Notes under the pieces: generated by a model | What the model was told of the DNA's origin: nothing | Seen by the model: the letters and a program-made list of their open reading frames with translations, nothing else | The model's database searches: none | Translations under genes and position numbers: made by a program | Shown here: positions 1-64,000 of the stretch, one piece after another | How the letters are laid out: each line of letters starts with the position of its first letter | Position numbering within the stretch: position 1 is the stretch's first letter | Assembly: GCA_020024755.1 (NCBI GenBank) | Contig: JAHHTH010000004.1 | Location: forward strand, 128,024-192,023 | Reading direction: 5' to 3' | Origin: Mycoplasmataceae bacterium | Lineage (GTDB): Bacteria > Bacillota_I > Bacilli_A > Mycoplasmatales > Mycoplasmoidaceae | Length of the DNA stretch: 64,000 nt

Positions 1-156
1 TAAAATAAAAAGTCTCCATTTTTTAAGTTTTATGGTATCATTTGTATGGTTTTTTTGTTATATAGATTGCTGATACACCAAAACCAGTTGTCAAGTATCA
101 GGTAACTAGATGACAGGCCGATTCACAAAAAATAATTTCAAGGAAGGACAACAATT

Positions 157-462
157 ATGAATCAAGAAATTAAGATTATTCTATATTCTTATGATCATCA
201 ATTATTAGATGTATCTGTAAAAAGAATTATAGAAATATCTAAAAAGACAAATGCAAAGGTAAAAGGGCCTATCCCTCTACCAACTAAGAAGGAAGTCTTC
301 ACTATTCTAAGATCTCCTCACGTTAACAAATCTTCAAGAGAACAATTCGAAAGAAGAACTCACAAAAGATTAATCATCTTAACAGATGTAACTCCAGAAA
401 CTAGAGACGGTTTAAAGAGATTAGTAGTACCAACAGGTATTGAAATTAGAATTAAAAGTTAA
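157..462 (+). CDS. rpsJ: 30S ribosomal protein S10
   Basis: Intact 101-aa ORF with S10 hallmarks ([24 protein letters not shown]). First gene in canonical S10-operon order. AGGAAGGA RBS upstream. Confidence 0.97.
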
Positions 463-488
463 TTAAGTATTAAGGAAAGGAAATCGCA

Positions 489-1265
489 ATGAAAGCATTA
501 TTAGGAACTAAAGTCGGAATGACAACTCTTTTCGATGAAAACGGAACAAGATACGCAGCTACAGTTGTTTATGTTGAACCAAACCAAGTACTTGAACTTA
601 AATCTCTAGAAAAGAATGGATATGTAGCAACTAAGGTTGGTTACGAAACTGTTAAAGAAAAATCTTTAAACAAACCACAATTAGGATTCTTTAAGAAAGT
701 TAAAGCAGATCCTAAGAGATACGTAAAAGAATTACGTGGAGTGGAAGGATACAATGTAGGAGACTTAATTAAAGTTGACGCATTCGAAGTTGGACAATTT
801 GTAGATGTTCAAGCTTATACAAAAGGTCATGGATTTACAGGATCAATTAAGAGACATAACTTCTCAGTAGGTCCATTAGGTCACGGAGCTGGATACCCAC
901 ACAGATATGTTGGGTCTATCTCTGGTGGACGTGGGGGTTCACAAGCTCAAAGAGTATTCAAGGGTACAGAACTACCAGGTCACTATGGACATGAAATGGT
1001 AACAATCCAAAACCAATTAATATTAGACATTGACCTAGCAAACAACTTAATGATTATTAAGGGTGGTATCCCAGGACCAGATAACTCATTAGTAAAAATC
1101 AGCTTATCTAAAAAGAAAGCAAACAAAAAATTAGAAGTTAAATTAGCTTCAAACAAAAAACCAGCAGCTAAAGTTGAAGAAACTCCAGTAGAAGCACAAG
1201 CTGCACCAGCAACTGAAGCTCCAGCTCCAGCAGAAGCACCAGCAAACCAAGAAGGGAACAATTAG
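489..1265 (+). CDS. rplC: 50S ribosomal protein L3 with Ala/Pro/Glu-rich C-terminal tail
   Basis: 258-aa ORF with L3 motifs ([21 protein letters not shown]) in operon position. The last ~45 aa are low-complexity ([15 protein letters not shown]). Confidence 0.95.
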
Positions 1266-1275
1266 GAGGTAAACC

Positions 1276-1905
1276 ATGGCAAGTATTAAACTATATAATA
1301 TCCAAGGTGAATCAAAAGGTAACGCAACTATTGATGATTCTCTAATCGTTAAAAAACCAAATCAACAAGCTATGTTTGATTGTGTAATTGCTGAACAAGC
1401 TTCAACAAGACAAGGAACTCACTCAACATTAACTAAAGGTGAAGTTCGTGGTGGTGGTAAAAAACCATGAAGACAAAAACATACTGGTAAAGCAAGAACT
1501 GGTTCAACTCGTAACCCACACTGAGTAGGTGGTGGTATCGCATTCGGTCCAAAACCAAACAGAAACTATGACAAGAAAGTTAACTCTAAAGTATTTAAAT
1601 TAGCATTCAAGTCAGCATTAACACTTAAGTTAAACAATGATGTTTTATTCGGATTAGAAGATAAAGCTAAATTAGATAAACCATCAACTAAAGCAATGGC
1701 ATCATTCATTGCAAAAGCAAACTTAACAAATAAGAAAGTTCTTATTATTACTAATGAAGAAGATAACATCAAGTTATCAACTAACAACATTCCTAGAGTA
1801 ACAACTAAGGCATGAAACAAAGTATCTGTTAAAGACTTACTTCACACTTATGTTGTATTTGTACAAGAAGGTGCATTAGGAAAGATGAAAGAGGTATACG
1901 CATAA
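1276..1905 (+). CDS. rplD: 50S ribosomal protein L4
   Basis: ORF 1276-1470 continues in frame through TGA at 1468, 1522 and 1813 to TAA 1903. L4 motif [33 protein letters not shown]. Confidence 0.93.
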
Positions 1906-2279
1906 TGGATTTAAATAATATTATTATCAAACCTTACCATACTGAAAAAAGTTATGGTTTAAGAAAATTCCAAGATCCTTCATGTTTAGTATTCGTAGTA
2001 AATAAGAAAGCATCTAAAGACCTTATTAAGTTAGCATTCAAATCAATTTATAATGTAATGCCTGAAAAAGTAAACACTGTTAATAAACATCCTAAAAAAT
2101 TAAGATTAACAAACAACGGATTCGGTTACTCAAAAGAATTCAAACTAGCATACATTACATTACCAAAAGGAATGCAAATCGCATTAACTAAGGATGAAAT
2201 AGCAGAAGCAGCAGAAGCTAATAAAGCAGATGCTAAAGAAGCTAAAAAGACTTCTAAAAAAGAATCAGAAGCTAAATAA
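1905..2279 (+). CDS. rplW: 50S ribosomal protein L23 with Lys/Ala/Glu-rich tail
   Basis: 124-aa ORF whose ATG overlaps the rplD stop (TAATG). Operon position; L23-like core IIKPYHTEKS. Confidence 0.92.
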   Translation: MDLNNIIIKPYHTEKSYGLRKFQDPSCLVFVVNKKASKDLIKLAFKSIYNVMPEKVNTVNKHPKKLRLTNNGFGYSKEFKLAYITLPKGMQIALTKDEIAEAAEANKADAKEAKKTSKKESEAK

Positions 2280-2310
2280 TTAAATTTGTCGAAAAGCGTA
2301 GGAGGCATGT

Positions 2311-3153
2311 ATGGCAATTAAAAAGATCAAAAGTAGATCTAGTGGTAAACGTCAAACAGTATTAATTGATTACAAGTCTGTGCTTACAACTAATACTCCT
2401 GAAAAATCACTAACTACGACATTAAAGAAAAACTCTGGTAGAAATAACCAAGGTAAAATTACAGTAAGACACCAAGGTGGTGCTCAAAAAAGAAAATACC
2501 GTATCATTGATTTCAAAAGAAACAAGGATGGTAAAGTTGGAACAATTTCAACTATTGAATATGATCCAAACAGAACATCATTCATTTCATTAGTAACTTA
2601 TGAAGATGGTGAAAAGAGATACATCATTGCTCCAAAAGGAATCCAAGTAGGTGACAAGATTGTATCAGGTAATGACAAAATCGATATTAAGATTGGTAAC
2701 TCATTACAATTACAAAACATTCCTGAAGGTACATTAGTTCACAACGTTGAATTAGTTCCAGGAGCTGGTGGACAATTAGCAAGATCTGCTGGTACAAGTA
2801 TTCAAATCTTAGGTTTCGATGAAACTGGTGATTATGTAATTTGTAAAATGTCTTCTGGTGAAGTTAGAAAAATCAGAAAAGAATGTAGAGCTACAATCGG
2901 TGTAGTTTCAAACGAAGACCACAACCTAGTTAATATTGGTAAAGCTGGTCGTAACCGTAAGATGGGTGTAAGACCAACAGTTCGTGGTTCAGCTATGAAC
3001 CCTAACGATCACCCACATGGGGGTGGTGAAGGACGTCAACCAATTGGTATGGATGCTCCTAGAACTCCATGAGGTAAGAGACACATGGGTGTTAAGACAA
3101 GAAAACAAAAACAACCTTCTACTAAATTAATTATTAGAAGAAGAGGAAAATAG
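2311..3153 (+). CDS. rplB: 50S ribosomal protein L2
   Basis: ORF 2311-3072 reads through TGA 3070 (PRTPWGKRHMG) to TAG 3151. L2 motifs [14 protein letters not shown]. Confidence 0.96.
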
Positions 3154-3167
3154 GAAAGGAGTAGTAT

Positions 3168-3434
3168 ATGTCAAGAAGTTCAAGTAAAGGTGCATTTGTT
3201 GATGCTAGCTTAATGAAAAAAGTAGTGGCAATGAATGAAACAGAAAAGAAAAAACCAATTAAAACATGATCACGTCGTAGTACTATCTTCCCTGAATTCG
3301 TTGGTTTAACATTCGAAGTTCACAATGGTAAAGATTTCATTAAAGTGTTCGTAACTCAAGATATGGTTGGTCGTAAATTAGGTGAATTTGCTCCAACTAG
3401 AAACTTCAAAGCCCATACTGAGGCTAAGAGATAG
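3168..3434 (+). CDS. rpsS: 30S ribosomal protein S19
   Basis: Absent from the track because TGA 3267 splits it. ATG 3168 follows AGGAG. Reads [12 protein letters not shown]...[16 protein letters not shown]...HNGK, ending at TAG 3432. Confidence 0.95.
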
Positions 3435-3444
3435 GAGATAAATT

Positions 3445-4221
3445 ATGGTAAATAAAGTTATTCAACGTAATATTAGAATCTCACATCGTAAAGCTCAATT
3501 AGTATGTGACTTAATTAGAAACAAACCTGTTAAAGAAGCAATTATTATCTTAAAGAACACAAACAAGAAAATTGCACCAATCATTCTTAAATTATTAAAT
3601 AGTGCAATTGCTAATGCGACTAACAACCATGCAATGAATGCTGAAAAACTATATGTATACAACATCTTTGCAAACCAAGGTCCAACAATGAAGAGAACTA
3701 TGCCAAGAGCAAGAGGTTCTGCTGATATGATTAGAAAACGTTCTACTCACATCGAAATTCATTTAAGTGACAACCCTAACGAAAGAAAGTTAGAAATCGA
3801 AAGAATTAAAGAAAGAAAGCACAAAGCTGCTTTAGCTAACAAAGGTGGAGATAAAGGTACTAGAGTTAAAGCTAAACCTGTAAAGGAAGCAAAACCAAAA
3901 CCACAACCAAAACCTGAAGTTAAAAAGGAAGAACCTAAAAAGGTTGAACCTGCAAAAAAACCTGAACCTAAAAAAGAACCTAAACCAAAAATGATAAATG
4001 GTATTAGCGTTGAACAAAAACATACAGTAGTAACTGAAAAAGAAGCTAATGAATATGATTATGAAAAACGTCTAAAAGATTGAAGAAAAAAAGCAGGTTA
4101 CAACGAAAAACCATCTAAGTGTGTGAAATGTAAAGATGACTGCTGAACATCAATCTTATTAGATTCAGGAAAACACATTTGTTACACTTGTTGAATCAAA
4201 AAACCAGAAGGAAGTAAATAG
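3445..4221 (+). CDS. rplV: 50S ribosomal protein L22 with ~140-aa C-terminal extension (Lys/Pro/Glu repeats plus a Cys-knuckle tail)
   Basis: ORF 3445-4083 continues through TGA 4081, 4144 and 4192 to TAG 4219. The N-terminal ~115 aa are L22. The tail carries KPKPQPKPEVKKEEPKK repeats, then CVKCKDDCW...HICYTCW. Confidence 0.85.
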
Positions 4222-4230
4222 GAGATCACT

Positions 4231-4989
4231 ATGGGACAAAAAGTTAATTCAAACGGATTACGTTACGGAATTTATAAAGAATGAGAATCTAGATGAATTT
4301 CTAATGATGACAGACAAACAGCTAAATGATTAGTTGATGATGACAAAATTAGAAAATACTTCAACAATAAATGAAAACTTGCTTTAGTTTCAAGTGTTCA
4401 AATTGAAAGAAGTGGAGACAACGTTAACTTATTTGTTAACACTGCACAACCTGGTTTATTTGCAGAAGCAGATACTATTAAAAAGATTCAACTTGATTTA
4501 AACAAAATGTGTGGAAGAAAATATAAATTCAACATTACAATTCTTCCAATCGTAAATACATATGTTCATGCTCGTATTGTAGCTAGAGAAATTGCTGATG
4601 CAATTGAAAAGAGAGTTTCATTCAGAACTGCTCAAAAGCAAGCTATTAAAAAAGTTATGAAAGCAAAAGCTTTAGGTGTAAAGACTAAAGTTTCTGGAAG
4701 ATTAGGTGGAGTTGAAATGGCTCGTGAAGAAGGATATTCTGAAGGTGTTATTCCACTATCATCATTAAGAGCTGATATTGACTATGCATTAGAAGAAGCT
4801 CACACAACTTATGGATTAATCGGTGTTAAGGTTTGAATCAACAGAGGTCAAATCTTCAACAAAGGTGAAGTATCTAAAGTTATTACAACTGCACCAACAG
4901 TTTCTATGTCACCTCGTTTAAGCCAAGCTAAACCAAGATCAAATGTAAAGAAAGAAGACAAGGCTGCAGCGCCAGCTAAGTCTGAGTAA
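4231..4989 (+). CDS. rpsC: 30S ribosomal protein S3
   Basis: ATG 4231 after GGAG. Reads [13 protein letters not shown] with several TGA=Trp, in frame with track ORF 4507-4836, ending at TAA 4987. Confidence 0.95.
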
Positions 4990-4999
4990 GGAGTAAGAT

Positions 5000-5410
5000 A
5001 TGTTACAACCTAAGAGAACAAAATATCGTAAACCTCATAAGATTAGTTATGAAGGAAAAGCTAAAGGTAATACATATGTTGCTTTTGGCGAATATGGTTT
5101 AATGGCTACAGCAGGTGCATGATTAGATGCAAGACAAATTGAAGCTGCACGGGTAGCAATTAGTAAGAGACTAGGTAAGACTGGAAAAATGTGAATTAGA
5201 ATCTTCCCACACTTATCTATGACTAAAAAACCTCTAGAAGTACGTATGGGGTCAGGGAAAGGTTCACCTGAAAAATGAGTAGCTGTTGTTAAAGAAGGAA
5301 CTATCATGTTTGAAGTAGCAGGTATTTCTGAAGAAATGGCTAAAAACGGTCTAAGAGCTGCTGGAAACAAATTAAGTACTTCATGAAAGATTGTTAAAAA
5401 GGAGATGTAA
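5000..5410 (+). CDS. rplP: 50S ribosomal protein L16
   Basis: [14 protein letters not shown] start. TGA=Trp at conserved positions. The track shows only an antisense shadow ORF here. Confidence 0.96.
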
Positions 5411-5413
5411 TCA

Positions 5414-5668
5414 ATGGCAAACAGTATGACTAAAGATTTACGTAAGAAATCAAATGCTGAATTAGCAGAATTAATTTCTAAATGTAAAGATCAATTATTA
5501 CAAATTAGATTCAGTGTTGCTAATGGTGAAGCTGAAAAACTACATGTTGTTTCAGGCATCAAGAAAACAATCGCAAGATCATTAACAATCTTAAATGAAA
5601 GAGCAGCAGAACAACAATCACAAGCAGAAGAAAAGAAAACACCAGCAACTAAGAAAGGATCTAAATAA
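5414..5668 (+). CDS. rpmC: 50S ribosomal protein L29
   Basis: 84-aa ORF in operon position with L29-like [13 protein letters not shown]...QLLQIRF. Charged C-terminal tail. Confidence 0.9.
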
Positions 5669-5937
5669 TGAGTAACCAAGTAGAAAGAATTAATCGTCGT
5701 AAAGTTTTAGTTGGTATCGTTACTTCAACAAAGATGGAAAAGACTATCACAGTTAATGTTGAAACTAAAACTAAACACCCACTTTACAAAAAGTTAGTTA
5801 TTAAACATAAGAAATATCATGCACATGATGAAAAACAAGAAGCTAACATTGGAGATAAAGTAGAAATTATTGAAACTAGACCTCTATCAAAAACAAAGAA
5901 CTTCAGATTAAACAAAATTATTGAAAAAGCAAAATAG
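5668..5937 (+). CDS. rpsQ: 30S ribosomal protein S17
   Basis: 89-aa ORF overlapping the rpmC stop. Reads [20 protein letters not shown]...HDE. Confidence 0.93.
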
Positions 5938-5964
5938 TATTAAAGGTTATAAAGGAGATATATT

Positions 5965-6333
5965 ATGGTACAACACATGTCTAGATTAAAAGTAGCTGAT
6001 AATACAGGTGCTAAAGAAGTAGGGGTAATCAAAGTTCTAGGTGGATCAAAAAGAAGATATGCATTCATCGGTGATGTAGTAGTAGTTTCAGTTAAGAAAT
6101 GTGCTCCAGGTGGGACAATTACAAAAGGTCAAATTTTCAAAGCTGTTATCGTTAGATCTAAAAAAGGTGTTAACAGAGGCTCAGGTGCTATTCTTAAATT
6201 TGATGAAAATGCTTGTGTATTAATTAAAGATGATAAGACTCCAAGAGGAAGTCGTATATTCGGACCAGTTGCTAGAGAACTTCGTGATAAAGGGTACGCT
6301 AAAATCGTTTCATTAGCGCCAGAAGTGTTATAA
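5965..6333 (+). CDS. rplN: 50S ribosomal protein L14
   Basis: 122-aa ORF reading [18 protein letters not shown]...[10 protein letters not shown]. Confidence 0.97.
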
Positions 6334-6348
6334 GGAAAGGAGATAGTT

Positions 6349-6678
6349 ATGAACAGAATTATTAAAGGTGATAGAGTTAGAATTATCTCTGGAAAACACA
6401 AAGGTCTTGAAGGAACAGTATTAAAAGTATTCCCTAAAGAAGGAACAGCAGTAGTTGAAGGATTAAACATGGTAACAAAACATGTTAAACCAAACGGCGA
6501 AGCTGAACAAGGTGGAATCGTAAAAACTGAAGCTCCAATTAATTTATCAAAATTAGCTTTAGTAGATCCAAAAGCAAAAGGATTAAGTACAAAAGTAAAC
6601 TATGTAGTTGATCCAAAAACAAATACTAAATCACGTATTACAAAAAAATCAAAATCTAACTTATCAGATAAGAAATAG
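6349..6678 (+). CDS. rplX: 50S ribosomal protein L24
   Basis: 109-aa ORF with a KOW motif (IKGDRVRIISGKHKG). Operon position. Confidence 0.93.
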   Translation: MNRIIKGDRVRIISGKHKGLEGTVLKVFPKEGTAVVEGLNMVTKHVKPNGEAEQGGIVKTEAPINLSKLALVDPKAKGLSTKVNYVVDPKTNTKSRITKKSKSNLSDKK

Positions 6679-6696
6679 GAATAAAGGAGATATATC

Positions 6697-7248
6697 ATGA
6701 ATGAATTAAAACAAAAATACGTTAAAGAAATAGCTCCGGAATTACAAAAAGAATTTAATCTTAAATCTGTAATGCAAATTCCTAAGTTAGAAAAAATTGT
6801 AATCAACGCTGGTATTGGTGATGCAGCTCAAGATGCTAAGAACCTTGAATTAGCTGTAAATGAAATGCAAGCAATTACTGGTCAAAAGCCATTAATTACT
6901 AGAGCAAAAAAATCAATCGCTACTTATAAAGTTAGAGAAGGTCAAGGAATTGGTTGTAAAGTAACTTTACGTGGTGAAAAGATGTGAAACTTCTTAGATC
7001 TATTATTCAATGTAGCTCTTCCTCGTGTGAGAGACTTCAAGGGATTAAACCCTCACTCATTTGATGGCAGAGGAAACTACACAATTGGGATTAAAGAACA
7101 AATTATCTTCCCTCAAATTGTTTATGACAATGTTAAAAGAATTAGAGGGTTTGATATTACATTAGTAACTTCAACAAACAGTGACGAACAAGCTAGAAGC
7201 CTAATTGCAAAATTAGGTGCACCATTAAGAAAGGGTGGAAAGAAATAG
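6697..7248 (+). CDS. rplE: 50S ribosomal protein L5
   Basis: Track ORFs 6697-6987 and 7027-7248 share a frame and are joined through TGA 6985 (GEKMWNFLD). L5 motifs present. Confidence 0.96.
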
Positions 7249-7249
7249 T

Positions 7250-7435
7250 ATGGCAAAAAAAGCATTAATTGAAAAACAAAAGAAACATCAAAAATTTGAA
7301 GTAAGAAATTACACTAGATGTGAAAGATGTGGAAGACCACACGCAGTTATTAGAAAATTCGGTATTTGCCGTTTATGCTTCAGAGACTTAGCATACAAGG
7401 GTGCAATCCCAGGTGTTAAGAAAGCATCTTGATAG
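7250..7435 (+). CDS. rpsN: 30S ribosomal protein S14 type Z (zinc-binding)
   Basis: [12 protein letters not shown]...[22 protein letters not shown]...KKASW. The terminal TGA 7430 encodes Trp and TAG 7433 is the stop. ATG 7250 preferred over the track start 7235. Confidence 0.93.
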
Positions 7436-7447
7436 TAGGAGGAAAAT

Positions 7448-7840
7448 ATGCATACAGATCCAATTTCAGAATTATTAACTAAAATTAGAAATGCTAAAAA
7501 AGCATACAAACCTTCAGTAACTGTTACAACATCTAACATGAAAACTGCTATCCTTACTGTTTTAAAAGATGAAGGCTATATTAAAGACTTCGTTACAAAT
7601 GTTGAAGACAAAAAATCATTCACTGAAATCAAATTAAAATACAAAAACAAACAATCAGCTATTCACGGCTTAAAACAAGTATCTAAACCTGGATTAAGAG
7701 TATACCGTGAATGTGAAAAACTACCTAAAGTATTAAACGGATTAGGTATTGCATTAATCTCAACTTCTAAAGGTGTAATGACTGATAGAGAAGCTCGTAA
7801 AAACAAAGTCGGTGGTGAAATCATCGCTTATGTGTGATAG
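7448..7840 (+). CDS. rpsH: 30S ribosomal protein S8
   Basis: 129-aa ORF plus the terminal Trp (TGA 7835), then TAG 7838. Reads DPISELLTKIRNA...GGEIIAYVW. Confidence 0.95.
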
Positions 7841-7858
7841 GAAAGGGAATTAATAGTT

Positions 7859-8401
7859 ATGTCAAGAATCGGAAATCGTATTATTAGTATTCCTGCAGGT
7901 GTAACAATTGGGATTCAACCAACTGTAGTAACTGTTACTGGTCCAAAAGGTAACTTATCAGTTGATTATGATTCTAAATTAGTTAAGGTAGAACAAAAGG
8001 AAAACACAGTAGTTGTATCTCCTTTAAATGATCTTAAAACTACACACATGTTACATGGAACTATCAACTCACACATTAGTAATGCAATTGTTGGTGTTAC
8101 TAAAGAATTCAAAAAAGAATTAACACTTAAAGGTGTTGGTTACAGAGCTAAAGTTGAAGGAAGCAACCTTGTATTATCATTAGGTTTCAGCCACCCAGTT
8201 AAATTAGCAATTCCTCAATCAGTAAAAGTTGAAACTCCAGCTCCAACTGATTTAGTAATTACAAGTCCTAACAAACAAGTATTAGGACAATTCTGTGCAA
8301 CAATTAGAGCATACCGTATGCCTGAACCATATAAAGGAAAAGGTGTTCTATTCAAAAATGAACAAATTATCCGTAAAGTTGGTAAGAAGGCTGATAAGTA
8401 A
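7859..8401 (+). CDS. rplF: 50S ribosomal protein L6
   Basis: 180-aa ORF reading MSRIGNRIISIPAGV...YKGKGV. Confidence 0.95.
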   Translation: MSRIGNRIISIPAGVTIGIQPTVVTVTGPKGNLSVDYDSKLVKVEQKENTVVVSPLNDLKTTHMLHGTINSHISNAIVGVTKEFKKELTLKGVGYRAKVEGSNLVLSLGFSHPVKLAIPQSVKVETPAPTDLVITSPNKQVLGQFCATIRAYRMPEPYKGKGVLFKNEQIIRKVGKKADK

Positions 8402-8415
8402 TTAGGAGGATCATA

Positions 8416-8775
8416 ATGAAAAGAATTAATGTAGAACGTAATAAACAAAGATTAATTAGACAAAAAAGAAATCTTAATAAATTAGTTAAAATTGATAATT
8501 CATTACCAAGATTACTAGTTACTAAAACAAATGCTCACATTTTTGCACAATTAATCGACATGGAAAAAGGTGTTACAATTGCATCTTCAAGTTCAGTTGA
8601 ATTAAAACTTAAAAATGGAAATAAAGAAAGCGCTAAAAAAGTTGGTGCTGACATTGCTGCAAAAGCAATTAAAAAAGGTGTATCAAAAGTTTCATTCGAT
8701 CGTGGTGGTTCTAAATATCACGGAAGAATCATGGTATTAGCAGATGCAGCTAGAGAAGCTGGATTAAAATTCTAG
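8416..8775 (+). CDS. rplR: 50S ribosomal protein L18
   Basis: 119-aa ORF with [12 protein letters not shown]...[11 protein letters not shown]. Confidence 0.93.
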
Positions 8776-8785
8776 GAAGGTAAAT

Positions 8786-9409
8786 ATGAATCAAGTAGAA
8801 AACAATGAAGTTGTAGAACAAAAAGAAGTTGAAGTTAAAGCTGAAGCTTCTGTTGAACAAAAAGTAGAAACTGCTCCAACAAAAATTAATGATGATAGAG
8901 AATTCTCAAAGAAACCTGTTGTAAGAAAATCTTTATCACCAAACGGATTCGAAGAAAAAGTTGTTCAAATTAAACGTATCTCTAAAACTACAAAAGGTGG
9001 ACGTAACATGAGATTCTCTGCTGTAGTAGTTATCGGAGATAAAAAAGGTCAAGTTGGATTTGGTATGGGTAAATCAATCGAAGTTCCAGATGCAATTAAG
9101 AAAGCAATTAAAAATGCGAACAACAACATTCACCGTGTAAAAATGACTAAAAAAGGAACAGTTTACCATGAAAACATTGCACGTTTAGGTGCATCAAGAA
9201 TTTTAATCAAACCAGCTCCTGAAGGTACTGGAATCATCGCTGGTGGTTCAGTTCGTGCTGTTGTAGAATTAGCTGGATACTCTGACATTTATACAAAAGT
9301 GTTAGGATCATCAACTCCTGTAAATGCTATTAGAACAACTATTAAAGCGTTAGAAGAACAATATACACCATCTGAAATTAAAAAATTACGTAGCAAAAGC
9401 GAAAACTAA
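8786..9409 (+). CDS. rpsE: 30S ribosomal protein S5 with ~55-aa acidic N-terminal extension
   Basis: 207-aa ORF. S5 core ([30 protein letters not shown]) preceded by a Glu/Val/Lys-rich extension. Confidence 0.93.
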
Positions 9410-9424
9410 TAAAGGAGAGACACA

Positions 9425-9874
9425 ATGGAATTACACAATCTTAAATATACAAAAGGATCAAGAAACCACAAGTCTAAAATTGTAGGTAGAGGTCACGGTT
9501 CTGGTATTGGTAAAACTTCAGGTCGTGGACAAGATGGTCAAAAGGCTAGAAAATCTGGTCACACTAGATTAGCTTTCGAAGGTGGTCAAACTCCTCTATA
9601 TCGTCGTCTACCAAAAGTTGGTTTCAACAACGCTGAATTTGCTAACAACTACAATGTAATTAACCTTAAAAACATTGAAAAACTTTCTGATAAAGTTATC
9701 GATGTTAAACTATTAGCTGAAAAAGGATTCTTCTCAAAGAAAAATGATCTTCCTTTAAAAGTGATTGGTAATGCTAAGATTAAATCTGGCATCACTATCA
9801 AAGCTCATAAATTCTCTGAAGGAGCTAAAAAAGCAATTGAAGCAGCTGGTTCAAAAGCTGAAGTGATTGCATAA
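9425..9874 (+). CDS. rplO: 50S ribosomal protein L15
   Basis: 149-aa ORF reading GRGHGSGIGKTSGRGQDGQKAR...GGQTPLYRRLPK. Confidence 0.93.
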   Translation: MELHNLKYTKGSRNHKSKIVGRGHGSGIGKTSGRGQDGQKARKSGHTRLAFEGGQTPLYRRLPKVGFNNAEFANNYNVINLKNIEKLSDKVIDVKLLAEKGFFSKKNDLPLKVIGNAKIKSGITIKAHKFSEGAKKAIEAAGSKAEVIA

Positions 9875-9913
9875 TCTTAGGCTATAATATAGAAATAATA
9901 ATAGATTAATAAA

Positions 9914-11359
9914 ATGGCTAAAACTAAAGTAGAAAAAAAGAATATACATTTATTAAGACAGATTAGAAACATTTTTATGTCAAAATCTGTTATTATTTCT
10001 ATTTTTGTAACATTATCAATAATGGTATTTTTCAACTTTGTCTCTAAAATACCTATGCCTTTCTTAAAGGTTAATCCTGATGCAGGGGGTATGTCAGACA
10101 AAGGTGGACTATTCTCTATGTTAAACCTTATTGGTGGGGGTGGTTTAACCAACCTATCGTTATTCACCCTAGGGATTACTCCTTATGTTACGGTACAAAT
10201 CTTTGTTCAATTATTATCATTTGATCCATCCTTCCCATTAAGTAAATGGGCACGGAGTGGTGAAAAAGGACGTAAGAAAATTGAAGTCTTATGTCGTCTA
10301 TTAACTTTACCGTTTGCAGTTCTACAAGCCTTTACTCTAGTAGTATTTATTGGTTATAGAATGCAAAGTGGAGCAGTTACATTTAGTGGTGTAGAAGGAG
10401 CTACTACATTAGATGGATTTTATACCTTCTTCTATATTGTCTTAATGACTGCTGGTACATATATCGCTATCTTCTTAGGTGATATTATTACAAAAAGAGG
10501 GGTTGGTAATGGGACAACTATCATTATCTTAACTGGTATTGTTTCATCACTTATTCCTAACTTCATTAAAGTATTCACAAATATCAACGGAACAGTAAAT
10601 GGTGAACTATATAGAACAATGGCATTCATTGTTTATATCATCTTCTATTGTATGATATTGTGAGCTACTGCATTTGTTAACTTATCTACCCGTAAGTTAC
10701 CTATTCAACAAACTGGACAAGCAATCTTGAAATTAGGTGATGATTTACCATACTTACCATTCAAGATTAACCCAACAGGTATTCTTCCAGTAATTGTGGC
10801 TTCGGCTGGTTTATCTATTCCTATTTCAATTGGTAACCTAGTTGAAATTGGAAACCCTGGAAATGGATTTACTCAATTTACTGAAAAAGCATTTAGTTTT
10901 GGTAGTTGACCAGGTGTAATTATTTATTGTATCTTAATCATCTTATCTGGATTTATTTTTAGTGGTATTCAAATTAACTCTGAAGATATTTCAAAACAAT
11001 TTATGCAATCAGGTAAATTCATTATTGGGGTTAAGATTGGTAAAACAACTGAAGAATACATTAGACGTGTTTTATATCGGGTAAACTGAATTGGTTCACC
11101 AATGTTAGCATTAATTGCTGCTATGCCTTATATTGCAAGTTTAGTGGTACTAAATGAATCAGGACAGCCAATTATTCCAAGTGACTCATCTTTAGGTGGT
11201 ACTGGAATTGTAATTATGGTAACTGGTTCATTAGATATGTGACAATCAATTGTGTCAGCTTCAACAGCTTCTTCATATACTGTTAAGAGACGTAAGATTG
11301 AAATCATCACAAGCAATGGTGAAGCACAAGAATTAGATCAAGGAAGTGGATTATGATAG
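9914..11359 (+). CDS. secY: Preprotein translocase subunit SecY
   Basis: Track ORFs 9914-10663 and 10727-10909 plus downstream sequence form one frame through TGAs to TAG 11357. Multi-TM, with the SecY motif GITPYVTVQIFVQLL. Overlaps the adk start. Confidence 0.93.
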
Positions 11360-12012
11360 ACACTAAAAAAATTATCTTATTAGGAGCACCAGGAAGTGGT
11401 AAAGGAACTTTAGCTCAAGGCTTAGTTAATTATGGCTTTGTGCAAATTTCTACTGGTGATTTATTTAGAAAGAAATTATCAGAAGATTCAGAAGAAGCTA
11501 AACAAATTCAACAATTAATTAACCGTGGTGAATTAATTCCAGATGAAATTACAAATAATTTAGCTAAAGCTGAAATTGTTAAGAATGCTCAAGATGGTAA
11601 AAACATCATTCTTGATGGTTATCCAAGAACAGTAGAACAAGCTAAGTATTTATCTACTATTTGTAAAGTAGACCATGTGATATATTTAAATGTTGATCAA
11701 AACATTTTATTTGAACGTATTACTGGTAGATTAAGCTGTAAACAATGTGGTAAAGTTTACAATGAATACACTAACCCTCCTAAACAAAAAGAAGTATGCG
11801 ATCAATGTAATATTCCATTAACAAGAAGACGTGATGACAACAAAGAATCTTTTGAACTAAGAATGAAGGAATATGTATCTAAAACTGAACCTTTAATCAA
11901 GTATTACAAGGACCAAACTTCATCTGGTACTAAGTTCATTGAACTAAAACCAAGCAAGGATGATAGTATAGATGCTATTTTAAAAGATGTTCTAAAACAA
12001 ATTGGAATGTAA
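11353..12012 (+). CDS. adk: Adenylate kinase (zinc-lid type)
   Basis: 219-aa ORF with P-loop GAPGSGKGT and lid CxxC...CxxC (CKQCGKVY...CDQC). Confidence 0.95.
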   Translation: MIDTKKIILLGAPGSGKGTLAQGLVNYGFVQISTGDLFRKKLSEDSEEAKQIQQLINRGELIPDEITNNLAKAEIVKNAQDGKNIILDGYPRTVEQAKYLSTICKVDHVIYLNVDQNILFERITGRLSCKQCGKVYNEYTNPPKQKEVCDQCNIPLTRRRDDNKESFELRMKEYVSKTEPLIKYYKDQTSSGTKFIELKPSKDDSIDAILKDVLKQIGM

Positions 12013-12054
12013 ATTTTATAAAATTTTTTTGTTAAATATTATAAAATATTTACT

Positions 12055-12810
12055 ATGATGGTTAAGTCTCAAGAGGATATACAACTAATAAAACAAGCAG
12101 CAGCAATTTGAAAAGAAGCACGTAGTGCTATTATCAATGCTGCTCAAGTTGGTGTTAGTTTACTTGAACTAGATAAAATTGCACAAGAAACCATTGAAAA
12201 GCACGAAGGTGCAACTTGTGCATTCTACCAATATGGCGGGTTCCCTGGCCATATCTGTATTTCAGTGAATGATTGTATTATTCATGGAGTCCCAACTGAT
12301 TACTGTCTACAAGATGGTGACTCAGTAACATTTGACGTTGGTGTTAAGTATGCTGAACATTTCTGTGATGCTGCCTTTACAGTATTAATTGGAAATGTTT
12401 CAGAACAAGCTAAAGAAATTTCTGAAGTTTGTCATGAAAGCTTGAACAAAGCAATTAGCATCTTAAAACCAGGAGTCGCTACATATGATATTGCATGTAC
12501 AGTGCAAGACTATGTAGAAAGTAAAGGATATGAAGTTATTAGAAACTTTACTGGACATGGCTGTGGAAACAAGCTACATGAAGATCCTGTTATTTCTAAT
12601 TATCGTTCAATCGAATTTAAGTTTGCAAGTATGCCACTTAAGGCTGGTATGGTAATTTGTATTGAACCAATGATTATGACTGGTTCACATAAATTCTTTA
12701 TTGACCCTAAGAACAACTGAAGCGTATATGCAAAGAACAAAAAACTTACATCACATTGAGAACACATGGTTCTTATTACAGAAGATGGATGTGAAGTATT
12801 AACTAAATAG
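12055..12810 (+). CDS. map: Methionine aminopeptidase type I
   Basis: ATG 12055 is in frame with track ORF 12265-12720 through TGAs, ending at TAG 12808. MetAP metal-ligand context present (FTGHGCG, ICIEPM, EHMVLIT). Confidence 0.93.
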
Positions 12811-12818
12811 GAGAATTA

Positions 12819-13034
12819 ATGAGTCAAGATAAGATTACAATGAAAGGCACTATTGCTGAAATCATTACAGGCGGAAACTACAAAGTTAAACTAGAAAATG
12901 ACATGATCATTACTGCACAAACTTCAGGTAAGATGAGAGTAAACAAAATCTCTATCTTACCAGGCGATGTTGTAGATGTGGAATTAACTCCATACGATTT
13001 AACAAAAGGCCGTATTACTTATAGACATCGTTAA
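12819..13034 (+). CDS. infA: Translation initiation factor IF-1
   Basis: 71-aa ORF with an S1-like fold sequence (MKGTIAEII.GGNYKV...GRITYRHR). Confidence 0.96.
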   Translation: MSQDKITMKGTIAEIITGGNYKVKLENDMIITAQTSGKMRVNKISILPGDVVDVELTPYDLTKGRITYRHR

Positions 13035-13055
13035 AATTTTAGAAAGGTATAACAT

Positions 13056-13169
13056 ATGAAAGTAAGAGCATCAGTTAAACCTATCTGTAAAGATTGCAAA
13101 ATCATTAAAAGAGAAGGTGTGATTAGAGTTATTTGTAAAAACCCTAAACACAAACAAAGACAAGGATAG
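13056..13169 (+). CDS. rpmJ: 50S ribosomal protein L36
   Basis: 37-aa [40 protein letters not shown]. Too short for the track. Confidence 0.93.
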
Positions 13170-13179
13170 GAGATAACAC

Positions 13180-13554
13180 ATGGCACGTATTTTAGGTGTA
13201 GATATTCCTAACGATAAACGTATCCTAATTTCATTAACATATATTTATGGAATTGGTCGTAGTCGTTCAAGTGAAATCTTAAAAGAAGCAAAAATTGATG
13301 AAAACATCAAAACAAGAGATCTATCAGAAGAACAAATCGCTTCAATTCGTCAAGTTGCGTCTAAATACCAATTAGAAGGTGACTTAAGAAGAGAAATTGC
13401 GATGAACATCAAATTAAAAATGGAACTTGGATGCTATTCAGGTTTAAGACATAGAAGGGGTCTTCCAGTTAGAGGACAAAGAACTAGAACTAATGCTAGA
13501 ACTAGAAAAGGTCCTAGAAAAACAGTTGCTAACAAGAAGATTGAAGCTAGATAG
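13180..13554 (+). CDS. rpsM: 30S ribosomal protein S13
   Basis: 124-aa ORF reading [14 protein letters not shown]...[15 protein letters not shown]. Confidence 0.96.
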
Positions 13555-13565
13555 GAAGTAGGATT

Positions 13566-13931
13566 ATGGCAAAGAAAAAGAAAATTAATTTTACTGATGG
13601 TATCGTACATATTCATGCAACTAGAAATAACACAATTATTTCATTATCAGATGTTAAAGGTAATGTTATTACTTGAGCATCAAGTGGAAGTATTGGTTAC
13701 AAAGGTGCAAAGAAGAAAACTTCTTACTCTGCTGGATTAGCATGTGAACAAGCTGCTAAGGCTGCTTACGGTTTAGGTTTAAGAACTGTATCTGTTAATG
13801 TTAACGGTATTGGTTCTGGAGCTGAAACTGCAATTCGTAGCTTACAAACAGCTGGACTAAAAGTTGCAGCTATTAGAGATGTAACTCCAATTCCTCACAA
13901 TGGATGTCGTCCACCAAAGAAACCAAGATAA
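13566..13931 (+). CDS. rpsK: 30S ribosomal protein S11
   Basis: ATG 13566. Reads [18 protein letters not shown]...TWASSG (TGA=Trp)...[15 protein letters not shown], ending at TAA 13929. Confidence 0.95.
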
Positions 13932-13959
13932 TAGATAATTTGTTTATAGGAGATCAAAT

Positions 13960-14937
13960 ATGGAAAAATTTTTAAAATATGACGCTAGCGTTGACTATGA
14001 AAAGAGTACTGACACTTACACTGCAATGACTATCAAACCTTTAGAAAGAGGATTTGGTAATACATTAGGTAATGCTTTAAGAAGAGTTTGTTTAAGTTCA
14101 ATTCCAGGTGCTGCAATGTTTGCAATTAGAATTCCTGGGGTAACTCATGAATACCAAACTATTAAAGGTGTTAAGGAAGATGTAACTCAAATTATCTTAA
14201 ATCTTAAAAAAGTAATTATTCAAATCGACGATGAAATTAACCCATTAGAAGATTTAGAAAACACTCCAATTGAAAAATGACCAGTATTAACTGTTCAAAA
14301 ATCTAAAAAAGGAGAAATTACTGGAGCTGATATTGAAGTACCAGCTGGTTTCAAAATTATCAACAAGGACGCTCATGTTGCAACATTAACTGAAGATGTA
14401 AACTTCGAACTTTACATTTATGCTAAGAGTGGTAGAGGATTCAAAACATTTAAAGAAAACAAAGAAGGTTTATCTTTATCAATTATCCCTACTGATTCAG
14501 ACTTCTGTCCAGTAACAAAATTTGCTTACTCAGTTGAAGAAGTTAAGAATTCTAAAAAAGCTGTTAATGATGAATTACATATTGAAATTTCTACTAACGG
14601 TGCTATTTCATCTGCATATGCAGTTGCATTAGCAGCTAAGATCTTAGTAGAACACTTCAACTTAATTACTTCTTTAGACAAACAAGTTGAAGAAGAAAAA
14701 ATCATGAAAGAACAAGAACTTGAACAAAAGAAAGTTAATCTATCAATTCCTATTGAAGAACTTAACTTATCAGTTCGTGCTTACAATGCTTTAAAACAAA
14801 TTCAAATTAATACAACTCAAGAATTAATTGAAAAAACACGTAAAGAAATTGATGGTATTAGAAACTTAGGTAAAAAATCAGTTCACGAAATCATCAAAGC
14901 AATTCATGATCGTGGATTAAAACTTAAAGATGAATAA
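13960..14937 (+). CDS. rpoA: DNA-directed RNA polymerase subunit alpha
   Basis: Track ORFs 13960-14280 and 14704-14937 are in one frame and joined through TGA 14278. NTD motif [13 protein letters not shown] and [15 protein letters not shown]...GKKS. Confidence 0.95.
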
Positions 14938-14948
14938 GGAGGAAAGTT

Positions 14949-15308
14949 ATGTCATTTCAAAATAAAAAAGGAAAGACACAAGCTTGAAGAAAAATGGTTA
15001 TTCGTCAACAAGTTTCTGATGTACTAGCTTATGGAAAACTAATTACTACAGTTACTAAAGCTAAAGAAACTCAAAGACATGTTGATAAAATGATTACTTT
15101 AGCTAAAAAAGATACATTAGCTTCAAGAAGAGCTGCAGCTGCTGTCTTATTAAATACATCTACTTTAACTGCAGATGAAATTCTAAAAAAATTATTTAGC
15201 GAATACGGTCCTAAATATAAAAGCCGTAATGGTGGATACACTAGAGTTCTTAAATTAGGTTCAAGACCTGGTGATAACACTGAAGAAGCTATCATTGAAT
15301 TAGTATAA
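14949..15308 (+). CDS. rplQ: 50S ribosomal protein L17
   Basis: ATG 14949 after GGAGGAAAG, in frame with track ORF 14994-15308 through TGA (QAWRKM). Contains [14 protein letters not shown]. Confidence 0.93.
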
Positions 15309-15324
15309 TAGGAGGAATAGGTAT

Positions 15325-15492
15325 ATGGCATTAAAAAGAGCAATCAGATTACAATGTACTGAATGTAAAAGAATCAACTATTTATCTAGAAAGAATCCTA
15401 AAGCTAATCCAGATAAACTAGAATTAAATAAATATTGTAAGTGATGTAGAAAAGCTACACCTCACAAAGAAACAAAAGACTACAAGAAATAG
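15325..15492 (+). CDS. rpmG: 50S ribosomal protein L33
   Basis: 55-aa [22 protein letters not shown]...YCKWCRK (TGA=Trp) after a GGAGGAA RBS. Four-Cys zinc ribbon. Confidence 0.88.
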
Positions 15493-15511
15493 TCTCACAC
15501 CAATAATATAT

Positions 15512-15545
15512 AAAAAGCATTCTCATTCACGGGAATGCTTTTTAT
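15512..15545 (+). terminator. Rho-independent terminator of the ribosomal operon
   Basis: Hairpin AAAGCATTC-N10-GAATGCTTT followed by a T-run, 20 nt after the rpmG stop. Confidence 0.6.
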
Positions 15546-15628
15546 ATCTAACTTAGAGTGAGGAATTTTAACTTTCCATTTAAATCAGTAATATAATTAG
15601 ATTTGTGTTAATACAAGAAGGAGTTAAT

Positions 15629-16210
15629 GTGCAAGAATCAGAATTTCAACCATATAGAAAAAAATCTAAAATATATAATTTCATTCAACATTCTTTTATA
15701 TCAATAGGCATTGGATTAGTACTTGTATTTTTCATTTATCTTGGCATGTGATTATGAAGTGGTGATAAAGATGGTAGATGAGCAATTAAATATGGAATTA
15801 TCATATTAGTAGTGTCATATATTTGTACTTGAATAGCTTGTATCGCATGAAAGTGCTCTAACAAACTAGACATTGTAATTTTACAAAAGTTTTCTAGTAG
15901 ATCAGACTTACTAAATTTTGCTGTTAATAAAAATAGTAAAGAAAATGTAAAAATTATTCTTTGTGCAATTTTCAATGCAGCTATTTATTTCACTATTATC
16001 ATAGCTATATTCCTTATAATCTCTGGTGCTACCCCATTAGACGGTTTAGAAATTGATGATGACGACGATGATGAATACACTGCTAAGAATCCAACTGATA
16101 CAACCAATAAAAGAAACCAAAAGAAATTAAAAGAAAAACTTGAAGAAGAATTTGAAAAAGAAGTAAAGCATCCAAATCTAGTATATGATCACAATAAATT
16201 AAAAGATTAA
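15629..16210 (+). CDS. Hypothetical membrane protein with acidic (D6) then Lys-rich C-terminus
   Basis: GTG start 5 nt after GAAGGAG. Open frame with five TGA=Trp to TAA 16208. About four hydrophobic helices. No family recognised. Confidence 0.5.
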
Positions 16211-16231
16211 ACATCTTAAACTTAAACACAG

Positions 16232-16275
16232 ATAACTCTCTAAAACTTACACAGGTGATAGAGAGTTTTATTTTG
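16232..16275 (+). terminator. Rho-independent terminator
   Basis: AACTCTCT-N18-AGAGAGTT hairpin followed by TTTATTTT. Confidence 0.5.
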
Positions 16276-16305
16276 TAATAAACTTTTTTGGGATATAATA
16301 CTAAT

Positions 16306-16451
16306 GCAAAAGAATATGAGGTTACTCATATCTCAACTAACGAGTAAGGTTGAGCGGCGTTACTGAAAGCTGTAAAAAAGTAGGGTAGCGAAGAATGGAG
16401 AAAACAATAGTTTTGGCAGGAGGTGCTACCTCCTGCGTTTTAATTATATGG
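16306..16451 (+). ncRNA. Candidate small RNA (unassigned family)
   Basis: TATAAT at 16294-16299. The ~145 nt that follow look locally GC-enriched and carry hairpins (ATATGAG/CTCATAT, TCAAC/GTTGA). They end in a strong terminator, GCAGGAGGT-GCT-ACCTCCTGC + GTTTT (16426-16451). No RBS-preceded ORF. Confidence 0.3.
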
Positions 16452-16488
16452 GGTTATAAATAGATTTAATTATTGGTTACTATAACTT

Positions 16489-17841
16489 ATTAAGGTTCTT
16501 TTCTAGGAAGTCTTTTAGGTCTTGATCTTTTTCTGCCATCTTAGTTACTTTTTCAATAGCATTTAAAACAGTAGTATGATCTCTATTTGAGAAGTAAGTT
16601 CCAATATCAACTAAACTCATATTATATTTAACTCTTAGAATATACATACATATATGTCTTACATTAGTAATATTCTTTAATCTAGTCTTTCCTTTAACTA
16701 AATCTTCTTTAGTACCATATCATCTACATACAGTTGAAATAATTAATTCTGGATTAAAGTCTTCACTAGGAGTTAGCATTCTAGTTCCATCTCTTTCAAA
16801 GAATTCTTGAACAAATGATTTTGTGATTAATTCATTTGGTTGTAGGTTTTGAATTGCAAAGAAACTAATCTTATTTAAGAAACCAATAAGTTTTCTTAAA
16901 TCATTGTTGTAGTATTTAACAATTTCATCTATAGCTTCATCTTGAAAATTAAAGGTAGAGTCTTGTTGTTTAATTCTTTGGATAATTATTCTTTTTAATA
17001 CTTCAGATTCTGGTGATTCAATCTTTATAGTAAGACCACTACTAAATCTAGAAACCATACGTTCTTCTAATGAATCTAATTGTTCTGGATTTTTATCAGA
17101 AGTAATAATAATTTGTTTATTATGTCTTACAAGGTTATTAAAGATATTAAAGAAGATTTCATTAGTCTTTTCTTTACCAGCTAAATATTGAATATCATCA
17201 ATTAGTAATAAATCATAAGATGAATATTCACGTTTCAATTCTTCTACAAAATTTCCACCTTTAGTTAAAGCTTGAAAAACATCTCTAGTAAAGTCATTAG
17301 ATTCAATATATTTAATTTTCTTATTTGGGAATCTAGATTTGTATAGATTACCTAGCGCATTAATTAAGTGAGTTTTACCTAAACCTGTAGATCCATAAAT
17401 AAATAGGGGATTATAAATTGTTCCAAGGTTCTTAGAAATAGCACAAACTGCATTGTATGCACTTTTATTAAAATCACCTACTACAAAGTTTTCTAAAGTA
17501 TATTCTGGGTTTAAACCACTATCATTGTTTAATGAATCATCAAAGTCCTTAGTGATATCACTATCAATATTGTTTATAGATTTTTCATTAGGTAGAATAA
17601 ATTTAAATTCAAATCTCTTATTTAATTGTTGTTCAAAGAAGTTAACTATTTTATCCTTATAGTCATTAGTTAATAAACTTTTAGCAAATATAGAAGGTGC
17701 AATAACTGTGATTGTATTGTCAGCAAATTTTGAAACTCTTGATGGTTGTACGCAAGTTTCAAAAATATTTTGATTAGTAAATGATGGTTTTAGATATTCA
17801 ATTAGTTTAGTTCAAATGTGTTCTATATCAGCTTTGTTCAT
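16489..17841 (-). CDS. dnaA: Chromosomal replication initiator protein DnaA
   Basis: 450-aa frame joined through TGAs, containing track ORF 16720-17238. Walker A GSTGLGKTH, LLIDDIQYLAGKEKT and C-terminal domain IV (HTTVLNAIEKV). TAA stop at 16489. Confidence 0.93.
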
Positions 17842-17846
17842 ATTAA

Positions 17847-18413
17847 TTATGCAGCTGGAAATGGAGCAGTTGGGTTAGCTACAGGTGTAGGAGCTGGTTG
17901 TTCAGCTGGAGTATTAGCTTTTTCTTCGCCTTTACTTTTCTTACCTTTTTTAACTTCAACTTCTTTAATTGGTTTAACTTTTTCTTTTTCTAAACTTCTA
18001 ATTTGAGCTCTAATATCTAATAAACCTGAGTCAATTTCATCTTTAGATACTTTGTTCTTAAGAGAGAATTCTTCTTTTAAATGTCTAATGTGTTTAATTA
18101 ACTTACGGTTGTTAGCAGCAGCAATGATATAGTATGTGAAGATTGAAACTGCAGCACAGAAACTAAGAGCAGATAAAGTAAATCCAATTGAGATTAATGC
18201 ATAAGCTTTTGCTCTTGTTGGATCAGTATCTTGTGCAGTTCCTGCTTGTATTGGGTTTCCGTTCACATCTTTAGGGAATGGTATGATATCTTGTCCAAAA
18301 ATATCTTGACTACCTGTTCATTGGATGTAGAAAAGAGCCGAAACTACCATTAAAATGATACAAACGATTGATAATACTGTAAATGAAATAAATTTTCCTT
18401 TTGTGTTAAACAT
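17847..18413 (-). CDS. Hypothetical membrane protein immediately upstream of dnaA
   Basis: ATG at 18413 is in frame with track ORF 17847-18266 through one TGA. Two TM segments and a Lys/Glu-rich then Pro/Ala-rich tail. Its stop lies 5 nt before the dnaA start. Confidence 0.6.
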
Positions 18414-18497
18414 AAGTAACCTCTACTTTAATAATTATACAATAACTTCATATATAATATTAATATTAAAACATTATTAATTGATAAGGAGACCACT

Positions 18498-19862
18498 ATG
18501 TTGAAATCAATGATAGGTAGCATTGTAGCTAAAAATATGGCTAAAAAGCTAAAAAATATGACTATTGAAGAAGATGATATTAAGGATGTACTAAGGGAAA
18601 TTAGAATAGCATTATTAGATGCTGACGTTAATTTACAAGTAGTAAAAACATTTATCAATAGTGTAAAAGAAAAAACCATTGGTCAAACAGTAGATGACAA
18701 AGTTTCTCCTTCTGATTTTGTGTTAACTATTATTAAAGAAGAATTAATCAATATACTTGGAAAAGAAAAATCTGAAGTTAATTTCAACAAAAAACCTACA
18801 AAGATCATGATGGTAGGGTTACAAGGTTCAGGGAAAACTACAACTGTAGCTAAGATTGCAGAATATGCAAGAAAGAACCATGAAAGCAAACCATTGTTAG
18901 TAGCAGGAGATATTTATAGACCTGCTGCTATTGAACAATTAAAAACATTAGCTAAAGAAAACAAATTTGATTTCTATGAAAAAGGAACTCAAAATCCTGC
19001 TAAGACTGCAATGCAAGCTTTAGACTTAGCAAAGGAAAAAGGTAACAACCTAGTTATTATGGATACTGCTGGTCGTTTACAAACTAATGAAGAACTAATG
19101 GAAGAATTAGTACAAATTAAAGATGTCTTCCATCCAGAAGAAATATTATTGGTTGTAGACTCAATGTCTGGTCAAGATATTATCAATGTTGCTAAAGAAT
19201 TTGATAGATATTTAAAATTAACAGGGATTGTAATTACCAAATTAGATTCAGATGCTAGAGCTGGTTCTGCTTTATCACTTACATCAATTTTAAATGTGCC
19301 AATTAAATTTACAGGTACTGGTGAAAAGGTAGGTAGTTTAGATTTATTCTATCCAGAAAGAATGGCTGATAGAATTTTAGGTCTTGGTGATTTAATGACA
19401 TTAGCTGAAAAAGCTTCAGATGTTATTGATGAAAAGAAAGCAAGAGGACAAATGGAAAGAATGCTTGCTGGAAAAATGGATCTTGAAGACTTATTAAACC
19501 AAATGGAACAAATGAATAAAATGGGTTCTATTTCAGGTGTAGCTGCCATGATTCCAGGTATGCAAAATAAAATTAGTGCTGAACAAGAAGCTACTATAGA
19601 AGAAAAGCTTAAAATTACTAAAGTGTTATTAAGCTCAATGACACTTAAGGAAAGACGCAATCCAAAGATATTTAAAAAAGAACCTAATAGAAAAGTAAGA
19701 GTAGTTAAAGGATCTGGTAGAAAACCTGATGAATTAAATAAATTACTTAAACAATGAGAAGATGGAAATAAAAAGATGTTAGAACTAGGTGGAAAGATTA
19801 AATCTGGTATTAACCCATTTGCTGGTGGAAAAAATCCATTTGGCACTGGCGGTTTCCAATAA
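18498..19862 (+). CDS. ffh: Signal recognition particle protein Ffh
   Basis: Track ORF 18498-19757 reads through TGA 19755 to TAA 19860. GTPase motifs GLQGSGKTTT, DTAGR and TKLD, plus a Met-rich M domain. Confidence 0.95.
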
Positions 19863-20680
19863 TGAGTAATTCAGAAATTAAAATAAATTGATTTCCTGGC
19901 CATATGAAAAAAGCTACTGATGAAATAGTTAAAAAACTAAAGACAGTAGATTTTGTTATTGAAGTATTGGATGCAAGATCAGTAGAATTAACTGCTAATC
20001 CAGAACTTAGATCATTAATTCAAAATAAACCTCACTTAAAAGTTGCTCTAAAACAAGATCTAGCAGATATATCTAGTGCAGAAGGTGTTATCTTCGAATC
20101 AATTAAATCAAAGAGTTTTAAAAATAAATTGGTTGAAGCATTAGAATCAATGTTTACTGAAAAAATCGAAAGATTAAAAAAGAAAGGTCTTGTTAATTAT
20201 CAATTCATTGGAATAGTAATTGGAATGCCTAATGTTGGTAAATCTTCATTAATAAACAATCTAGCCCCAGTTAAATCATTAATAGCTGAAAATAGAGCTG
20301 GAGTTACTAAAAGACAAGCAACCAAAAAGATTAACAAAAACTTCTACTTAGTTGATACACCAGGAGTAATGGTAAGAAAAATAGAAAATATAGAAGATGG
20401 ATACAAATTAAGTATTTTAAATTTAATCTCAAAAAAAGTATTACCTTTATACGATGTAATTAAGTATAACTATGAATTCCTATTAATGAATTACAAGTCA
20501 AAATTATATCAATATTTTGAAATACAAAATGATGTTGAATATGATTTTGTTCAATTTCTAGATTATGTGTGTAAAAAGTATGGATATGTACAAAAAGGAA
20601 ATGAATATGATTATGATAGAGCATTAGATAATTTATTTAATCTATTTTCTAATTCAACTGTCACTAAATTTCATTTCTAG
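19862..20680 (+). CDS. rbgA: Ribosome biogenesis GTPase A (YlqF/RbgA family)
   Basis: ATG 19862 overlaps the ffh stop. N-terminus MSNSEIKINWFPGHMKKA (TGA=Trp). Circularly permuted GTPase motifs (GMPNVGKSSLIN, DTPG). Confidence 0.88.
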
Positions 20681-20681
20681 T

Positions 20682-21158
20682 TTATAGTAAATCCTTTATA
20701 TCTTTCTCAATTTCAAATGGAGTTATCTTAGATTCAAATCTATTGACAATATTTCCTTCTTTATCAATTAAAAACTTTTCGAAGTTTCATTTAACTGCTT
20801 TAGCTCTTGGAGATCATGGTTTAGTAGTAATTAAATAATTGTATAGTGGGTTTATTTCTTTACCACCCACCTTAATTTTGCTAAATAAATCAAATGTTAC
20901 ATCATACTTAGTTTGACAGAATGATTTAATAGTTGCTTCATCACCTGGTTCTTGATATAAGAATTGATTACAAGGAAAACCAAGAATCATGAAGTCTTTA
21001 TCTTTGTACTTTTTGAATAAGACTTCTAATTCGCTATATTGCTTAGTAAATCCACATTTAGAAGCCACATTAACTATTAATAAAACTTTATTCTTATATT
21101 TAGATAATGATACTTCTTTGCCATCAATATCTTTCATTTTAAAATCATAAATATTCAT
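20682..21158 (-). CDS. Glutathione peroxidase family protein
   Basis: Track ORF 20814-21158 extends through TGAs to TAA 20682. Motifs [18 protein letters not shown] and WNFEKFL (the Trp is encoded by TGA). Confidence 0.9.
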
Positions 21159-21213
21159 ATGTACCTCATTTCTTAATATTTCATTTTAATATAATGTTAT
21201 TTATTTAATTAAA

Positions 21214-22260
21214 TTAATTATTAGATAGCAATTCTTTTGCTTTATCTTTGATTGCTTTATTATTGCATTCATAACAAGAAAAAGTTTCTGTTTTTCTAAA
21301 AGCAATATAACCTTGTGTAGTTAAAGCTTTTAAACTATCTTTAATGTTATTATCATCAATATTTAAATTCTTTAATCTTATTGCATCTTTTATGTTTTGT
21401 TTTGTGACTGGTATATTTGTTTCAATCAATTCATTGATAATTAATAAAACTATATCTCTCTTCTTAAGTTTAGAAGTTTTAATCATTTGATGGAAATCTA
21501 GATTGTCCATTCAAACTTTAAAGCAATTATCTAACATTTCAAGATAGAACTTAATAAATTCATCTGCATTGTTATTTTCTTCACTTCATCCAATTGTAGA
21601 AGTTCTAATTGATTCAAAGTATTGTGATTTGTTTTGAAGCATATAGTTTTCAATTGAAATATATTTAACGATATTGTAATTATTTGCAATTAATAGATAA
21701 TTAGTTATTAATCTGCTCATTCTTCCATTGCCATCTTCAAATGGATGTATTCTAAGGAAGTTAATAATGAATAGAGGTATCTTAATTAAAACATTTAATG
21801 TTTGTTCGTGTTCTCATCATAGAATCAATTCCTTCATTAGTATTGGTGTTGCAGCTACACTAGCCATTGGTTCTTTATCAACATAGTTTTGCTTTTGCTT
21901 TCAAACACCTATATGATATGTCTTATCCATATCTACACCTTCAAATAATTTCTTGTGTCACGATAGTATAGTTTCAAGTGACAAATCTATTTTATCTGAA
22001 TTGAGTTTTATATCATTTAGAATTGCATTATAATTTTGATTAAGTTGTTTAACTTTTTTAATATTCTTAGATCTTTTAATGCTTAGTCCTTCTATTTCAT
22101 TAGATGTTTCACCTGATATTTTAGTGGCGTTATCTGAGCAAAGGATTTTGTCTATATTTAAAATGTCTAATGAAGCATTATCAAGAGAAGCTTCATTCTT
22201 GATGTTAATAGTATTGACCAATGATTCTAAGTTTACATTTTTATAATATTTTATCTTCAT
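21214..22260 (-). CDS. Fic family protein (AMPylase-type) with C-terminal winged-helix-like region
   Basis: Track ORFs 21214-21510 and 21958-22260 share a frame, and the gap between them is open with TGA=Trp. Canonical Fic motif HPFEDGNGRMSRL. Confidence 0.88.
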
Positions 22261-22311
22261 AACTAATCTAATCTTATAGTGGATTAAATGTTTTTATAGG
22301 TTTTTTAATAA

Positions 22312-22436
22312 AAACTACCCAAAAAGTTTTAATTTTTCATAAGAAACTACCCAAATAATTCATTAAATTAATAAAAACTACCCATAAATACTTATAAATT
22401 AGAATAAAACTACCCAATATTAATAGAAACTACCCA
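22312..22436. repeat. Five phased direct copies of AAACTACCCA
   Basis: Exact decamers at 22312, 22344, 22375, 22407 and 22427 (spacing 32, 31, 32, 20 nt), in the divergent fic/peroxiredoxin intergenic region. Confidence 0.85.
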
Positions 22437-22590
22437 GAAAAACAATTTAATGGGTGCTAACATAAAAGACTTAACTATGAATAGAGGGATATCTTTCCAT
22501 TAATCTCATAATAATAGACAAATTCTTTAATTGTGTAAAAAATCAGATTTATGGTACAATGGAATATTAAAACTTAAAAAGGAGAAAATT

Positions 22591-23184
22591 ATGATCGTAA
22601 CTAAAAAAGCTTATGACTTTACAGCAACAGCTGTAATGCCAGATAATCAAATTAAAGAAATTACATTATCAAAAAGTTTAGGAAAGAATGGTGCAGTTGT
22701 ATTCTTCTATCCAAAAGACTTTACATTTGTATGTCCTACTGAAATTATTGCTTTTGATAAAAGAGTAAAAGAATTTGAAGCTAGAGGATACAATGTAATT
22801 GGTGTATCAGTTGATAATGAATTCTGTCACTTTGCTTGAAAGAATACTGAAGTTAAGAAAGGTGGAATTGGAAATGTACAATTCCCATTAGTATCAGATA
22901 TTACTAAAGAAATTTCAAGAGCTTATGATGTATTAGTTGATGAAGCTGTTGCACTAAGAGGTTCATTCTTAATTGACAAGAACATGGTAGTAAGACATGC
23001 AGTTATCAATGACTTACCATTAGGAAGAAACATTGATGAAATGGTTAGAATGTGTGATACATTAAACTTCTTCAATGAACATGGTGAAGTTTGTCCTGCA
23101 AACTGACACAAAGGTGAAGAAGGTATGAAAGCAGATCCTAAAGGTGTTGCTGATTACTTATCTAAAAACTCAACAAAATTATAA
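22591..23184 (+). CDS. Typical 2-Cys peroxiredoxin (AhpC/Tsa type)
   Basis: ATG 22591 after AAGGAGAAAA. Peroxidatic FTFVCPTE and resolving EVCPANW (TGA=Trp). The track TTG start at 22531 was rejected. Confidence 0.92.
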
Positions 23185-23323
23185 TCGACCATAAATACTT
23201 AATATATATTAATAGTTCACTTCCAAGTGGACTATTTTTATTATTAGTTAGCATGGATACTTCTTGAATTAAAATAATATTTATTGCATAATAATAAATG
23301 TTATTATTCGTGGGGGTAAATGA

Positions 23324-24199
23324 GTGAACTCAACATATTATTCAACAGCAACCTTAGTTGCATGTATGATAGTTTATTTAATTTTTAATAGTAGAGTGAA
23401 TAAATATGGTTTTTCGCAAAAGGATTATAAGTTTGTAAGAAAGAGCCATTATTTCTCTAAAAGAAAAGAAATGAAGGCAATTAATCGTCATATAGATTTA
23501 TTGAATCTATTTGGTACTTTAGCAATCATATTAGGATATTTGTTAGTAGTTTTCTCTAATATTTCTGCAATCGATAGTAGTGTTGACTTAACAGCAAAAA
23601 GGGATGTATTAGGCTCATCAATTATTGTAGACTCTTACAATTCCATATTTAATTATAGTGACACAAAAATAGGCAGTCCAGATTGCACTATGAGTCTTTC
23701 TTGAGTTGGTATAGCATTAGTTTGTATATTCCCAATATATTTGGCATTGTCTGGACTTTTTTACTATTTCGCATTCAAACTATATACTCCTAAGTATTGA
23801 AGCAATACATTCTTCTATAACTTATTTATGGAAAAGTTCAATGATGAACAAAGTGAAAAGAAACAAAAGATTTGAATGATTGTTTTCATGACAACACAAA
23901 TAATAATTAATCTACTTTTAATATTAATGTTTATAGTAATTTTATCTAGTGAAAATGATATATCATATTACTTAGAAAACTTTAAGACTGAATGTTTCTA
24001 TGAATATGGTGAATATGGAATGAACTTATCATGAATGAATATTCCATGCATTGTGTTCAATGCTTTGACTATTGTTGCCTTCATTGTTAAAGTAGTTTCT
24101 ATGTGTAAATTAGAAGATGTTACATGAAAGAGATATCAAGCATCAATTATTTCAATTTATAATGAAGAAAGTGAAAGCAAAATTGGTAATATAAAATAA
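23324..24199 (+). CDS. Hypothetical multi-pass membrane protein
   Basis: GTG 23324 after GGGGG. The open frame joins track ORF 23324-23704 through TGAs to TAA 24197. About six hydrophobic segments. No family recognised. Confidence 0.5.
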
Positions 24200-24346
24200 T
24201 TTAGAATATATATCCAAAATAGTAAATTTCTGCCATTTTTTAATATAAAATTACCTATTTTTGCTACCTAAGTGTGAAAAAATCACATTTAATATGATAT
24301 TTTTATATAATTGAAGTAATTAAACAGGAAACGGAAGGGTAAGAAT

Positions 24347-25708
24347 ATGTTAGTTAAATTTATCGTAGGAAATGTTCTTTCATTCAATGAACAACAAGAA
24401 TTTTCAATGTTTGCAAACAACAAAATGAATAGAATGAATGAAAGAAATTATATTTGAACAGACAAACAAATCCTAAGATTAGGAGCAATTTTTGGTGCAA
24501 ATGCTTCTGGAAAAACCAATTTAATTGAATCCTTATCAATAATGAAGGACTATGTAAAAAACACATATAGTCATGCAAAATATAGATCAGATTATTTCTT
24601 ATTTAACAAACCAGATAAACCAAGCTATTTTGAAGTTGGTATTTTAATTAATGATCAACTTTATGCATATGGATTTGAAGTTATTCTTTCGCAATCTAAG
24701 ATAATTAGTGAATGACTATATTTAATTAAAGGACAAAAGGAAGAAAAAATATTTGAAGTAGACAAAGATAGAAAAATCTCATGAGGCTCTAGCGTTAATA
24801 AAGATTTGATTAAAAGAATTAAAGTAGCATATGAAATGGATTTTGTTCAATCAGATGATTTATTAATTACATTTTTAAATTGAGGCAAACCTTCATTTAA
24901 AAAGGCAGAGGGCTCAGAGATCTTTGTGCAAATTTATAGATGATTTAGAAATAATTTAATAATTATTAGTCCTGAGGACAAATATATTGATCAAATTGTT
25001 TTTGAGGATAATTTTATAATGAACCTTTCAGAATTGTTATCAGGGTTTGATACAGGTATTAAGAGAGTCGAAACTAAAGAAGTAGCTGAAGATGAAGTTA
25101 GAAAAGAAGTTGGAAGCAAAATATTTTCTGATGTAACTTATACTTTGAATCGCGGAAAAACAAGAGACTTAAATTTTAAAATGAAGGAAAGCAAGTCTCT
25201 GTTAATAGGTAATGAAATATTTATTATGGAAATATCTAGTGAAGCAGAATGTAAATTCAAAAAATTAGTTTTCTTTCATGATGATAGTGAAACTGAATTT
25301 TCTTATTCTAATGAATCAGATGGTACAAAAAGATTAATTCAAATCTCAACAATATTAATGAGTAAAAATGATGATTTAGTATTTTTAGTAGATGAACTTG
25401 AAAGATGCCTTCACCCTCACCTAACATGAGGATTTATAGAATCTTTCTTATCTAGAAATATAACTAATAGAAATCAATTAATAATGGCTACTCATGAACT
25501 TTACATCATGAATCAAGATTTATTAAGAAGGGATGAAATTTGATTCACAAACAAAATAAATAATGCAACTGAGTTGTATTCACTATCACAATTCAATGTT
25601 AGAAACGATAAAGTTATATTGAATGGATATAATGATGGCAGATTTGGTGGAGTGCCATATATCAATCCTATAATTGATTTTAAAAGTTTAAGGGATGGTA
25701 AAAATTAA
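24347..25708 (+). CDS. AAA15/ABC-like ATPase (AbiLi / AriA / PtuA-like), cassette 1
   Basis: 453-aa frame through TGAs. N-terminus LVKFIVGNVLSF, Walker A GANASGKTN, signature-like SDGTKRL, Walker B LVFLVDELERCLHP and H-loop MATHE. Confidence 0.85.
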
Positions 25709-26646
25709 TGAGAAAACCAAATAGAATTGGAGTTGATGTTAGAGAAACGAAAACTGAATATGAAGTACACCATCTATTTTATGAAGGTGTAGTTACAGAA
25801 CATCAATACTTTTCCTATTTGATTAAAAATAACGATTGAATTCTTAAACGCGAAAGAATATCAGTTAAACTTCTAAATAGATATGGATCAGAAGTTGGTT
25901 TATCTAATCCTAATACAATGTTGTCAAGAATTAATGATCTGATTAATTCAAAGAAAATAAATAAGGAATTAGTATTAGACAACATTTCTAAATTCATAGA
26001 ATCTCATTCAACCAATCTAAGTAATGCCCAAGAAGTAAATAAAGCTAAGCAAAAAACAATTGAAGAAATTAATGAATTATTGAAAGGGATGGATATTTCA
26101 GAAATAGTTAGCAATGCTAATATACTAGCAACGAAAATTAAACAAATTATTGACAAGAATCTTTTTCCAATTGATGATGTTAATGAAATTATTAAATTAG
26201 TTAAAACAAGTCAAAGATTTGCTGATGGCGACAAGATTCATTTAGTTTGCGATATTGACAAGCACTTTAATAGTCAAGAAAAATATAATAAATTCATAGA
26301 GAAATGTAAACATGAAAAAGTTAATGTATATATAACTAAACCATGTTTTGAATTATGAATATTGTTTCATCATAGTGATTGTAAATGCTATGACTATAAC
26401 AATTTACTAAATAATACTAAAATTGGAAATAATGGTAAATTTATTTCATGAAAATTAAGAGACTTTCATGCAATGTCGAAGAAACATATTAATGATGAAA
26501 AGTTCTACTCTAATCTAGTTAATGTTCAAAAAGCAATTGATAATTCATTAAATTATTCTACTAATCTATTTGAGTTATATGACAAATTAGGAACAAATAT
26601 TCCTGATCTTCTTATAATGATATTTAAAAAGAATCTACACAAGTAG
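25708..26646 (+). CDS. RloB-like (Toprim-related) protein, cassette 1
   Basis: ATG overlaps the ATPase stop (TAATG). N-terminal YEGVVTEHQYF resembles the RloB motif EGxxTExxYF. Also has IHLVCDIDK and ITKPCFELWILFH. Confidence 0.8.
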
Positions 26647-26678
26647 TTAAATAGTAGAATCAGCAAGATACATTAAAT

Positions 26679-26731
26679 GCTTGATTGAGAAATTAGATGG
26701 ATTTTGCTTGATTGAGAAATTAGAAGGATTT
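26679..26731. repeat. 27-bp tandem duplication
   Basis: GCTTGATTGAGAAATTAGATGGATTTT followed at once by GCTTGATTGAGAAATTAGAAGGATTT. Lies between the RloB-like and HNH genes. Confidence 0.9.
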
Positions 26732-26771
26732 ATAATTTATTAATATATTAAATTAATGAAGAGGTAGTCAT

Positions 26772-27041
26772 ATGCAAATTAATGATACTAAACTTAAGAA
26801 AATTTGAGAAAAAGCACCATACTGCAGTTGTAATCAAATTGATTGTTCTCCAAATAACCACAGATTATGTCCTATATGTGGTGAAAAAATGTTATGAGGT
26901 GCATATTGAGGTCATGTAACACAAAGAAATAGCTATTTTGCTTGAGACATAGATCATATTATCCCTATATCAAAAGGTGAAACTAGTGAACTATCTAATT
27001 TAAGAGCAGTTCATGCTAGATGTAATCGTTCTAGAAAATAA
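26772..27041 (+). CDS. Small HNH endonuclease with CxxC zinc knuckle, cassette 1
   Basis: 89-aa frame (5 TGA=Trp) after GAGGTAG. Contains CPICGEKM, WDIDHIIPISKGE and NLRAVHARCN. About 55% identical by eye to the ORF at 59461-59781. Confidence 0.85.
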
Positions 27042-27244
27042 ATCTAGAACATATAAAAACTTCTAAAGTATTTATGTGTTTTAAATTATGAAACAATTTA
27101 TATCAAGGATATCACTTAGTTTTATTTATTAATCATTTTTAAAATCAATATCCTCATTTAACTTAGACTCTATTCTATTAATTTGTTCTATATCTATTAA
27201 TGAAACTGATCATCTTATACATCATAAATAACCTTATTGAATAG

Positions 27245-27275
27245 AGAATAGATATATTGTATCTATTCTTTTATT
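27245..27275 (+). terminator. Hairpin terminator
   Basis: Perfect 10-bp stem AGAATAGATA-TATTG-TATCTATTCT followed by a T-rich run. Confidence 0.5.
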
Positions 27276-27377
27276 TAGTTATTTGCTATTTATATATATC
27301 TAGCTATAATTAGTGGTTAAAGAAAATAATAATAGTAATCCTATTGATACTATAATTAAATATTGAGGTTAATGAAT

Positions 27378-27824
27378 ATGGAATTAAATGTACAAGATCA
27401 ATATCTAGACGATTATGAAGAAGAAGATGAAGATGAAACAGAACTAGATGATGCATTTAGTTTTATTACTAAAAGCATTAAATCTGTAACAGATAAAGCT
27501 AAATTAGTAATGAATGATGCAATACTAGGGATAAGAGATAATGCAGAAAAGAGAAAAATCCAAGCATTATTGGAAAGTGAATCTTTCCAATCATTACTAA
27601 ATTATATTGTGATAGATTATGTTAAAGGTCTATGCAACTGAAGAAACAGATTTGAAGAATTATCTAAGGATGATTGCAGAAGAATTGCTATAGAAACTAA
27701 ACAACCACAATATATTGAACAAATAACTGAATATGTTCATAAAGTCTATATGCCAATATTCTATTCTTCTTTTTGTGAATTAATTAGTAGCAAAAAGAAA
27801 GTTTATAAGTTGGTTAGTAAGTAG
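27378..27824 (+). CDS. Hypothetical protein with strongly acidic N-terminus
   Basis: ATG 27378 lies 9 nt after GAGG. Track ORF 27363-27641 extends through TGA to TAG 27822. Contains the run DDYEEEDEDETELDD. No family recognised. Confidence 0.5.
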
Positions 27825-28051
27825 GGGAATGGTAGCATTGTTTCAATAAATTAGTGGAAGTATTTTTCATTAATTTTTTTACCAAGAACCAAAGAAAAAA
27901 CATTTTTACAATTGAATGAAAAAACTCATTAATAAAAAATGATTATAATATGCACAATTTTGTACCTATAAGTACAATTATATTTCAATATAATCTTTCT
28001 AGATGTAAGTGATAGTTATAGGCCTTATTATCAGCAAAAATTGAGTATGCA

Positions 28052-29704
28052 TTATAATAAACTTTTAAATATATCTTCAATCTTTTTTAACTTATCTCGT
28101 TTATAATCCTCTCTACATTTCAATAGATATTCCCATATGCTAATATAGGATTTGAAAATATTATTTTCCTCATTAAAATAGTCATCTAATTCTTCACCAT
28201 AGTATTTATCTAAAACAAAATAAATTATATCCATTAATAGTAGAACATATTGTTCACAGAATGATTCAGAACCAGTAACTTTCCCTTCCATACTTATATA
28301 TTTTATTCTTTTGGTTAATAATGGATGTCTGCCTTCTTTTATATAATTTGTTAGTTCAGTATCATTTGTTTTGTAACCAAAATTATTTTCTGCAAAGTTT
28401 TTTAGAGAACTTATAAAGGCAATCATTTCAGTCTTCCCAAATGCAAGAATATATAAATAATCTTCGATATATGATCTAAATGTACTTAATTTGATTTCTT
28501 TAAATCTATTTTTAATTTCAGCATATCATAACAATGCATAAGAATAAGCAATTGTGTCATACAACAAAATATGGCAAGCTGTATTTTCTCTTCATTCCAT
28601 ACTCATTTTGTAATTGAATATTATTTGATCTATATTGTAATATGTTAGAAATGCATATTCAACTTTGTCTAAATTAAGATTAAAATATTTTTCAATTTCT
28701 ATTTTTTTAAATAAGTCATACAATTGTCGACTTTGCATTACTGTGTTAATATCTTTATTTGAAAGTTCTTGGTGTATTTCTGCAATAAAAAACCTTGATA
28801 GCATTCATTCCATTTGTGGCTTGAATAATTTCATTTCATCAAAGGTTAATCCCTTAGATGCTTTAATTACTTCTTCCTGTTGATCACCGTCTTTGGAAAT
28901 ACTTGTATTTTTATTTTCTTCATAATCATATTCATTTTTTAACATTAATGTATTATGACGTTCATATTCTAGATGTTCAAGCACTTTTTTATATCTTGTT
29001 AAGTATAGATTTGGTTTGAATAGATCAAGTAGAGAAGAAATTGTCTTATATACTATTTCAGAGGTTTCGATCAATTTAGTAATATACTTGTTATGACAAT
29101 CTTTTACTTTATCACCATATACTTGATTCACGTTAAAACATACCATTTTATCTTTTTGTTGATGTATTAGTCCAGAAAGATCCTTTCAGAAGTCTAAAAG
29201 TTCTTCACAATATTTACTGTAAAGCTTTACAAAGGTATTGTCTTCCTTATTCGTTAATCAATTCTCTGTTAGGTATTTATGATCACCTGTCTCATGAAGC
29301 ATTCTTATTCTTAAGCAACAATCAAGTAACTTTCTATATTCTGTAAATGCTATATAGTATGAGCCAAAGTTTAAAGCAAGTATGAAATTTTGTAATGTTA
29401 ACCTAATTTCTTGGCAGAATTCTTGTAAATCTTTCCTACTAGTACAATCGTAAATGAAGTGCAGTGTTATTTCTAATTCTTGGAAATATGAAAACATTAA
29501 CTCACAGTGCATTCACCGGATTATGCAATTACTTTCAATTGTCTTATCAGCATTGTTCATATAAAAAAGCATTCACAAATGTAAATTTTTGTTTTCTATT
29601 ATTTCATCAAATTTTTCACTTCTTAGTAGCACTCTCATTGGAAAGAATGTTTTTGTAGGAACATCATCAAGTAATTTTGCTGTTTTAAAAGTTATTTTTT
29701 CCAT
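28052..29704 (-). CDS. Hypothetical 550-aa protein (orphan)
   Basis: Four track ORFs (28052-28426, 28592-28804, 28805-29146, 29258-29512) plus an upstream part are all in one frame, separated only by TGA. I translated it continuously from ATG 29704. Predicted helical. No family recognised. Confidence 0.65.
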
Positions 29705-29975
29705 TTTGTTCTCGCTATTTTTAAATTATAAATATGTTTCATTACAATTATTTAAATATTTATTAGAGAATGCCATAGTTTATACTATCTTTATTAATAT
29801 TGAAATAAATTTCATACTAGGAATTTTTGAAAGGTTTATAGCATAAAGATATTACCCCCTGAATAGTAGTTAACATAATATCATTTTTGGAATTATTAAT
29901 TTATTAAGAATTAGTAAATTATGAAATTTTGCTTATTGATAATTTTGATTATAAACACTTTTGTATAATAAATAT

Positions 29976-31058
29976 ATGCAATGTTCATTGATTAGTAGAA
30001 TAAAACATAGAGAAGTAAACCATGAAGAAATTGGTAAATGAGTAAAAGATAAAAGAACTAATGTTCTAGTATTAAGATTTATTGCTAGTTTATTTGTAAT
30101 AGGTGTACATCTAAGATTTATTTTAAACAAAGGTTATAGTTCAAATTCTATTTCTTTTTCTATAGTAGAATGCATTACTGTTACTGGTGTAGATATATTT
30201 ATAATTTGTACTGCCATATCTTCATACATGAAGAGTAAGAATAACTACAAAAGATATTTGATATTAGTTGGTATACTTTATCTGTGATCATTTTCTGTTC
30301 AATTACAAAACATTATAATGCATAATGATATTGATTATTTAGCATTATTTATTCCTTTCTTTTTTGGAAAGGACTTGTGATATTTAAGAGCATATGTTGT
30401 ATTCTATCCATTAATTCCTATTATAAACAAAGGCCTAAAGGATTTTAACTTAGCAATAATGTTCATTATCTTTTATATGATTTTTACTATAACTCAAAGC
30501 TTTGATATTAGAGAATTTAATATTTCAAGCGGATATCATATTCTTCATTTTATATTCTTATATATGTTTACAAGATCAATGATGATTGTATTCTTTAATT
30601 ATTTTGACAAAAGAAAATGAATATTAATAATATCTGGCTCATTATACTTATTGTTCTTATTATCTAATATCTTAACTACCTATTACATTAAAAGTAATAC
30701 TAGATATTCAGATTATCCAGTAATATTTATGGCAACTTCATTTAGTATCTTCTTTATGTTTTTAGATTTTAAGAAGAACAAGTTTAACAAGTTTATATGT
30801 TTCTTAGGGAGAAACTCGTTGTGATTTTATATATTGGATAATAGATTCTCTTGTATCCATAAATGAGGAATAAGTGGATGGTTCGGTAATATGAATAATT
30901 CATGTGTGTGTGTGTGTGAATACTTATGTGCATTTATTCTTAAAACATTGATCATAATATTAATTATTGTGGTATTCCATTTTATTTATATTGGTATTTC
31001 AAAATTAATATCTAAAAAGAAAGCAAAGAATGCAGAATATATTATATGCAATAAATAA
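29976..31058 (+). CDS. Membrane acyltransferase family 3 (O-acetyltransferase-like)
   Basis: 360-aa frame through six TGAs with ~9-10 hydrophobic segments. N-terminal LVLRFIASLFVIGVHL matches the acyltransferase_3 entry motif. Contains a (TG)8 tract. Confidence 0.72.
30903..30918. repeat. (TG)8 dinucleotide microsatellite inside the acyltransferase CDS
   Basis: tgtgtgtgtgtgtgtg read directly from the sequence, encoding CVCVC about 47 codons before the stop. Confidence 0.97.
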
Positions 31059-31152
31059 ATTTTCTAAATACTAGTTTCAAGTGCATTCTTACAACAATAT
31101 AAATTCATTTTTCTTGTAGTTTAATAATATTCATAGATGCTATAATAATCAT

Positions 31153-32097
31153 ATGAAATCTAAAACACTTTTTTTGTTTGAATCGAATTATAGTACCTTA
31201 CTTTCTATGGTTTATTGTTTTAAGAATAATATTAAAATTAATAGAGTTATTAATATATTTCAAGAAAACCAAAAAGGAACTAAGAGCATTCTTACTTATT
31301 TGCATAAAAAATATAATTATTGATGCGGATATCAAGACTTTTTTAAAAAAGTTTATTTTGCTTATTTTAAATTTATTAGAGCTGAAAAGTACGACATTAT
31401 TTTTACTTCACCGCATACACCTTCATATGAATTTGTACGTGAATATTTAAGCCAGAAAGGTTTGAATCCAAAGTACTACTTTGTTGATGATGGGTTAGCA
31501 TTTAAACAAAAAAAATATTGAGATCGTTTTGGTGACAAGATCAATTTGTCTACAAAGATGATTGTAGACTCTCCGAATAAGTTTATTTCCAAAAATAAGC
31601 AAGATGTTGTGAATCTATTCAATGATTTCCCTGAGCTATCAAAGAAACAAAAGAAATATATAAATAATTTCTTTGGATTATCTCTAAAGAAAATGGAAAA
31701 AGAAATGGACTGTATTTTATTAACACAACCGCTGTATGAAGATGGTTTATGTAATTTAGATGATAAACAATTACTTTACAACTTATATATTGATAATTTG
31801 TTAGATGGAAAAATAGAAGCAAAACAATTGTGAATAAAACCACACCCAAGAGAAACACAACTTGTTCGAATTAGTAATAAAAATGTAAACACATTCTATA
31901 TAGAAAGAAATATACCAATTGAGTTATTATTTTTAAATGGTTTGAAAGTAAAAAATATTGTAAGTTTTATTACTTCTACAATTATTTATAAAAAGTTTTT
32001 AGATTGCAATTTTATAAATTTAGATTTGAAATGAGAAAAAGGTATAAATGTAGATGAAATAAGAACTTGTATAAAAAAAACTAATTTTGTCTTATAA
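31153..32097 (+). CDS. Putative sialyltransferase (GT52-like)
   Basis: 314-aa frame through four TGAs, containing track ORF 31546-31833; track ORF 31178-31450 is the wrong frame. Both short bacterial sialyltransferase motifs are present: D/E-D/E-G (YYFVDDGLAF) and HP (WIKPHPRE). Similar in size to CpsK/LsgB. Adjacent to the neu operon. Confidence 0.6.
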
Positions 32098-33151
32098 AAT
32101 TAACAATTAATTTAGTTGCATATTTTAATGTGTTATTCTTACAGTATGGATTACTATGTTTTATTTTTAGATCCTTTAATGATTCGATAGCCTTTAAAAT
32201 GTCTTTTTCCTTACAAGGAATATTTATTATATTGTTACTTCTAATTCTTCCTAATTGTCTATCTCCAATATTTATAATTGGTTTGCAAAGACAAGGCACT
32301 TCAATAATTCCAGATGAAGAATTTCCTACTAAAGCTTTTGAATATGACAACAGTGAAAAGAAATCATCATTGCTAAGAGAAGGGAAGTAATCAAAATTAT
32401 TTTTAGAACAAAATTCCTTGATTAAATTAATGTATGTGTTTCCACCTACATCATTATTTCCACCTAAAAATACAAATTTATATCCATTATCTACTAATTT
32501 TTGGCATGTTCCAAGAAGAATTTTACCTTGGTTTATGTCATTCTTAATTGTTTCAGGATGGAATAATATAACTATGTAGTTTTTGTATTTTTTATAAAAA
32601 CTATTTATTTTAAAATTATGAACATTAGAGCACCCTAGAGATCCAATATTATGCACATTGCTTTTACCCATATTTAGAATGTTTTGTTTATATTGTTCAG
32701 TTGCTGTTAAATGTAATGAAGACATCATGGTTATTGAATGTCTTACAAATTCATCATATGCGCCTAAAGTTATTTCCCCTCCATGTAGATGTATTATAGG
32801 AATGTTCAACATTGCTGCACATATAGCAAAAGGAAGAATTTCACTTCTATCCCCTAATAGCATTAAATAATCAATCTTATTCTTTTTTAAATAATTTGTA
32901 AACTTGGTTTGAAGTTTAGACATAATATCAATGACTTGATATTTATCATTGTTTCTATCTGCATTAACTTTCATAATGTCTGCATTAGGAAAATCAGTTA
33001 ATACACTTTTATATGTAGAACCATATTTCTTTGATAGATGCATTCCGCTAATTAAAATTTTTAAATCAATTTCACTATCTAATTCTTTTAATAGTTTTCT
33101 CATGATTCAATAATCAGCTCTCGAAGTAGTTACATATAATAAATTAGCCAT
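32081..33151 (-). CDS. neuC: UDP-N-acetylglucosamine 2-epimerase (hydrolysing), NeuC-like
   Basis: Track ORF 32081-33103 extends N-terminally through TGA to ATG 33151 (MANLLYVTTSRADYWIM). Also HLHGGEIT, GNSSSGIIE. TAG stop. Confidence 0.87.
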
Positions 33152-34359
33152 TAAAACACCTTCTTATTTAGTAATTCATATGCACTATCATTTAAATGCA
33201 ATCCGTCTAATGAATATTGCAATAGTAAATTATTTTGATCACAAATATATTTATTGATATCAATAAAGTCATCTTTGTATATTAGTTTTAATTCATCATT
33301 TAATATCCTTACCTTGGATATAAATTCTTTCCCTCTATCATTTCTATATATTGTATATGGCACAGATAATACTTTAATTTGTTTTGGTTTTAGTGTCGAT
33401 ATTATCAAACTAATATTTTTTAATATTTCATTAACATTATTTGAAGATGCTAAATCATTACTACCAATTAAAATATAAAGATTATCTATGTCTATATTTA
33501 GATTAGCTGAGTTAATTAATTTAACATATTGTTCTGATCTAATTGTAGCTATCCCTCAATTAGAAATATTTTTAGGAAGAGGTCAATATTCAACTAGCGA
33601 ATCTCCTAACACTACATTTTTCAAATGTTTATTGTGAACGAAACTATTAAATTTAGTTTGTAATGAATTAAAGAGTTTTGACTGATTTGATTTATCTCTT
33701 ATTATGCTTAGTGCAATATTAAAGTCTTCAATATCATCTATATCGATTGATGATATCTTATCCATTAGATAAGCCTGAGTATTTCCTTTTAAAAAGAATG
33801 TTTTTAATTCTAGATATTTTTTAATGTTAGCAATATATATTGCACCATTTGGAGTATATTGTTGCTCAAAAGTTTGTCTTCCATAAGATGATAGTTTTGT
33901 ATCAGAAGTTAGATAATAATTAGTATCTAAGTTCATATATAAAGAAGTTGGTTTTGAAGCTTTGCAAAATGAAACTACCATATTATTGCCATTAAATAAA
34001 TTGAATGCTTCTTTAATATGCTCTGCATTTCTTAATGGAGATGTTGGTTGTAGTAAGCAAAAGGTATCGCCACCATTATAATTTTCCAAAATTAACTTTA
34101 AAGAATCATAACTAGACGTTTTATCACTAGCTTCTTGTTCTGTTCTCTTGTGATATGTCAATTTATCAGCATAAATAATTTTAACATCATTAATATATTT
34201 TTCTGAATCACTAGAGAATACTATTTCATCAAATTCATTAGATTCTATTGCTGCATCAATTGTATAAAAACACAGAGGTTTATTATACAGAAATAGCATA
34301 TTCTTATCTTTTAACCCCTTTGAGCCACTTCTAGCTAATATAATAGCAATCTTTCTCAT
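33151..34359 (-). CDS. neuA: Bifunctional CMP-N-acylneuraminate synthetase with C-terminal SGNH/GDSL esterase domain, NeuA-like
   Basis: Track ORFs 33583-34377 and 33151-33408 are in one frame, and the gap is open with TGA=Trp. N-terminal domain has IAIILARSGSKGLKDKN and LLQPTSPLR. C-terminal domain has SGNH blocks GDSLVEYW, GSND and DGLH. Confidence 0.87.
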
Positions 34360-35408
34360 TATTTTTTTTCCTCTCAAATGAATTTAGAATGCACTATTAA
34401 ATCATCTGCTTCAAAGTCTTGTTCTGCTACTTTGCCCAATAGCTTTTCTCATTCTCATGCACTAATACCATTTCCTGGTCTTTTAGTTGTAATATTCTTT
34501 TCAGAAAAGATGTCACCTTTCTTAATGTTCTTTTTGGCAACAATTGATCTTCTTGCTATAAACTTATTCTTTAATTCAGAATTAGTAACATATTTATTTT
34601 CTGAGCCTAGAGATAATTCCGCTGCATGAACACCTTCTACTAAATTCTTAAATTCTTCTTCATTTAAAGATGCTTTGTGATCTGGGCCTAGAAGATTTCT
34701 ATCAAGAGTAAAATGTTTTTCAATAAATTCTACACCATATGGAATACTCGCTACTGCTGCGTAAATATTTCTAGAATGATCACTAAATCCTATTTTGTTA
34801 TGTTTAAATTCTTTTTTAAATTGTTTTAATACATTTAAGTTGACATCTTCATAAGGAGTAGGATATTCTGTATTACAATGTAATACAGCTATTTGACTAT
34901 CCTTAATTCCATTTGATTTTAATAGTTTTATACATGCTTTAATTTCCTTGATAGAAGACATCCCTGTAGATAATAGAAAATAATTCTTAGGATTATTTAA
35001 TTCTGAAAGTCTTTTGATATATGGATAATTATTAATTTCTCCTGAAGGAATCTTTCAAATTCTTTGCCCAATAGAATTTAAGAAATTAATTGAGTCAATA
35101 TCAAATGGTGTTGCAAATACTTCAATATTTTTATTTTTGCTTTTGACATAATTTCTAAGCATTTTATAATCATCATAACTAAGTTCTAATTTTTTAGTCA
35201 TTTCTAATTGTGATTCTTTTGTTCCGGTAGTTTTCTTTTGATATTCCGCTTTTGGGGCTTTTTTAGATATTAAACTTGAGGATTTAAATACTTGGAACTT
35301 AATTGCATCAACATTATTCTTTACTAATGAATCTACCATTTTTTTAGCTAATTTAATATTACCATTGTGATTGCAACCAATTTCACCTATTATCATTACT
35401 TTGCTCAT
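34359..35408 (-). CDS. neuB: N-acetylneuraminate (sialic acid) synthase, NeuB-like
   Basis: Track ORFs 35055-35408 and 34455-34961 are in one frame, joined and extended through TGAs to TAA 34359. N-terminus IIGEIGCNHNGN. C-terminal SAF domain (KKGDIFSEKNITTKRPGNGIS). Confidence 0.92.
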
Positions 35409-35418
35409 ATAAAACTCC

Positions 35419-36051
35419 TTATTTGTTCTTTTTTAAGAATTTAGCTGGATTACCAACTACCACATCGTTGTCTTTTACATTCTTTCTTACTACTGAACCT
35501 GCACCGGTAATAGAATTCTTACCAATATTTAATTGTCCAAACACAATACTTCCTGATCCAACTCAAACATTATCTTCAATATTTACATCACCATTAATAA
35601 TTGCACCCGGTGATATATTACAATGATTTGCTATATGTGAACCGTGGTCAATAATTGAACCTGTGTTAATTATGTTATTATCACCTATTGTAATATTTGA
35701 TGTAATTGTTACATTAGATCCAATAAAATTACCAGAACCTAATTTAACATCTTTTGCAATGATTGCTGTTTTATCTATTATGTTGACAGTCTTTAAATTA
35801 TATTTTTGTATTTTTTGAAATCATTCTTTTCTTATTTCATTGTTTCCAACAGCGACAATAAAGTAATACTTTTTTAATATATTTACATTTTTGTCTGAAA
35901 TATCATTTGCAATAATTTTAGATATAGAAGAAATTTCTTTATATTTGTCTATACAACCTATAAATTTATACTTTAATTTTGAATATTTATTTATACTTGA
36001 GATCACAGAGTTCGCATGCCCACCAGACCCAATTAACACTATTTTTCTCAT
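35419..36051 (-). CDS. neuD: Hexapeptide-repeat acetyltransferase, NeuD-like
   Basis: Track ORF 35821-36051 extends through TGAs to TAA 35419. N-terminus KIVLIGSGGHA, then left-handed beta-helix repeats (IGDNNIINTGSIIDHGSHIANHCNISPGAIINGDVNIEDNVWVGSGS). Confidence 0.8.
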
Positions 36052-36143
36052 AACATTATTATAGCATCTATAGATAATTATAATATTTATATATTATAAT
36101 AAAACACATACATGTTAATCATTTTGTGTGGTATTATCTAATT

Positions 36144-36869
36144 ATGAAAAACTTAAATATTGTAATCCCTGCAGGAGGGGAAGGAAAAAGATTTAAAGAA
36201 GGCGGATATAATAATTTGAAGCCTTTTATAACTATTAATGGAAAAACAATGATTGAACATGTTATTGATGGCTTTGTGTCAAAAAAATATAACGTTAAGA
36301 TTTATATTATCATGCAAGAAATACATATGCACGAATATAATGCATTAATTAAAAATATTTGTGATAAACATTCTAATGTTACATTTTTACCGTTGGTTTC
36401 AAAAACAGAAGGAACTGTATGCACAATTTTAAATTGATGTCAAATTTTCAACAATGATGATATGGTATTATCTGCTAATTGTGATCAGCTTGCTGATATA
36501 ACACTAGATGAATATATCGATCAATCAGTAGATTTTGATGGATCTCTATTAGTGTTTGGAGGAGAAAAATCTCCTAATTGATCATATGTAAAAATTGAAA
36601 ATGATTTAATTATAGAAGTCGTTGATAAAAATCCAATTACTGATGTAGCACTGATTGGATGATATTTTTGAAAAAAAGGGAGTGATATGATTAACTCATT
36701 TATATGGTTATTAATGAATAATATAAGAACAAAAAATGAATTTATGCAAAACATTCCGTATAATTTCATCATTTCCCAAAATAAAAAAGTAAAACCAATT
36801 TTCATAGATAGAAGTAAAGTTCATGGTTTAGGAACACCTATGGAATTGACTAAATACCTAAATAAATAA
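36144..36869 (+). CDS. Sugar-phosphate nucleotidyltransferase (specificity unknown)
   Basis: ATG 36144. Starts NIVIPAGGEGKRF. Track ORFs 36126-36437 and 36687-36869 are in one frame, joined through TGAs. Confidence 0.65.
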
Positions 36870-36980
36870 GGTTATGCTTTTTTTCTATGTAGTGCTAATA
36901 TTTTCAGATGTTCTTATTTGATAATTAAGTTTTTATATTTTTGCCAAAAAATAAAAGAAGTAATTTATAATTTAACCAAT

Positions 36981-38000
36981 ATGTTTATTGGAATTATTTC
37001 GTATGGAGATGTTGATAAAGCAATAGAACAATTTAAGAGAATTTACTCTCCTGACAACTTTTATATGATTCACTACAATAAACGTGATAAAAAAGCCAAA
37101 AAGAATGATTTTTTGCGATTAAAAAATTATTATTCAAAATTTAAGAATGTTATATTTTACTCAAAGCATAAGGTATTTTGAGGCACTAGAACAATTGTTG
37201 GAGTGCAACTGGAAATAATGAAATATTTTTTGAAGCATAGAAATGAACAGTATTTGTTGATAGTTGATGCAAAAACTTCAAATATTATAAATATCAAAGA
37301 AATAGAAAAAATTATTAATAAAAATGGGCCTAATAAAAATTATTATAATTTTTCTGGGTCTGTATATAAAGAAACATTTCCAACCCTTTATGAAGTTAAA
37401 AATAATTATGGTGAATGTTTTTACAATAAGAGATGATATAAGAATACATACCCTACTAATACATCACACTTCAAATTACATTTACGCTTAATTTGTATAT
37501 GGGAAATCTTGACTGATAAAATAGTTTTCAAAAACTTTTTAAAAAGATCTGCACCTGATTTTAAAGAGTGATTTCTTTCTGAATATCATTCATGAAGAGT
37601 TGAACCAATGTATTGGGATTTAATTGCTTCAAACAAGAAAAGAAATATGCCAAAATTCTTGCATGAATGAAAAATCATATATAATTCATTAATGTCCTTG
37701 TTTACAGTTTTAAATAGGGAACAACTTTCAATAATGTTTTCGCACAAGAAGGAACTTAAAAAAATTTTTAGATATTCTAAAGGGATATTGGGACCAGAAG
37801 AGTTTATATTTGCAACTTTGTTTTATAACCTAGTTGATAATGATGAATCAAATTCGTTAAATCTATTATCATATTTTGATATTAGTGATAATGATTCTAT
37901 TAATAAATTAAAAAAACTTAGAAAGAATAATAAAACAATTTTATTCAATAGAAGAATTGATAATTACAAAATTTTTAACAAAGAGTTCCCAATTGTTTAG
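36981..38000 (+). CDS. Putative glycosyltransferase (GT14 / core-2 branching-enzyme-like)
   Basis: Three track ORFs (36918, 37203, 37692) are in one frame, and I checked codon by codon that the gaps are open. The weak family call rests on IISYGD...YMIHYNKRDKK and KVFWGTRTIVGVQLE. Confidence 0.45.
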
Positions 38001-38236
38001 TGTTGTATAAACTTTTTTGAATAAATAATTTTATGTTTACTGATAAATAGTGGTTATATTTGTCTTTCCTAATAAAATTTGAGGTAAAAAGTTTTTGCAA
38101 TGATTATTAATTCATTAAAAGGATAAACAATTTATTCATAATTTAAATTATTGTACATCTCATGAAAATGTAAAAATCAACTTTTTATATATTTAAAAGA
38201 AACATTAACATAGAATAAACATATAATATATGTATT

Positions 38237-39187
38237 ATGATTAACTATATTATATTTGGAGCTAATGGTTTTGTAGGTAGAAATTTTATTTTGAAAAATA
38301 AACAAGATTTTATTTTCGCAATAATTTCTGATCATAATTCTAAAGATAGCTTAAATTCTTTTTTGAATGAAAATAAAATCCAAAGAGTAGAAATTTTAAC
38401 ATTTGATGAAGTGCTAAGTGACTATAAAAAATTTGGAAAACTTGAAAATAAAATTATATTGAATTTAGCTTGAAAAGCTACCTCAGGAGATGCTAGAAGG
38501 GATTGAAATTTACAATTTGAAAATGTAATTACACAAAGGAAAATATTAAATTTTTGTAAAAATATAGGTTGTCAAAAATATGTTGGATTTGGTTCAATTG
38601 CTGAAAAACAAATTTATAGAAGTCTTATGAACAATGAAACTGTAAATTTTAATAGTTATTATGCTTTGGCTAAATATTGTTCACATTTTGAAGCGACTTC
38701 ATTTTGTTCAGAAAATAAAATTAAACTACTTTGATTGCAAATTACTAATACTTTTGGAACATTTGAAAATTCAGCTCGTTTGATTAACACAATTTTAAGA
38801 AAAATTATTACATCACAAGAAAATCATGAAGTACTAGAATTTAATTTTTCGTCTGGACAACAACTTTATGATTTTGTGCATATAGATGATTGCATAGGAC
38901 TTGCATATAAATTTATAGAAACATGGCAACTGGATAACGAAGTACATTTATTGACTAGTAATGCTCCAAGAAAATTCAAGGATTATATCAATGATATTTT
39001 TAAGTTCATAAAATGCGAGAACAAAATAAATTTTAATGAGTCTAATAAAGTTGATATGTTTATGACTAAAGAGGACTACATAGATGATAAAATTAATAAT
39101 ATTAGCTTTTACAAATATAGATGAACATTTAAAGATGCAATAATTGATACATATATGCATATTAAGAAAGAAAAAGGAGAAAAATAA
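38237..39187 (+). CDS. NAD(P)-dependent SDR-family sugar epimerase/reductase
   Basis: Rossmann motif IIFGANGFVGRN and catalytic YxxxK (YALAK). Track ORFs 38237-38473 and 38735-39124 joined through TGAs. The stop overlaps the next ATG. Confidence 0.7.
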
Positions 39188-39954
39188 TGAAAGTTGTAAT
39201 TTTAGCTGGTGGATTTGGCACTAGAATTAGTGAAGAATCAGAATTAAAACCTAAACCAATGATTGAAATTGGAGGAAAACCAATCCTCCTTCATATTATG
39301 GAACATTATTCAAAATATGGGTTTAATGAATTTATCATTTGTGCTGGTTATAAACAATATTTTATCAAGGAATATTTTTCAAACTTTTTTTTGCACAACA
39401 CAGATGTAACTTTCGATCTAGCTAATAACGGTAAAACTATTTATCATGAATCTCATTGTAAGAATTGAAAGATCACAGTTGTTGATACTGGGCTAGAAAC
39501 TCAAACTGCAGGCAGAATTAAAAGGGTCGAAAAATATATTGATGGTGATGAATTTTTATTAACTTATGGTGATGGACTTTCTAATGTTGATTTAGGTAAA
39601 TTAATTAAATCTTACAGTAAAGACAAATTGGTTACTCTTACAACAATTCAACCAGGTGGTAAATTTGGTGTAATTGATATTGATGGTGATTCTAATGTAA
39701 AAGCTTTTAATGAAAAAACTAAAAATGATGGTGGATGAATTAATGCTGGATTTATGATTGTAAATAAAAAAGCATTATCATACATCAAGGATGACTCTGA
39801 ATCATTTGAATTTAATATTTTACCGATTTTAGCAAAAGAAGGAAAAGTATCTTGCTATAAACATGACGGTTTCTGAAAATGCATGGATACATTAAAAGAT
39901 AAAAATGAATTTGAAGAATTGTGAAAGAAGGGCAATGCACCATGAATAAAATAG
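39187..39954 (+). CDS. rfbF: Glucose-1-phosphate cytidylyltransferase
   Basis: MKVVILAGGFGTRISEES.LKPKPMIEIGGKPIL.HIM..Y...G..EFIICAGYK and a ...GFWKCMDTLKDK tail, typical of RfbF/DdhA. Frame joined through TGAs to TAG 39952. Confidence 0.9.
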
Positions 39955-41000
39955 AACTTGAAAAGTTTTATAATGGTAAAAAAATTTTTATAACTGGGTG
40001 TACAGGCTTCAAAGGTTCATGACTTTGTAGCATATTACACAAATTTGGTGCCAAAATCGTAGGATATTCTTTAGATGTTGAACACAATAGTCTATTCTAC
40101 AAATTGCATTTAAACAAAAAAATTAGATATGTAGAAGGGGATATTAGAGATCTTAAAAAAATGTCTAATGTAGTAAAAGAATGTAATCCAGATATTGTGT
40201 TTCATTTAGCTGCCCAACCATTAGTAATAGACTCTTACAAGGATCCTGTGTACACTTATGATGTAAATGTAATGGGTACAGTTAATATTTGTGAATCTCT
40301 AAGACAATTAAATAAGAAAGTTTCGTTTATAAATGTAACAACAGATAAAGTTTATAAGAATATTGAAAAAGATTATTTATACAATGAAGATGATAATTTA
40401 AATGGATATGATCCATATTCTAATTCTAAGTCATGCTCTGAACTAGTTACATCTTCTTACATTAATTCATTCTTTTATAAAACTGATATTATTACTTCGA
40501 CTTGTAGAGCTGGTAATGTAATTGGTGGTGGTGATTTTGCTGCTAATAGAATTGTTCCTGACACTATTAACTCAATTATCAAAAACGAAAATATAACCTT
40601 AAGATGTCCAAACTCTATTAGACCTTATCAGCATGTACTAGAACCTGTTTTTGCTTATGTTGATTTGGCTATGAAGCAATATAATGATAAGAGTGTTGCA
40701 AGTTCATATAATATTGGACCATCTAAACAAGATTGCATTAGAACTATTGACATTGCTACTAAGATTATTGAAAATTGAGATTCTAATATCTCAATTAATT
40801 ATACAGATGCAATATATCATGAGGCAGGTTTATTAATGTTAGACAACTCTAAGATATCTAGGTCTATTGAGTGAAAACAAACATGAAGTATAGATGAAGC
40901 CATCAAACACACAACAGAATTTTACAAAAGGACTTATAATGGCGAAAATTTTGAAGATGTGATTAATGAGCAAATTAATTTATTCTTAGGAGAAAAATAA
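39942..41000 (+). CDS. rfbG: CDP-glucose 4,6-dehydratase
   Basis: KIFITGCTGFKGSWL (TGA=Trp), YSNSKSC (YxxxK), RAGNVIGGGD, IRPYQHVLEP. Contains track ORF 40104-40778. Confidence 0.88.
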
Positions 41001-41557
41001 TGAAATTTGAACTTGTAAAAACTAAATTTAAGGATGCTTATTTAATTAAATATTTTAGAGCTAATGATAATAGAGGGGCATTGATTAAAGATTTTAACTC
41101 TATCGAATTTGAACAATTATTGGGATATAAGTTTAATCTAGTTGAAAATTTTTACACTATATCTAAGAAAGGAGTAATTCGAGCTATTCACTTTCAAGAT
41201 ATAAAACCCCAAAATAAAATAATTAGAGTTGTTAAAGGCAAAATCTATGACGTTATAGTAGATCTTAGACCTGACTCTGAAACTTTTATGGAATGAGAAG
41301 GTTGATACTTATCTGAAAATGAGAATATTGAGTTATATGTTCCAAAAGGATTTGGACATGGTTACTTAGTAATTGAAGATTCTATTGTTTCTTATAAAAC
41401 AGATGAAAACTTCTATGCACAATATGATACTGGAATTAGTTGAAATGATACTGACTTAAATATAAAATGGCCTCTTGACCAAGTTGAGAATGAAGTTATT
41501 ATTTCTGACAAAGATAAGAGTTTACAATCTTTCAAAACATGAAAATTACAACAATAA
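41000..41557 (+). CDS. RmlC-like cupin sugar-nucleotide 3,5- (or 3- / 5-) epimerase
   Basis: DNRGALIKDF, RAIHFQ, K.IRVVKGKIYDVIVDLR, GFGHGY. Translationally coupled (TAATG) to rfbG. Confidence 0.85.
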
Positions 41558-41795
41558 CTTTTTATTATTTAAATCAATTGTTTATTTTTCAAATTACATA
41601 TATTCATAAACTGCACTTTTGTATTAAGTAATATTAAAGATCTTTTAAATTAAGTTATATATAAATAGATATAACAATTATACTTAATATTATGGTTAAT
41701 ATTATGTAAATATTAGTAAAATATATTAGTAACTATAATTAGTTTTAATTGCTGCTGTTATCAAATGTAATTTAAGGAAATAAGGAAGGTTAATT

Positions 41796-42977
41796 ATGAA
41801 AAAATTAAATTGTCTAGTAATAACAAATTACAATTATGAATTTTGTGGTGGAGTTGAAAACTTTAATAGAATGTTATATCGTTCATTTCCAAATATTAAT
41901 TTTTTTGAATTTCCAATATTTACAAAAGAGGTATATTGCGATATTGAATTTAAAAATTTAACAAAAGTTGAAATATCACAAAATATACCATGATTGTTAG
42001 ATTACGATAATTGACCTAAAAAAATTTTTGGAAGTCGCGCATTACTAATTTTTAAAAGATTGTGAGCTCTGAAGAAATGTTCAAATCAAACAGGAAAAAA
42101 ATTAGAAAAAATAATTAAGAACAACAATATTGATATAATTCTTTTATCTGGTACATCGTTTTTTTGCAAAAAATTCTTTAAAAAATATAATAGAAAAATA
42201 TATTTTATTCAACATGATCATATTTGCACAATAAATACAAATTATTATTATGATAATGCTAAAAAATTATTTATACACTATAAGAAAAATTTTAAACAAA
42301 AAATTGCTCATAGATATTATTCATATGATTTTCCAAATATTATAAATAATTTTATTTGTAATGATAATGAGTCTCTAAAATTATTCTTAGAATGATATCC
42401 AAATAAAAATGTTTATTGTGCGCCATTAGCTTCAAAGTTTGAACCAGAATATACTACAACAGCAACTAAAAAGTATGATTTTATATCGCCTATAAGAAAT
42501 GCTGAGAAAAAGAATCCAGATAAAGTTTGAACTATTTTCAAATGTTTAGATAGAAAAGGTTTAATTATAGGTGATGAACACGGAAATTCAAGTTGAGGTA
42601 ACATTGAAAAGAAAGAAGCAATAAGTGATATTAATGAAGTGAAACAAATGTATAGTAAATCGAAATTTATGTTTTTAGCTTCTGATTATGAAGGTTTTTC
42701 ACTAGCAGCTTGTGAAGCGTTATCATTAGGATTGCCTTGCATCTTGCCTAACACATTCCCTACAGCTAAATATCATGTTGGTGAAAATAATGAAAGAGGT
42801 TTTGTGTATGACTTCTATGATACAACTGAAAATATAGTAAGAAGCATTGATGATTACATTAAAACAGTTAATTATGCTAAGGTTTCAAAAAAATGTGTAG
42901 AATTTGCAAAACAAAACTTTACAACTGAGATATTCAAAAAAAATTGGTCAAAAATTTTCAATGAAGCATGTAAGTAA
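41796..42977 (+). CDS. Glycosyltransferase family 4-like (GT-B)
   Basis: Track ORFs 41796-41993 and 42639-42977 are in one frame, and I checked that the gap is open. EX7E-type motif YEGFSLAACEALSLGLP. Paralogue of 47387-48523. Confidence 0.75.
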
Positions 42978-43015
42978 CTATTTTGTTGATTATTTATAAA
43001 GTGGAGGAAAAGTGA

Positions 43016-44044
43016 ATGAAACAAAGAATAAAGAACAAATATACTATTGGTATATCAGCATATAATACTGATATTAGTTTATTGAAAAAATGTATCGAAA
43101 GTGTTAGAAAACAAACATATCAAAATTATGAATTAGTTATTGTTGACAATAATTCAGATGATCAAGAATTGAAAAAATTTTATAAAAATTTGAAATTGAA
43201 AGACAATGAAAAAATCGTATATTTACCTAAAAATATTGGAATATATGGATCTAGAAATACTGTTATAGATAATTCGGAAGGTGATAGAATAGTTTTTTTA
43301 GATTCAGATGATTATATTTCTCCTAACTTCTTGCAAACTGTAGAAGAAAAAATGATTGATTGCAATGTATTACATTTTAATTATTATAAAATTGAAAAAA
43401 ATAATATAATAGCCAACGATTTCTTTTTTGAATATGGTGAACATTTTTTATATTCTACTACAACATGATCATTTGTGGTTGAGAGAGATTTTTTAATAAG
43501 AAATAATATTAAATTTTTTAAAATTGATCAAAATGAAGATGAATGCTTCTTGATGCTAATGTTAATTGAACCTAATTTAAAATTCAAATCAATAAGTGAT
43601 AAGTTATATTTTTATAATAAGTCTAACGAAAATGCACTTTCTAAAAAGTTTAACCCAATCAATTTGCTAAAAGCTATGAATCAAATTATTAAGCATGTAT
43701 TAGATGTCATGCATTCTAAAAAAATTAAGAAAATTCCAAATATTTTTTTCTATCATTTTTATAGATATATTTCTGTTTTTCCAATATGAAAGATAAGAGA
43801 TGGAGTACCATATAAATTATTTAGAAAGAATATAAAATATTTTAGAAGAATGAATAAAAAAGTATTTAGTATTAAAAATACAGAATTAGGATTAATTAAT
43901 ACTTTAGCAAGAAAATATTACTTATATTTTCCTAGATTAATATATAAAAAATATAAACCTAAAAATGATGTGAAGTCATTGTTATTAAATATTCAATCGA
44001 AACTAGACAATTTAATTGTTAAGGTTGATTCTATTTCGAAATAA
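43016..44044 (+). CDS. Glycosyltransferase family 2
   Basis: Three track ORFs in one frame. ISAYNTD...LKKCIESVRKQTYQNYELVIVDNNS and the DxD motif FLDSDD. Confidence 0.8.
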
Positions 44045-44274
44045 TAATACCAATTTTTATATTTATTTTTTTAGAATATTTATCATTTGATGAATTTAAA
44101 TAGCTACAATAATTTTTAAAATTACAGCAGATTAGATTTATAAACATAACAAAAATAAATAAAGTTAAGAATCATTTCAATTGCTGCTATTATCAGTAAA
44201 AGTTGAAATATTAGATTGTTAACTAGAAATGATATATTACGACATTTGAAGGATGTATAATAATTAGGAGTTCA

Positions 44275-45369
44275 ATGATGAAAAAAATTTTGATAATTAG
44301 TGAAACCAGTGAAGAAATAATCAATTCTCGTGTTGGCGGTATAGAAGTATATATTTACAATTTAAGAAAAGCATTAGAAAGCGACTATAATATTGAGATA
44401 ATTTCGTATGAAGAACTTTACAAAAAATTTGAACTTAAGTATAAAAAAGAAAATTCCTGTGAAAAAGTTATTAAATTAATTAAATGCCAATATACATGCC
44501 CATACTTAGATAATTTTGATCTAATCATCAATTCATCTTATGGAAAAGTACCAGAAAAATATCTTAATAAAACCTTATTTGTTATACATAATGATTTATC
44601 TACTTCTCACTATCAAAAACATAATATTCTTTATTATAATGATGAATATAAATCTTCAAGCAAAATTAAAAAATTCATTTTTAACATTTTAGAGAAATCA
44701 TTATATAAAAAAACTTTTTTATATCACCCAAAAGTTGTAACATTCAACAAATTTCATATATCACATGGTTTAAAACGTAAACAAACCATTTTTGGTTTAG
44801 TACCATTAGATAATAATATGAGTTTTGATTATAATGATTTTAAATCTAAGAAAAACGAATGTCTTTATATAGGAAGGTTGAATGATGAACAAAAAAACAT
44901 GAAGTTATTAGATGAGATTGCTAAAAAAGTTAGTTCTATTATAAATGTTGTAGGGGATGGACCTGATAAATTTTTATTAGATTCAGATAACTTTCACTTC
45001 TATGGATGAGTTGGTCAATCGGACTTTGCAAAATTAGGTATAAAAGATAGCAAAGTTGCATTATTTACATCAAATTATGAAGGATGTTGTATTTCAATGC
45101 ATGAAGTTATTAATTTAGGAATTATTCCAATTACTACATTCTCATCTCCTGAGGTAAATGTTTTAATTCCTAAACACCTTAAAAAATTATTAATTATAAA
45201 AGGGAAGAATAAAGCAACTAAATTTAAAAAATCAATAGAATTTATTTTATCACTATCTGAAAATGAATATAATAGTCTACGCTCTCAGATTAATGAAAAT
45301 TACAAAAAAACATATGGTCGCTCATTCTCAGATAATTGAAAAGAGATTGTTAAAAAAGAATTTGAGTAA
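44275..45369 (+). CDS. Glycosyltransferase (GT4-like, divergent)
   Basis: Track ORFs 44275-45009 and 45097-45339 are in one frame. KILIISE...VGGIEVY N-terminus and YEGCCISMHEVINLGIIP. Confidence 0.6.
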
Positions 45370-45589
45370 TTTAAAGTTTTATAATAATTTATAAATCTCT
45401 AAGTTCTTTAATAAGCTTCCCTATTTTGTCGATGATGTATTGAACTTAAATAAGTTATGATAATTCATTAAATAATATAATAAGTTAACATAATTTATCT
45501 GAAGTTTAAAGGGTAAATAGTTGAAACTCAATTTATTTTGTTTTGCATTTGTTAATATACATATCAAATATTGTATAATCTTATATATT

Positions 45590-46456
45590 ATGAAATTTAA
45601 TCAATTTAAAAGCAATCTCAGAATAGTTTTAAAATTTAGCATGGTAGACATTAAGAGAAGGTTTAAAACATCCATTTTCTCTTGGTTATGATTAATTGTT
45701 GGCCCAGCTCTTTGCATTTTTACATATTGATTTGGTCTAGGTTCTATTAGCGGTGATCAAGTAGATACAGTTCAGTACTTTATGCCAGATGGTATACGTG
45801 AATATAGATGAATAGTATGAATGCTTATTGGGACATTTACATGACAATACTGTGGAGATATGTTAGTTAGTGGCCCTTTTGCATGTTTGAGTTATTCATG
45901 AATGCCTAAAAGTTTTGGTTTATCTCCAAGTGTTCCACCATTTATAATTAATTTAAGTAGAATAATTACTGGTATTCCATGAATTGTACTTGCTTGAATT
46001 GTTGCTATAGTAGTTAATCTTAATGATCCTTCTTCATTTAACTCAGATGTGAATTTATATTCACTAGAAGTGCCTGTTGTTATAATACTATCAATTATTG
46101 CAATGAATATTTATTCATATGCACTTTCTCCATTAGCTTCAATATCTAAAGATTTTAGAGGGATAATTGGTATGATTCCAGGTTTGCTTACATGAATTAC
46201 TAGTGTTTTTATCCTTCCTAACGCTTTCATAAACTTACCACATGATGCAAGATATATTCTACTTCAAATTAACCCATTCAACTTTATAGTAAATGGGATG
46301 AGATCCACTATGTTAGGATATAGTGAATTATTTACTCCTAATCCATATATGACTTGATACTCAATTATGTCATTCTTTTTATGTTTTGCTATACTATTAG
46401 GAATTGGTTATTTCTTAAATAAAACTTCTAGAAAGTTTATTATTGATATTATTTAG
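45590..46456 (+). CDS. ABC-2 type polysaccharide/teichoic-acid exporter permease (Wzm/TagG-like)
   Basis: 288-aa frame with many TGA=Trp and six hydrophobic segments. N-terminus DIKRRFKTSIFSWLWLIVGP. Lies directly upstream of the cognate ATPase. TATAAT at 45573. Confidence 0.75.
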
Positions 46457-46464
46457 AGGTTCAT

Positions 46465-47211
46465 ATGAAAAGTAAAATGATGCATAACAATAAAATTGAT
46501 ATTGAGTTTGATAAGGTTTGTAAAAACTATTTCCTTTGTAAGAATGATTGAGAAAGATTAAAAACACTATTATTTTCTTGAGAACGTAAAAAAAGAATTA
46601 GACATACATTAGATAATATTTCATTCAAAATCCACCAAGGCGAAAAGGTTGCTATAGTTGGTAAGAATGGTGCTGGAAAATCAACAATATTAAAAGTAAT
46701 GGCTGGTATTACTATACCTAGTAGTGGAAAAGTATTAATTAAGAGAAAGTTATCTACATTATTAAATGTAGGTGCAGGATTTGAACCTGAATTTACTGGT
46801 AGAGAAAATGTATATATTAGAGGAACGCTATTAGGATTCTCAAAAAAAGAAATTGATAAGGCTCTTGATGATATTGTGGAATTTTCTGAAGTCGGTGAAT
46901 ACTTTGATATGGAAATGAAAAGATTTAGTTCTGGTATGTCTTCTAAATTGGGATTTGCTATCAATTTATTCTTAAATCCAGAAATTTTACTTGTAGATGA
47001 AGCGTTATCAGTTGGTGATGCTAAGTTCAATGCAAAGGCAAAAAAAGCAATCAATGACTTGTCTAAAAAAGAAAACTTAACATTAATAATGGTTAGTCAC
47101 AATGAAGAAACATTAAAAGGTTTATGTGATAGAGGAATATATATTAAAGATCATAAAGTTGCATTTGATGGTCCTATTAAAAAATGTTTAGAAATCTATG
47201 CAAAAGATTAG
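46465..47211 (+). CDS. ABC exporter ATP-binding protein (Wzt/TagH-like, short form)
   Basis: Walker A GKNGAGKST, signature FSSGMSSKL, Walker B LLVDEALSVGD, H-loop MVSHN. Contains track ORF 46699-47211. Confidence 0.9.
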
Positions 47212-47217
47212 GTGATC

Positions 47218-47310
47218 ATGAGATTTTCTATTCCCATTTATAAATATCCTAGTATATTAACTTGTGAAAAATCAAGACCAATTAAATTGAAAAACTTTAC
47301 CAATTTTTAG
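47218..47310 (+). pseudogene. Truncated N-terminal remnant of a GT2 glycosyltransferase
   Basis: 30-codon ORF MRFSIPIYKYPSILTCEKS... resembles GT2 N-termini (compare MRFFDIIIPSYNSDKLLTRCIES at 48556) and then stops. Confidence 0.35.
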
Positions 47311-47386
47311 ATTGTTAAATAATAAGTATATTAGTTATTAAATCATATAGAATGTTTTGCTGTCGATAAATGATATAATCACATAT

Positions 47387-48523
47387 ATGAATGTATTAGT
47401 GATAACAACATGTAACTACAACTATTTAGGTGGGATAGAAAATTATAATAGACTAATGTATACATCTTTTCCTGACATAAATTTTTACGAAATAGCTACA
47501 TTAGACAGAAAATTTAAAAAGCATTTTAAATTTAATAATGTTGAGAATATTGAAACAAGCATAAATTTAGATCCATATTTTGACGTTGAACTAGATTCAG
47601 CTTATCTTGAATTAAATAATGCGATGGATTTAAGAAAGAATAATAAGAAATTGTCTAAAAAATTGGAATCAATAATTAAGGATAAGAAAATAGATAAAAT
47701 ATTGATATCTGGATATGCTTTCTTTGACAAAAGATTCTTGAAAAAATATAGAAATAAAGTGATTTTTATTCAACACCTTCATATTAATTTTTTGAATTTG
47801 AGATTGTACTATTCTTTTGATCATAATAAATTTTTGGAAAGAAATGATTCTATAAAAAGAAAAATATTTAATAGGATTTTTGAATTTGACTTTGCAAAAT
47901 ATTGCTATAATTTTGTTTGTTGCGACCCTTACTCTGTAGATGAGTTAAGAAAATTTGCGAAGAATAAAAACATAGATTGAACACCTATAATGTCTAGACT
48001 TGTAAATAAGAATGAAGCTATTAGCAAAAAATATGAATTTATATCACCAATTAGAAATTCAAAAGAGAAATCTCCAAAAATGATTAGAAATATCATAAAT
48101 AATATCGGTAATAACTCACTAATTATAGGAACAGATTTTAAAGATAAGAAAGATAATTTTGTGCAATACAAGAGTGCTGTTTCAAATGAAAATGAATTAG
48201 CTTCACTTTATTGCAAATCAAAATATTTGCTTTTAGCATCTAGATATGAAGGGTTTTCAATTGTGTCTGGTGAAGCATTATCTTTAGGTTTACCATGTAT
48301 ACTCCCAAATACTTTTCCATCTGCAAGATATTTAGTGGGAAATAATGAAAGAGGATATATATATAATTGATATGATGACATTGGCACTATAAGCAAAAAT
48401 ATTCAATCTTATATTCAAGGAATAAATTATGAAATTGTGTCAAAAAGATGTATAAAATTTGCAACTGAAAATTTAGATAATAAAACATTTAAAAATAATT
48501 GAGAAAGAATCTTAAAAAGATAA
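47387..48523 (+). CDS. Glycosyltransferase family 4-like, paralogue of 41796-42977
   Basis: ATG 47387 lies just after TATAAT 47373. Track ORFs 47357-47980 and 47990-48370 are in one frame. Shares VITxxNYxxxGGxENxNRxxYxSFPxINF, KKYEFISPIRN and YEGFSIVSGEALSLGLPCILPNTFP with its paralogue. Confidence 0.75.
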
Positions 48524-48555
48524 TTTTATTTTATTGAAATTGTTATAATTTTTAT

Positions 48556-49473
48556 ATGAGATTTTTTGATATTATTATTCCTTCTTATAATTCAGATAAA
48601 TTATTAACTAGATGTATTGAATCTATAAGTGATGATGTATTTAAAATATCAAATGTCATTGTTGTGGATGATGGTTCAAAAGTTGATCAAAGTAAGTTTA
48701 TTCCAAAAAACAAACTCAATAAAATTGTTTTTGTAAAACAAAACAACTCAGGACCTAGTGGAGCAAGAAACACAGGAATAAAAGTATGTAAAAATAAGTA
48801 TATTATATTCGTAGACTCAGATGATATTATAGATTCCAACAAACTATTAAATTTACATAAGCAACTTATTACATTGAACATTGAACCAGATTTAATTAGG
48901 AATGGTTTTATTTGAAAGACACAAAATAAACAAAAATTGATATCTCATAAAAAACCTAAATTATATACAAGCAAAGAGAAATATTTATACAAAAACTTTA
49001 TTTGCAATTTATATTATTGATCCTCATGAACACATATATATAAAAGAGAATTTATATTAAGAAATAATTTATTTTTTAAAGATGGGATTATTGCAGAAGA
49101 TTTAGAACATACAATTAGATCTTACAGATATTTAAATACAATTTTTACTTCAGATATTGAATATTATATTTATGATAATACAAATGTAAACTCCATAACA
49201 TACCAAAGCACCAAAGATTTATCTGAGAATGTTGTAGAAATTATCAAGCAAAATTATGGAAATAAAGCCAATGATATAGCCTTGAATGACTTTATAAATA
49301 TTCTTTATAAGTGGAAAGAAAAATATATTTCTAAGGATAATAGATTCATTAAGAATATTAATTGGAAATTAATGTTAATACCATTTCATTGTTTAAGATA
49401 CAAAACTGGTTTTGTTACATCAGCTTATAAGTTGTTTATTCAAGCTCTTAAAAGTAAAAGAAAGGATTATTAA
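48556..49473 (+). CDS. Glycosyltransferase family 2
   Basis: FDIIIPSYNSDKLLTRCIESI, VVDDGS, GPSGARNTG and the DxD motif FVDSDD. I checked that the frame is open through TGAs. Confidence 0.8.
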
Positions 49474-49475
49474 TT

Positions 49476-50441
49476 ATGAAAATTTCTGCAATATTACCAT
49501 TTTATAAATTAGAACCATGATTACTTCAAAGATGTATAGATTCTATTTGCTCTCAAAACTACAAGGATTGAGAATGTATCATAGTAGATGATGGTTCTCC
49601 AGAAAGATTAGATTTAAAATCATATAATTTGTGGGGCTATGACAAAAAATTTAAACTCATAAGAACTGTAAATCAAGGAAGACCTCAAGCTAGAAATACA
49701 GGTTTTTTGAATTCTACAGGTGATTTAATATGATTCATAGATCCTGATGATTATATTAGACCATTAGTTGCATTTGACAAAATTATCAAAATGTTCAAAT
49801 CCAATGATGTTGATATTGTAAATTTTAGTTTTTATGAATTCACTGATTTTGAAAAATCAGAATCAAAAAATAAGTACACTGGTATAGTTGGGAATAATTC
49901 AGAACTTGATATTACTTTACTTAATGGTTGAAGAACTGAATGAAGAAATGTATATAAAAGAAAATTCTTATTAGAAAATAAAATAATGCACCAAAAATAC
50001 AAAACAATATACGAAGATGTATATTGGGATTTATTAGTAAAAACATATGTGAAAAGTATTTATCTCTCTGATGAATTTCTATATTTCTATGATAGAAGAA
50101 GACACACAAGTATTACAAATACAAAAATGGGTACAAAAAAAATTCAGAATATATTTAGTGTCAATATCACAGAAGCTTATCAATATATAAAACCAGATAG
50201 TGATTCATTATTTTATCTTCATTTGATTTATTATTTTGCTTCACTTCCATATTTAAAAGATAAGGAAATAAAGAAGAACATTGTTCACTATTTTAAATTA
50301 AATAAACAAATTAAATTATCCTGAAAGAAAAAAATTTCACTATTTATTATTAGATCTTATATATTGACACTATTTTACAAATTTACTTTACCACCAACAG
50401 TTTATATATTAACAATCTTGAAACATAAGATAAATTCATAA
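49476..50441 (+). CDS. Glycosyltransferase family 2
   Basis: ISAILPFYKLEPWLLQRCIDSI, IVDDGSP, GRPQARNTG and the DxD motif FIDPDD. Contains track ORF 49986-50324. Confidence 0.8.
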
Positions 50442-50806
50442 TTTCAGTCCGTTAATTGAATTGTGTTACATACAAATAATTTTGGTTTGTTTAATTTGAT
50501 AGAGTTAATAACATTTGTTGCATTCAATGGATTTAATGCAGAAAAAATGTTTAATAAATTAAAAGGAAAATTATCTAACGAAGGCAATTTCATTAAGTGC
50601 AGATGCTGTTGTTAATACAAAATATTACCAGTATGTTCTGGAACTACTTATACAGCTATTGGTACAGTTGTTAGATATAAAAAAGATTAGAATAATATGA
50701 AATAACTTTTAGTAATGTAATAAATGTATATTTTAATTTATATGTATTTATATGTATTTTACTTCTAATAGGTCTTTGGATTATAATAATTTTTAGAGGG
50801 TTTATT

Positions 50807-51370
50807 ATGGCAAAATCAACATGTTTTATTTCATATTCTCATGAGAAACAGAATAAAAAGAAATTTAATGCCTTATGTAATATGATAAATAATTCCAAAA
50901 AATTGGATAATTATTCTGAAAGAGATGATAAATCAAAACTAACTGATGAATCTATTTGATCTTATTTATATAAAAGAATATCTGGTGCAACTATTACAAT
51001 TGTATTACTTACAAGAGACCTATTCTATGAAAATAAAGATAAGATAAATTATAAGAGGGGGAGTTTTTTAGAATCAGGATGAATATACAATGAGATTTGT
51101 GCCTCACTTAAAAACAAAAAGAATAATAGTTTAAATGGAATTATATGTGTATTCGATGAAGCTGTTGAAAAAATAATAGTTGATGGAAATAATATTATTT
51201 TAGATAGACTTCCAGAAATTCTTGCAATGAATGCAGAATATATTGTTTGAGCTAGATATGATGATTTTATGAACAATCATTTATCATACATTAATTCATC
51301 TAAACAAAAACGTCTTAACCAAATAAAATTGACAAAATACAAAATCAATTACGGATTACACAAGAGGTAG
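50807..51370 (+). CDS. TIR-like domain protein (DUF1863 / ThsB-like), copy 1
   Basis: 187-aa frame through TGAs reading CFISYSHE, ESIWSYLYKRISGATITIVLLTRDL, ESGWIYNEICASL and LNGIICVF. Confidence 0.78.
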
Positions 51371-51490
51371 AAAATGATTGATAAATTTCTGTCAATTTTA
51401 ATAGTTTATGAGTGATATTAATTTATTGATAGATAACTAAATAACTTGAAATTTAAATGATATATAACTATTAAAGAGGTATTTAATTTA

Positions 51491-52033
51491 TGGCTACAAC
51501 ATGTTTCATTTCATATTCTCATGATAATATCAATAAAGAAAAAGTAACAAAAATTTCAAACATAGTTAATGGCTCTTCGAAGCTAATTAATTTTTCTGAA
51601 AGAGAAGATAAATCTATGTATTCAGAAGAAACTATATGAAAATATTTGCATGATAGAATTGCAGGATCAACATGCACTATTTTGTTCCTCACTGAGGATT
51701 TACTAACATATAATAATTACAAGTTAGGATATGTTAGAAATAATTTTATTGAATCAGGATGAGTTTATAATGAGATATCTGCCTCATTAAGGGATTGAAA
51801 AGATAATAGAATAAATGGAATCGTTTGTGTAGTAGAAGATCATCTTGCTAGTTATATTGCAGATTCTTCAGGCAAAATTGATGAGAACAAACTTCATGAA
51901 ATACTTGCTGTCAATTCTGAATATATTGTATGAGTTATGTATAGTGAATTTCTTAAAAATCCACATGAGTTTATTGATATTGCAAAAGCGAAAAGAGATG
52001 AACAAATAAAGTCGGGGGAATTCCGCCTATAAA
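51491..52033 (+). CDS. TIR-like domain protein (DUF1863 / ThsB-like), copy 2
   Basis: 180-aa frame reading CFISYSHD, ETIWKYLHDRIAGSTCTILFLTEDL, ESGWVYNEISASLRDW and RINGIVCVV. Confidence 0.78.
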
Positions 52034-52088
52034 ATAGTTTATGATCTTCATTCTAGATAATCAATGCTAATTATAGATTAAACAAATT

Positions 52089-52112
52089 AATAGTATCTTT
52101 TCAGATACTATT
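52089..52112. terminator. Bidirectional hairpin between convergent genes
   Basis: Perfect 10-bp stem AATAGTATCT-TTTC-AGATACTATT between the stops at 52033 (+) and 52135 (-). Confidence 0.6.
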
Positions 52113-52134
52113 AAGAATTAGATAACAAGATAAT

Positions 52135-52632
52135 CTATCTTATTAATATTGTTATTATTAAGGCAACAATGTCAATTGCTAAAATATTGATTCATAGTAG
52201 GCTAACTCAAGATTTATATTTTTTTATTCTAAATTTAAAGCTTCCATTTGCCTTTTCCTTTAATTGTTTTTTAGATTGAATGTAGTTTATTGAAGCTATT
52301 TCTTTTCAAGGATTTTCTTTATTGCATAATTCTTCTAAATTTATTTCAAGTAGATTATTATATATGTTGACAAAAACTCTTTCATTATTTAAGTTTACTG
52401 CAAAGCAATAGAACATCACAATTGTTGTTAATACCATAATCCCAGCAATTGTGATTCTTGCATAGTTTATCATATTCAATGAAAAAATTAAAGGCAATAA
52501 TATCCCAGAGATAATCAGGTTAATTGATAAAAGAGTATAACCTATATTCGATAATCTTGTAATTGTAGATTGAATATTATTTAGTCTGTTAATGTGAAAA
52601 TTACTAATTTGTTCTATGTCATGTTTCTTCAT
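52135..52632 (-). CDS. Small three-TM membrane protein downstream of TIR copy 3
   Basis: Track ORF 52306-52632 extends through three TGAs to TAG 52135 (165 aa). Hydrophobic helices LLSINLIISGILLPLIFSL, ITIAGIMVLTTIVMFYCFAV and WVSLLWINILAIDIVALIITILI. Its start lies 8 nt after the upstream stop. Confidence 0.6.
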
Positions 52633-52640
52633 GTGTTTAC

Positions 52641-53252
52641 CTATCTATTATGAAAATCATATTTTATTCAATATGTATTATTTTTTATATGATCATCTCT
52701 TTTTCTTCTTGCATCATCCAATCAGCTATCTGTTTTTTGCATAAATTGTTCATATGTACAGACAGTTATGAAACTAGTCGTTGGATTATACTTACAATTA
52801 TCTATTGATGCACCTACTTCTCTAACGCCTTTCATATTATTTATATTTGCATTAATTATTTCTCTTTCATGTTTATATAAACTATTTTTATATGATTTAT
52901 TTGATGTGCAATCTACAATAAGCAAACCATTTATTCTGTTATTATCTCAGTCCCTTAGGGAACATGATATTTCTTTATATACCCAACCTGATGACATAAA
53001 ATCATTACCTGGTAATAATTTATGTCTATTTGTCGATATTAAATCATCTGTAAGCAATAAAACAGTTACTGAAGAACCTTTGATTCTATTCTGTAAATAT
53101 TTTCATATTGTTTCATCTGAACAATGAGATCTATCAACTTTTTCACTATAATCATATGCCAATCCCTTTTCCGTCATATGAGATACAACTCTATCTTTTA
53201 ATTTTTCATTTTCATTTGTGAACGAAAATGATATGAATGTGTTATTAGCCAT
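52641..53252 (-). CDS. TIR-like domain protein (DUF1863 / ThsB-like), copy 3
   Basis: ATG 53252 after AGGAG. 203-aa frame containing track ORF 52722-52925 and reading FISFSF, ETIWKYLQNRIKGSSVTVLLLTDDL, SSGWVYKEISCSLRDW and RINGLLIV. Confidence 0.78.
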
Positions 53253-53541
53253 AAATACTCCTTTAATAAATACTATTTATTTTCTAAATATACAATTTGC
53301 TAGATAATTATTACTAATACTTAAAATGTGCTTAATATATTATTTTCTTAATTTAGATTTAATGATTAATAAAAATTATCCTATTTAATTCTATATTAAC
53401 ATATTACAAAATTGTTTAAATTCACTAAAGCTTTGATAATAGTTTAAATTTGCTAAAGCATCTTTTGAAAGTTTTAAAATCTATTATGTATTAATATCAT
53501 AAAAATCATATTTTAGATACATAAGTGGTATTCTAATATGT

Positions 53542-54195
53542 ATGGAAGATTTTATTGATAAATTTGAAGCAATAAGTAAAAAATCATATTTAGAAGAAAA
53601 TGATGAATATGTTAAACACATAGAGGTAGGCTTAAAACAAATTGATAAACTATCAAATATTTTATTACCCTATGAAATAAATGTAAAAGCACAATCATGA
53701 TATAAAAACATTGTTGAACTCCACTTGAAAGATGCTTACAAATTCTATGAAGATTGTAAACGCAATGACATTAATATTGCAAAAAGTAATGATATATGAA
53801 TTAGAAAAAATTTTAAGAGTTTTATGTCTGAAGTTGAAAAATTTACTAAATTCTTTGTTAAATCATGTTCTGAAGAAAATGCTAATGATTTTTGTAAAGC
53901 AATTGATTCTATTAAAAAAGTAGTTAATAGTAATATTGATATATTTCCTTGTGACATACAAATGAATGAAACTATTGAATGTATATGCAATCAATTACAC
54001 CATTGAAGACAAGTGTACAATAAAAATAAACATGAATCAGATCATATGGATAATGTATATTATTTTAATAACAATAAAGATACATTAAATATTGTTGGTG
54101 CAAGTGTATTAGAATATGTTTCTGATAGTATTTACCAAATTATAATGCCGTTGCTATTCATTTTAGTTCAGATAAAAGAAAGACAAGATAAATAG
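53542..54195 (+). CDS. Hypothetical protein (217 aa, helical, Cys-rich centre)
   Basis: ATG 53542. Track ORFs 53824-54006 and 54013-54195 are in the same frame, joined through TGAs. No family recognised. Confidence 0.5.
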
Positions 54196-54291
54196 TTTTA
54201 TTATTTAAACACAATAAAGAATAATGTGAAATTTTAAACAAAATAAAGAAATGGACTATATGATGAAACAAGAAATATAATTCAATCTGTT

Positions 54292-54768
54292 ATGGAAAAA
54301 GATATTAGGAGTTGTAGTTATGTTGAACCTAATAATGATAATATAAAATATCTAGACATACACTATAGAGAATTTAGATGGGAAGGGGATACACTTGTAG
54401 ATTCTTCGGATGATGTAATAAGTTCTATGCGTGATAATGATGGGCAGATACCTGATGAATTTTTTTCGAAAAGGAACAAACAATTACAATATTTTTATAT
54501 TGGTCAGGAAAAAACAAAAAACAATTTTATATATTAATTTAAATGGTTTGCACACTTTTTCATCAATTTCCAATTAGAGGATGCAAATGAAGATGCTGAT
54601 AATTCAATCGACATAAACTGAGAAAACATTGATGAGGTTAATATTAAAAAAATTCTAGATGATTTTTATGAGAAAGTATTAATAATTATTTCTGGATTAT
54701 TAAAAGATGATAATACTATGTTTTTAATGATGATGAAAAGTGAACTATCTAAGCAATATAACAAATAA
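54292..54768 (+). pseudogene. Hypothetical ORF interrupted by an in-frame TAA
   Basis: Track ORF 54292-54537 ends at TAA 54535. The same frame stays open (one TGA) for another 76 codons to TAA 54766. Confidence 0.35.
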
Positions 54769-54906
54769 TGCAACTAATGTGAATAAACAGGAACTAAATG
54801 ATAGCAATTTTGAAATATAGCTTCTGGAGAATCTATACATTTCAAGCAGAATTATATTGATAACAATATATTAGGTGAATATGAGATATTATTACTTTAC
54901 AAAAAA

Positions 54907-54922
54907 TGTAAAATACTTTACA
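54907..54922. promoter_or_regulatory. Candidate operator palindrome upstream of the HTH-OLD operon
   Basis: TGTAAA-ATAC-TTTACA perfect inverted repeat, with a third TGTAAAAT half-site at 54928 and TATAGT (-10-like) at 54942. Confidence 0.4.
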
Positions 54923-54963
54923 AAATTTGTAAAATATGTGTTATAGTATTTTTGGAGTGTACC

Positions 54964-55413
54964 ATGGACTTAAAAAGAAGATTAAGTGATTTACATCTAG
55001 GAATTACTGAATTATCAGAATACATTCATATTTCTAGACCTACATTGTATAAGTTCATTTCATTATATGATTCAAATAATAAAAAAGATGTTCCTAACAA
55101 CATTACTAAATTGTTTGATTTTATAATGAAAAATGAGCTAATAGGTAAAAATAATGTAATCAATTATATTTTCAATGAAATTTTATTAATCCGTAAGAAT
55201 GATAATGAATTAATTAATCAATTAGTTTTTTTTGATAAGAATTCAAAAAAATATAAATTCATTGAGCATATAGTTTCGCATAATAACATGGACTCCATAG
55301 TTTACTTTTTGGTTGATATTATAAACATTAGTTCTAAAACTAAAAGATCTGATAGTGAAAAAAAGAAATTAGATATCTACGAAGAAATACTAAATGAAAT
55401 TAAAGAGGGGTAA
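54964..55413 (+). CDS. Putative helix-turn-helix DNA-binding protein
   Basis: ATG 54964 lies 7 nt after GGAG. The N-terminus LGITELSEYIHISRPTLYKFI looks like an HTH. Ends 6 nt before the OLD gene. Confidence 0.55.
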   Translation: MDLKRRLSDLHLGITELSEYIHISRPTLYKFISLYDSNNKKDVPNNITKLFDFIMKNELIGKNNVINYIFNEILLIRKNDNELINQLVFFDKNSKKYKFIEHIVSHNNMDSIVYFLVDIINISSKTKRSDSEKKKLDIYEEILNEIKEG

Positions 55414-55419
55414 TTTATT

Positions 55420-57264
55420 ATGAAGTTTAAAACAAGTAAGTTTATATTCAAAAATTTTAGAAATATTGGAATTAAAAGAGAAGAGTATTTTAATATTGGA
55501 AATTATTCTGAAGGATGTGGAAATAAAAATGGTGATTTGGTCATTATAATTGGAGCAAATAATACCGGTAAATCAAACATTATAGATGGGATTTTTAAGT
55601 TTGCAAATAATGCAATTGATATTAATAGAGATAAAACAAATTTAGATTTTGATGAAGATAGAAAGAATATATCTATAGATTTTGAGAATAGCAAAACTCA
55701 AATAAAAAACTGCAACAACAAGATCGATATTATTAGTAATGATAATAAAGAACGTCTTGAATTACTAAAAAAAGAGTTCATAGAAATTGCAAGAGAAAAA
55801 TTTTCTAAAGAAGAATTTGAATGTATGAAAATGTATATACCTAATGAGTCACTAGATGGTTTCCTTGATGTAGTTCAAAATATTGGATATTCTTTGAGCA
55901 TTAATTGTGGGTACTTTGGAGGTCCTTATAGTTATCGCTACAATAATATTTCAATTAACAAAACTAATTTGTCAGAATTTTCTTCCTTTACTAGCAATTT
56001 TAGAAAACTATATGATAGTGTTAAAAACAAAAAAATTCCTTTTAAAGTATTAAAATATAGCGATCAAAACCAATTTAGTAATTCAGATTTAAGAATATCA
56101 TTAGATGCAGCATATATAAAGCAAAACAATTTTTGAAGAAACTTATTTGCAAAAATTGATTTTAATGTTGAGGAACTACAAAATTCAGCACAAACTGCTA
56201 CTACTCAGACTAATTATGGAATCCTTGAAAAACAAGAAGCAAAGATTAATAAATTATTAGAAAATAAAGTATCAAAAAAATTTAATAAATTATATACATT
56301 TGGAAAAACAAATTATGAATTTAAAGTTAGAATAGAAAGCAATAATATTAATTTGTTAATATATGAAAATAATGAACCTATTACGCTAGAATATCAATCC
56401 ACAGGATTCAAGTGATTCTTCACACTTTACTTTAATAACATTTTAGAAACTTTAACTAATGGAGATATTTTACTACTAGATGAACCAGGAGTTTATCTTC
56501 ATGCTAACGGACAAATTGAATTAAGAAAGTTTCTTAAGCAATTAGCTAAAGAAAAAGACATTAATATAATACTGACAACTCATTCTCCATTCATGATTGA
56601 TTTAGATTATCTGGATGAAATTAGAACTGTAACTAAAGTGAATGGCTGTATTAAAATCAATAATAAATTTTCTCTAATTGATATTCCAAATCCCGATGAA
56701 AGTGATGATCCAGATAGTATAGATGTATTAAATGAAATTAAGTCAGCTTTAACTATTAGTAAAAATGTGTTATTCAAGGAAGAATCTAAAGTATTCTTTG
56801 TTGAAGGTATTACAGACTATAACTATTTAACTGGAATGAAACAAATATTAGGGGAAGAGTATAAAGATTTAATCTTTCTTCCGATAAATGGTTTAGGTAA
56901 AGATAAGAAGCAACAACAATTGATAATTGAAAAAATAGTTAAATTATGAAAATATGAACCAATTATTTTAACAGATTCAGATGGTGAAAATGGGGTTGGT
57001 AAAAAATTCAAAAAATTAGTAGAAGAACTAAAAGCAGGATTAACAGTTTTGAATCTTGATGATTTGGTTGAATCTTTCAGTGGCACAATTGAAGATGTAT
57101 TCTCTGAGAATGATAGAAAAAGAATATGCTTTGATAGTGAAGGAAAATTACAAAAAACATTTAATGCATCTGCATCATTTAAAAAATATGCTGATTCACT
57201 TCAATTAGAAGAAGAAACTATTAATAACTTTAAAAAAATATTTGATAGTTTAATGTTACAGTAA
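55420..57264 (+). CDS. OLD-family nuclease (ABC-type ATPase + C-terminal Toprim)
   Basis: Three track ORFs in one frame (614 aa), with gaps checked. Walker A GANNTGKSN, QSTGFKWFF, Walker B LLLDEPGVYLH, TTHSP. Toprim glutamate FFVEGITDYNYL and DxD ILTDSDGENG. Confidence 0.85.
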
Positions 57265-57361
57265 GAAGTCTAATAACTCTACATATTTAATATCTTTGAG
57301 CATTTCCCGATTTGTGTATAATATTTATGTAGTGTCCTCATTTAAAACCGAGCGAACAACG

Positions 57362-57389
57362 AATAAAGCTGGAGCAATCCAGCTTTATT
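57362..57389 (+). terminator. Rho-independent terminator after the OLD gene
   Basis: AATAAAGCTGGA-GCAA-TCCAGCTTTATT hairpin followed by TCTGTTT. Confidence 0.6.
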
Positions 57390-57564
57390 CTGTTTATATA
57401 GAAGGTTTCACTTATATCTCAAAATAGTTAGTTCAAAATATGTAGAAACATTACAATCACACTATATTCAACTCCAAAGATTATGCGATAAAAATAGCAA
57501 GCTAAAAGCAAATAGCTTATGAATCTTTATCTCAAACCATTAATAAACTGTAAAAAATAAATGG

Positions 57565-59025
57565 TTATCTTTTAATATTAAAATCATTTTTTCTAGATGA
57601 TGGTATAAATTTATTTTTGAATTGTTGTATCTTGTATTTAATAAATTTATCATATTTAATTACAATTCAGTATAAAATAACATCCACAATAAAATCAACT
57701 AATAATCCGAATCCAAACATTAAAGCTATTGATTCGAGTGATGGGATTCATGCACCAGTCTTATAACAAATATAGTAAATTGGATAGAAGATTAAATTTA
57801 CTATTATAGTCTGAAGCAAAAAAATACCAATTCTACCTTCTGCAATGAATCATGCATCTAATGGTGAACTTAAAGCATAACAAATATAGAAAGCGAATAG
57901 TAACATGATAATCTTATAGACAGAAGAAGCATCATCTACATTCATAATAGTGTGAATAAATGGTTTATATGCAGGAATAGTAATAGCTCAAATTAAAATA
58001 AAGACAAGTGTTAAACCATAGTAGAATGTCATTTTATAATTTCTATCTTTTATAGGGTCATCAAAGATAACTTGAGAAGCATATGTTTCTTTTATGAACA
58101 GAGATAGCATTGTAATAGGCATTAACATTCATGTTCAAATAAAACTATTGGCTACTCAGTAAGTTCCTTGTTCTCCAACTAGTGCCATCATTTTGATGAT
58201 CATATATGAAAATACCACATTCCTAATAAGAGTTTCGGCTCCAGCTAACAGAAAGTTTTTAAAATATAGAATAATATTCGATTTGTTAAATAAGAAACAA
58301 TTGTCTAACTTATAAGTAAACATAGCACTGGATGGCAATAAAAAATAAATTATACTAGCTAAAAGAAATAATACACTTGATACTATTGAACTTATTCCAA
58401 GACCTTTATATTCTAATTTTAATGAGAATGAATTGTCACTTACAATAAATAGGTCTAGCATTGTATTGGAAATTAAATATAAGGCATTGACTATTATACC
58501 CATTCAAAGATAACCAGGTAATCTCAAAATAGAGAATGAAACAATTAAATAACTAGCAAAGTTAGTTAAGAATATAGCCCAAACTTGATACATCATATAT
58601 TCAAGTGACTTGGATCTAGTTATTGAGTCCAGGTTAGCATTATCAAGAATTGGATTTAAGCAAGCAAAGATAATGATGCTAAATAATAAGAAAAGTCCAA
58701 AAACAATTAAAGTTAATGATGTAAATGAACCCTTTATTTGTTCACTTACATTTTTCTCTTCATCCATCTTATCCTTAATTTTTGATAATCAAAAGAACAT
58801 TGGGACAATAATCGCTTCTGTAATTATTTCATAGGCAATATTCAATCATTGTATTTGAGATGCAATAGTATAACTAGAACCATCATTTATATCACCAATA
58901 AAGTATATTCTTACTGTTTGATAGATTGCAGGAATTAAAATTGTTAAAGCAATAATCAAAAATAATTTTCAATTAAAGTTTTTAAGAAATAGTTTTCAAT
59001 CATTTTTATTTAGTTTTATTTTCAT
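57565..59025 (-). CDS. MATE / polysaccharide-flippase-like multi-pass transporter
   Basis: 486-aa frame joining track ORFs 58156-58503 and 58504-58767 through many TGAs, with ~12 hydrophobic segments. The family call rests on size and topology plus MatE-like loops only. Confidence 0.55.
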
Positions 59026-59069
59026 ATAATACACCCTCTTATAATTATATTGGCAACTAATTATTTATT

Positions 59070-59111
59070 TTAAAATAAACACAAGAGATTTTAAAATAAA
59101 CACAAGAGATT
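59070..59111. repeat. Perfect 21-bp tandem duplication
   Basis: TTAAAATAAACACAAGAGATT x2, about 45 nt upstream of the transporter start on the minus strand. Confidence 0.92.
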
Positions 59112-59460
59112 CATAAAACATTATATGTATTAAAATGTGTAACCGCTAATTAGATTTCCTCACCTCTCACTAACGGATTTCCCCACCTAAGGTGCTAGTA
59201 TACATCCCACAATAAAACTGTCTTGTCCTACTATTTGTATCACTGCTCAAATATAAGTTTATAAAACACGTATAAATAAAAATTTCTCCAACGCACCATA
59301 AAGGAGTTTGGAGAGCCGAGCGTAGATACGAAATCTACAACTAATGATTTAATTATATAGCAATTTACATAAAATAGACATATATCTTTTTGTCATAAAA
59401 TGAACTATATCTTTTTTATTTGAAACAATAGATTTATTTAGATCACAAATTAAGGTTAAT

Positions 59461-59781
59461 TTAATTATTACTTAAAATGTCAAATAACTCCTTTGTAGTA
59501 TATCCTTCGTCTGAATGATCACTATTACACTTTACGTGAACAGCTCTGAGATTTTCTAATGCATCAGTACCACCTTTGCTTTTAGGAATAATGTGTTCTA
59601 CATTTCATGAATAAAGTGTATTTCTCTTTGATTCATTTCCCCAATAGCAACTTCATAGCATTTTACCACCGCACAATGGACATGTTCTGTGGTTTTCAAC
59701 GGTGCAATCTTCTTGGTTGCAAGTGCAATAGTTTGCTTTATTTCATATTTTTCTTAATTTTGTTTCATTATACTTTGGCAT
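59461..59781 (-). CDS. Small HNH endonuclease with CxxC zinc knuckle, cassette 2
   Basis: ATG 59781 lies 7 nt after AGGAGG. 106 aa reading TKLRKIWNKANYCTCNQEDC, CPLCGGKM, WNVEHIIPKSKGG and NLRAVHVKCN. Paralogue of 26772-27041. Confidence 0.85.
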
Positions 59782-59801
59782 AATCATGCCTCCTATAATT
59801 A

Positions 59802-60392
59802 TTATTTGTTGTTTGTGTTTTTCTTTTTCTTTAGTAATTCAACTATATCAATAAAATTCGATATTTCTTTATTTTTTAAAATATTTAATCTAGACTCCCA
59901 CTGGTGTACTAGTTTTTCATCTTGTTTAATTTTCTTTTTTATAAATTCTATAATTCATTTAGTATTTTCTACTTTTTTGTCTTTATCGAAATGTTTGCCA
60001 TTATTTTTGAATATCTTATAAAATTCTTCATCAATTCATTTCTTAGTTTTATTTGAGTTTATATCTTGAAAGAAACATAATAAGATTAACTCAAAACATG
60101 GATCAGTTATAACGAAATCAATTTGTCACTGTCTACAACGTACTAAGCAATCATCTATCTTTTTATCTTCAAGGTTATCTTTATCAATAATTATATATTT
60201 TTCACAGCAATCTTTATGCTCTCCATCTATATTATTGTTTCTGATGCTGCCTGAAATTAACTTGGAATGTTTTTTACATTTTCTTAAAATACTATTTCTA
60301 TAAACTATATCCTTAAGGAATGTTATAAATATTTCTTCACATTTACCTTCATATTCAATTGAGAATGCATTTAGATTTTTATTTTTCATCAT
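59802..60392 (-). CDS. RloB-like (Toprim-related) protein, cassette 2 (short form)
   Basis: Track ORF 60126-60392 extends through TGAs to TAA 59802 (196 aa). Contains EYEGKCEEIF, YIIIDKD and ITDPCFELILLCF. Confidence 0.72.
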
Positions 60393-61587
60393 CTAATCAC
60401 CGTAAAGCATAATTAATATAAGGGTCATATCCTATCTTTCCTGATAGGTATTGATTTGAGAATGAACATTTTCCTCTAATAGTGCTTCCGAATTCATTAA
60501 GACATACAACATTAGTGAACTTAGACTCATTAAGAGCTGCAAAGTATATTTCATCTCTTCTGAACAAGTCTTCACTTAATGTGTTCATATCGTGAGATGT
60601 ATAAATTAATTGAGCTGTACCAGGATTCTTCTTAAACATTTTTATAATATATTCAAGGATCTTAGTGTGTAAGTTTGCATCTAGCTCATCAATTAAAATG
60701 ATTGAGTTATTTTTTAATCCAGTAACCATGATAGTTAATAGTAATAGAAGTTTTCTAGTACCAGATGACTCGTAATTATATGCAACCTCAAAATTTTCTC
60801 CATACAATGATTCTTTTACAAAGGTAATTTTATCCGGGTTAGTATTTCCCTTAGGATTCTTAATGTCAATGATGTTAATATCCAATTCCTTAAGTATAGT
60901 TAATATTTTGTCTTTGTTATGCATTAATATTCCAATATTTAGACAAGATGTTCGAAATGGCATTAGTAATGAAGGCATTAATACATTACTAACATTTGTT
61001 GTATTGTCGAAAATTATTATTTTAGAAAATTCATTTTGCAACATCTTGATTTCTTTAGAAGGGAACATATTAAAAAAATTAAATAGTGAAACATCTAATG
61101 ATGCAATGTCAATTTTTCCAAAATTTGTTTTGAGAACATCATCAAGATAAAATGAAATTTTATCTCCATCATTAGTTTTAGAAAAAATAACTCTTTCCTT
61201 TTTGTTTTGTTTAATTACATATTTTTCTTCGATGATCTTATCATCAATTGAAATTGAATAACATAATGTTTCTAAATTATCTGTTAAAAACTCTATGTAT
61301 CATGAGATGGGTTCATTAATAGTTTCTTTATTTCTGAATCTTTTAGTTTCATCTATGTATACTTGTAAGTTAACTCTATCCGTTTTAACAAGTACAATTA
61401 AATAAAAGATAGAGCTTAAAAAAGCAGTTTTACCTCCTCCATTAGGACCATACATTGAAATAACAGGTAAAATCTCCCCTTTGTTTAATGTTTCACTAAA
61501 GGGTTTTAAAGATTTTGAAGCATATAGACTGATTTCTTCTTCATTTTGTATCGATAAGAAATTTTTAACTTTGTATCTAGCTAACAT
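60379..61587 (-). CDS. AAA15/ABC-like ATPase, cassette 2
   Basis: Track ORFs 61300-61587 and 60397-61068 are in one frame; I checked the gap codon by codon. Walker A GPNGGGKTA, ESSGTRKL, Walker B ILIDELDANLH, TSHD. Reads through TGA 60397 to TAA 60379, overlapping the RloB-like start. Confidence 0.85.
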
Positions 61588-61810
61588 ATATTTTCTCCTA
61601 AATAAATATATATTTATAGTTTAATTATACATATTTTAGCCAAAAAAACAAGACAATATGCAAAAGATTTGTATATTTTCTTAACTATCTTGCAAAAAAA
61701 CAATGTTATTTGCAAAAAAGTGCAAAATATTTGCACATTTATTAGCAAATTTAATAAATTATTGCTATAATATTGGTGAATGGGTCCTTTCATTGGAAGG
61801 AGGTGATTGT

Positions 61811-61945
61811 ATGCGAAATCCAGCTAAAGGATTCCCATTTGTTTTTATGATGTGTATTGGTTTGCAAATTACAGATCATATCTTTGAAAACAATTTGTAC
61901 GTAAATTGTACAATTAATAATTATAGTTACACAGTTCAACTATAA
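61811..61945 (+). CDS. Small hypothetical protein (44 aa)
   Basis: ATG 61811 lies 6 nt after a near-perfect SD (GGAAGGAGGTGA). Extended -10 TGCTATAAT at 61763. A hairpin plus T8 follows downstream (61989-62025). The track starts this ORF further upstream, at 61703. Confidence 0.35.
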   Translation: MRNPAKGFPFVFMMCIGLQITDHIFENNLYVNCTINNYSYTVQL

Positions 61946-62083
61946 AACTGTGGTAGAAAGAGCTCAAAATGAAATTTGTATGAGCAAGGCTATAGCACTA
62001 AATGTGTGTTATAGCTTTTTTTTATTTTTTTGTCTCTTTAAATTCCATAGTTTCTTAAAAAGTTGCTCGGAAAATATGCAAAA

Positions 62084-62160
62084 ATACAAAACTAAACTTG
62101 ATTTTTATTAAAAAAATACAAAACTAAACTTAATTTTTGAATAAAAAATACAAAACTAAA
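62084..62160. repeat. Three phased direct repeats ATACAAAACTAAA (32-bp period)
   Basis: Exact 13-mers at 62084, 62116 and 62148, each embedded in AAAAATACAAAACTAAA(C)(T)T.ATTTTT. Confidence 0.85.
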
Positions 62161-62202
62161 TGATTTTTCAGCTTCTATTGCCATTAGTTTTTCATTAAAA
62201 AC

Positions 62203-62270
62203 ATAGGATTTTTGTTAAAACTTTACATTTTTCCTATAGGATTTTTGTTAAAATTTAACATTTTTCCTAT
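62203..62270. repeat. Two tandem ~33-bp units, each bounded by ATAGGA...TCCTAT
   Basis: ATAGGATTTTTGTTAAAACTTTACATTTTTCCTAT followed by ATAGGATTTTTGTTAAAATTTAACATTTTTCCTAT, overlapping at a TCCTATAGGA palindrome. Lies directly upstream of the ATPase gene. Confidence 0.8.
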
Positions 62271-62290
62271 ATTTAGAGTATATTTTAAGT

Positions 62291-63706
62291 ATGAAAAGAC
62301 TGATAGAAAAGAAAATTATAGACTGAGCTAATGACAAAGAAGATTTAAAACCTCTTTTCATTTTAGGTGCACGTCAAGTAGGAAAAACATATTCAATACT
62401 TAAAATAGCTAATCAGCTATTTAAAGATAATTATATTTATATTAACTTCTTAACCGATGAAGACTACTATGAAAAACTAAATGGAATTACTTCACATAAT
62501 AAAATAATTGATATCATTGAATATGTTAGTGGCAAACATATCAATGATCAAACTCTAATTATATTTGATGAAGTGCAAAGAGTTCCAAGTATCAAAACAT
62601 CTCTAAAGAATTTTGTAGAGGCAGGATCAAAAGTTAAGATTATATGTTCAGGTAGTTATTTAGGCAACTTTTTGAAAAATGATAATTATTCTTTTCCCGT
62701 AGGGAAGATTCATAGACTACATATGTATCCTATGTCATTTGAAGAATTTGTTATAGCTAGAGGACAAGAAAAGATTTATACAACAGCTAAGCAAGATTTA
62801 CTTAACCATAAAGAAGTTAATAAAGCAGATCATTTCATATTAACGGATCTAGTTTATGATTATATGATTGTTGGAGGAATGCCAGAAGTTGTAGACATGT
62901 ATATCAACAAAGCCAATTATTTATCAATTAATAAACGTAAACAAGAAATTTTAGAAGATTATAAGAATGATATTTCTAAATATGATATGAAACCTAATGA
63001 TAAATTTAAAGCTGAATCAATATTTAAAAATATTCCCATTTTTTTATCTAAACTAAATAAGAAATATATGTTATCTAAAATATCTGGTACAGCTAGATAT
63101 ATAAACTATGCTAATGCAATTCAAAACTTATTAATTACACAAATAATTTATAAGATCAATAATATAAGTTCTTTGGCCACTCCAATTAAGACTAAAAGAA
63201 TAGAAAACGAATTTAAGGTTTATTATAACGATTGCGGATTTGTATCCACAATATTTAATTTAAACAAAGATATTCTATTAGATAGCAAATCAAATATATA
63301 TTCAAATGAAAGAGGAGCACTAGCTGAAAATTTTGTATTAACTGAAATTAACAAAAAGATGTTAGATTTCAATTTGTCTTATTATTCATTTTTAGGTAAT
63401 GATAATCTTGAAAATGATGTAACTGCAAAATCTGGTACTCATAAGAACTATGAAATTGATTTTGTATTAGATGATGATAAAGGACTATCTATACCAATAG
63501 AAGTTAAATTTGGTAAAACATATAGTACATCATCATTAAGCAAAGTAATCAATGATAATCATCCCCCATATTCAATTATATTTAGTGCTAAGAACTATAG
63601 TTATGATTTAGATAAGCAAATATATAGATTCCCTTTATATTTTGTTTCTATGATTGATATTGAAAATGATCGTTTATTATGCAATCAAATAAAGATTACT
63701 AGTTAA
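62291..63706 (+). CDS. AAA_14 + DUF4143 family ATPase
   Basis: ATG 62291 is in frame with track ORF 62573-63706 through one TGA. Walker A GARQVGKTY, Walker B LIIFDEVQ. C-terminal EIDFVL...IPIEVK restriction-endonuclease-like tail typical of DUF4143 proteins. Confidence 0.82.
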
Positions 63707-63732
63707 ATAGATGAATAATACCTTAATATCAT

Positions 63733-64000
63733 CTAAGGTCTTAATTTAGTATAGGGAATAATATATGTATTATCATCTACTCTAATTGATGTCTTAGAGT
63801 TAGTAAGGAATAACTTTAATACTGGTTGATTATTTTTCCCTTCTATTGAAAGTCTATCTATGATCTTATTTAGCTTATCAATAGATTTCAATGCTTCATC
63901 AGTTGAAAGTTTTATTTCTATAGCTGCTCATGTGCCATCTTCGAATTCCATGATGGCATCTATTTCATTGCCATATTCGTCCCTATAGAAGAATAGGTTA
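63733..64000 (-). CDS. DUF4143-family ATPase, C-terminal part (5' end outside the window)
   Basis: The minus-strand frame is open from the window edge to TAG at 63733. Reads YRDEYGNEIDAIMEFEDGTWAAIEIKLS, parallel to the EIDFVL...IEVK tail of the neighbouring gene. Confidence 0.65.

Follow-up and report, generated by a model that had tools for sequence, protein, structure and literature searches.

The window analysed here is a 64,000-nucleotide stretch of DNA with a GC content of ~25%. Within it TGA encodes tryptophan; each of the cassette genes described below has 2–7 in-frame TGA codons. Open reading frames were translated under genetic code 4 (table 4). Two cassettes were identified, one on each strand, and their positions are listed in Table 1. 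Both consist of an ATPase gene (A1 or A2), an RloB/Toprim gene (B1 or B2) and a gene for an HNH protein of ~90 amino acids (H1 or H2). Scanning the window for Rfam families and for tRNA genes gave no matches.

Table 1. Genes and features of the two cassettes in the window.
Feature	Position	Strand	Description
A1	24347–25708	+	453-aa AbiLi-type ABC/AAA_21 ATPase of the canonical 'long-partner' subtype
B1	25708–26646	+	RloB/AbiLii Toprim protein of the long type, 312 aa; first codon overlaps A1 stop
B1–H1 spacer	26647–26771	+	125 nt; tandem repeat, promoter-like site and RBS
H1	26772–27041	+	Two-zinc HNH nuclease, 89 aa; Mollicutes-specific family
A2	60379–61587	−	402-aa AbiLi-type ATPase of the short-type lineage usual in Mycoplasma-type trios
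B2	59802–60392	−	RloB/AbiLii Toprim protein of the short type, 196 aa; shares 14 nt with A2
H2	59461–59787	−	HNH protein of the H1 family; 106 aa (59461–59781) is the probable form, 108 aa if read from the first ATG
OLD-type fused ATPase–Toprim gene	55420–57264		Near cassette 2

The A and B genes overlap by 1 nt in cassette 1 (TAATG) and by 14 nt in cassette 2. H2 begins 14–20 nt past B2 and has an AGGAGG ribosome binding site. The second ATG of H2, at 59781, is the more likely start codon, since only 7 nt separate it from this motif. An earlier note on this DNA had described both cassettes, and under code 4 they are present as described, including every motif that it quoted. The reading frames are exactly as it gave them, with the TAATG coupling of A1 to B1 and with H1 lying 125 nt after B1. 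The second, diverged trio that it placed at 59461–61587 is borne out: amino acid identity between the cassettes is 23% for A1/A2, 25% for B1/B2 and 61% for H1/H2. The trio recurs in the window, as had been claimed. The two copies differ in kind: cassette 2 has the typical, conserved form, and cassette 1 contains another AbiL subtype.

The six proteins were compared with models of known families. NCBIfam had no specific family for any of A1, B1, H1, A2, B2 or H2. The best models for the ATPases and their partners, in both cassettes, were PADLOC AbiLi and AbiLii. AbiLi matched A1 with an E-value of 5.5e-75 and A2 with 2.1e-56, and both ATPases were above the cut-off for Pfam AAA_21 (1.2e-29 and 4.8e-22 respectively). 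A1 has a Walker A motif (GANASGKT, residues 50–57), a Walker B motif (FLVDELE, 346–352), a signature-like SDGTKR (324–329) and an H-loop (ATHE, 381–384). The Walker A and B motifs of A2 are at residues 47–54 and 297–303. More than 5,600 homologues of A1 were found at E ≤ 1e-10, many of them 35–40% identical over their full length. A2 is 36–42% identical to the ATPases of nine other trios.

With a cut-off of 31.5 bits, the Pfam RloB model recognised B1 (71.4 bits, 1.5e-19), whereas B2 scored below it (28.6 bits, 2e-06). The AbiLii model matched B1 at 1.2e-12 and B2 at 1.4e-06, and alignment of B2 with bona fide RloB proteins using hhalign gave a probability of 95.9% and an E-value of 5.3e-09. 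Conserved motifs of B1 are YEGVVTE (25–31, with E26 and E31), DID (182–184, with D182xD184) and KPCFELW (211–217). B2 is shortened by the loss of a ~110-aa helical insert and conserves the EG..E, DxD and P..E..L motifs, as E15/E20, D70xD72 and PCFELI. The length class of B1 matches that of the RloB partners of A1 homologues (306–309 aa). We assign both ATPase–RloB pairs to the AbiL family, and the AbiL part of the label given in the earlier note (an AbiL/PARIS–Septu hybrid) thus holds. Each cassette has an AbiLi ATPase gene and an adjacent, co-directional AbiLii/RloB gene; the composition is not that of a two-gene system. Conservation of the downstream HNH gene extends to 14 species-level genomes, and the cassettes are therefore filed as an AbiL variant rather than as canonical members.

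H1 and H2 belong to the HNH superfamily. Both exceed the 21.4-bit cut-off of Pfam HNH (PF01844), H1 with 35.9 bits (8.3e-09) and H2 with 40.2 bits (3.7e-10), and both have the D/E-H...N...N residues and a CxxC...HxxC zinc site. The motifs of H1 are CPICG (33–37), DHIIP (61–65) and NLRAVHARCN (76–85). They provide the predicted HNH zinc site (C33, C36, H81 and C84) and active-site residues (D61-H62, N76 and N85). An N-terminal CCCH motif, of which C18, C20 and H30 are invariant and C25 is near-invariant, is a putative extra zinc site. In H2, E64-H65, N79, H84, C87, N88 and both cysteine clusters are intact. By profile, the closest relatives of known structure are the En domain of a group II intron maturase, the Cas9 HNH domain, ZRANB3 and McrA. 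A structure model of the HNH protein (AF2) has a moderate pLDDT of 73, and Foldseek, given this model, found nothing in the PDB at E < 1. Hence, the model is consistent with the HNH class and uninformative beyond it.

We assign these proteins to a small Mollicutes family, distinguished by the extra CCCH motif, that is part of no defence-system model. Searches of viral sets (PHROGs, IMG/VR and GenBank phages) gave matches to the generic core only, and a phage origin was rejected on this basis. Among 1.84 billion representative proteins there was no natural fusion of the HNH protein to RloB or to an ATPase; the longer matches were tandem HNH repeats or unrelated proteins. A run-on reading frame joining RloB to HNH at one decayed locus (L020) was rejected as evidence of fusion, since RloB is interrupted by a frame break further upstream.

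AbiL is among the oldest known abortive-infection systems. The Lactococcus lactis system (AbiLi and AbiLii) resembles the cassettes in having an ABC-type ATPase gene followed by an overlapping RloB/Toprim gene, the motifs of which are intact here. It differs in that the cassettes have a third, translationally coupled HNH gene and, in cassette 2, a shortened RloB gene. A 2026 review still describes AbiL as a two-component system. The nearest relatives of A2 outside the Mollicutes are plain two-gene pairs, with an HNH gene at none of 80 loci. Those of A1 (four proteins at seven loci) are also two-gene pairs without HNH. Plasmid pairs of an 'ATP-binding protein' and an 'RloB family protein', which are 25–30% identical to A2, have the same two-gene core with no HNH gene after it. 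This applies to two of the three annotated plasmid loci; in the third, the record stops just past the ATPase gene.

Other systems share parts of this arrangement. The Campylobacter RloA/RloB pairs have the two-gene core but lie in type I restriction–modification loci, in which the window cassettes are not embedded. OLD and Gabija GajA contain both the ATPase and Toprim superfamilies, fused in one protein, whereas the cassettes have separate ATPase and Toprim reading frames and an additional HNH gene. No helicase (GajB-type) gene is adjacent to either cassette. Menshen (NsnA–NsnB–NsnC) also has three genes. One encodes an ABC ATPase, and the NsnC of some variants is an RloB/Toprim effector; the NsnB model weakly matched A1 (3.3e-07). 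Conversely, the third gene here encodes an HNH protein, the ATPase is AbiLi-type, and Pfam scans of the flanking genes found no NsnA (ParB/DUF262) gene beside either cassette. No already named three-gene system matches the trio.

Both kinds of nuclease have precedents as partners of ABC ATPases, Toprim in PARIS and HNH in Septu. In PARIS (AriA and AriB) the ATPase sequesters the separate Toprim nuclease, which is released by a phage trigger and cleaves tRNA. Unlike the cassettes, PARIS has no HNH protein. At E ≤ 0.01, B1 and B2 matched no PADLOC AriB model, only AbiLii. The AriA model PDLC02980, a generic AAA_21-like model, matched A1 (1.3e-29) and A2 (6e-24) far more weakly than did AbiLi. 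Septu (PtuA and PtuB, including the retron-associated PtuAB) combines an ABC ATPase with an HNH nuclease, the core of which is described as Cas9-like (PMC12819146). PtuAB nicks DNA and has been linked to cleavage of tRNA-Tyr. Septu has no Toprim partner, and the HNH proteins here are less than half the length of PtuB. PtuB has a helical C-terminal domain with which it docks on a C-terminal extension of PtuA (PMC12819146). This domain is absent from the cassettes: H1 ends four residues past the HNH core and H2 has a tail of ~20 residues. PADLOC PtuB models did not match H1 and matched H2 only marginally (E 0.0026–0.0087), and no PtuB chain was present among the PDB profile or fold matches of the HNH family. 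The best PtuA matches (5.9e-08 for A1 and 1.4e-11 for A2) were poorer than those to AbiLi by 45 or more orders of magnitude.

These comparisons bear on whether the cassettes are a genuine Septu/PARIS hybrid, in which the HNH protein would be a reduced form of PtuB, attached to the ATPase in the way that PtuB is to PtuA, and RloB would act like AriB. Such a hybrid would fit the related ABC ATPases of all three systems, the secondary PtuA and AriA matches of A1 and A2, and the marginal PtuB matches of H2. It would also fit the Cas9-like core of PtuB, since AceCas9 (8D2K) was a top PDB profile match for the HNH family (E 0.003). We consider it very improbable, given the far higher AbiLi scores, the failure of AriB models to match B1 and B2 and of PtuB models to match H1, and the missing docking domain. 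Taken together, these results point to an AbiL core with a distinct small HNH protein, and not to a merger of two systems. When code 4 proteins were put through PADLOC, the AbiL assignment of the earlier label stood and its PARIS and Septu halves fell; membership of the trio in either system is largely refuted.

The earlier note had proposed a query of genome neighbourhoods. We ran this as an HNH-centred scan of species-representative genomes, which identified 33 Mollicutes loci in 26 genomes. The order ATPase–RloB–HNH on one strand was found at 14 of the 33 loci, from 14 of the 26 genomes, and here the HNH gene directly follows a short-type ATPase–RloB pair. The three-gene layout thus recurs in at least 14 Mycoplasma-type species. 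One strain with a trio is Mesomycoplasma moatsii NCTC10158 (within NZ_CP146987.1:335106–347351). Further trios lie on metagenome contigs (four) and at locus L066. At 12 loci, the spacing of the RloB stop and HNH start codons varied between an overlap of 14 nt and a gap of 14 nt, and at trio junctions a purine-rich ribosome binding site for HNH is inside the 3′ end of the RloB gene. The three proteins co-diverge (Mantel r = 0.51 for A–H and 0.59 for B–H, p = 2e-4). H1 is 44–59% identical to trio-linked HNH proteins elsewhere, despite A1 and B1 being only 19–27% identical to all other trio A and B proteins; the HNH family thus lies beside two AbiL subtypes. The catalytic histidine is kept in 18 of 19 linked HNH proteins. 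In an old solo subclade, found at housekeeping loci, it is replaced by L, Y or M and all zinc ligands are kept. Retention differs between linked and solo copies by Fisher's test (p = 0.004, a value not corrected for phylogeny).

Chance adjacency of unrelated defence genes in defence islands might be suggested by the defence-rich neighbourhoods of cassette 2 and several related loci. It is refuted by the recurrence of order, strand and near-zero spacing in 14 species-level genomes with differing flanking genes, and by co-divergence of A, B and H. No fourth gene, nor anything else, is conserved next to HNH. Of the earlier claim that the linkage is functional and not accidental, the non-random part therefore stands. 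Dependence of HNH on the pair stays putative, since the family also occurs alone. At 19 of the 33 Mollicutes loci the HNH gene has no adjacent ATPase or RloB gene. The neighbours of these solo copies are housekeeping genes, and another defence partner for them was rejected.

We favour, with some confidence, the view that the cassettes are AbiL-family defence modules with a lineage-specific third gene, HNH, working as a three-gene AbiL variant. On the sequence evidence, HNH likely acts within the AbiL system. Both cassettes would then be abortive-infection or defence modules in which an AbiLi ATPase is translationally coupled to an RloB/Toprim nuclease. In the Mycoplasma-type lineage, HNH would have joined a short-type AbiL operon as its third cistron. 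Its translation would be coupled to that of RloB, with selection keeping its active site in the operon setting. For the trio we infer co-transcription, a physical complex, nuclease substrates and a defence phenotype. By analogy with PARIS and Septu, an ATPase oligomer might sense a phage cue and hold the nucleases inactive. The trigger would release or activate both the Toprim and HNH nucleases, and these would cut host or phage nucleic acid so that infection is aborted. Since HNH has no recognisable target-binding domain, it probably needs the ATPase/RloB complex for recruitment. A more specific proposal, which we make only tentatively, is that one AbiL-type ABC ATPase is sensor and scaffold for two effectors with different substrates, a Toprim nuclease and a minimal two-zinc HNH nuclease. 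Counting against a three-gene variant is L067, the only ATPase-centred Mollicutes-like locus, which has a truncated RloB gene and no HNH gene. So do the solo HNH copies, the lack of fusion proteins, the long B1–H1 spacer, the missing counterpart of the PtuB docking domain, and the moderate structure model with its lack of a significant fold match.

Alternatively, HNH may be autonomous, either as a stand-alone minimal nuclease or as a formerly selfish element riding AbiL operons for expression, and derive from one old insertion downstream of RloB that was inherited vertically. The solo copies beside housekeeping genes are consistent with this, as are the intact catalytic residues of the outgroup solos in Spiroplasma and Mesoplasma. 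So too are two loci (L021 and L035) where the A–B pair is deleted, leaving a 3′ relic of RloB, and the HNH reading frame survives. Six trio-bearing genomes have a second, solo HNH locus, fusion proteins are absent, and simple vertical co-inheritance would also give co-divergence. We nevertheless judge autonomy unlikely. The junctions have kept their overlapping stop and start codons as A and B drifted apart to ~35–45% identity, and in cassette 1 HNH has re-associated with a second, unrelated AbiL subtype. Within the linked clade, the oldest of the solo lineages has lost the catalytic histidine, whereas 18 of 19 linked copies keep this residue. Furthermore, an HNH protein of ~90 aa lacks the kind of DNA-binding domain present in free-standing homing endonucleases, and the family is absent from viral contigs save for generic core matches.

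Cassette 1 is atypical among the trios in its 125-nt B1–H1 spacer. The spacer contains a 27-nt sequence present as two tandem copies (26678–26731). This repeat is unique to the site, with no occurrence at 146 loci, and its predicted folding is not significant. There is also a promoter-like TTGATT-17-TATAAT (26708–26736), and a GAAGAGG ribosome binding site precedes H1. Given a spacer of this length with a promoter-like site, H1 may be transcribed on its own. Promoter-like matches in this AT-rich DNA are at or below the shuffle expectation (24 found and 29 expected), so that promoter scans cannot decide the operon structure. The closest relative of H1 is the L066 HNH (72% identical in amino acids and 77% in nucleotides). 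The RloB ahead of it is of the short kind, shares 38% identity with B2 and bears no relation to B1. The last 36 nt of the spacer align with the 3′ end of the L066 short-type RloB gene (z = 4.1, p ~0.004). A relic of RloB in the spacer is thus a weak lead suggested by DNA similarity to L066; a profile test for it was negative.

For cassette 1 only, recombination may have put a canonical AbiL pair before the HNH gene of an older trio, replacing or landing ahead of the short-type pair; H1 would then have its own promoter and not work with A1 and B1. We regard this as possible but doubtful. In its favour are the long spacer, the promoter-like −35/−10 site with a separate ribosome binding site, the short RloB upstream of the closest H1 relative, DNA similarity that starts 36 nt before the H1 start codon and inside the RloB 3′ end, and the lack of HNH beside A1-type pairs elsewhere. 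Conversely, the relic test was negative, the promoter-like matches are no commoner than in shuffled DNA, no terminator is predicted between B1 and H1, and every catalytic and zinc residue of H1 is intact. Moreover, A1, B1 and H1 have no TGG codons. Since every tryptophan codon is TGA, the arrangement is not a recent import; recent horizontal import was rejected on these grounds and because composition matches the host. Under the three-gene AbiL reading, cassette 1 would be a secondary arrangement, with a canonical long-RloB pair now placed before an HNH gene of the same family.

Systems that combine an ABC ATPase with a nuclease, among them PARIS, Septu, Gabija and OLD, now have a central place in phage-defence research. 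If one ATPase does work with both Toprim and HNH proteins, these effector types would be combinable and not alternatives, a dual-effector design that is not described for AbiL, PARIS or Septu. Dual effectors would strike two substrates, for example two tRNAs, or RNA and DNA, and could hinder escape by means of phage-encoded tRNAs or a single nuclease inhibitor. If HNH is an independent passenger, the finding shrinks to two ordinary AbiL loci. The trio offers a compact, ~2.1 kb three-gene system for studying ATPase control of nucleases, and adds a Mollicutes-specific defence-gene family. Standard classifiers perform poorly on these genomes because code 11 breaks the genes at TGA and because HNH is in no defence model. 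Module decay is also recorded at these loci, by solo HNH genes left after A–B deletion and by a solo lineage predicted from its residues to be catalytically dead.

Cassette 2 is a typical trio within a defence island. A GC-rich patch downstream of H2 gave no structure or family signal. The neighbours of the cassette are ThsB-type TIR genes, the OLD-type ATPase–Toprim gene and a PDC-S01 gene.

The GC content of the window is ~25%. Under translation table 11, TGA breaks its long reading frames; with table 4, the frames close into the genes described earlier. The earlier note proposed two cassettes of translationally coupled ATPase and RloB genes with an HNH gene. Their coordinates and coupling agree with the table 4 ORFs, and every motif quoted for these genes was found in place. 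We refer to the AbiLi-type ATPase, RloB/AbiLii Toprim and small HNH genes as A1, B1 and H1 in cassette 1, and as A2, B2 and H2 in cassette 2. The start of H2 is probably at 59781, because an AGGAGG sequence sits 7 nt ahead of the second ATG.

Cassette genes, neighbouring defence genes and solo HNH genes lacking the catalytic histidine (L-numbers denote comparison loci from other genomes or metagenomes)
Feature	Sequence	Coordinates	Strand	Details
A1	window	24347-25708	+	453 aa, table 4 ORF
B1	window	25708-26646	+	312 aa, TAATG overlap with A1
H1	window	26772-27041	+	89 aa, 125-nt spacer after B1
A2	window	60379-61587	-	402 aa, table 4 ORF
B2	window	59802-60392	-	196 aa, 14-nt overlap with A2
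H2	window	59461-59787	-	108 aa
ThsB-type TIR paralogue 1	window	50807-51370	+	PADLOC ThsB, 4e-20 to 4e-23 across the three genes
ThsB-type TIR paralogue 2	window	51490-52032	+	as paralogue 1
ThsB-type TIR paralogue 3	window	52641-53252	-	as paralogue 1
Predicted membrane protein	window	52135-52632	-	165 aa, among the ThsB-type TIR genes
Unannotated ORF	window	54952-55413		153 aa, precedes the ATPase-Toprim gene
ATPase-Toprim protein	window	55420-57264	+	614 aa; PADLOC Old 1.6e-16, ATPase-Toprim_I-B, AriA/GajA-like; Pfam AAA_15
AAA_14 + DUF4143 protein	window	62291-63706	+	PADLOC candidate system PDC-S01, 6.6e-112
His-less solo HNH	L025	5971-6264
His-less solo HNH	L031	5878-6171
His-less solo HNH	L026	1341-1634
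His-less solo HNH	L034	2931-3224
His-less solo HNH	L029	5962-6252
His-less solo HNH	L033	1824-2114

A1 and A2 both match Pfam AAA_21 above the Pfam cut-off. AbiLi was by far the best PADLOC model (5.5e-75 for A1 and 2.1e-56 for A2), with the AriA, PtuA, GajA, NsnB and HEC-01A models tens of orders of magnitude behind. B1 is a clear RloB/AbiLii protein (RloB 1.5e-19; AbiLii 1.2e-12). B2 falls slightly below the Pfam RloB cut-off and matches AbiLii at 1.4e-06. The Toprim EG..E, DxD and P..E..L motifs are common to B2 and canonical RloB proteins, and a B2-family profile matched a bona fide RloB profile with 95.9% probability (E 5.3e-09). Where canonical RloB has a helical insert of ~110 aa, short-type RloB proteins (B2; L002, L013-L038) instead have a Cys/His-rich segment (C-K-x-H ... 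CC), which may be a metal site; it is flanked by the Glu and DxD motifs.

Both H1 and H2 exceed the Pfam HNH cut-off. No convincing match of either to a defence-system family was found; REase_II scored ~1e-3 and PtuB, with H2 only, 0.003-0.009. NCBIfam gave only weak IscB/Cas9d HNH matches. The nearest solved relatives by profile are the En domain of a group II intron maturase, Cas9 HNH domains, ZRANB3 and McrA. A fold search with an AF2 model (pLDDT 73) gave no significant match; McrA, the Gme HNH nickase and Cas9 HNH domains topped the non-significant list. In the family alignment, the zinc site (C33, C36, H81 and C84) and active site residues H62, N76 and N85 are invariant, and D61 is near-invariant. 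Specific to the family is an N-terminal set of W12, C18, C20 and H30, plus near-invariant C25; from its Cys and His residues we infer a second zinc site. PHROG and PDB matches were confined to residues ~30-88, and the protein contains no recognisable target-binding domain. It is essentially a bare catalytic core with a small zinc module. When 1.84 billion representative proteins were searched exhaustively by profile, only ~40 full-length members were recovered, all stand-alone proteins of 78-110 aa, with no fusion to RloB or ATPase. Viral contigs and phage genomes gave generic HNH-core matches only, and no family match beyond the core.

A protein search with an H1+H2 profile returned only about 11 close relatives. 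Among those with context available, P0003, P0005 and P0008 have an AAA_21 + RloB-type pair directly upstream, and P0007 is preceded by a cut-off ORF matching our locally built RloB profile. HNH matches from outside Mollicutes (~34% identical) do not lie behind such a pair. An HNH-centred scan of one genome per species, using code-4 ORFs and iterative local ATPase, RloB and HNH profiles, yielded 33 Mollicutes loci in 26 genomes. The same-strand order ATPase-RloB-HNH (the trio) was present at 14 of these loci, in 14 different genomes, including cultured Mesomycoplasma moatsii NCTC10158. In 12 loci, RloB stop and HNH start lie close together, the extremes being an overlap of 14 nt and a gap of 14 nt. 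At such closely spaced trios, a purine-rich ribosome binding site for HNH sits within the 3' end of the RloB gene. No other gene is conserved around HNH in the Mollicutes loci compared. Across 11 complete trios, HNH evolves most slowly of the three genes (mean identities: HNH 60%, ATPase 41%, RloB 35%), and its distance matrix correlates with those of the ATPase and RloB (Mantel r = 0.51 and 0.59, p = 2e-4). The recurring order, near-zero spacing and co-divergence with partners exclude chance adjacency, and bear out the earlier proposal that the linkage is not accidental. Two trios, at L032 (4028-4309) and L038 (3792-4073), have a further HNH of the family, highly diverged in sequence, ~105-135 nt ahead of the ATPase (H-A-B-H). 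In the HNH tree, these additional copies branch off deepest.

From the ATPase side, we sampled 80 metagenome loci, mostly from gut, with the nearest relatives of the short-type (A2-like) ATPase. Identities were 26-32%, with one Mollicutes-like locus (L067) at 37%, and most loci had an overlapping RloB-sized gene. None of the 80 had an HNH-family member within +-4 kb, or an HNH-like ORF even at E<=10. Two of three annotated plasmid loci consist of 'ATP-binding protein' and 'RloB family protein' alone; in the third, the sequence record ends right after the ATPase. On the sequences compared, the HNH-AbiL link is specific to the Mollicutes lineage.

By sequence, the two cassettes are not equivalent. 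Cassette 2 is, on identity, typical of the conserved trios (A2 36-42% and B2 24-41% identical to other trios). Cassette 1 differs: identities of A1 and B1 to all other trio ATPases and RloBs are just 19-27%, yet H1 is 44-59% identical to trio HNHs. The A1 subfamily is a very large AbiLi group (>5,600 matches at E<=1e-10). In the A1 relatives examined (36-40% identical, from standard-code organisms), an RloB gene follows and then no HNH; the RloB partner is 306-309 aa (L059, L061-L063), 241 aa (L064/L065) or split (L060). The closest H1 relative found, at L066 (72% aa, 77% nt), overlaps by 11 nt a preceding short RloB that resembles B2, not B1. DNA similarity between the window and L066 starts 36 nt upstream of the H1 start, within the L066 RloB 3' end, and the B1-H1 spacer is closer to that 3' end than are shuffles (z = 4.1, p ~0.004). 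A profile test for an RloB relic in the spacer was negative. It is plausible, with weak support from these sequences, that an older trio had its short-type pair replaced by a canonical AbiL pair, or that the canonical pair arrived directly before the short-type one. Recent import of cassette 1 is ruled out, because every Trp codon of A1, B1 and H1 is TGA. One possibility for cassette 1 is that HNH became linked anew, and independently, to a second AbiL subtype; this would speak for a functional affinity between HNH and AbiL. Alternatively, the cassette may be a by-product of recombination in which H1 has come to use a promoter-like site of its own (26708-26736).

The spacer also contains two tandem copies of a 27-nt repeat (26678-26731) in perfect register with 1 mismatch; the repeat occurs nowhere else in the window or in the 146 loci compared, and shows no significant RNA structure. 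Flanked by peroxiredoxin-type genes, a Fic/DOC-family protein with a C-terminal DUF7625 (21214-22260, minus strand) is encoded ~2 kb ahead of cassette 1.

The other 19 of the 33 Mollicutes loci carry a solo HNH, with no adjoining ATPase or RloB. The active site is intact in those of Spiroplasma, Mesoplasma and related genomes, which fall outside the linked clade in the HNH tree. Inside the clade, L021 and L035 have an RloB 3'-end relic just upstream of HNH (E 4.7e-4 and 5.5e-6); by this trace, the HNH ORF outlasted deletion of the ATPase-RloB pair. L021 adjoins type III R-M genes of the same type as those flanking complete trios L023 and L024. Both HNH loci of Candidatus Mycoplasma liparidae are decayed: at L020 (5418-6258) a broken RloB continues in-frame into HNH, and at L021 (5696-6258) the pair is wholly gone. 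A solo subclade of six loci, in housekeeping-gene surroundings, has L, Y or M in place of the catalytic His and retains all eight Cys/His zinc ligands. These proteins may have been exapted as non-catalytic zinc proteins. The catalytic His is retained in 18 of 19 linked HNHs (Fisher p = 0.004, without correction for phylogeny, the six His-less solos being one clade). Within the linked clade, we read this as nuclease activity maintained in the trio and dispensable after long detachment. The family evidently began as, and can persist as, a stand-alone gene. The trio is confined to one lineage. Solo copies make an obligate three-part machine less likely, and any dependence of HNH on the AbiL pair is putative.

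Both cassettes have the ATPase and Toprim partner of AbiL, and neither has its two-gene composition. PARIS membership fails on AriB and Menshen membership on NsnA. Septu membership fails on the PtuB profile, the PtuB docking domain (PMC12819146) and PtuA as best ATPase model. OLD and Gabija differ in their fused ATPase-Toprim architecture. Thus, of the 'AbiL/PARIS-Septu hybrid' suggested in the earlier note, the AbiL part stands on the AbiLi/AbiLii matches, and the PARIS and Septu parts fall. In the literature searched on AbiLi/AbiLii, on RloB with HNH and on AbiL in Mycoplasma, no account was found of an HNH gene as third member beside an AbiL-type pair. The trio, conserved and coupled, is thus a genuine arrangement not described before, and a new, Mollicutes-restricted three-gene variant of AbiL is a fair label.

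AbiL, which has no established mechanism, is grouped with PARIS as an ABC ATPase + Toprim system (2026 review). In PARIS, an ATPase oligomer sequesters the Toprim nuclease; a phage protein triggers release and tRNA is then cleaved. In Septu and retron-Eco7, an ABC ATPase and HNH nuclease assemble, and HNH nicks DNA, linked to tRNA-Tyr cleavage. By analogy with PARIS and Septu, the AbiLi ATPase would serve as sensor and scaffold and RloB as an effector, and the complex would recruit the coupled HNH as a further effector or a co-factor. Faster ATPase and RloB divergence would fit sensor or interface evolution under phage pressure, with HNH the conserved catalytic part. That one ATPase might control two different nuclease effectors is a tentative proposal, which we consider rather unlikely.

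Cassette 2 is part of a defence island that also includes three ThsB-type TIR genes, an OLD-type ATPase-Toprim gene and a PDC-S01 gene. No ThsA was found among the proteins scanned; the TIR genes (50807-53252) may form a Thoeris-like locus in which the partner has escaped recognition. The OLD-type gene is the third OLD-superfamily ATPase/Toprim unit within the same 64 kb. The PDC-S01 gene is oriented divergently to cassette 2, at a distance of ~700 nt from the cassette start; its domain pair also adjoins AbiL-type pairs in L006 and L061. A polytopic membrane protein (57565-59034, minus strand) adjoins H2. Homologues of it are encoded near solo HNH genes in two further genomes of Mollicutes (L036 3900-5801, 38% identical; L039 1461-2840, 27%). 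These neighbours hint at a shared ancestral chromosomal locus for HNH. Between H2 and the next gene is a GC-rich patch (59150-59350, minus strand; up to 41% in a ~25% GC genome), with no Rfam match and a fold z-score of -1.2. Intergenic tandem repeats, with 2-4 copies of 31-33 nt units, lie between cassette 2 and the PDC-S01 gene (62080-62271) and upstream of a peroxiredoxin gene near cassette 1 (22301-22417).

Follow-up and report, generated by a model that had tools for sequence, protein, structure and literature searches.

Does the simple repeat inside a predicted glycan-modifying gene of a mycoplasma-like bacterium serve to switch that gene, or is it there by chance? In the window, that is, the whole stretch of 64,000 nucleotides that was analysed, a predicted AT3 membrane O-acyltransferase gene (29976..31058, plus strand; from its ORF, translation, Pfam match and AlphaFold2 model) carries a (TG)8 dinucleotide repeat at 30903..30918 of the same strand, delimited by sequence, TRF and translation and proposed as a slippage switch. 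The source genome comprises 1.446 Mb in 13 contigs, with 28% G+C, and is 96% complete.

Translated with table 4 (TGA = Trp), the AT3 frame contains six TGA codons and ends with a TAA at 31056-31058. The protein has 360 residues if started at the ATG at 29976 and 365 if a TTG at 29961 is the start. Its match with Pfam PF01757 (Acyl_transf_3) is marginal (31.5 bits for a gathering cut-off of 31; E = 1.3e-7) and spans residues 37-293 of the 365-residue TTG-started frame, corresponding to model positions 6-286 of 326. The score drops to 21.8 bits when the gene is scored at the genome level in six frames. The protein belongs to a divergent and rare branch, as a profile search returned 33 proteins at E<=0.001 among 1.84 billion representatives. 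In a 23-sequence alignment of the protein with 22 homologues, R34 and H45, 10 residues apart, are near-invariant. The corresponding R34-X10-H45 codons (30075..30110, plus strand), assigned to TM helix 1 from the alignment and from PMC7448272, form the AT3 catalytic signature, and the R/K-X10-H motif of this helix is essential in OafA (PMC7448272). AT3-only O-antigen acetyltransferases also have an FFXISG motif in TM helix 2 (PMC7448272). In this region of the alignment F75 is near-invariant; the sequence is F-x-L-I-S-G in distant homologues and I-F-I-I-C-T-A in the AT3 protein and close relatives. The AlphaFold2 model built from the same alignment (pLDDT 91, pTM 0.89) has about ten long TM helices, which agrees with the ten TM helices of the AT3 domain (PMC9833829). 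The closest PDB fold found by Foldseek is the human transmembrane acetyltransferase HGSNAT, a weak match (probability 0.98, E = 0.14, TM 0.43), and a profile search of PDB sequences with the AT3 family gave no match. Taken together, a score above the Pfam threshold, the R-X10-H motif and the ten modelled helices argue for AT3 family membership, and acyl-CoA-dependent O-acylation of a carbohydrate is the predicted activity.

The tract itself (context ...AATTCA TGTGTGTGTGTGTGTG AATAC...) is 16 bases long, with 100% matches in TRF. Its codons, TGT GTG TGT GTG TGT G, encode C-V-C-V-C, at residues 310-314 of the 360-residue protein or 315-319 of the 365-residue form. The original prediction of a perfect, in-frame 16-nt repeat encoding CVCVC in an Acyl_transf_3 gene is thus borne out by TRF, translation and Pfam, and the gene around it is AT-rich as claimed (23.7% G+C). 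The tract does lie near the 3' end, at 45 codons before the TAA by our count and not at about 47. A first-order Markov model of the 1.446-Mb genome predicts about 3e-4 occurrences of (TG)8 and (CA)8 together, or about 1.5e-4 per strand. Genome-wide, TG/CA runs of three units occur 396 times and those of four units 13 times; there is none of five to seven units, and a single one of eight. Only three non-AT dinucleotide runs reach at least five units in the genome, namely (TG)8, a (CT)8 and a (GA)6. Neither (TG)6 nor (CA)6 was present in the 12 other genomes of the genus in which they were sought. The tract is therefore an outlier beyond composition, and its unit, which is not a multiple of three, lies inside a reading frame. 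As a dinucleotide switch, eight units is short.

At the site of the tract, homologues that share 51-62% identity have W-[FY]-x-N-[LN]-I-[VL]-[DM]-[YF]-I, whereas the AT3 protein reads W-F-G-N-M-N-N-S-C-V-C-V-C-E-Y-L, with six residues more (an 18-nt insertion with respect to four homologues). The tract is therefore an acquisition of this lineage, placed in a loop and helix cap that tolerate change. A second allele was sought in several ways. A pattern anchored in the flanks, with a gap of variable length, had no match in metagenome contigs; related-locus searches of genome contigs were empty, and those of metagenome contigs gave one contig that was already known. In the protein database, the AT3 protein forms a single-member cluster, with no second copy, and has three relatives at 55-62% identity, and the collections searched held no second assembly of the same species.

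The consequences of a change in unit number were examined by rebuilding the frames for 4 to 12 units. Five, eight and eleven units give full-length products of 358, 360 and 362 residues. After the loss of one unit (n=7 or 10), a TAA is met at 30941..30943 (plus strand) and the product of 321 or 323 residues ends in ...WILMCIYS. After the gain of one unit (n=6 or 9), the TAA is at 30955..30957 (plus strand) and the product of 325 or 327 residues ends in ...NTYVHLFLKHWS. One unit lost or gained thus places a stop 8 or 12 codons downstream of the tract. The codons of TM helix 10 and of the basic C-terminal tail (30900..31055, plus strand; model helix 309-359) are gone in both out-of-frame states. 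In the model, helix 10 corresponds to segment 309-359, with a pLDDT above 90 past residue 311, and hydropathy places a segment at 309-347. A counterpart, hydrophobic, C-terminal and with basic residues behind it, is found in all full-length aligned homologues, and the loop that precedes it is variable in length. Helix 10 also belongs to the PF01757 model, as judged from the orthologue of a sister species (G003), which matches model positions 127-324. Rebuilt frames and the AlphaFold2 model therefore agree with the earlier claim that a frameshift by one unit removes the last TM helix. Lacking this helix, the truncated AT3 protein should be misfolded or inactive. With the tract near the 3' end, the truncated product retains nine of the ten helices and every known catalytic residue. 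The assembly represents the ON state, which is equally expected of a neutral in-frame insertion.

The strongest evidence for a switch is comparative, and comes from independent repeats, several of them in the off state, in homologous AT3 genes. Of 399 genomes of the order screened with a profile, 33 had AT3 homologues. Among 41 homologous AT3 genes scanned, six have such a tract, (TG)8 included, each at a different position, and 35 have none. In G003, which is of the same genus, the orthologue (about 55-64% identity) carries a G8 near residue 120 that splits the gene (off); G6 or G9 would restore 352 or 353 residues, and there is no other lesion. The G223 homologue, whose gene comes after a GT11 glycosyltransferase gene, has a G7 near residue 50 that breaks the frame (off). 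In G243 the gene starts ATG AGA GAT A(AC)13, the tract being right behind codon 4, and the gene body is in another frame (off); the sole downstream start would remove the essential Arg. The homologue on a Logan contig (L029) is split by an (AT)10 near residue 180 (off), and (AT)8 or (AT)11 would give 338 or 340 residues. It lies in a glycan locus that comprises GT-D, nucleotidyltransferase, HAD phosphatase, AT3 and CgtA-like GT2 genes. Finally, the L032 homologue (P0008) has an in-frame G8 at residues 54-56 (on), for which G7 or G9 would yield 67 or 81 residues. The four off alleles (G003, G223, G243 and L029) are each one slippage step from an open frame, without a second lesion. With a background of 9 tracts per 1.446 Mb, about 0.27 tract-bearing genes are expected where 6 of 41 were found (Poisson P ~4e-7); at a five-fold higher background P is 0.003, these values being approximate as the tract densities of the other genomes are roughly known. 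AT3 genes in this order repeatedly gain slippery tracts, with six different tracts in six genes. It should be noted that the tracts of the homologues are other tracts in other species, so that they speak for recurrence in the AT3 family and not for switching of (TG)8 itself.

The rest of the genome points in the same direction. The lengths of its G/C homopolymers are bimodal, with 77 tracts at length 5 and 2 at length 6, a gap at 7-8 and seven tracts at 9-10, and it contains no AT run of at least six units. Three poly-G tracts sit within the spacers of promoters of the form TTGACA...TATxxT, with good -35 and -10 hexamers on either side, for example TTGACA-N9-G10-TATTAT; the genes behind them encode a Lipoprotein_17 surface protein, a small membrane protein and a paralogous surface protein. 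Another three poly-G tracts are coding: one is in frame within the gene of a BspA-type LRR lipoprotein, and the others split membrane-protein genes. The (CT)8 is the 17-nt spacer of TTGACT-N17-TATAAT, 42 nt ahead of a lipoprotein gene. Runs of at least G8 occur in 11 of the 12 other genomes of the genus. From these poly-G tracts and the (CT)8 promoter spacer, the genome appears to employ repeat switches. Moreover, neither MutS (PF00488) nor MutL (PF01119) turned up in the 96%-complete genome, in a search whose controls were detected in 11 of 14 genomes. Slips in the TG tract would thus stay unrepaired.

Could the tract nevertheless be an incidental microsatellite, that is, a proto-repeat grown by slippage in a tolerant loop, in frame by luck and with no selected role? 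Switching would then be a mutational hazard, and the truncated forms might even function. The tract is short, near the 3' end and in a length-variable loop, one genome of the species is known, and 35 of the 41 homologues are devoid of a strong repeat, all of which would suit such an origin. However, the genome has neither AT runs of at least six units nor G/C runs 7 or 8 long. Strong repeats being nearly absent, the remaining ones seem to have been kept by selection. A single gene family with six independent repeats is also far over background, and the off alleles of G003, G223, G243 and L029 are free of second lesions. We therefore consider a purely incidental origin unlikely. A different possibility is that the tract acts on the transcription of the next gene or, as an alternating purine-pyrimidine and Z-DNA-prone sequence, on DNA structure, and not on AT3. 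The gene concerned encodes 314 residues with no Pfam match (31153..32097, plus strand). It is co-directional with the AT3 gene and begins 94 nt past its stop, and no terminator-like site was found between the two. Such an action is nevertheless very improbable: the tract is 235 nt upstream of the ATG of this gene, and the out-of-frame stops are about 100 nt ahead of the normal stop, so that polarity should be small. The repeats of the homologues are, in addition, scattered within the AT3 coding region, which designates the AT3 reading frame as the target. A role of (TG)8 as a promoter spacer was also considered and rejected, as no promoter-like spacer contains the tract and shuffled sequence gives more promoter-like sites than the region does.

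The peptide rather than the DNA could be what matters. Three cysteines at the start of helix 10 might serve in metal binding, acylation or disulfides, the repeat being a by-product of the Cys-Val-Cys-Val-Cys peptide. But CVCVC is missing in all 22 aligned homologues, and a perfect 16-nt repeat is unnecessary to encode it, Cys having 2 codons and Val 4, which makes this explanation hardly credible. Least probable of all is an assembly or polishing artefact. Nothing specific speaks for it apart from the 13-contig draft status of the genome, whereas the frame is intact, both flanks align with homologues across the site, and polishing errors are not typically dinucleotide runs.

We conclude that (TG)8 is probably a real and biologically used slipped-strand contingency switch of the AT3 O-acyltransferase. 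The candidate switch first proposed for this locus thus gains support from the lineage-specific insertion, the repeats of the homologues, the poly-G and promoter repeats of the genome and the failure to find MutS and MutL. Replication slippage would add or drop a TG unit in the tract. With 5, 8 or 11 units, the full enzyme of 358-362 residues would be made (ON). With other lengths, translation would end at a TAA 8 or 12 codons further on and yield a protein of 321-327 residues (OFF), deprived of TM helix 10 and of the basic, Lys-rich tail and presumably misfolded or inactive, until a later slip brings the frame back. The population would then be a mix of cells with and without O-acylated surface glycan, the glycan being perhaps the sialoglycan of the neighbouring neu operon. 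High-frequency variation of (TG)8, a benefit to the organism and the nature of the AT3 substrate are what we infer beyond this.

The design is that of a classic coding-repeat contingency switch, and the systems nearest in mechanism and family are oafA of H. influenzae and also pglI and lot3. The oafA gene encodes an AT3 LOS O-acetyltransferase switched by coding tetranucleotide repeats, and the repeat is present in 61 of 105 genomes (PMC10505976, PMC9558356). In both cases an AT3-domain membrane enzyme has a simple repeat in its coding region, and only some relatives bear a repeat. The two differ in that oafA has a tetranucleotide in 8-17 copies and encodes an AT3-SGNH fusion, whereas here (TG)8 is placed where helix 10 begins, close to the 3' end of an AT3-only gene in a wall-less Mollicute. 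In Neisseria, pglI and lot3 carry genic poly-G tracts, a layout that resembles the G8 and G7 tracts of the G003, G223 and L032 homologues. Their products are AT3 O-acetyltransferases of surface glycans, the pilin glycan for pglI and LOS for lot3 (PMC9558356). Unlike the (TG)8 gene, they use a homopolymer, in Gram-negative hosts and with known substrates.

The neuO gene of E. coli K1, cited in the original prediction, is an accessory gene by which O-acetylation of a sialic-acid polymer is switched through coding-repeat slippage (PMC3046976). It holds as a functional analogue but not as a relative. Unlike AT3 proteins, NeuO is a soluble hexapeptide-repeat enzyme with a left-handed beta-helix, and its repeat is a heptanucleotide at the 5' end, two nucleotides past the start codon, whose in-frame copy number also tunes activity (PMC3046976). 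Within the Mollicutes, mmyCImod of Mycoplasma mycoides subsp. capri has a coding (AG)10/12, and activity is not the same in clones that differ in unit number; the same study gives vmc genes of M. capricolum as a slipped-strand precedent (PMC3498834). The mmyCImod gene resembles the present one as a Mollicute coding dinucleotide repeat whose wrong lengths meet a nearby stop, and differs in encoding a Type III methyltransferase and in having its (AG)n toward the 5' part. Repeats also occur as promoter spacers in mycoplasmas, with (TA)n for Vmm of M. mycoides and poly-A for vlp of M. hyorhinis. These are like the (CT)8 and the three poly-G spacers of the present genome; unlike (TG)8, they act on transcription and not on frame. 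Among the open-access papers searched, none described repeat switching of a glycan O-acyltransferase in Mollicutes.

What might the enzyme acylate? The AT3 gene stands at the edge of a glycan locus, and Pfam matches confirm its placement next to neuC, neuA, neuB and neuD. All four genes are on the minus strand: neuC (32081-33151; Epimerase_2, 6.5e-61), neuA fused to a GDSL/SGNH esterase domain (33151-34377; CTP_transf_3, 2.5e-22, and Lipase_GDSL, 7.8e-6), neuB (34359-35408; NeuB, 7.3e-79) and a neuD-like hexapeptide acetyltransferase gene (35419-36051; PglD_N/Hexapep). This sialic-acid operon (32081..36051) is convergent to the AT3 and 314-residue genes. Group B Streptococcus and E. coli K1 use NeuD to O-acetylate free sialic acid, and the esterase domain of NeuA to take the acetyl group off again (PMC8319020). 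With neuD-like and neuA-esterase genes of the same kind, the locus already has a cytoplasmic acetylation cycle. In Legionella pneumophila, the AT3-only enzyme Lag-1 acts on a surface glycan, where it 8-O-acetylates legionaminic acid, a nonulosonic acid that resembles sialic acid (PMC9558356); by analogy, acylation by a membrane AT3 enzyme could follow export. Lag-1 is the closest functional model if the AT3 substrate is the sialoglycan of the neighbouring operon; unlike for the (TG)8 gene, no simple-repeat switch is described for it in the available text of PMC9558356. The link of the AT3 gene with sialic acid rests on adjacency, and the sialoglycan may be the target. Strict coupling of AT3 genes and sialic-acid operons is unsupported: within the genus, in genomes 91-95% complete, G003 has the AT3 orthologue and no NeuB match, and G011 has NeuB and no AT3 match.

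The AT3 protein falls outside the bacterial sialate O-acetyltransferase families NeuO, NeuD, OatC, OatWY and Orf11, none of which is described as AT3 in the available part of PMC8319020. If its substrate is indeed sialic acid, it would be a bacterial sialate O-acetyltransferase of the AT3 (Lag-1-like) family, unlike NeuO, NeuD, OatC and OatWY. If the switch operates as proposed, it would also give wall-less bacteria their first described case of phase-variable glycan O-acetylation. Where such O-acetylation is switched at random, as in Haemophilus, Neisseria, Salmonella and E. coli K1, antigenicity and the sensitivity to serum and phage are altered. In Mollicutes, the switching of surface lipoproteins is well known, and glycans and their modification are little studied. 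The locus suggests a mycoplasma-like uncultured organism that makes sialic acid and randomly varies a surface-glycan modification. A broader proposal can be put forward tentatively, as possible rather than probable: AT3 genes would form a recurrent Mollicute contingency family (repeats acquired independently at least six times, in two cases of the TG/AC class), which here would toggle the O-acetylation of a self-made sialoglycan. The comparison also bears on annotation. Split AT3 genes of this kind should not be annotated as pseudogenes, and the split of the G003 orthologue is seen in public gene calls too, where the gene appears as two pieces (P0009 and P0015).

The G/C homopolymers of the genome that holds the window are bimodal in length: 77 have five nucleotides and two have six, none has seven or eight, and seven have nine or ten (whole genome). 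Runs of AT dinucleotides of at least six units are absent from the whole genome, although some would be expected. Seven A/T runs of 13-17 nucleotides are present, and two of these seven share the context TTAGTCTArCACATTAwwTC-A16/17.

Within coding regions, the gene for a BspA-type LRR lipoprotein contains an in-frame G10 (C8, the contig carrying the window, 203286-203295). Another G10 (C8:40077-40086) breaks a gene for a membrane protein with an SDHG motif into parts of 569 and 129 aa, and a G9 (C3:5525-5533) breaks a membrane-protein gene into 218 and 435 aa. An 811-aa paralogue of the broken SDHG protein carries (GA)6 as its codons 5-9 (C9:84231-84242).

Poly-G tracts of 9-10 nucleotides also occur between genes (C1:389411-389420, C7:54165-54173, C7:227737-227746 and C10:26313-26322). 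Two of them are flanked by TTGACA and TATTAT/TATACT hexamers, with spacers of 19 and 18 nt. The genes located behind the intergenic tracts encode a 963-aa Lipoprotein_17 protein, a 195-aa membrane protein and a 950-aa paralogous surface protein; one tract precedes a gene with a PAPS-reductase domain. A dinucleotide repeat takes a comparable place about 3.9 kb before the first base of the window, where a (CT)8 tract fills the gap between the two hexamers of a near-consensus promoter (C8:124158-124186), TTGACT-[(CT)7CAA]-TATAAT, the bracketed spacer being 17 nt long. The ATG of a gene for a 184-aa lipoprotein, whose signal peptide ends in ...AVSC, is located 42 nt downstream of this promoter. 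The design, a repeat within the promoter spacer, is the same as that of variable Mycoplasma lipoproteins.

In a genome from another genus of the family (G243), a homologue of the acyltransferase-3 (AT3) gene has an (AC)13 tract at its 5' end (within 1435-1530 of locus L064, corresponding to G243:C3, ~221740-221835). This gene starts with ATG AGA GAT A(AC)13 and the rest of it is in a different frame, corresponding to an off state. Like the (TG)8 of the window, this (AC)13 belongs to the TG/AC class of repeats. In the sister species G003, the frameshifted AT3 orthologue, which adjoins tuf, is flanked by two lipoprotein genes having T15 and T17 runs just upstream (locus L014, G003:C60, 773-787 and 2622-2638).

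Another homologue (within 1925-4065 of locus L036, RCNI01002219.1) lacks the first ~60 residues. Because it is directly 3' of a phage-integrase-family gene, there are hints that some copies of the AT3 family are mobile, like neuO, which is itself mobile. At least nine different homologues of the rare AT3 branch are found in a single public assembly, GCA_003704445.1 (contigs RCNI01...). Its AT3-bearing contigs are short and read TGA as Trp, and the assembly is probably a mix of several Mollicute strains or species.

In the sialic-acid operon of the window, neuA (33151-34377, minus strand) is a gene fusion that adds a GDSL/SGNH esterase domain at the C-terminus. E. coli K1 and group B Streptococcus have a bifunctional CMP-sialic acid synthetase/sialate O-acetylesterase with this domain arrangement. 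The operon also encodes a neuD-like hexapeptide acetyltransferase, at 35419-36051.

Follow-up and report, generated by a model that had tools for sequence, protein, structure and literature searches.

A putative de novo sialic acid pathway and sialyltransferase in an uncultured Mycoplasmoidaceae-type Mollicute

Sialic acid biosynthesis genes closest to those described here are found in Escherichia coli K1 (kps region 2, neuDBACES) and in the sialic-acid O-antigen loci of E. coli and Salmonella, which have these four genes in an identical order, and in the capsule genes of Streptococcus suis and group B Streptococcus (GBS), in which a GT52 sialyltransferase (cps2N/cpsK) accompanies neuBCDA. Mycoplasmas are known only to bind, strip or eat sialic acid, whereas the locus presented here would make N-acetylneuraminic acid (Neu5Ac). 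A literature search returned no report linking Mollicutes with neuB or with sialic-acid or nonulosonic-acid synthesis. Judging from the sequence, we consider it likely that a 64,000-nucleotide stretch of DNA, analyzed as a whole and referred to here as the window, encodes a functional de novo CMP-Neu5Ac pathway together with a sialyltransferase in an uncultured Mycoplasmoidaceae-type Mollicute. The locus and its neighborhood comprise the following features.

31134-31149, plus strand: promoter-like element TAGATGCTATAATAAT, an extended -10 box (TGnTATAAT) with a putative promoter function
31153-32097, plus strand: putative divergent sialyltransferase (GT52-like, GT-B) of 314 aa with four TGA-Trp codons, proposed from remote profile homology
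32081-33151, minus strand: neuC, 356 aa, by homology the hydrolysing UDP-GlcNAc 2-epimerase (UDP-GlcNAc to ManNAc plus UDP)
33151-34359, minus strand: neuA, 402 aa from ATG, predicted N-terminal CMP-Neu5Ac synthetase joined to a C-terminal SGNH/GDSL sialate O-acetylesterase
34359-35408, minus strand: neuB, 349 aa, by homology N-acetylneuraminate synthase (ManNAc plus PEP to Neu5Ac), with NeuB and SAF domains
35419-36051, minus strand: neuD, 210 aa, NeuD-family hexapeptide acetyltransferase with PglD_N and hexapeptide domains
36055-36070, minus strand: second exact copy of the promoter-like 16-mer, directly upstream of the neuD ATG
36144-36869, plus strand: sugar-1-phosphate nucleotidylyltransferase, 241 aa (Pfam NTP_transferase)
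36981-38000, plus strand: GT14/Core-2 "Branch"-like glycosyltransferase, 339 aa (PF02485, 35.7 bits)
38237-50441, plus strand: adjacent glycan locus with sugar-nucleotide genes, glycosyltransferases and an ABC exporter
45521-47211, plus strand: Wzm/Wzt(TagGH)-like ABC exporter, within the glycan locus

The complete minus-strand operon proposed in the initial annotation can be read directly from the sequence and is intact. Its order is neuD-neuB-neuA-neuC, as in E. coli K1 and unlike the streptococcal neuB-C-D-A, and its gene set is indeed that of both E. coli K1 and GBS. Stop and start codons overlap as TAATG at the neuB/neuA junction (GAGAGGAAAAAAAATAATGAG) and again at neuA/neuC (AAGAAGGTGTTTTAATGGC), while neuD and neuB are separated by a 10-nt gap (TAA-GGAG). 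With GGAG ahead of neuB and these two overlaps, the operon would be translated as a coupled unit. The putative sialyltransferase gene is convergent with neuC and overlaps it by 17 nt. Exactly two copies of the promoter-like 16-mer occur in the window, one at the start of each unit. The TATAAT of TAGATGCTATAATAAT ends 6 nt ahead of the sialyltransferase ATG, implying a leaderless or near-leaderless mRNA; because the identical extended -10 box TGCTATAAT lies 6 nt before both units, the arrangement suggests that the neu operon and the sialyltransferase gene give rise to co-regulated, leaderless transcripts.

Domain and family matches agree with the functions originally claimed for the four neu genes, namely, epimerase, synthase with SAF domain, CMP-sialate synthetase, and NeuD acetyltransferase. 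Against their respective NCBIfam cut-offs, NeuC (Epimerase_2) scores 336 bits for TIGR03568 (cut-off, 236), NeuB scores 434 for TIGR03569 (400), and NeuD scores 193 for TIGR03570 (161). NeuA reaches no NCBIfam equivalog cut-off; it contains CTP_transf_3 and a C-terminal Lipase_GDSL domain (Pfam), and its best PDB matches are the CMP-Neu5Ac synthetases 1EYR and 6IFD. Catalytic motifs are kept in NeuC (GDRSE, HLHGGE), NeuB (FSDHS, EKHFT), and NeuA (GDSL-252, GSND-299, DGLH-385). By homology to characterized enzymes, NeuC would hydrolyse and epimerise UDP-GlcNAc to ManNAc, NeuB would combine ManNAc with PEP to give Neu5Ac, and the N-terminal domain of NeuA would use CTP to form CMP-Neu5Ac. NeuD may work with the esterase at the C terminus of NeuA as an O-acetylation/de-O-acetylation pair. 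E. coli K1 and GBS have such a pair, with the NeuD family member as a sialate O-acetyltransferase. The 314-aa GT-B protein would then move Neu5Ac onto an acceptor on the cytoplasmic side of the membrane.

This acceptor would most likely be a glycan or glycolipid that the neighboring glycosyltransferase-rich locus produces and its Wzm/Wzt-like ABC transporter exports. That locus encodes an SDR epimerase/reductase, a Glc-1-P cytidylyltransferase, a CDP-Glc 4,6-dehydratase, and an RmlC-like epimerase, along with three GT4 and three GT2 transferases; judged by adjacency only, it is the likely source of the acceptor. The nucleotidylyltransferase and the GT14-like gene both accompany neuDBAC in Mollicute loci, with homologues in the code-4 contigs L005 and L006 (42-46% identical in the case of the nucleotidylyltransferase) as opposed to none in 80 other neuB loci. 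They are candidates, respectively, for supplying UDP-GlcNAc and for building the acceptor; the best PDB matches of the GT14-like protein are the core-2 beta1,6-GlcNAc-transferases 3OTK and 2GAK (E 1e-4). Genes of defence type (among them ThsB/TIR-like, AAA_21/RloB, HNH, and Fic) flank the locus.

If displayed as proposed, the product would mean that a wall-less mycoplasma relative probably coats itself with sialic acid. The pathway could be real and yet have a purpose unrelated to imitating a vertebrate host. The sialylated glycan might form a charged coat that protects the cell (e.g., from phage, invertebrate immunity, or complement-independent stress), or it might terminate the chains of the polymer exported by the ABC transporter. 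The flanking defence-type genes are in keeping with such a role, as is the presence of Neu5Ac-clade NeuB in rumen and gut commensals, but in E. coli K1, GBS, S. suis, and Mannheimia sialylation is a host-interaction trait. We hold a role outside mimicry to be possible but somewhat less likely than not; the sequence itself favors neither role, and it neither backs nor contradicts host mimicry.

The initial annotation had assigned the 314-aa ORF to the sialyltransferases on the basis of its DDG and HP motifs and a size close to that of GT52 enzymes. Both motifs are present, in YYFVDDG (D112, D113, G114) and IKPHPRE (H231, P232), together with LLTQPLYEDG (189-198) and IPIELL (E257). Composition-matched shuffling reproduces an ordered DDG and HP pair in 0.2% of cases, and 2 of the window's 46 long ORFs have one; the pair is thus suggestive but not proof alone. 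The size also fits, but a direct match to Pfam GT52 did not materialize: searched by itself, the ORF matched nothing in Pfam, NCBIfam, or PDB sequences, even at E=10. Support comes instead from its 80 distant homologues, through profile homology, shared motifs, and synteny. Pfam GT52 or polyST was detected in 53 of 60 members of the family, and a profile built from the relatives without the ORF recovers it at 125.5 bits (E 2e-34; none of 2,000 shuffles scored), with the relatives having been chosen by similarity to the ORF. This profile finds only sialyltransferases in the PDB. It scores 180 bits with the ORF that occupies the place of the capsular sialyltransferase in S. suis (180-190 for S. 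suis-type ORFs generally) and 23 bits with a fragment of K1 NeuS. Invariant columns of the family are G114, TQP191-193, K229, HPRE231-234, P255, and E257. Homologues adjoin neuDBAC in L005 and L006, and also in S. suis-type loci.

These observations bear on a second alternative, in which CMP-Neu5Ac is made but the ORF is an unrelated GT-B protein, or uses another donor, and sialic acid is transferred by the GT14-like enzyme or a GT2/GT4 enzyme. An AF2 model of the ORF adopts a GT-B fold (pLDDT 81.6), and Foldseek with this model returns generic GT-B proteins (UDP-GlcNAc 2-epimerases, TM ~0.5), with no sialyltransferase in the top 50. Like the lack of a direct family match, this result speaks for the alternative. 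Moreover, the GT14-like gene is linked to Mollicute neuDBAC as tightly as the sialyltransferase gene, and no homologue of the latter lies within the 7 kb of sequence of L003, another neu contig. Against this stand the GT52 or polyST affiliation of the relatives, the exclusively sialyltransferase PDB matches of the profile, the way its D/E-D/E-G, HP, and E motifs line up with the catalytic region in enzymes of the PmST1 type, and the homologues that S. suis-type loci carry at the position of the sialyltransferase; in addition, no sialyltransferase is known from GT14, GT2, or GT4. We regard the alternative as unlikely and favor a very divergent GT52-like sialyltransferase, for which the support is indirect only.

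The nature of the sugar was addressed with phylogenies of NeuB and NeuC, as had been proposed at the outset. In congruent trees, NeuB and NeuC each fall in a clade (bootstrap, 100/100) with the enzymes of E. coli K1, an E. coli O-antigen locus, Mannheimia, Salmonella, and S. suis. Within the NeuB tree the Mollicutes form a subclade of their own (100/100), to which Gammaproteobacteria are sister (186/200). Loci of legionaminic type (NeuC-like, SDR dehydratase, and DegT) and pseudaminic type (dehydratase and DegT without NeuC) branch outside the Neu5Ac-context clade in these neighbor-joining trees, where the Leg and Pse clades are labeled by gene context only and no characterized LegI or PseI is included. 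The trees thus bear out the earlier preference for Neu5Ac. A product of another kind (legionaminic, pseudaminic, or another 5,7-diamino acid), in which NeuD would serve as an N-acetyltransferase of the PglD/LegH kind, could be read from the PglD_N domain of NeuD, the nearby NTP-transferase and SDR enzymes, and the nearest solved NeuC relative, which is LegG (5XVS, 181 bits; at 260-286 bits, E. coli NeuC scores above it); TIGR03569 and TIGR03568 may also fail to exclude Leg enzymes. We consider this very improbable: NeuB and NeuC group with E. coli K1 and S. suis outside all loci with DegT plus dehydratase, NeuB scores below the PseI cut-off (248 versus 340 bits), and the NeuA esterase domain is confined, within the sample, to Neu5Ac-clade loci. 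Consistent with the initial annotation, which saw no aminotransferase or dehydratase of the Leg or Pse routes, no DegT-type aminotransferase was found at 22-52 kb of the window, and the sole 4,6-dehydratase there belongs to the CDP-glucose type (TIGR02622, 397 bits; cut-off, 278) and falls far below the cut-offs for LegB (93 versus 475) and PseB (50 versus 408).

A Mollicute source, also claimed initially, is borne out. Genetic code 4 and ~25% GC hold across the window, and the contig bearing the neu operon also carries a ribosomal-protein operon, dnaA, and ffh. By its housekeeping genes the organism is a member of the Mycoplasmoidaceae. Ffh is 72% identical to that of "Mycoplasma sp." MAGs and 65-67% identical to that of Ureaplasma and Mycoplasmoides species, which, together with the code-4 relatives, forms the basis of the Mollicute identity. 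Under translation table 11 the region 31153-36051 is fragmented; table 4 yields five intact ORFs at exactly the coordinates first assigned, none with internal stops, which disposes of any disruption under code 4. All five genes (the sialyltransferase ORF and neuDBAC) contain in-frame TGA and none contains TGG; of the nine TGA codons within neuDBAC, three coincide with Trp in homologues from E. coli or S. suis, and a further three with Phe/Tyr of standard-code homologues. A check of related genomes found the neu operon in four other code-4 contigs (21-24% GC), beside rpoC, ligA, and Mollicute-type genes. That a foreign bacterial neu operon was joined to a Mollicute contig by contamination or chimerism, as a draft or metagenomic source and the 57-60% identity of NeuB to gammaproteobacterial enzymes might suggest, is effectively refuted by this codon usage, by the GC content of the neu region (25-27%, matching its flanks), by those four contigs, and by an independent assembly of the same arrangement in a Logan run. 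The operon would rather have been acquired by this Mollicute lineage in a single event, from a source of K1 type that was probably gammaproteobacterial, and then adapted fully to ~25% GC and TGA-Trp codons.

Compared with E. coli, identities are 57% for NeuB (K1), 41-42% for NeuC (K1 and O-antigen), and 40-43% for NeuD, while NeuA is 34% identical over its full length, esterase domain included, to the O-antigen NeuA. As in E. coli K1, an ABC-transporter-type export system lies nearby, but the window has no NeuE, NeuS polysialyltransferase, or KpsFEDUCS genes; its transferase is the 314-aa GT52-like protein rather than a GT38 polymerase, and the organism uses code 4, has 25% GC, and is wall-less and without an outer membrane. 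S. suis and GBS share with the window a sialyltransferase of similar size (about 300-320 aa) with the D/E-D/E-G, LTQPL, KPHPR(D/E), and IPxEL motifs, a bifunctional NeuA with esterase domain, NeuD, and a NeuB that is 54% identical. However, streptococcal assembly is Wzx/Wzy dependent whereas an ABC exporter is nearby here, and the window protein lies below Pfam GT52 detection whereas the family profile gives S. suis-type ORFs 180-190 bits. Among solved structures, that profile is best matched by Pasteurella multocida PmST1 and related GT80 enzymes (2EX0, 2C84, 4V2U; E ~1e-6 to 8e-6). These have the GT-B fold in common with the window protein, and the alignment takes in the region around DDG, the HP motif, and the E and S residues that bind CMP; the similarity is only remote, the GT80 enzymes measure about 390-400 aa, and the window protein alone has no PDB match. 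Finally, the sialic-acid traits known in Mollicutes (sialidases, nan catabolism, and sialoglycan-binding adhesins) concern the same sugar in what is probably a similar mucosal or host-associated niche, but the locus described here is biosynthetic.

The minus-strand operon neuD-neuB-neuA-neuC (neuDBAC) and the convergent plus-strand ORF for a putative sialyltransferase lie at 31153-36051. In the standard bacterial code this region holds only short ORFs, whereas code 4, in which TGA specifies Trp, yields five intact genes:

31153-32097, plus strand: sialyltransferase candidate, 314 aa, intact with code 4
32081-33151, minus strand: neuC, 356 aa, intact with code 4
33151-34359, minus strand: neuA, 402 aa counted from ATG, intact with code 4
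34359-35408, minus strand: neuB, 349 aa, intact with code 4
35419-36051, minus strand: neuD, 210 aa, intact with code 4

The gene ends coincide exactly with those in the initial annotation, which had described a complete neuDBAC operon; disruption in code-4 translation, named there as evidence against the pathway, is seen in none of the five genes. Across these genes TGA stands in frame 13 times, and TGG is absent. Three of the nine TGA codons in the neu genes fall at Trp columns of the E. coli or S. suis homologues (NeuB 118, NeuB 320, and NeuA 259), and three further ones stand opposite Phe or Tyr. Because these TGA codons align with Trp and other aromatic columns, we conclude that TGA is read as Trp and that the neu genes are undisrupted. 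The TAATG overlaps from which translational coupling had been proposed are present in the junction sequences of neuB/neuA and neuA/neuC, both preceded by a purine-rich stretch, and the gap between neuD and neuB spans 10 nt (TAA-GGAG).

The 64-kb window has only two copies of the 16-mer TAGATGCTATAATAAT, at 31134-31149 on the plus strand and at 36055-36070 on the minus strand, directly upstream of the sialyltransferase candidate and of neuD, respectively. It holds an extended -10 box (TGnTATAAT) whose last base lies 6 nt ahead of each ATG. The identical element at the start of both convergent units suggests that they are co-regulated by a shared promoter and give rise to leaderless or near-leaderless mRNAs. 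A general promoter scan found promoter-like sites no more often in the window than in shuffled sequences, and a terminator scan returned no terminator-like hairpins. The 3' ends of the sialyltransferase candidate and neuC, on opposite strands, overlap by 17 nt (32081-32097) without such a hairpin, and interference or antisense effects could arise where their transcripts converge.

The window also carries the S10-spc-alpha ribosomal protein operon, dnaA, and ffh. The Ffh protein is 93% and 80% identical to metagenomic proteins and 69-72% identical to proteins labeled "MAG: Mycoplasma sp."; its counterparts in Ureaplasma (U. ceti, U. parvum, and U. urealyticum) reach 67%, and those in Mycoplasmoides (M. 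pirum and M. alvi) reach 65-66%. Ureaplasma and Mycoplasmoides are genera of the Mycoplasmoidaceae. These affinities and the code-4 genes agree with the Mollicute origin assumed at the outset. We rejected contamination or a chimeric assembly in view of the in-frame TGA codons, the GC content, and the occurrence of the locus in independent assemblies. A scan of GTDB r232 with the window NeuB as the single query recovered no relative, which shows that the source genome is not one of its species representatives. Rfam and tRNA scans of the window gave no matches, and its GC content drops from 33% to about 25% past 14 kb.

Each neu product could be assigned to a family. NeuB combines the NeuB catalytic domain (PF03102, 265 bits) with a C-terminal SAF domain (PF08666, 42 bits), contains the motifs FSDHS and EKHFT, and scores 433.8 bits against TIGR03569, above the curated equivalog cutoff of 399.65; against the NCBIfam model for the pseudaminic acid enzyme PseI it scores 248.5 bits, under the cutoff of 340.25. 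NeuC has the Epimerase_2 fold of Pfam, with the GDRxE and HxHGGE motifs (GDRSE at residue 100, HLHGGE at residue 121), and scores 336 bits against TIGR03568 (curated cutoff, 236) and 28 bits against the WecB model (cutoff, 210). The N terminus of NeuA is a CTP_transf_3 domain (PF02348, 80 bits), and the best PDB matches of the protein are the CMP-Neu5Ac synthetases 1EYR and 6IFD; no NCBIfam equivalog cutoff is reached (PseF, 103 versus 206). Its C terminus is a GDSL/SGNH esterase with GDSL at 252, GSND at 299, and DGLH at 385, and the protein aligns end to end with NeuA of the E. coli O-antigen locus. NeuD, a PglD_N domain followed by a left-handed beta-helix, scores 192.6 bits against TIGR03570 (curated cutoff, 160.8), a subfamily model that also takes in PglB/VioB-type enzymes, so we infer the acceptor of NeuD from context. 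All four enzymatic roles predicted from the sequence alone, namely, UDP-GlcNAc 2-epimerase, NeuNAc synthase with SAF domain, CMP-sialate synthetase, and acetyltransferase, are supported by domain or curated-model matches. Identity to the E. coli K1 kps and O-antigen proteins is 57% for NeuB, 41-42% for NeuC, 40-43% for NeuD, and 34% for full-length NeuA.

The best PDB match of NeuC is LegG of the legionaminic acid pathway (5XVS, 181 bits); E. coli NeuC scores higher, at 260-286 bits. Because of this LegG match, and because the TIGR models for NeuB and NeuC may let legionaminic acid enzymes through, we built a context-labeled phylogeny. A scan of the GTDB species representatives with an alignment of five code-4 NeuBs yielded 80 loci, which were taken with 10-kb flanks. 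All ORFs of these loci were clustered, and the large clusters were labeled by Pfam (Epimerase_2, SDR 4,6-dehydratase type, DegT aminotransferase, NeuD-like, and others). The loci fall into three tiers:

Tiers of neuB loci by NeuB identity to the window
Tier 1: NeuB at least 50% identical; 20 loci; NeuC and NeuD homologues in all, dehydratase and aminotransferase pair rare
Tier 2: NeuB 37-43% identical; 8 loci; NeuC-like protein, SDR dehydratase, and DegT in nearly all (legionaminic acid signature)
Tier 3: NeuB at most 36% identical; remaining loci; mostly without NeuC, with dehydratase and DegT (pseudaminic acid signature)

Tier 1, which takes in E. coli K1, the E. coli O-antigen locus, S. suis, S. 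acidominimus, S. azizii, Gemella, Segatella, and Bacteroides, forms a clade with NJ bootstrap values of 100/100 for both NeuB and NeuC. NeuB of the window groups with the E. coli K1, Mannheimia, Salmonella, and S. suis enzymes at 100/100 (NJ), apart from the synthases found in legionaminic or pseudaminic acid contexts, and NeuC joins E. coli K1 and S. suis NeuC at 100/100, not the LegG type of legionaminic acid loci. These are distance trees (NJ) in which the legionaminic and pseudaminic acid clades are named by gene context, not by characterized enzymes. The phylogenies proposed as a check of the annotation accordingly place both proteins in the Neu5Ac-type clade and outside the two context-labeled alternatives.

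Gene content points the same way. No aminotransferase or dehydratase of the legionaminic or pseudaminic acid routes had been visible in the sequence, and the DegT cluster has no representative in the 22-52 kb part of the window. The sole 4,6-dehydratase in this interval is a CDP-glucose 4,6-dehydratase (TIGR02622, 397 versus a cutoff of 278) that scores 93 against LegB (cutoff, 475) and 50 against PseB (cutoff, 408) and is part of the neighboring CDP-hexose pathway. Within our locus sample, NeuA proteins with an esterase domain occur in tier 1 loci only. A legionaminic or pseudaminic acid pathway was rejected in view of tree placement, gene context, and the absence of DegT, LegB, and PseB from this interval; these comparisons, along with the distribution of the NeuA esterase, favor Neu5Ac as the predicted product.

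The assignment of the 314-aa ORF is the least secure. The protein matches nothing in Pfam, first at an E value of ≤0.01 and then at ≤10 (including GT52, PF07922), and nothing in NCBIfam; a phmmer search of the PDB returned just a spurious isocitrate dehydrogenase (E = 0.098), and a word-indexed search of 5.8 billion proteins retrieved the ORF alone. When 1.84 billion representatives were searched exhaustively with phmmer, 80 distant relatives emerged (best E = 4e-12), typically of 300-340 aa. Pfam assigns 53 of the 60 that were aligned to GT52 (PF07922; best E = 1e-38), with matches to the polysialyltransferase family PF07388 as well. Scored singly against PF07922, the relatives P0124, P0125, and P0133 reach 28.9, 88.9, and 113.8 bits, the latter two passing the gathering threshold. 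With the query left out, a profile of the relatives gives the window ORF 125.5 bits (E = 2e-34 at Z = 1e6), and none of 2,000 shuffled sequences and no other ORF of the window scores.

The same profile also matches proteins of other bacteria. It scores 180 bits against the S. suis ORF directly upstream of wzx-neuB-neuC-neuD-neuA, which is where the capsular sialyltransferase is encoded, 180-188 bits against its equivalents in S. acidominimus and S. azizii, 228 bits against an ORF of Segatella, and 23 bits against a partial NeuS of E. coli K1. Family members are found no more than a few kilobases from neuB in S. suis, S. acidominimus, S. azizii, and Segatella. The PDB matches of the family profiles are sialyltransferases only: GT80 enzymes of the PmST1 type at E values of about 1e-6 to 8e-6, in alignments that pass through the GT80 DDG, HP, E, and S positions, and, weakly, the GT52 enzyme NST (E = 0.64). 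YYFVDDG, LLTQPLYEDG, IKPHPRE, and IPIELL are conserved in the family alignments, with invariant columns at G114, T191-Q192-P193, K229, H231-P232-R233-E234, P255, and E257. The two short motifs first noted in the ORF, DDG (112-114) and HP (231-232), are indeed present and align with the family EDG and the invariant KxHPRE. An AlphaFold model has a GT-B fold (pLDDT, 81.6; pTM, 0.84); in a Foldseek comparison with PDB structures, the leading hits are UDP-GlcNAc 2-epimerases and other GT-B enzymes (TM of about 0.5) and none of the best 50 is a sialyltransferase, so the fold alone does not discriminate.

From these sequence comparisons we place the 314-aa ORF, as a highly divergent member, in the GT52-like superfamily of bacterial sialyltransferases. 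The initial reading of the ORF as a sialyltransferase of GT52/CpsK-like size stands in part: profile homology, motifs, and linkage to neu genes support it, but without a direct PF07922 match even at an E value of 10 the ORF falls outside GT52 as Pfam delimits it. That the enzyme is instead a polysialyltransferase, as the PF07388 matches of its relatives might indicate, is unlikely given its size of 314 aa.

The sialyltransferase candidate and neuDBAC lie beside a larger set of glycan genes:

36144-36869: sugar-1-P nucleotidyltransferase, 241 aa
36981-38000: GT14/Core-2 "Branch"-like glycosyltransferase
38237-50441: glycan locus with Glc-1-P cytidylyltransferase, CDP-Glc 4,6-dehydratase, RmlC-like epimerase, and SDR (CDP-6-deoxyhexose route), plus three GT4 and three GT2 glycosyltransferases

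The glycan locus also includes a Wzm/Wzt(TagGH)-like ABC exporter, and we saw no priming phosphotransferase within it. Directly upstream of the sialyltransferase candidate, at 29976-31058 on the plus strand, lies a membrane O-acyltransferase (Acyl_transf_3) with no conserved counterpart at related loci; O-acetylation of the exported glycan is a possible function. Farther out, a 550-aa ORF with seven TGA codons (28052-29704, minus strand) has no Pfam match and no homologue at related loci. Three paralogous ORFs (50807-51370 and 51490-52032 on the plus strand, 52641-53252 on the minus strand) have a common N-terminal pattern, F-I-S-[YF]-S; just one of them has a Pfam match, a weak one to ThsB_TIR (Thoeris), and a small membrane protein (52135-52632, minus strand) adjoins them, with no ThsA-like partner seen. 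Genes of defense or mobile types flank the glycan locus at 21214-22260, 24347-27824, 55420-57264, and 60379-63706 (Fic/DOC; a set of AAA_21 ATPase, RloB, and HNH; an AAA_15/AAA_21 ATPase; further ATPases), and in view of these flanks the glycan and sialylation region may belong to a variable, island-like stretch of the chromosome.

The nearest relatives of NeuB (64-77% identity) are encoded on contigs of 21-24% GC with genes that require code 4, one of them labeled "uncultured Mycoplasmataceae bacterium" in GenBank. All of these contigs have the neuD-B-A-C order, and in one of them rpoC and ligA adjoin. A survey of related species had been suggested, and it shows that neuDBAC extends to further code-4 contigs, two of which also carry an adjacent match to the sialyltransferase profile: one ORF in L006 (129 bits) and one truncated ORF in L005 (108 bits; 30% identity to the window ORF, E = 2e-16). 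The nucleotidyltransferase (42-46% identity) and the GT14-like enzyme (28-30% identity), whose best solved relatives are core-2 beta1,6-GlcNAc-transferases, accompany neuDBAC in the window and as a pair in L005 (814-2603) and L006 (11596-14523), but are missing from all 80 non-Mollicute neuB loci. These companions could be a UDP-GlcNAc supplier and an acceptor builder.

The five code-4 NeuBs form a clade (100/100), and the gammaproteobacterial K1-type enzymes are its sister group (186/200); NeuC agrees. This congruent placement fits one old acquisition of the whole operon, with divergence and complete amelioration afterwards. The neuB/neuC/neuA/neuD group at 9998-17742 of L012 ("MAG: Mycoplasmatales bacterium WFFMC_MAG_074") groups with Streptococcus and Gemella enzymes at 200/200, and its NeuA has no esterase domain. 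We read it as a separate acquisition and rejected it as a sixth Mollicute copy of the operon; the ORFs leave the genetic code of L012 ambiguous. The closest relatives of the sialyltransferase candidate itself are on code-4 contigs of 18-21% GC (L089, 924-1865; L090, 1710-2651; L006, 3530-6551), where UDP-galactopyranose mutase (Glf) and GT2 genes adjoin them. The proximity to Glf makes galactofuranose glycans candidate acceptors there and hints that such glycans are sialylated in those lineages.

The analysis shows five intact genes, the families they belong to, where they fall in the trees, their synteny, and their conserved motifs; from there, characterized homologues suggest how the pathway would operate. 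NeuC would convert UDP-GlcNAc to ManNAc, NeuB would condense ManNAc with PEP to Neu5Ac, and NeuA would activate Neu5Ac with CTP to CMP-Neu5Ac; NeuD and the NeuA esterase would cycle O-acetyl groups, and the GT52-like enzyme would transfer Neu5Ac to an acceptor. By adjacency, this acceptor may be the product of the neighboring locus at 36144-50441. More speculatively, the conserved nucleotidyltransferase might supply UDP-GlcNAc that a wall-less cell would perhaps otherwise lack. We offer as a tentative and, in its entirety, rather doubtful proposal that an uncultured Mycoplasmoidaceae-like clade has a lineage-specific seven-gene sialylation module, consisting of neuDBAC, a sialyltransferase subfamily divergent enough to escape the Pfam GT52 model, a dedicated sugar-1-P nucleotidyltransferase that restores UDP-GlcNAc, and a GT14-like enzyme that builds a GlcNAc-containing acceptor, with which it places Neu5Ac on an ABC-exported (Wzm/Wzt-type) membrane lipoglycan for vertebrate host mimicry. 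If true, this would amount to a sialylated "capsule" on a wall-less, minimal-genome bacterium.

Mollicutes are a textbook case of reductive evolution. To our knowledge, their dealings with sialic acid have been those of binders (P1, P110, and Gli349), cleavers (sialidases), and consumers (nan genes) only. An intact, codon-adapted pathway predicted to make and transfer Neu5Ac is kept across at least five divergent code-4 lineages, which implies that some mycoplasma relatives spend PEP, CTP, and UDP-GlcNAc on decoration with a host-type sugar. In reviews and surveys, mycoplasmas figure only for sialidases, nan catabolism, and sialoglycan adhesion, and a literature search of incomplete coverage found no paper tying Mollicutes, Mycoplasma, or Ureaplasma to neuB, nonulosonic acid synthesis, or a sialyltransferase. 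If the hosts are vertebrates, molecular mimicry through Siglec and factor H engagement would join the means of Mollicute immune evasion. The nucleotidyltransferase and the GT14-like enzyme give a hint of how a cell without a wall may supply and exploit the pathway, and the very divergent putative sialyltransferase would be a resource for glyco-engineering. Although this is a genomic prediction for an uncultured organism, it is of note for both mycoplasmology and bacterial sialobiology.

The predicted pathway corresponds to the classical Neu5Ac system of E. coli K1, group B Streptococcus, and S. suis, and the E. coli K1 and O-antigen loci have the same neuD-neuB-neuA-neuC gene order as the window. 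The novelty lies in the taxon, in how extremely the transferase has diverged, and in companion genes specific to Mollicutes.

Follow-up and report, generated by a model that had tools for sequence, protein, structure and literature searches.

Type V Thoeris combines a ThsB protein with an effector that has three transmembrane (TM) segments, ThsF, and uses 3'cADPR as its signal; ThsF is predicted to form a channel-like oligomer with positive pockets, and one of the validated type V systems was unresponsive to 3'cADPR (10.64898/2025.12.03.692087). This type, described by Yirmiya et al. (10.64898/2025.12.03.692087), is here equated by synteny with the PADLOC candidate system PDC-M50. Several divergent ThsB genes share one locus in the type I system of Bacillus dafuensis (ThsA + TIR1 + TIR2), in which TIR1 and TIR2 give an additive phage range (10.1101/2021.01.06.425286). 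In type II, ThsB is associated with a TM-Macro effector and the signal His-ADPR, and in type VII with the SLATT effector ThsH and the signal cADPR. No report of Thoeris in Mollicutes was found in the literature searched.

The 64,000-nucleotide stretch of a Mollicutes chromosome analysed here (the window) contains three ThsB-type TIR genes, called T1, T2 and T3, and the gene of a small protein with three TM segments, called TM (Table 1). They probably form a Thoeris-type abortive-infection module of the type V kind, made of ThsB sensors and a ThsF-like three-TM effector, inside a Mollicutes defence-gene cluster. As in type V, a TIR gene is coupled directly to a small (135–165 aa) three-TM protein, the effector has a module homologous to PDC-M50A (N-terminal helix, TM1, TM2 and post-TM2 helix) with the signature R...(N/Y)LxxE(R/K)xFRxxY in common, the genes are set amid defence genes, and no enzymatic effector domain is present. 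Unlike type V, the effector of the window is very divergent, with a longer cytoplasmic middle region, and belongs to a family confined to Mollicutes with code 4, for which the Pfam DUF2270 label was not reproduced. The TIR proteins fall into the BdThsB1-like clade PDLC00438, whereas the plasmid type V TIRs fall into PDLC00430, and ThsB genes number two to three, compared to one in type V. The presence of several divergent ThsB genes recalls type I, of which BdThsB1 (PDB 9vyl) is the closest solved TIR and has the same C-terminal extension past the TIR core; in contrast to type I, no SIR2-SLOG ThsA was found among the 18 ORFs scanned in the window, and the putative effector is a membrane protein, not an NADase. 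A small membrane effector also adjoins the TIR gene in type VII, in which TIR-TM-TIR layouts occur (Agrobacterium, locus L017), but for TM no homology with either SLATT or DUF4231 could be detected. The membrane-targeting mode of killing would be common to type II, although no Macro domain was found here in the ORFs scanned and the sensing part would have to fall within the approximately 90 cytoplasmic residues of TM.

Table 1. Coordinates of the features of the candidate Thoeris module in the window
Feature	Position	Strand	Description	Remark
T1	50807..51370	+	Short-type ThsB TIR, 187 aa, GWIYNE with Glu96	Putative sensor/signal synthase
T2	51490..52032	+	Short-type ThsB TIR, 180 aa, Glu95, C-terminus cut by frameshift	
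T3	52641..53252	-	Long-type ThsB TIR, 203 aa, Glu94	Upstream of TM
TM	52135..52632	-	165-aa three-TM protein, putative membrane effector	ThsF/PDC-M50A family, divergent
Hairpin	52087..52114	no strand	Perfect 12-bp, AT-rich hairpin (TTAATAGTATCT-tttc-AGATACTATTAA)	RNA fold

The four genes are open solely under genetic code 4 (TGA=Trp). Code 4 finds support across the window: stop-to-stop open reading frames (ORFs) of at least 100 aa add up to 24,750 aa with table 4 compared to 12,910 aa with table 11, at a GC content of about 25%. The table 11 reading was dropped, as it fragments the ORFs, leaving for example only 50 aa at 50807–50959, and code 4 makes them whole again. Each of the four genes possesses three to four in-frame TGA codons, and TGG is nearly absent. 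Under table 4 the limits and lengths of T1, T3 and TM given in the preliminary description were exact, as were the 8 nt that it had counted between the T3 stop and the TM ATG. The second TIR ORF of 180 aa was real, but it lies at 51490–52032 and not at 51491–52033, one base away. T3 is the first gene of a T3-TM operon. The whole locus was 100% identical in L022, a contig originating from another sequencing run (SRR14298095).

The three TIR proteins matched the PADLOC ThsB1 model PDLC00438 with E-values of 1e-20 to 1e-23 (4e-20 for T1, 7e-21 for T2 and 4e-23 for T3). With the Pfam model ThsB_TIR, whose gathering score is 21.2 bits, T2 obtained 26.9 bits, T3 barely passed with 21.4 bits, and T1 stayed under the gathering score with 16.9 bits (E=0.009). 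T1 and T2 were 49% identical, and T3 showed 34–37% identity with either of them; from their sequences the three are true paralogues. Outside the window, T1 was 45–51% identical to the short-type ThsBs of two related loci, L001 and L002, T2 was 67% identical to L2_S, and T3 was 53% identical to the long ThsBs of L001 and L002, whose genes stand ahead of a TM gene. The TIR family profile matched BdThsB1 (9vyl) over nearly the full length with E=1.5e-16. The AF2 model of T3 (pLDDT 76, pTM 0.80) retrieved the same protein with Foldseek (9vyl_A, E=2.9e-8, TM-score 0.70), followed by many TIR domains. The shared motifs by which the preliminary description had recognized ThsB-type TIR proteins were all found in the three sequences, and the assignment was upheld by PADLOC and by the resemblance to BdThsB1 in both sequence and fold. 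The catalytic-type Glu that had been placed in the Trp...Glu helix is kept in all three proteins: it is invariant in GW(I/V)Y(N/K)E (E96 in T1, E95 in T2 and E94 in T3) and its counterpart in the alignment to 9vyl is the Glu of W-E-I-S. It would be the equivalent of the catalytic E85 of B. cereus ThsB, for which an E85Q precedent exists (10.1101/2021.01.06.425286). A Shine-Dalgarno-like AGAGGG precedes T1. In T2 a late frameshift, absent from the preliminary description, is located at the G5 run 52014–52018. Translation in the following frame yields NSAYKIVYDLHSR-stop, the C-terminal motif conserved in the family, and the displaced remnant of this conserved tail covers approximately 52031–52060; the frameshift region is identical in L022.

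Hydropathy (windows 30–40, 57–64 and 140–147) and the AF2 model (helices 6–49, 56–95 and 142–164; pLDDT 87, pTM 0.75) agreed on the three hydrophobic helices announced for the 165-aa ORF, at approximately 31–52, 58–79 and 141–163. The distribution of Lys and Arg residues (four in the N-terminus, none in the loop and 12 in the middle region) favours a predicted N-in topology. Family alignments showed conservation of Q21, R26-L27-S28, N80-L81-x-N83-E84, Y91, K121-K122 and S141. The TM family corresponds to no Pfam or NCBIfam family. Against the PDB, the TM model found at best generic helical bundles (E=0.8), and no sequence relative of the TM family, nor of SLATT, was present there. The annotation of defence genes in Mollicutes largely fails, with an effector outside Pfam and NCBIfam families and genes that go unseen when the standard bacterial code is applied.

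The relationship of TM with a catalogued candidate family became visible at the level of family profiles. The PADLOC PDC-M50A HMMs matched the TM protein of the window with only E=0.003, and matched 11 of 16 TM relatives with a best E-value of 9e-9. When the TM family was compared to PDC-M50A with hhalign, the probability was 96% (E=4.8e-9, 81 columns) over residues 11–96, which is the N-terminal two-TM module only, the C-terminal half being not alignable. Reciprocal HMMs built for the two families matched 17/19 and 6/8 members, and both matched the protein of locus L041. Judged from these profiles, over residues 11–96, the TM family is homologous to the PADLOC candidate PDC-M50A. Synteny is the basis on which PDC-M50A would correspond to the type V effector ThsF: Table S1 of the preprint labels partner TIRs of both the Klebsiella type and the Nostoc type 'DUF2270 - Type V' (10.64898/2025.12.03.692087), one PDC-M50A protein (hhalign 100%, E=3e-41) follows a TIR that shares 66.7% identity with the validated type V TIR of Bacillus sp. 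1NLA3E, and another adjoins a TIR with 48.6% identity to a validated type V TIR. Proteins of the PDC-M50A family adjoin TIRs across many phyla, and the pairs are found on plasmids amid R-M, DISARM and TA genes. Pfam PF10028 (DUF2270), by which ThsF is labelled in the preprint, matched none of the 16 mycoplasma members at E<=1, nor any of nine synteny-defined PDC-M50A/ThsF-like plasmid proteins. This mismatch, which also affects the reference set, may reflect noisy label propagation, which the authors acknowledge. The statement in the preliminary description that the architecture could be mapped onto no described system is not supported, given the homology of the TM family with PDC-M50A and the correspondence of the latter, by synteny, to type V ThsF. 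As far as can be told from sequence, TM is probably a very divergent member of the effector family described for type V, and the module a new lineage of a known system and not a new kind. A search for the '3TM' class of the survey by way of a 3TM-associated TIR led instead to type IV caspase loci.

The TM family is rare: 1.84 billion proteins contained 18 representatives of it and 5.8e9 contained 21 clusters, and all the named sources are Mollicutes. A scan of GTDB species representatives recovered three Metamycoplasmataceae MAGs only. The preliminary description had suggested looking at whether homologues of the TM ORF are recurrently linked to TIR genes. This was the case: a ThsB gene adjoins the TM gene, often overlapping it, in 11/11 distinct loci (12 modules) examined, namely the window (=L022), L001 (two modules), L002, L005, L006, L007, L008/9, L023, L024, L040 and L041. 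The operon order is long ThsB - TM - short ThsB in L001 and L002, and L040 is a two-ThsB variant. Taking this operon as ancestral, T1 and T2 of the window are inverted.

We propose the following sequence of events during infection. The phage would be sensed by at least one of the ThsB TIR proteins (T3, T1 and possibly T2), and the conserved Glu of GW(I/V)Y(N/K)E would serve to turn NAD+ into a signal derived from ADP-ribose. The most likely signal would be 3'cADPR, because it is used both by the closest solved TIR, BdThsB1 of type I, and by the closest effector family, ThsF of type V. Its nature is uncertain, since the TIR clade differs from that of plasmid type V and since one validated type V system does not respond to 3'cADPR. 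The cytoplasmic, basic and membrane-proximal part of TM would then bind the signal, by means of its R26-bearing N-terminal helix, the helix NLxNE(R/K)xFxxxY that comes after TM2, and K121/K122. By analogy with ThsF, the TM protein, probably assembled into a ring-shaped homo-oligomer, would breach the membrane and the infection would be stopped. The several divergent ThsB copies may broaden the range of phages that are sensed. A ring of the ThsF type, with positively charged pockets between protomers, would fit indirectly with the basic and polar residues that are conserved in TM (R26, K121, K122, N80, N83 and E84).

The catalytic Glu is conserved, no SIR2, SLOG or Macro partner was found in the ORFs scanned and TIR NADase effectors are known in bacteria, so that the TIR proteins might act alone in depleting NAD+, in the manner of SpbK, TM being an accessory (anchor, regulator or unrelated protein) and not the killer; such TIR NADase cases had to be filtered out in the preprint (10.64898/2025.12.03.692087). 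This explanation appears improbable in view of the strict association of the TM gene with a ThsB gene, of the homology between TM and a family found beside TIRs across many phyla, and of the TIR proteins themselves, which are of the ThsB class and closest to the signal-producing type I ThsB. The preliminary description had left the choice between stand-alone NAD-consuming TIR proteins, which the TIR-TM linkage disfavours, and a stripped-down effector. The latter was right insofar as TM is likely an effector, conserved and linked to ThsB, but TM is a full-length protein of a dedicated family and not a reduced ThsA. It is very unlikely that TM is instead a SLATT-domain effector, which would turn the module into a type VII Thoeris (ThsH) signalling with canonical cADPR. 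TM does resemble SLATT in its general layout of an N-terminal helix followed by two TM helices and a cytoplasmic helix, one member of the TM family matches the PADLOC RT-associated SLATT model with E=4e-4, and TIR-SLATT systems are common, including TIR-SLATT-TIR layouts such as L017. Nevertheless, SLATT membership was rejected after four tests (Pfam, NCBIfam, hhalign and HMM cross-search): 0 of 16 or 19 members matched the Pfam/NCBIfam SLATT/DUF4231 models at the thresholds used, hhalign gave 0.1% against TIR-linked proteins that were confirmed as DUF4231, SLATT_1 and SLATT_3, and the HMM cross-search produced 0/4 matches. PDC-M50A compared to SLATT with hhalign was also negative (0.5%).

The T2 frameshift and the T1/T2 inversion suggest that some of the module may be in decay. 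The locus is nonetheless unlikely to be a remnant that is inactive, in part or as a whole, and may no longer defend. The frameshift removes the conserved YDLH tail of T2, the gene order departs from that of L001 and L002, and the window locus was not recovered in the GTDB species-representative scan; against this, T3, TM and T1 are intact, keep every family-invariant residue and have Shine-Dalgarno-like sequences, the core ThsB-TM two-gene unit of distant relatives is preserved with a spacing of 8 nt, and the sequence is 100% identical in the contig from another run. Since Mollicutes live in association with hosts, and since some bacterial TIR proteins, such as TcpB/BtpA, are known to disturb the signalling of the host, the module might not be directed against phages but be a host-directed or inter-bacterial TIR virulence or toxin system of a parasitic mycoplasma, with TM serving in export or immunity. 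The chances of this are slim: inspection of the TIR sequences revealed no signal peptide or secretion-related feature, the proteins are of the ThsB and not of the Tcp class, genes of defence are found next to the module (OLD-like ATPase, RloB/AAA_21, HNH), and R-M genes in related loci, and the homologous PDC-M50A pairs lie on plasmids amid R-M, DISARM and TA genes. We also considered that the Mollicutes branch might constitute a functionally distinct Thoeris subtype, with obligate two-sensor or heteromeric TIRs, a signal other than 3'cADPR, a lineage-specific sensing region in the effector and an adaptation to wall-less cells, which seems unlikely. That reading draws on the conserved triad of long ThsB, three-TM effector and short ThsB, which is found in L001 and L002, in rearranged form in the window, and as a two-ThsB variant in L040. 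Its sensing region would correspond to effector residues ~97–140, which are not alignable to PDC-M50A, and in wall-less cells any membrane breach would be lethal at once.

A type V-like module in the window would extend the TIR-based immune signalling of Thoeris to Mollicutes, with their tiny genomes and different genetic code; for the field at large, such an enlargement of a known system would be expected and no surprise. The very divergent sequences that TM and its relatives add to the ThsF/PDC-M50A family narrow the conserved core to R...(N/Y)LxxE(R/K)xFxxxY, flanking two TM helices, which makes this motif a target for mutagenesis of the putative signal-binding or gating site.

The profile scan of 18 window ORFs, unassigned or neighbouring, found no SIR2, SLOG or Macro domain, in agreement with the earlier remark that ThsA is missing, and no ThsA (SIR2-SLOG or TM-Macro) appeared in the gene tables of related loci. 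AAA_15/OLD-like, RloB/AAA_21, HNH and Fic genes are present near the module, and the other ORFs of the window were judged from their sequence to be ribosomal, housekeeping and glycosyltransferase genes. A functional link with the neighbouring AAA_15/Toprim ATPase was rejected, as the ATPases that adjoin related loci are no orthologues of it (23% identity or no match). The 217-aa ORF at 53542–54195 was likewise discarded as a part of the module, having no family match and being absent from related loci except the identical contig. The hairpin of Table 1 lies in the 102-nt gap that separates the convergent T2 and TM genes, and was missed by the terminator scan, which requires GC. When 52033–52134 was folded (MFE -17.8 kcal/mol, z=-2.4), the centroid structure retained the hairpin, and it is possible that it acts as a bidirectional terminator.

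Translated with the standard bacterial code, the region was fragmented; positions 50807–50959, for instance, gave only a 50-aa ORF. In code 4, with TGA read as Trp, the long open frames of the window (GC content about 25%) totalled 24,750 aa as compared to 12,910 aa under the standard code, and the three ThsB-type TIR paralogues T1, T2 and T3 and the three-transmembrane gene TM were intact. All four have three or four TGA codons in frame and hardly any TGG. The window contains a ribosomal-protein operon, a polysaccharide/sialic-acid locus and, after these, a defence-type gene cluster, and this gene content together with code 4 therefore identifies a Mollicutes chromosome. Read in this way, the four ORFs were found where the preliminary description had placed them, with the T3 stop 8 nt ahead of the TM start and the quoted TIR motifs in the ORFs. 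T2 was present on the plus strand, its start and end each being shifted by one base.

Coordinates of the features in the window
Feature	Position	Strand	Remarks
T1	50807-51370	+	187 aa
T2	51490-52032	+	180 aa
TM	52135-52632	-	165 aa
T3	52641-53252	-	203 aa
AAA_21 + RloB-like pair 1	24347-25708/25708-26646	+
AAA_21 + RloB-like pair 2	60379-61587/59802-60392	-
HNH gene, after pair 2	59461-59787	-	108 aa
AAA_15 ATPase	within 54952-57264	+	614 aa; OLD/Toprim-like C-terminus; PADLOC AriA 2e-22, Old 2e-16
Fic/DOC-family protein	21214-22260	-	DUF7625-like C-terminus; Pfam 3e-16
ORF	28052-29704	-	550 aa; no significant Pfam match
ORF	31153-32097	+	314 aa; no significant Pfam match
Membrane protein ORF	23324-24199	+	291 aa; no significant Pfam match
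Membrane protein ORF	57565-59034	-	489 aa; no significant Pfam match
ORF	53542-54195	+	217 aa; no significant Pfam match
Polysaccharide locus	32081-36051 (-), 36126-50441 (+)		NeuB/NeuA/NeuC-like, many glycosyltransferases, ABC exporter; assigned by eye

The assignment of the three TIR proteins to ThsB was borne out by profile and, for T3, by modelled structure. All matched the PADLOC ThsB model PDLC00438 (E=4e-20, 7e-21 and 4e-23 for T1, T2 and T3, respectively), and T2 and T3 exceeded the gathering score of Pfam ThsB_TIR, T1 falling just under it. A profile built from T3 relatives, T1 and T2 had a single match among solved structures, nearly full length, to 9vyl (E=1.5e-16), a record described as “BdThsB1 with NAD” / “cyclic ADP-D-ribose synthase TIR1”. 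The AF2 model of T3 (pLDDT 76, pTM 0.80) retrieved the BdThsB1 chain of 9vyl with Foldseek (E=2.9e-8, TM-score 0.70), with dozens of TIR domains ranking after it. Residues G89, W90, Y92 and E94 (T3 numbering) were invariant in the family, and the conserved Glu was present in every window copy (T1 E96, T2 E95, T3 E94).

The ThsB paralogues split into two subfamilies, 30–40% identical to each other. The long type comprised T3 and the genes 5' of the TM gene in the compared loci L001 and L002 (53% identity within the group), and the short type comprised T1, T2 and the genes 3' of the TM gene in the same loci (45–67%). T2 showed a late frameshift at a run of five G (52014–52018); the next frame encodes NSAYKIVYDLHSR followed by a stop, which is the C-terminal motif that the family conserves. 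The same T2 sequence was carried by L022, a contig from another sequencing run, 100% identical to the window locus over 4,360 nt. The G5 tract could mark a mutation that truly inactivates the gene, or it could be phase-variable.

The TM protein matched no Pfam or NCBIfam family, and no relative was found in the PDB by sequence or fold. Its family was small: a set of 1.84 billion proteins contained 18 representatives (50% identity) and one of 5.8 billion contained 21 clusters, and all named sources were Mollicutes (Mycoplasmopsis columbina SF7 and Metamycoplasmataceae MAGs). The confident AF2 model (pLDDT 87, pTM 0.75) showed a long helical hairpin (6–49, 56–95), short helices and a C-terminal transmembrane helix (142–164). 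Hydropathy gave three transmembrane segments, and the distribution of K+R (four in the N-terminus, none in the loop, twelve in the middle region) indicates an N-in topology. The conserved residues (Q21, R26-L27-S28, N80-L81-x-N83-E84, Y91, K121-K122, S141) were concentrated at the cytoplasmic membrane boundary.

Our first hypothesis, that TM is a SLATT protein like the ThsH effector of type VII Thoeris, was rejected: the profile-profile probability for the mycoplasma family was 0.1% against TIR-linked plasmid proteins confirmed as DUF4231, SLATT_1 and SLATT_3. The PADLOC candidate effector family PDC-M50A matched the window protein weakly (E=0.003) and 11 of 16 relatives, the best with E=9e-9. 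Alignment of eight PDC-M50A plasmid proteins with the mycoplasma family by hhalign gave a probability of 96% and E=4.8e-9 over 81 columns, spanning residues 11–96 of the window TM protein (N-terminal helix, first two transmembrane segments and following helix) and a common signature, R...(N/Y)LxxE(R/K)xFRxxY. Reciprocal HMM searches matched 17/19 and 6/8 members, the L041 protein being matched by both HMMs, and the SLATT controls (PDC-M50A against SLATT, HMM cross-searches) were negative. The homology of the two families therefore does not stem from the shared composition of membrane proteins.

A C. botulinum plasmid protein encoded 3' of a ThsB gene was a full-length PDC-M50A (E=2e-31), and tblastn with it located the family on 137 plasmids of many phyla. 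An annotated TIR gene lay beside or near PDC-M50A in seven of eight sampled loci; the exception, from Streptomyces (L037), had a separate adjoining HIT-domain gene and no annotated TIR. On a Rhodococcus ruber plasmid (L036, 833–1723), a PDC-M50A-like two-transmembrane module was fused to a HIT domain 3' of a TIR gene, resembling the type XI arrangement. Because of these two HIT associations, the module may be shared between Thoeris effector classes.

Thoeris types V–XI were defined by Yirmiya et al. (bioRxiv 10.64898/2025.12.03.692087). Type V consists of ThsB and ThsF, the latter an effector with three transmembrane segments, for which a channel-like homo-oligomer bearing positively charged pockets is predicted. 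In Table S1 of that work, Klebsiella-type and Nostoc-type TIRs are labelled “DUF2270 - Type V”; the plasmid neighbours that we found were PDC-M50A proteins. Among Priestia TIRs, one sharing 66.7% identity with the validated type V TIR of Bacillus sp. 1NLA3E had a PDC-M50A directly 3' (hhalign 100%, E=3e-41), and a second, sharing 48.6% with the validated TIR of B. thuringiensis, likewise adjoined such a protein. On this synteny PDC-M50A was equated with ThsF. All nine synteny-defined partners belonged to PDC-M50A and had no Pfam family; neither they nor the mycoplasma TM proteins matched Pfam PF10028 (DUF2270), so the label was not reproduced on the partners. The authors themselves warn that effector labels, propagated from representatives, are noisy (10.64898/2025.12.03.692087).

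A ThsB-type gene adjoined the TM gene, often overlapping it, in every locus read: the window (=L022), L001 (two modules), L002 (=L003, L004), L005, L006, L007, L008/9, L023, L024, L040 and L041. Distant relatives had a plain ThsB-TM two-gene operon; the order is the reverse in L023, and in L041 the two genes converge. The layout of the window's clade was long ThsB, TM, short ThsB (L001, L002), and two ThsBs preceded the TM gene in L040. In the window the short type was duplicated (T1, T2) and inverted, converging on T3-TM, with a perfect 12-bp hairpin at 52087–52114 in the gap. ThsB plus TM is thus the core unit, on which the additional TIRs elaborate. In L001, an HNH gene (2302–2574) lay within the module, between a TM gene and a short ThsB; it was 46% identical to the window HNH, located 6 kb from the module next to RloB.

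The best-supported reading of the window module is a type V-like Thoeris. The idea of TIR sensors with a small membrane effector and without ThsA was right; the architecture, previously considered undescribed, most likely maps to ThsB + ThsF by family homology and synteny. Infection would activate the ThsB sensors, which would use the conserved Glu to produce an ADPR-derived signal; the signal would bind the basic cytoplasmic face of a presumably oligomeric effector with three transmembrane segments, which would then breach the membrane. Everything mechanistic here, beyond family, fold, topology and linkage, we infer. The signal is most likely 3'cADPR, as the closest TIR with a solved structure (type I BdThsB1) uses it and so does the closest effector family, in the type V system of B. 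thuringiensis (10.64898/2025.12.03.692087). This suggestion is a tentative one, because one validated type V system gave no response to 3'cADPR (10.64898/2025.12.03.692087) and the window TIRs belong to another clade than the type V TIRs on plasmids. The divergent ThsB copies plausibly widen phage recognition, as do several ThsBs, TIR1 and TIR2, in B. dafuensis (10.1101/2021.01.06.425286). There is a small chance that behind the conserved triad of long ThsB, TM and short ThsB, and the cytoplasmic region that does not align, lies a signal of another kind or a heteromeric sensor.

The novelty lies in lineage and divergence: within the effector family this is a code-4 branch, confined to Mollicutes and missed by current annotation resources. 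In contrast to plasmid type V, the effector is here coupled to another ThsB clade, and the sensors number two to three. The searchable literature yielded no account of Thoeris in Mollicutes.

The polysaccharide locus lies directly upstream of the defence cluster, and the window holds two separate AAA_21 ATPase and RloB-like pairs (AbiL/RloAB-type) and five sizeable ORFs without significant Pfam match. Within 54952–57264 (+), a 153-aa HTH-like ORF precedes the AAA_15 ATPase. ATPase-Toprim genes also occurred near the modules of L001 and L023, non-orthologous to that of the window (23% identity or no match). Other TIR-flanked membrane proteins were seen on the C. perfringens plasmid NZ_CP065633.1 (L021: caspase, TIR, 8xMP [PF24838, E=4e-31], TIR) and on an Agrobacterium pTi (L017), where two TIR genes flank a double SLATT_3+SLATT_1 protein.

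Follow-up and report, generated by a model that had tools for sequence, protein, structure and literature searches.

A candidate AbiL-type operon with an additional small HNH nuclease gene in a Mollicute genome

The 64,000-nucleotide stretch of DNA analyzed here (the window) carries two cassettes in which genes for an ABC-type ATPase, an RloB-like protein and a small HNH nuclease follow one another, raising the question of which system these genes form and whether the HNH gene is part of it. The second cassette (cassette 2, minus strand, 59461-61587) has the order ATPase, RloB, HNH and is tightly packed (Table 1). The window has a GC content of about 25% and the sum of its ORFs of at least 100 aa rises from 9,776 aa with translation table 11 to 21,549 aa with table 4. 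With table 11 all three cassette 2 genes are fragmented, the ATPase being broken into 95-aa and 223-aa pieces. The host genome is mycoplasma-like, with TGA read as tryptophan, and the ORFs of cassette 2 are intact only under table 4. Read in this way, the ORFs, motifs, gene overlap, spacing and ribosome-binding site described in the original prediction were all recovered. The HNH start at 59781 is the second ATG and agrees with independent database gene calls (P0133, 106 aa); an alternative ATG at 59787 would yield a 108-aa product and a 14-nt gap. Beyond the two cassettes, no further copies of the ATPase, RloB or HNH families were found in the window.

The ATPase gene of cassette 2 is preceded by a Shine-Dalgarno sequence and by an extended -10 element (TGTATAAT), a putative promoter that is absent from the list of the consensus promoter scan and lacks a good -35. 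A terminator-like hairpin located upstream of this element would stop minus-strand transcription that starts further upstream from reading into the cassette, and the terminator scan found no minus-strand terminator inside the cassette. Given the tight overlaps and spacings, the upstream signals and the lack of an internal terminator, co-transcription of the three genes is plausible, as had been proposed from the spacing.

Table 1. Features of the two cassettes and of their presumed expression signals (window coordinates).
Feature	Coordinates	Strand	Remarks
Cassette 1 ATPase, AbiLi-type (A1)	24347..25708	+	453 aa; PADLOC AbiLi 250 bits; Pfam AAA_21 104.8 bits
Cassette 1 long RloB (B1)	25708..26646	+	312 aa; Pfam RloB 71 bits
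Two tandem 27-nt direct repeats	26678..26731	+	In the 125-nt RloB-HNH spacer; TATAAT after them
Cassette 1 HNH (H1)	26772..27041	+	89 aa; same small-HNH family
Cassette 2 small HNH nuclease (H2)	59461..59781	-	106 aa; stop at 59461; 20-nt gap after RloB
Ribosome-binding site AGGAGG	59789..59794	-	Within the 20-nt RloB-HNH spacer; 7 nt before ATG 59781
Cassette 2 compact RloB/AbiLii Toprim-like protein (B2)	59802..60392	-	196 aa; 14-nt overlap with ATPase
Cassette 2 ATPase, AbiLi-type ABC/AAA_21 (A2)	60379..61587	-	402 aa under code 4; 2 in-frame TGA = Trp
Shine-Dalgarno AGGAG	61595..61599	-	7 nt ahead of ATPase ATG
Extended -10 promoter-like element	61624..61631	-	36 nt upstream of ATPase start; sequence reading
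Terminator-like hairpin	61720..61736	.	Palindromic, scored on both strands; 7-bp stem, 3 GC pairs, minus-strand T-run

The cassette 2 ATPase scored 189 bits against the PADLOC AbiLi model, far above every other model, and 79.8 bits against Pfam AAA_21. It carries a Walker A motif (GPNGGGKT, within GPNGGGKTA), a Walker B motif (ILIDELD, within ILIDELDANLH) and an SHD H-loop. Its partner, which contains the motifs EYEGKCEEIF and ITDPCFEL, matched PADLOC AbiLii (E=1.4e-6) and Pfam RloB PF13707 (E=2e-6, 28.6 bits, slightly under the gathering score of 31.5), the latter model being matched by 11 of 13 compact family members (best 6.8e-12). RloB has been described as a Toprim domain in which a Glu and a DxD are conserved (PMC12065111), and in the compact RloB alignment E15, G16, D70, P98 and E101 are invariant and D72 nearly so (D70-x-D72, P98-x2-E101), together with a family-specific invariant Cys/His set (C39/H42/C62-C63). 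An AF2 model built from a 4-sequence alignment reached a pLDDT of 46 and did not confirm the Toprim fold, and hhalign of the compact RloB profile against the Toprim region of the neighboring OLD-like protein returned nothing. Word-index searches yielded little other than orthologs (4 matches for B2, 1 for H2), PDB sequence searches gave no match for the ATPase or RloB, and an NCBIfam search of the cassette proteins gave no specific names. A match of the ATPase to the 'AriA' model PDLC02980 is an end-to-end alignment with a profile of generic AAA_21 length.

To our knowledge, defense systems with AAA15/21 ABC ATPases have been described as one sensor with one effector. This effector is a Toprim protein in PARIS, AbiL and OLD, and an HNH protein in Septu. 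AbiL (AbiLi/AbiLii) is known from Lactococcus plasmids, and also as RloA/RloB of Campylobacter. A relative of PARIS, it combines an ABC ATPase with a TOPRIM protein (PMC11464382, PMC13064643), and is described as two-component in the literature searched (PMC13064643, PMC10440598, PMC11464382). Cassette 2 resembles AbiL in having an AAA_21 ABC-type ATPase followed by an overlapping RloB-family Toprim-like protein, in the retention of the Toprim Glu and DxD, and in that AbiLi and AbiLii are the best PADLOC models for these two proteins. It differs from the two-gene operon in the addition of a conserved, translationally coupled HNH gene (22 loci, see below), in its compact RloB (176-208 aa) with the extra Cys/His set, and in its Mollicute host using code 4. 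By domain content and gene order the cassette can be classed as a variant of the two-gene AbiL that has gained a third gene and is conserved across Mollicutes.

Two related systems bear on this assignment. In PARIS, an AriA hexamer sequesters AriB, whose release leads to tRNA-Lys cleavage (PMC11464382). Among the models for how AbiL-like systems work, this combination of sensor ATPase and Toprim effector is the best understood; however, PARIS has no HNH and the cassette RloB is not a DUF4435 protein, no AriB/DUF4435 match being found for B1 or B2 with Pfam and PADLOC profiles. In Septu, an AAA15/21 ATPase is partnered with an HNH protein (PMC10440598), both activities are needed and tRNA-Tyr is cleaved (PMC13096335). 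Cassette 2 likewise encodes an ABC ATPase of this group with an HNH nuclease, but its ATPase reaches only 42 bits on the best PtuA model and a Toprim protein lies between both genes. The HNH itself, of 89-108 aa in its family, gave marginal matches to PtuB models in the case of H2 (E 0.0026-0.0087) and none in that of H1, the PtuB profiles matched being about 213-216 positions long, and no PtuB occurred among the top 50 Foldseek PDB matches of its model.

The ATPase is weakly similar to SMC_N and RecF, and one related cassette (L003) occurs among housekeeping genes, between scpAB and an NTP-transferase gene; both observations would be compatible with a housekeeping DNA repair or recombination module composed of a RecF/SMC-like ATPase, a Toprim protein and an HNH. 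Such a role is most improbable: the AbiLi/AbiLii defense models are the best matches by far, the cassette is sporadic among Mollicutes with variable flanks and two divergent copies in one genome, and decayed copies exist (L023, L030, L038). Also, the neighborhood of cassette 2 is a defense island, with ThsB-like TIR genes, an OLD-family protein and PDC-S01. We consider that cassette 2 is probably an AbiL-type abortive-infection operon extended by a dedicated small zinc-finger HNH effector (rough probability 0.6).

H2 and H1 matched Pfam PF01844 with 40.2 and 35.9 bits, respectively. In H2 an N-terminal zinc-ribbon-like region (W-x5-C-x-C-x4-C-x4-H-x2-C-x2-C) is followed by WNVEH...NLRAVH-x2-CN; the D/E-H, N and H-x2-C-N of the HNH core and a CxxC...HxxC zinc site are present, as expected for the PF01844 superfamily. 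Its AF2 model (pLDDT 86.5) is a minimal beta-beta-alpha-Me fold, and among solved structures it comes closest to the Gme HNH nicking endonuclease of Geobacter (4h9d). Size, fold and zinc site are shared with such small stand-alone HNHs, including those associated with phage packaging; yet the likeness is at fold level only (TM 0.4-0.58, Foldseek E >=4e-4), the family has a distinctive N-terminal W...C-x-C...C...H extension, and its members are part of AbiL operons at 22 loci and, in Mollicutes, do not lie beside terminase genes. PDB sequence searches gave generic HNH matches only (e.g. ZRANB3, Cas9), and tblastn with H2 gave one weak plasmid match as well as mycobacteriophage end-of-genome HNHs matched in the core HNH only.

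The distribution of the family was surveyed in public genomes and metagenomes with a degenerate DNA motif scan for small-HNH genes, an HNH-alignment search of genomes having given no confirmed loci. Since the pattern fixes W, D/E-H, N-L and H-x2-C-N, conservation of these positions in the retrieved set reflects ascertainment, and independent evidence comes from the N-terminal Cys/His positions only: W15, C21, C23, C28, H33, C36 and C39 are invariant in 18/18 AbiL-linked copies. In the representative-protein search P0001, 83% identical to H2, served as its surrogate. P0006 (1832 aa, '24 HNH stretches') was rejected, being a Cys/Trp-rich repeat artifact.

The scan recovered 57 non-redundant low-GC HNH genes. 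Twenty-two of them lie directly downstream of RloB, usually overlapping it, with an AbiLi-type ATPase ahead, so that the ATPase-RloB-HNH unit occurs in 22 non-redundant Mollicute loci with different neighborhoods; all of these loci were found via the HNH. Of the named genomes in which a cassette of this kind occurs, that of Mesomycoplasma moatsii (L049) is the nearest. ATPase and RloB overlap by 8-22 nt in most loci (two larger overlaps, -50 and -68, arise under the first-start rule), and the RloB/HNH spacing ranges from -41 to +31 nt across the intact loci tabulated. A further 32 of the 57 HNHs stand alone or in tandem, often surrounded by housekeeping genes; the family is thus not exclusive to AbiL and can persist without it. 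Some solo or tandem copies neighbor glpK/gyrB, an SDF symporter or an FNT transporter; others lie near a Panacea TA pair, GmrSD_N, a restriction-endonuclease domain or Mob_Pre. Tandem arrays comprise three copies in one locus (L099) and two in each of four others (L022, L091, L119, L124).

This distribution could also reflect an ordinary two-gene AbiL whose transcription unit is often shared by an independent, stand-alone nuclease, minimal and restriction-like or otherwise autonomous, that takes no part in its mechanism. Solo and tandem copies do exceed the linked ones and occupy varied housekeeping and defense or mobile sites, the structural neighbors are small HNH nickases that work autonomously as well as HNH endonucleases of phages, and cassette 1 has a long RloB-HNH spacer in which the HNH may have a separate promoter. 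The intact HNH that adjoins a decayed RloB in L038 also speaks against a dedicated three-gene operon. The idea is weakened, and in our opinion unlikely, in view of the start/stop overlaps of RloB and HNH in most linked loci, which imply coupled expression, and of the recurrence of the association with two different AbiL lineages. It is also at odds with the phylogenies: closely related cassettes form congruent sister pairs in the ATPase, RloB and HNH trees, and the HNH tree requires 4 context switches (bootstrap 2-9) versus 13.1 +/- 1.7 under the null, values of 5 or fewer never being reached in 5000 permutations. Mantel correlations were 0.90 between ATPase and RloB, 0.50 between ATPase and HNH and 0.61 between RloB and HNH (each p ~5e-4). 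The association of the HNH with AbiL is phylogenetically stable, and host taxonomy may account for part of the clustering by context.

The patchy spread over many genomic positions, the tandem duplications, the distant similarity to phage HNH endonucleases and the copy next to Mob_Pre are features that a selfish homing-type endonuclease inserting beside diverse genes, RloB included, could also show. This explanation appears very unlikely, since the HNH protein is small (89-108 aa) and lacks a recognizable sequence-specific DNA-binding module, no target duplications or terminal repeats were found flanking H1 or H2, no copies were found in introns or inteins, and the close same-genome copies expected from recent mobility do not occur, H1 and H2 being only 58-60% identical. 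In addition to the stable context and co-divergence described above, purifying selection acts on all three cassette 2 genes and is strong on the HNH, with pN/pS values versus an ortholog (L001) of 0.16/0.73 for the ATPase, 0.17/0.75 for RloB and 0.10/0.63 for the HNH.

Cassette 1 (24347-27041) encodes the same three families as cassette 2, and the resemblance between them is far beyond chance. H1 and H2 are 60% identical over 84 aa (1e-41; 58-60% across comparisons). A1 and A2 share 34% identity over 130 C-terminal aa and 29% in the N-terminal part (~23% over aligned profile columns), and B1 and B2 33% over just 42 aa around PCFEL (~23% overall between the cassettes), the region in which hhalign of the compact RloB profile with B1 also aligned 37 columns (E 2e-4). 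B2 is 116 aa shorter than B1, in which an inserted segment of about 115 aa separates the Glu motif from the DxD. These alignments agree with the original prediction that the HNHs align well while their partners are far more diverged and RloB is about 115 aa shorter. The possibility raised there that the ATPase/RloB pairs are unrelated families is not borne out, both being AbiLi plus AbiLii/RloB. Cassette 2 is not a reduced copy: Mollicutes commonly have the compact form, and it is cassette 1 that stands apart as a singleton, B1 retrieving only itself in a word-indexed search. The 27-nt repeats of cassette 1 occur nowhere else in the window (0 expected by chance) and, with the TATAAT, are possibly an operator plus a separate HNH promoter; the distance of H1 from RloB, together with these elements, suggests that it may be transcribed separately.

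Distant compact cassettes show mean identities of 57% for the HNH, 38% for the ATPase and 33% for RloB, and cassette 1 pairs fall on the general ATPase-versus-HNH trend (+0.3 sd). Uneven conservation is therefore a family-wide rate difference and alone does not show module swapping. A recent exchange between H1 and H2 within the genome was rejected, as the identity of H1 is 48-59% with every AbiL-linked HNH and cassette 1 lies on the trend. Recombination of modules is better backed by A1, which is nearer to the ATPase of a Bacillus mycoides plasmid (p77; 219 bits, 35% identity, full length) than to those of compact cassettes, none above 80 bits. On this plasmid the RloB is of the long kind and an HNH is absent. 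The HNH family accompanies AbiL of two separate lineages: the compact one, and the one of cassette 1, which is Bacillus-like and has a long RloB. Phylogenies of the components, which had been suggested as a means of telling co-evolution from module swapping, point to co-divergence of close cassettes. Of the proposed conserved nuclease output coupled to variable sensing modules, the first part holds in that the HNH is the best conserved component. The second is imprecise, as RloB is a Toprim-type nuclease with conserved catalytic Glu and DxD; the cassette is predicted to hold two nuclease effectors and one ATPase sensor, rather than two sensing modules.

Under the three-component AbiL reading, an oligomer of the AbiLi-type ATPase would both sense infection and serve as keeper, in the way of AriA in PARIS and PtuA in Septu. 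The compact RloB and the HNH would be its two effectors, which stay inactive until triggered by a phage and would then cut nucleic acid (tRNA and/or DNA), aborting the infection; the effectors of PARIS, OLD and Septu cleave tRNAs (PMC11464382, PMC12445682, PMC13096335). Such a scheme supposes that the three proteins form a complex and that the HNH acts together with the ATPase and RloB, beyond mere co-transcription. If so, one ABC-ATPase sensor could control two nucleases, e.g. one acting on tRNA and one on DNA. The cassette would then be a compact natural system for studying effector holding and release, and would add to the very thin knowledge of Mollicute immunity against phages and mobile elements. 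Standard pipelines misread code-4 genomes, and with table 11 the cassette resembles pseudogene debris; annotation tools would label the locus 'AbiL', overlooking the third gene.

A broader and quite tentative idea is that the small zinc-finger HNH is a portable trans-acting effector of Mollicutes. At least two unrelated lineages of AbiL, and possibly other sensors, would each have recruited it on their own, and the solo and tandem copies would be a nuclease pool shared by several sensors in these minimal genomes. In that event the ATPase-Toprim-HNH combination would be a true dual-nuclease defense, an organization undescribed for ABC-ATPase defense families. One candidate for another sensor is a GmrSD_N-only protein without the usual C-terminal nuclease, encoded at an HNH locus (L048).

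Under the standard bacterial code (table 11), the ATPase of cassette 2, the minus-strand operon at 59461-61587, is split into 95-aa and 223-aa pieces and its RloB is reduced to an 88-aa piece. Translation with code 4 (TGA = Trp) yields exactly the ATPase, overlapping RloB and HNH genes originally predicted (see table), each with two to three in-frame TGA codons, and every one of the expected motifs (GPNGGGKTA, ILIDELDANLH, EYEGKCEEIF and ITDPCFEL) is found in the products. Across the window, ORFs of 100 aa or longer total 9,776 residues under table 11 and 21,549 under code 4. Use of the latter throughout (1-64000), together with a GC content of about 25% downstream of a ribosomal-protein operon, is Mollicute-type; table-11 translation, by ORF list or any tool, fragments most genes of this sequence. 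The predicted 20-nt gap with an AGGAGG before the HNH gene holds for its second ATG (59781), which lies 7 nt from that motif and agrees with an independent database gene call (P0133) and the start of an orthologous protein (P0001). In front of the ATPase gene are a putative extended -10 element and a Shine-Dalgarno sequence; the -10 has a terminator-like hairpin shortly before it, and no minus-strand terminator was found inside the cassette.

Features of the two cassettes and of the region around cassette 2 (window positions)
Feature	Position	Strand	Remarks
Two tandem 27-nt direct repeats (TGCTTGATTGAGAAATTAGA[T/A]GGATTT)	26678-26731		125-nt RloB-HNH spacer of cassette 1
ThsB-like TIR gene 1	50807..51370	+	PADLOC ThsB; the three score 70-80 bits
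ThsB-like TIR gene 2	51490..52032	+	PADLOC ThsB, same range
165-aa hydrophobic protein, likely membrane	52135..52632	-	among ThsB-like TIR genes
ThsB-like TIR gene 3	52641..53252	-	PADLOC ThsB, same range
OLD-family ATPase-Toprim protein	55420..57264	+	614 aa; PADLOC AriA, Old and GajA models
HNH, cassette 2	59781..59461	-	106 aa, from second ATG
RloB, cassette 2	59802..60392	-	196 aa; 14-nt overlap with ATPase
ATPase, cassette 2	60379..61587	-	402 aa, code 4
Extended -10 TGTATAAT	61631..61624	-	upstream of cassette 2 ATPase
Terminator-like hairpin	61720..61736		
AAA_14 + DUF4143 protein	62291..63706		471 aa; PADLOC candidate system PDC-S01, 372 bits

The ATPases of cassette 2 and of cassette 1 (24347-27041, plus strand) are AAA_21 ABC-type ATPases whose top defence model is, by a wide margin, AbiLi (189 and 250 bits, respectively), and the former retains intact Walker A, Walker B and H-loop motifs. 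Both partner proteins match RloB/AbiLii, clearly in cassette 1 (71 bits) and slightly below the Pfam RloB threshold in cassette 2 (28.6 bits). The match recurs in 11 of 13 members of the compact RloB family, a family with no variation at the Toprim residues E15/G16 and D70 and next to none at D72. The third proteins are PF01844 HNH proteins, that of cassette 2 having the catalytic His, Asn and His residues and two Cys/His clusters. A confident AF2 model of the HNH (pLDDT 86.5) adopts a minimal beta-beta-alpha-Me fold; its nearest solved structures are the ~100-aa Gme HNH nicking endonuclease, the EcoKMcrA HNH domain, ZRANB3 and Cas9 HNH, and the nearest viral ones are small phage HNH endonucleases. 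Also, C39 and C62-C63 are invariant across compact Mollicute RloBs (59802-60392 here), as are K40 and H42 among the four closest relatives. The long RloB of cassette 1 has no counterpart of these residues, which may form a metal site in place of its ~115-aa helical insert.

AbiL, which already comprises these components and this ATPase/Toprim pairing, is classed with PARIS and OLD among systems of an ABC ATPase plus a TOPRIM protein (PMC11464382; PMC13064643). RloB has been described as a Toprim domain carrying the catalytic Glu and DxD residues (PMC12065111), Septu joins the same ATPase family to an HNH partner (PMC10440598), and PARIS AriB, P2 OLD and Septu PtuAB cleave tRNA (PMC11464382, PMC12445682, PMC13096335). 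By analogy, the ATPase would act as a sensor and keeper controlling two nuclease effectors, infection would be the trigger and abortive infection the outcome. The addition to known AbiL is an HNH gene in third place, conserved and translationally coupled, of which no description was found in the searchable AbiL, PARIS, Septu and Menshen literature; a 2026 review counts AbiL among two-component systems and remarks that systems built from additional components could have escaped notice (PMC13064643).

To survey the family, an exhaustive phmmer search was run with P0001 (83% identical to the cassette 2 HNH), giving 127 matches. About 45 of these are full-length relatives of 80-110 aa sharing an N-terminal W-x2-A-x2-C-x-C ... 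C-x3-H-(R/K)-x-C-x2-C before the HNH core. Also, a degenerate DNA pattern for two HNH core motifs was run over GTDB genomes, IMG/VR and JGI metagenomes, and the retrieved loci were annotated under code 4 with purpose-built HMMs. This gave 57 non-redundant HNH genes of low GC (Mollicute-type). In 22 cases an RloB gene lies directly upstream, preceded by an AbiLi-type ATPase wherever upstream DNA is present; 32 are solo or tandem and three, at contig edges, are uninformative. In linked loci the ATPase and RloB genes overlap mostly by 8-22 nt (two loci give -50 and -68 nt under the first-start rule), RloB-HNH spacing ranges from -41 to +31 nt, and neighbourhoods vary, e.g. between scpAB and an NTP-transferase gene in L003. 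The family HMM also recovers a 91-aa HNH from a gene block conserved among IMG/VR and metagenome contigs of higher GC (~0.44; L064, L066, L073, L075, L085, L089), indicating that, outside Mollicutes, small HNHs matching this HMM are also present on predicted viral contigs. On Acidobacteria-type contigs (L019, L040, L041, L057, L060, L128, L132), a larger HNH (140-147 aa) retrieved by the DNA pattern is always preceded, where in view, by a 479-481-aa gene, a separate conserved pairing.

Several observations argue that the HNH is part of the AbiL-type system. In addition to the translational coupling implied by the overlaps and tight spacing, all three genes are under purifying selection: for cassette 2 versus its ortholog L001, pN/pS is 0.16/0.73 (ATPase), 0.17/0.75 (RloB) and 0.10/0.63 (HNH). 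The three trees recover the same sister pairs (L013/L044, L031/L049, L027/L056, L045/L046 and L001/window) and the distance matrices are correlated (Mantel r 0.90 for ATPase-RloB, 0.50 for ATPase-HNH and 0.61 for RloB-HNH). Genomic context is stable on the HNH tree, requiring 4 switches between linked and solo states (bootstrap 2-9) against 13.1 +/- 1.7 under label permutation, and the N-terminal Cys/His positions, which lie outside the search pattern, are invariant in 18/18 linked copies. On the other hand, the family also exists apart from AbiL. Solo copies occur among housekeeping genes (glpK/gyrB, SDF symporter, FNT transporter) and near defence or mobile genes (Panacea TA pair, GmrSD_N, restriction endonuclease domain, Mob_Pre), and Mesoplasma-like loci hold two or three copies in tandem. 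A plausible route from linked to solo HNH is seen in Candidatus Mycoplasma liparidae (L038:4220-6366, RHHX01000002.1), where an intact ATPase and HNH flank an RloB decayed by in-frame stops and a frameshift, its C-terminal frame continuing straight into the HNH ORF. The Mesoplasma-like arrays (L022, L091, L099, L119, L124) share a conserved neighbourhood, and no ATPase or RloB was found near them. In an uncultured Mycoplasma MAG (L048:about 4550-6900, CAMQYZ010000003.1) a solo HNH lies ~300 nt downstream of genes for a 379-aa GmrSD_N (DUF262)-only protein and a restriction-endonuclease-domain protein, and could stand in for the cis-encoded nuclease of full-length GmrSD.

The window holds no copy of the three families beyond the two cassettes. 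Cassette 2 had been taken for a compact second copy; since all linked loci have ~400-aa ATPases and 176-208-aa RloBs, it is instead the standard Mollicute form, and cassette 1 (453-aa ATPase, 312-aa RloB, 125-nt RloB-HNH spacer) is the unusual one. The uneven conservation originally noted was confirmed, with 60% identity over 84 aa for the HNHs, ~23% overall for the ATPases (34% across the C-terminal 130 aa) and RloBs alignable only around PCFEL. By itself it does not establish swapping, since distant compact cassettes average 57% (HNH), 38% (ATPase) and 33% (RloB) identity and the cassette 1 pairs sit on their regression (+0.3 sd), making the HNH the slowest-evolving member family-wide. The original observation is thereby confirmed; the interpretation of the two cassettes is partly supported, with its readings of form, conservation and HNH role corrected. 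Across its full length the cassette 1 ATPase aligns with one from a Bacillus mycoides plasmid (35% identity, 219 bits), but it reaches no more than 80 bits against any ATPase of the compact cassettes. For the C-terminal region of the cassette 1 RloB (residues 192-244, including PCFEL), the sole match is the RloB from the same plasmid, and a word-indexed search with this cassette 1 protein returned only itself. No HNH is present within 2 kb at the plasmid locus. These matches, independent evidence that the two cassettes probably descend from different AbiL lineages, indicate that one HNH family has joined two ATPase/RloB lineages, as expected if it is a recruitable effector; the same arrangement also fits an autonomous gene prone to settling there. 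The repeats in the cassette 1 spacer are unique in the window and followed by TATAAT; they may serve the HNH gene as operator or promoter, and this gene may be separately regulated.

Cassette 2 forms part of a defence island (50.8-63.7 kb), as indicated by the ThsB-like TIR genes, the OLD-family protein and the PDC-S01 gene. The three ThsB-like genes (50.8-53.3 kb) are paralogous, and no ThsA (SIR2/Macro) was recognised in the scanned ORFs neighbouring them, so the group may be an atypical Thoeris. A 153-aa ORF without family match directly precedes the OLD-family gene (54952-57264), and a long ORF cluster lies between the two cassettes (31000-50500).
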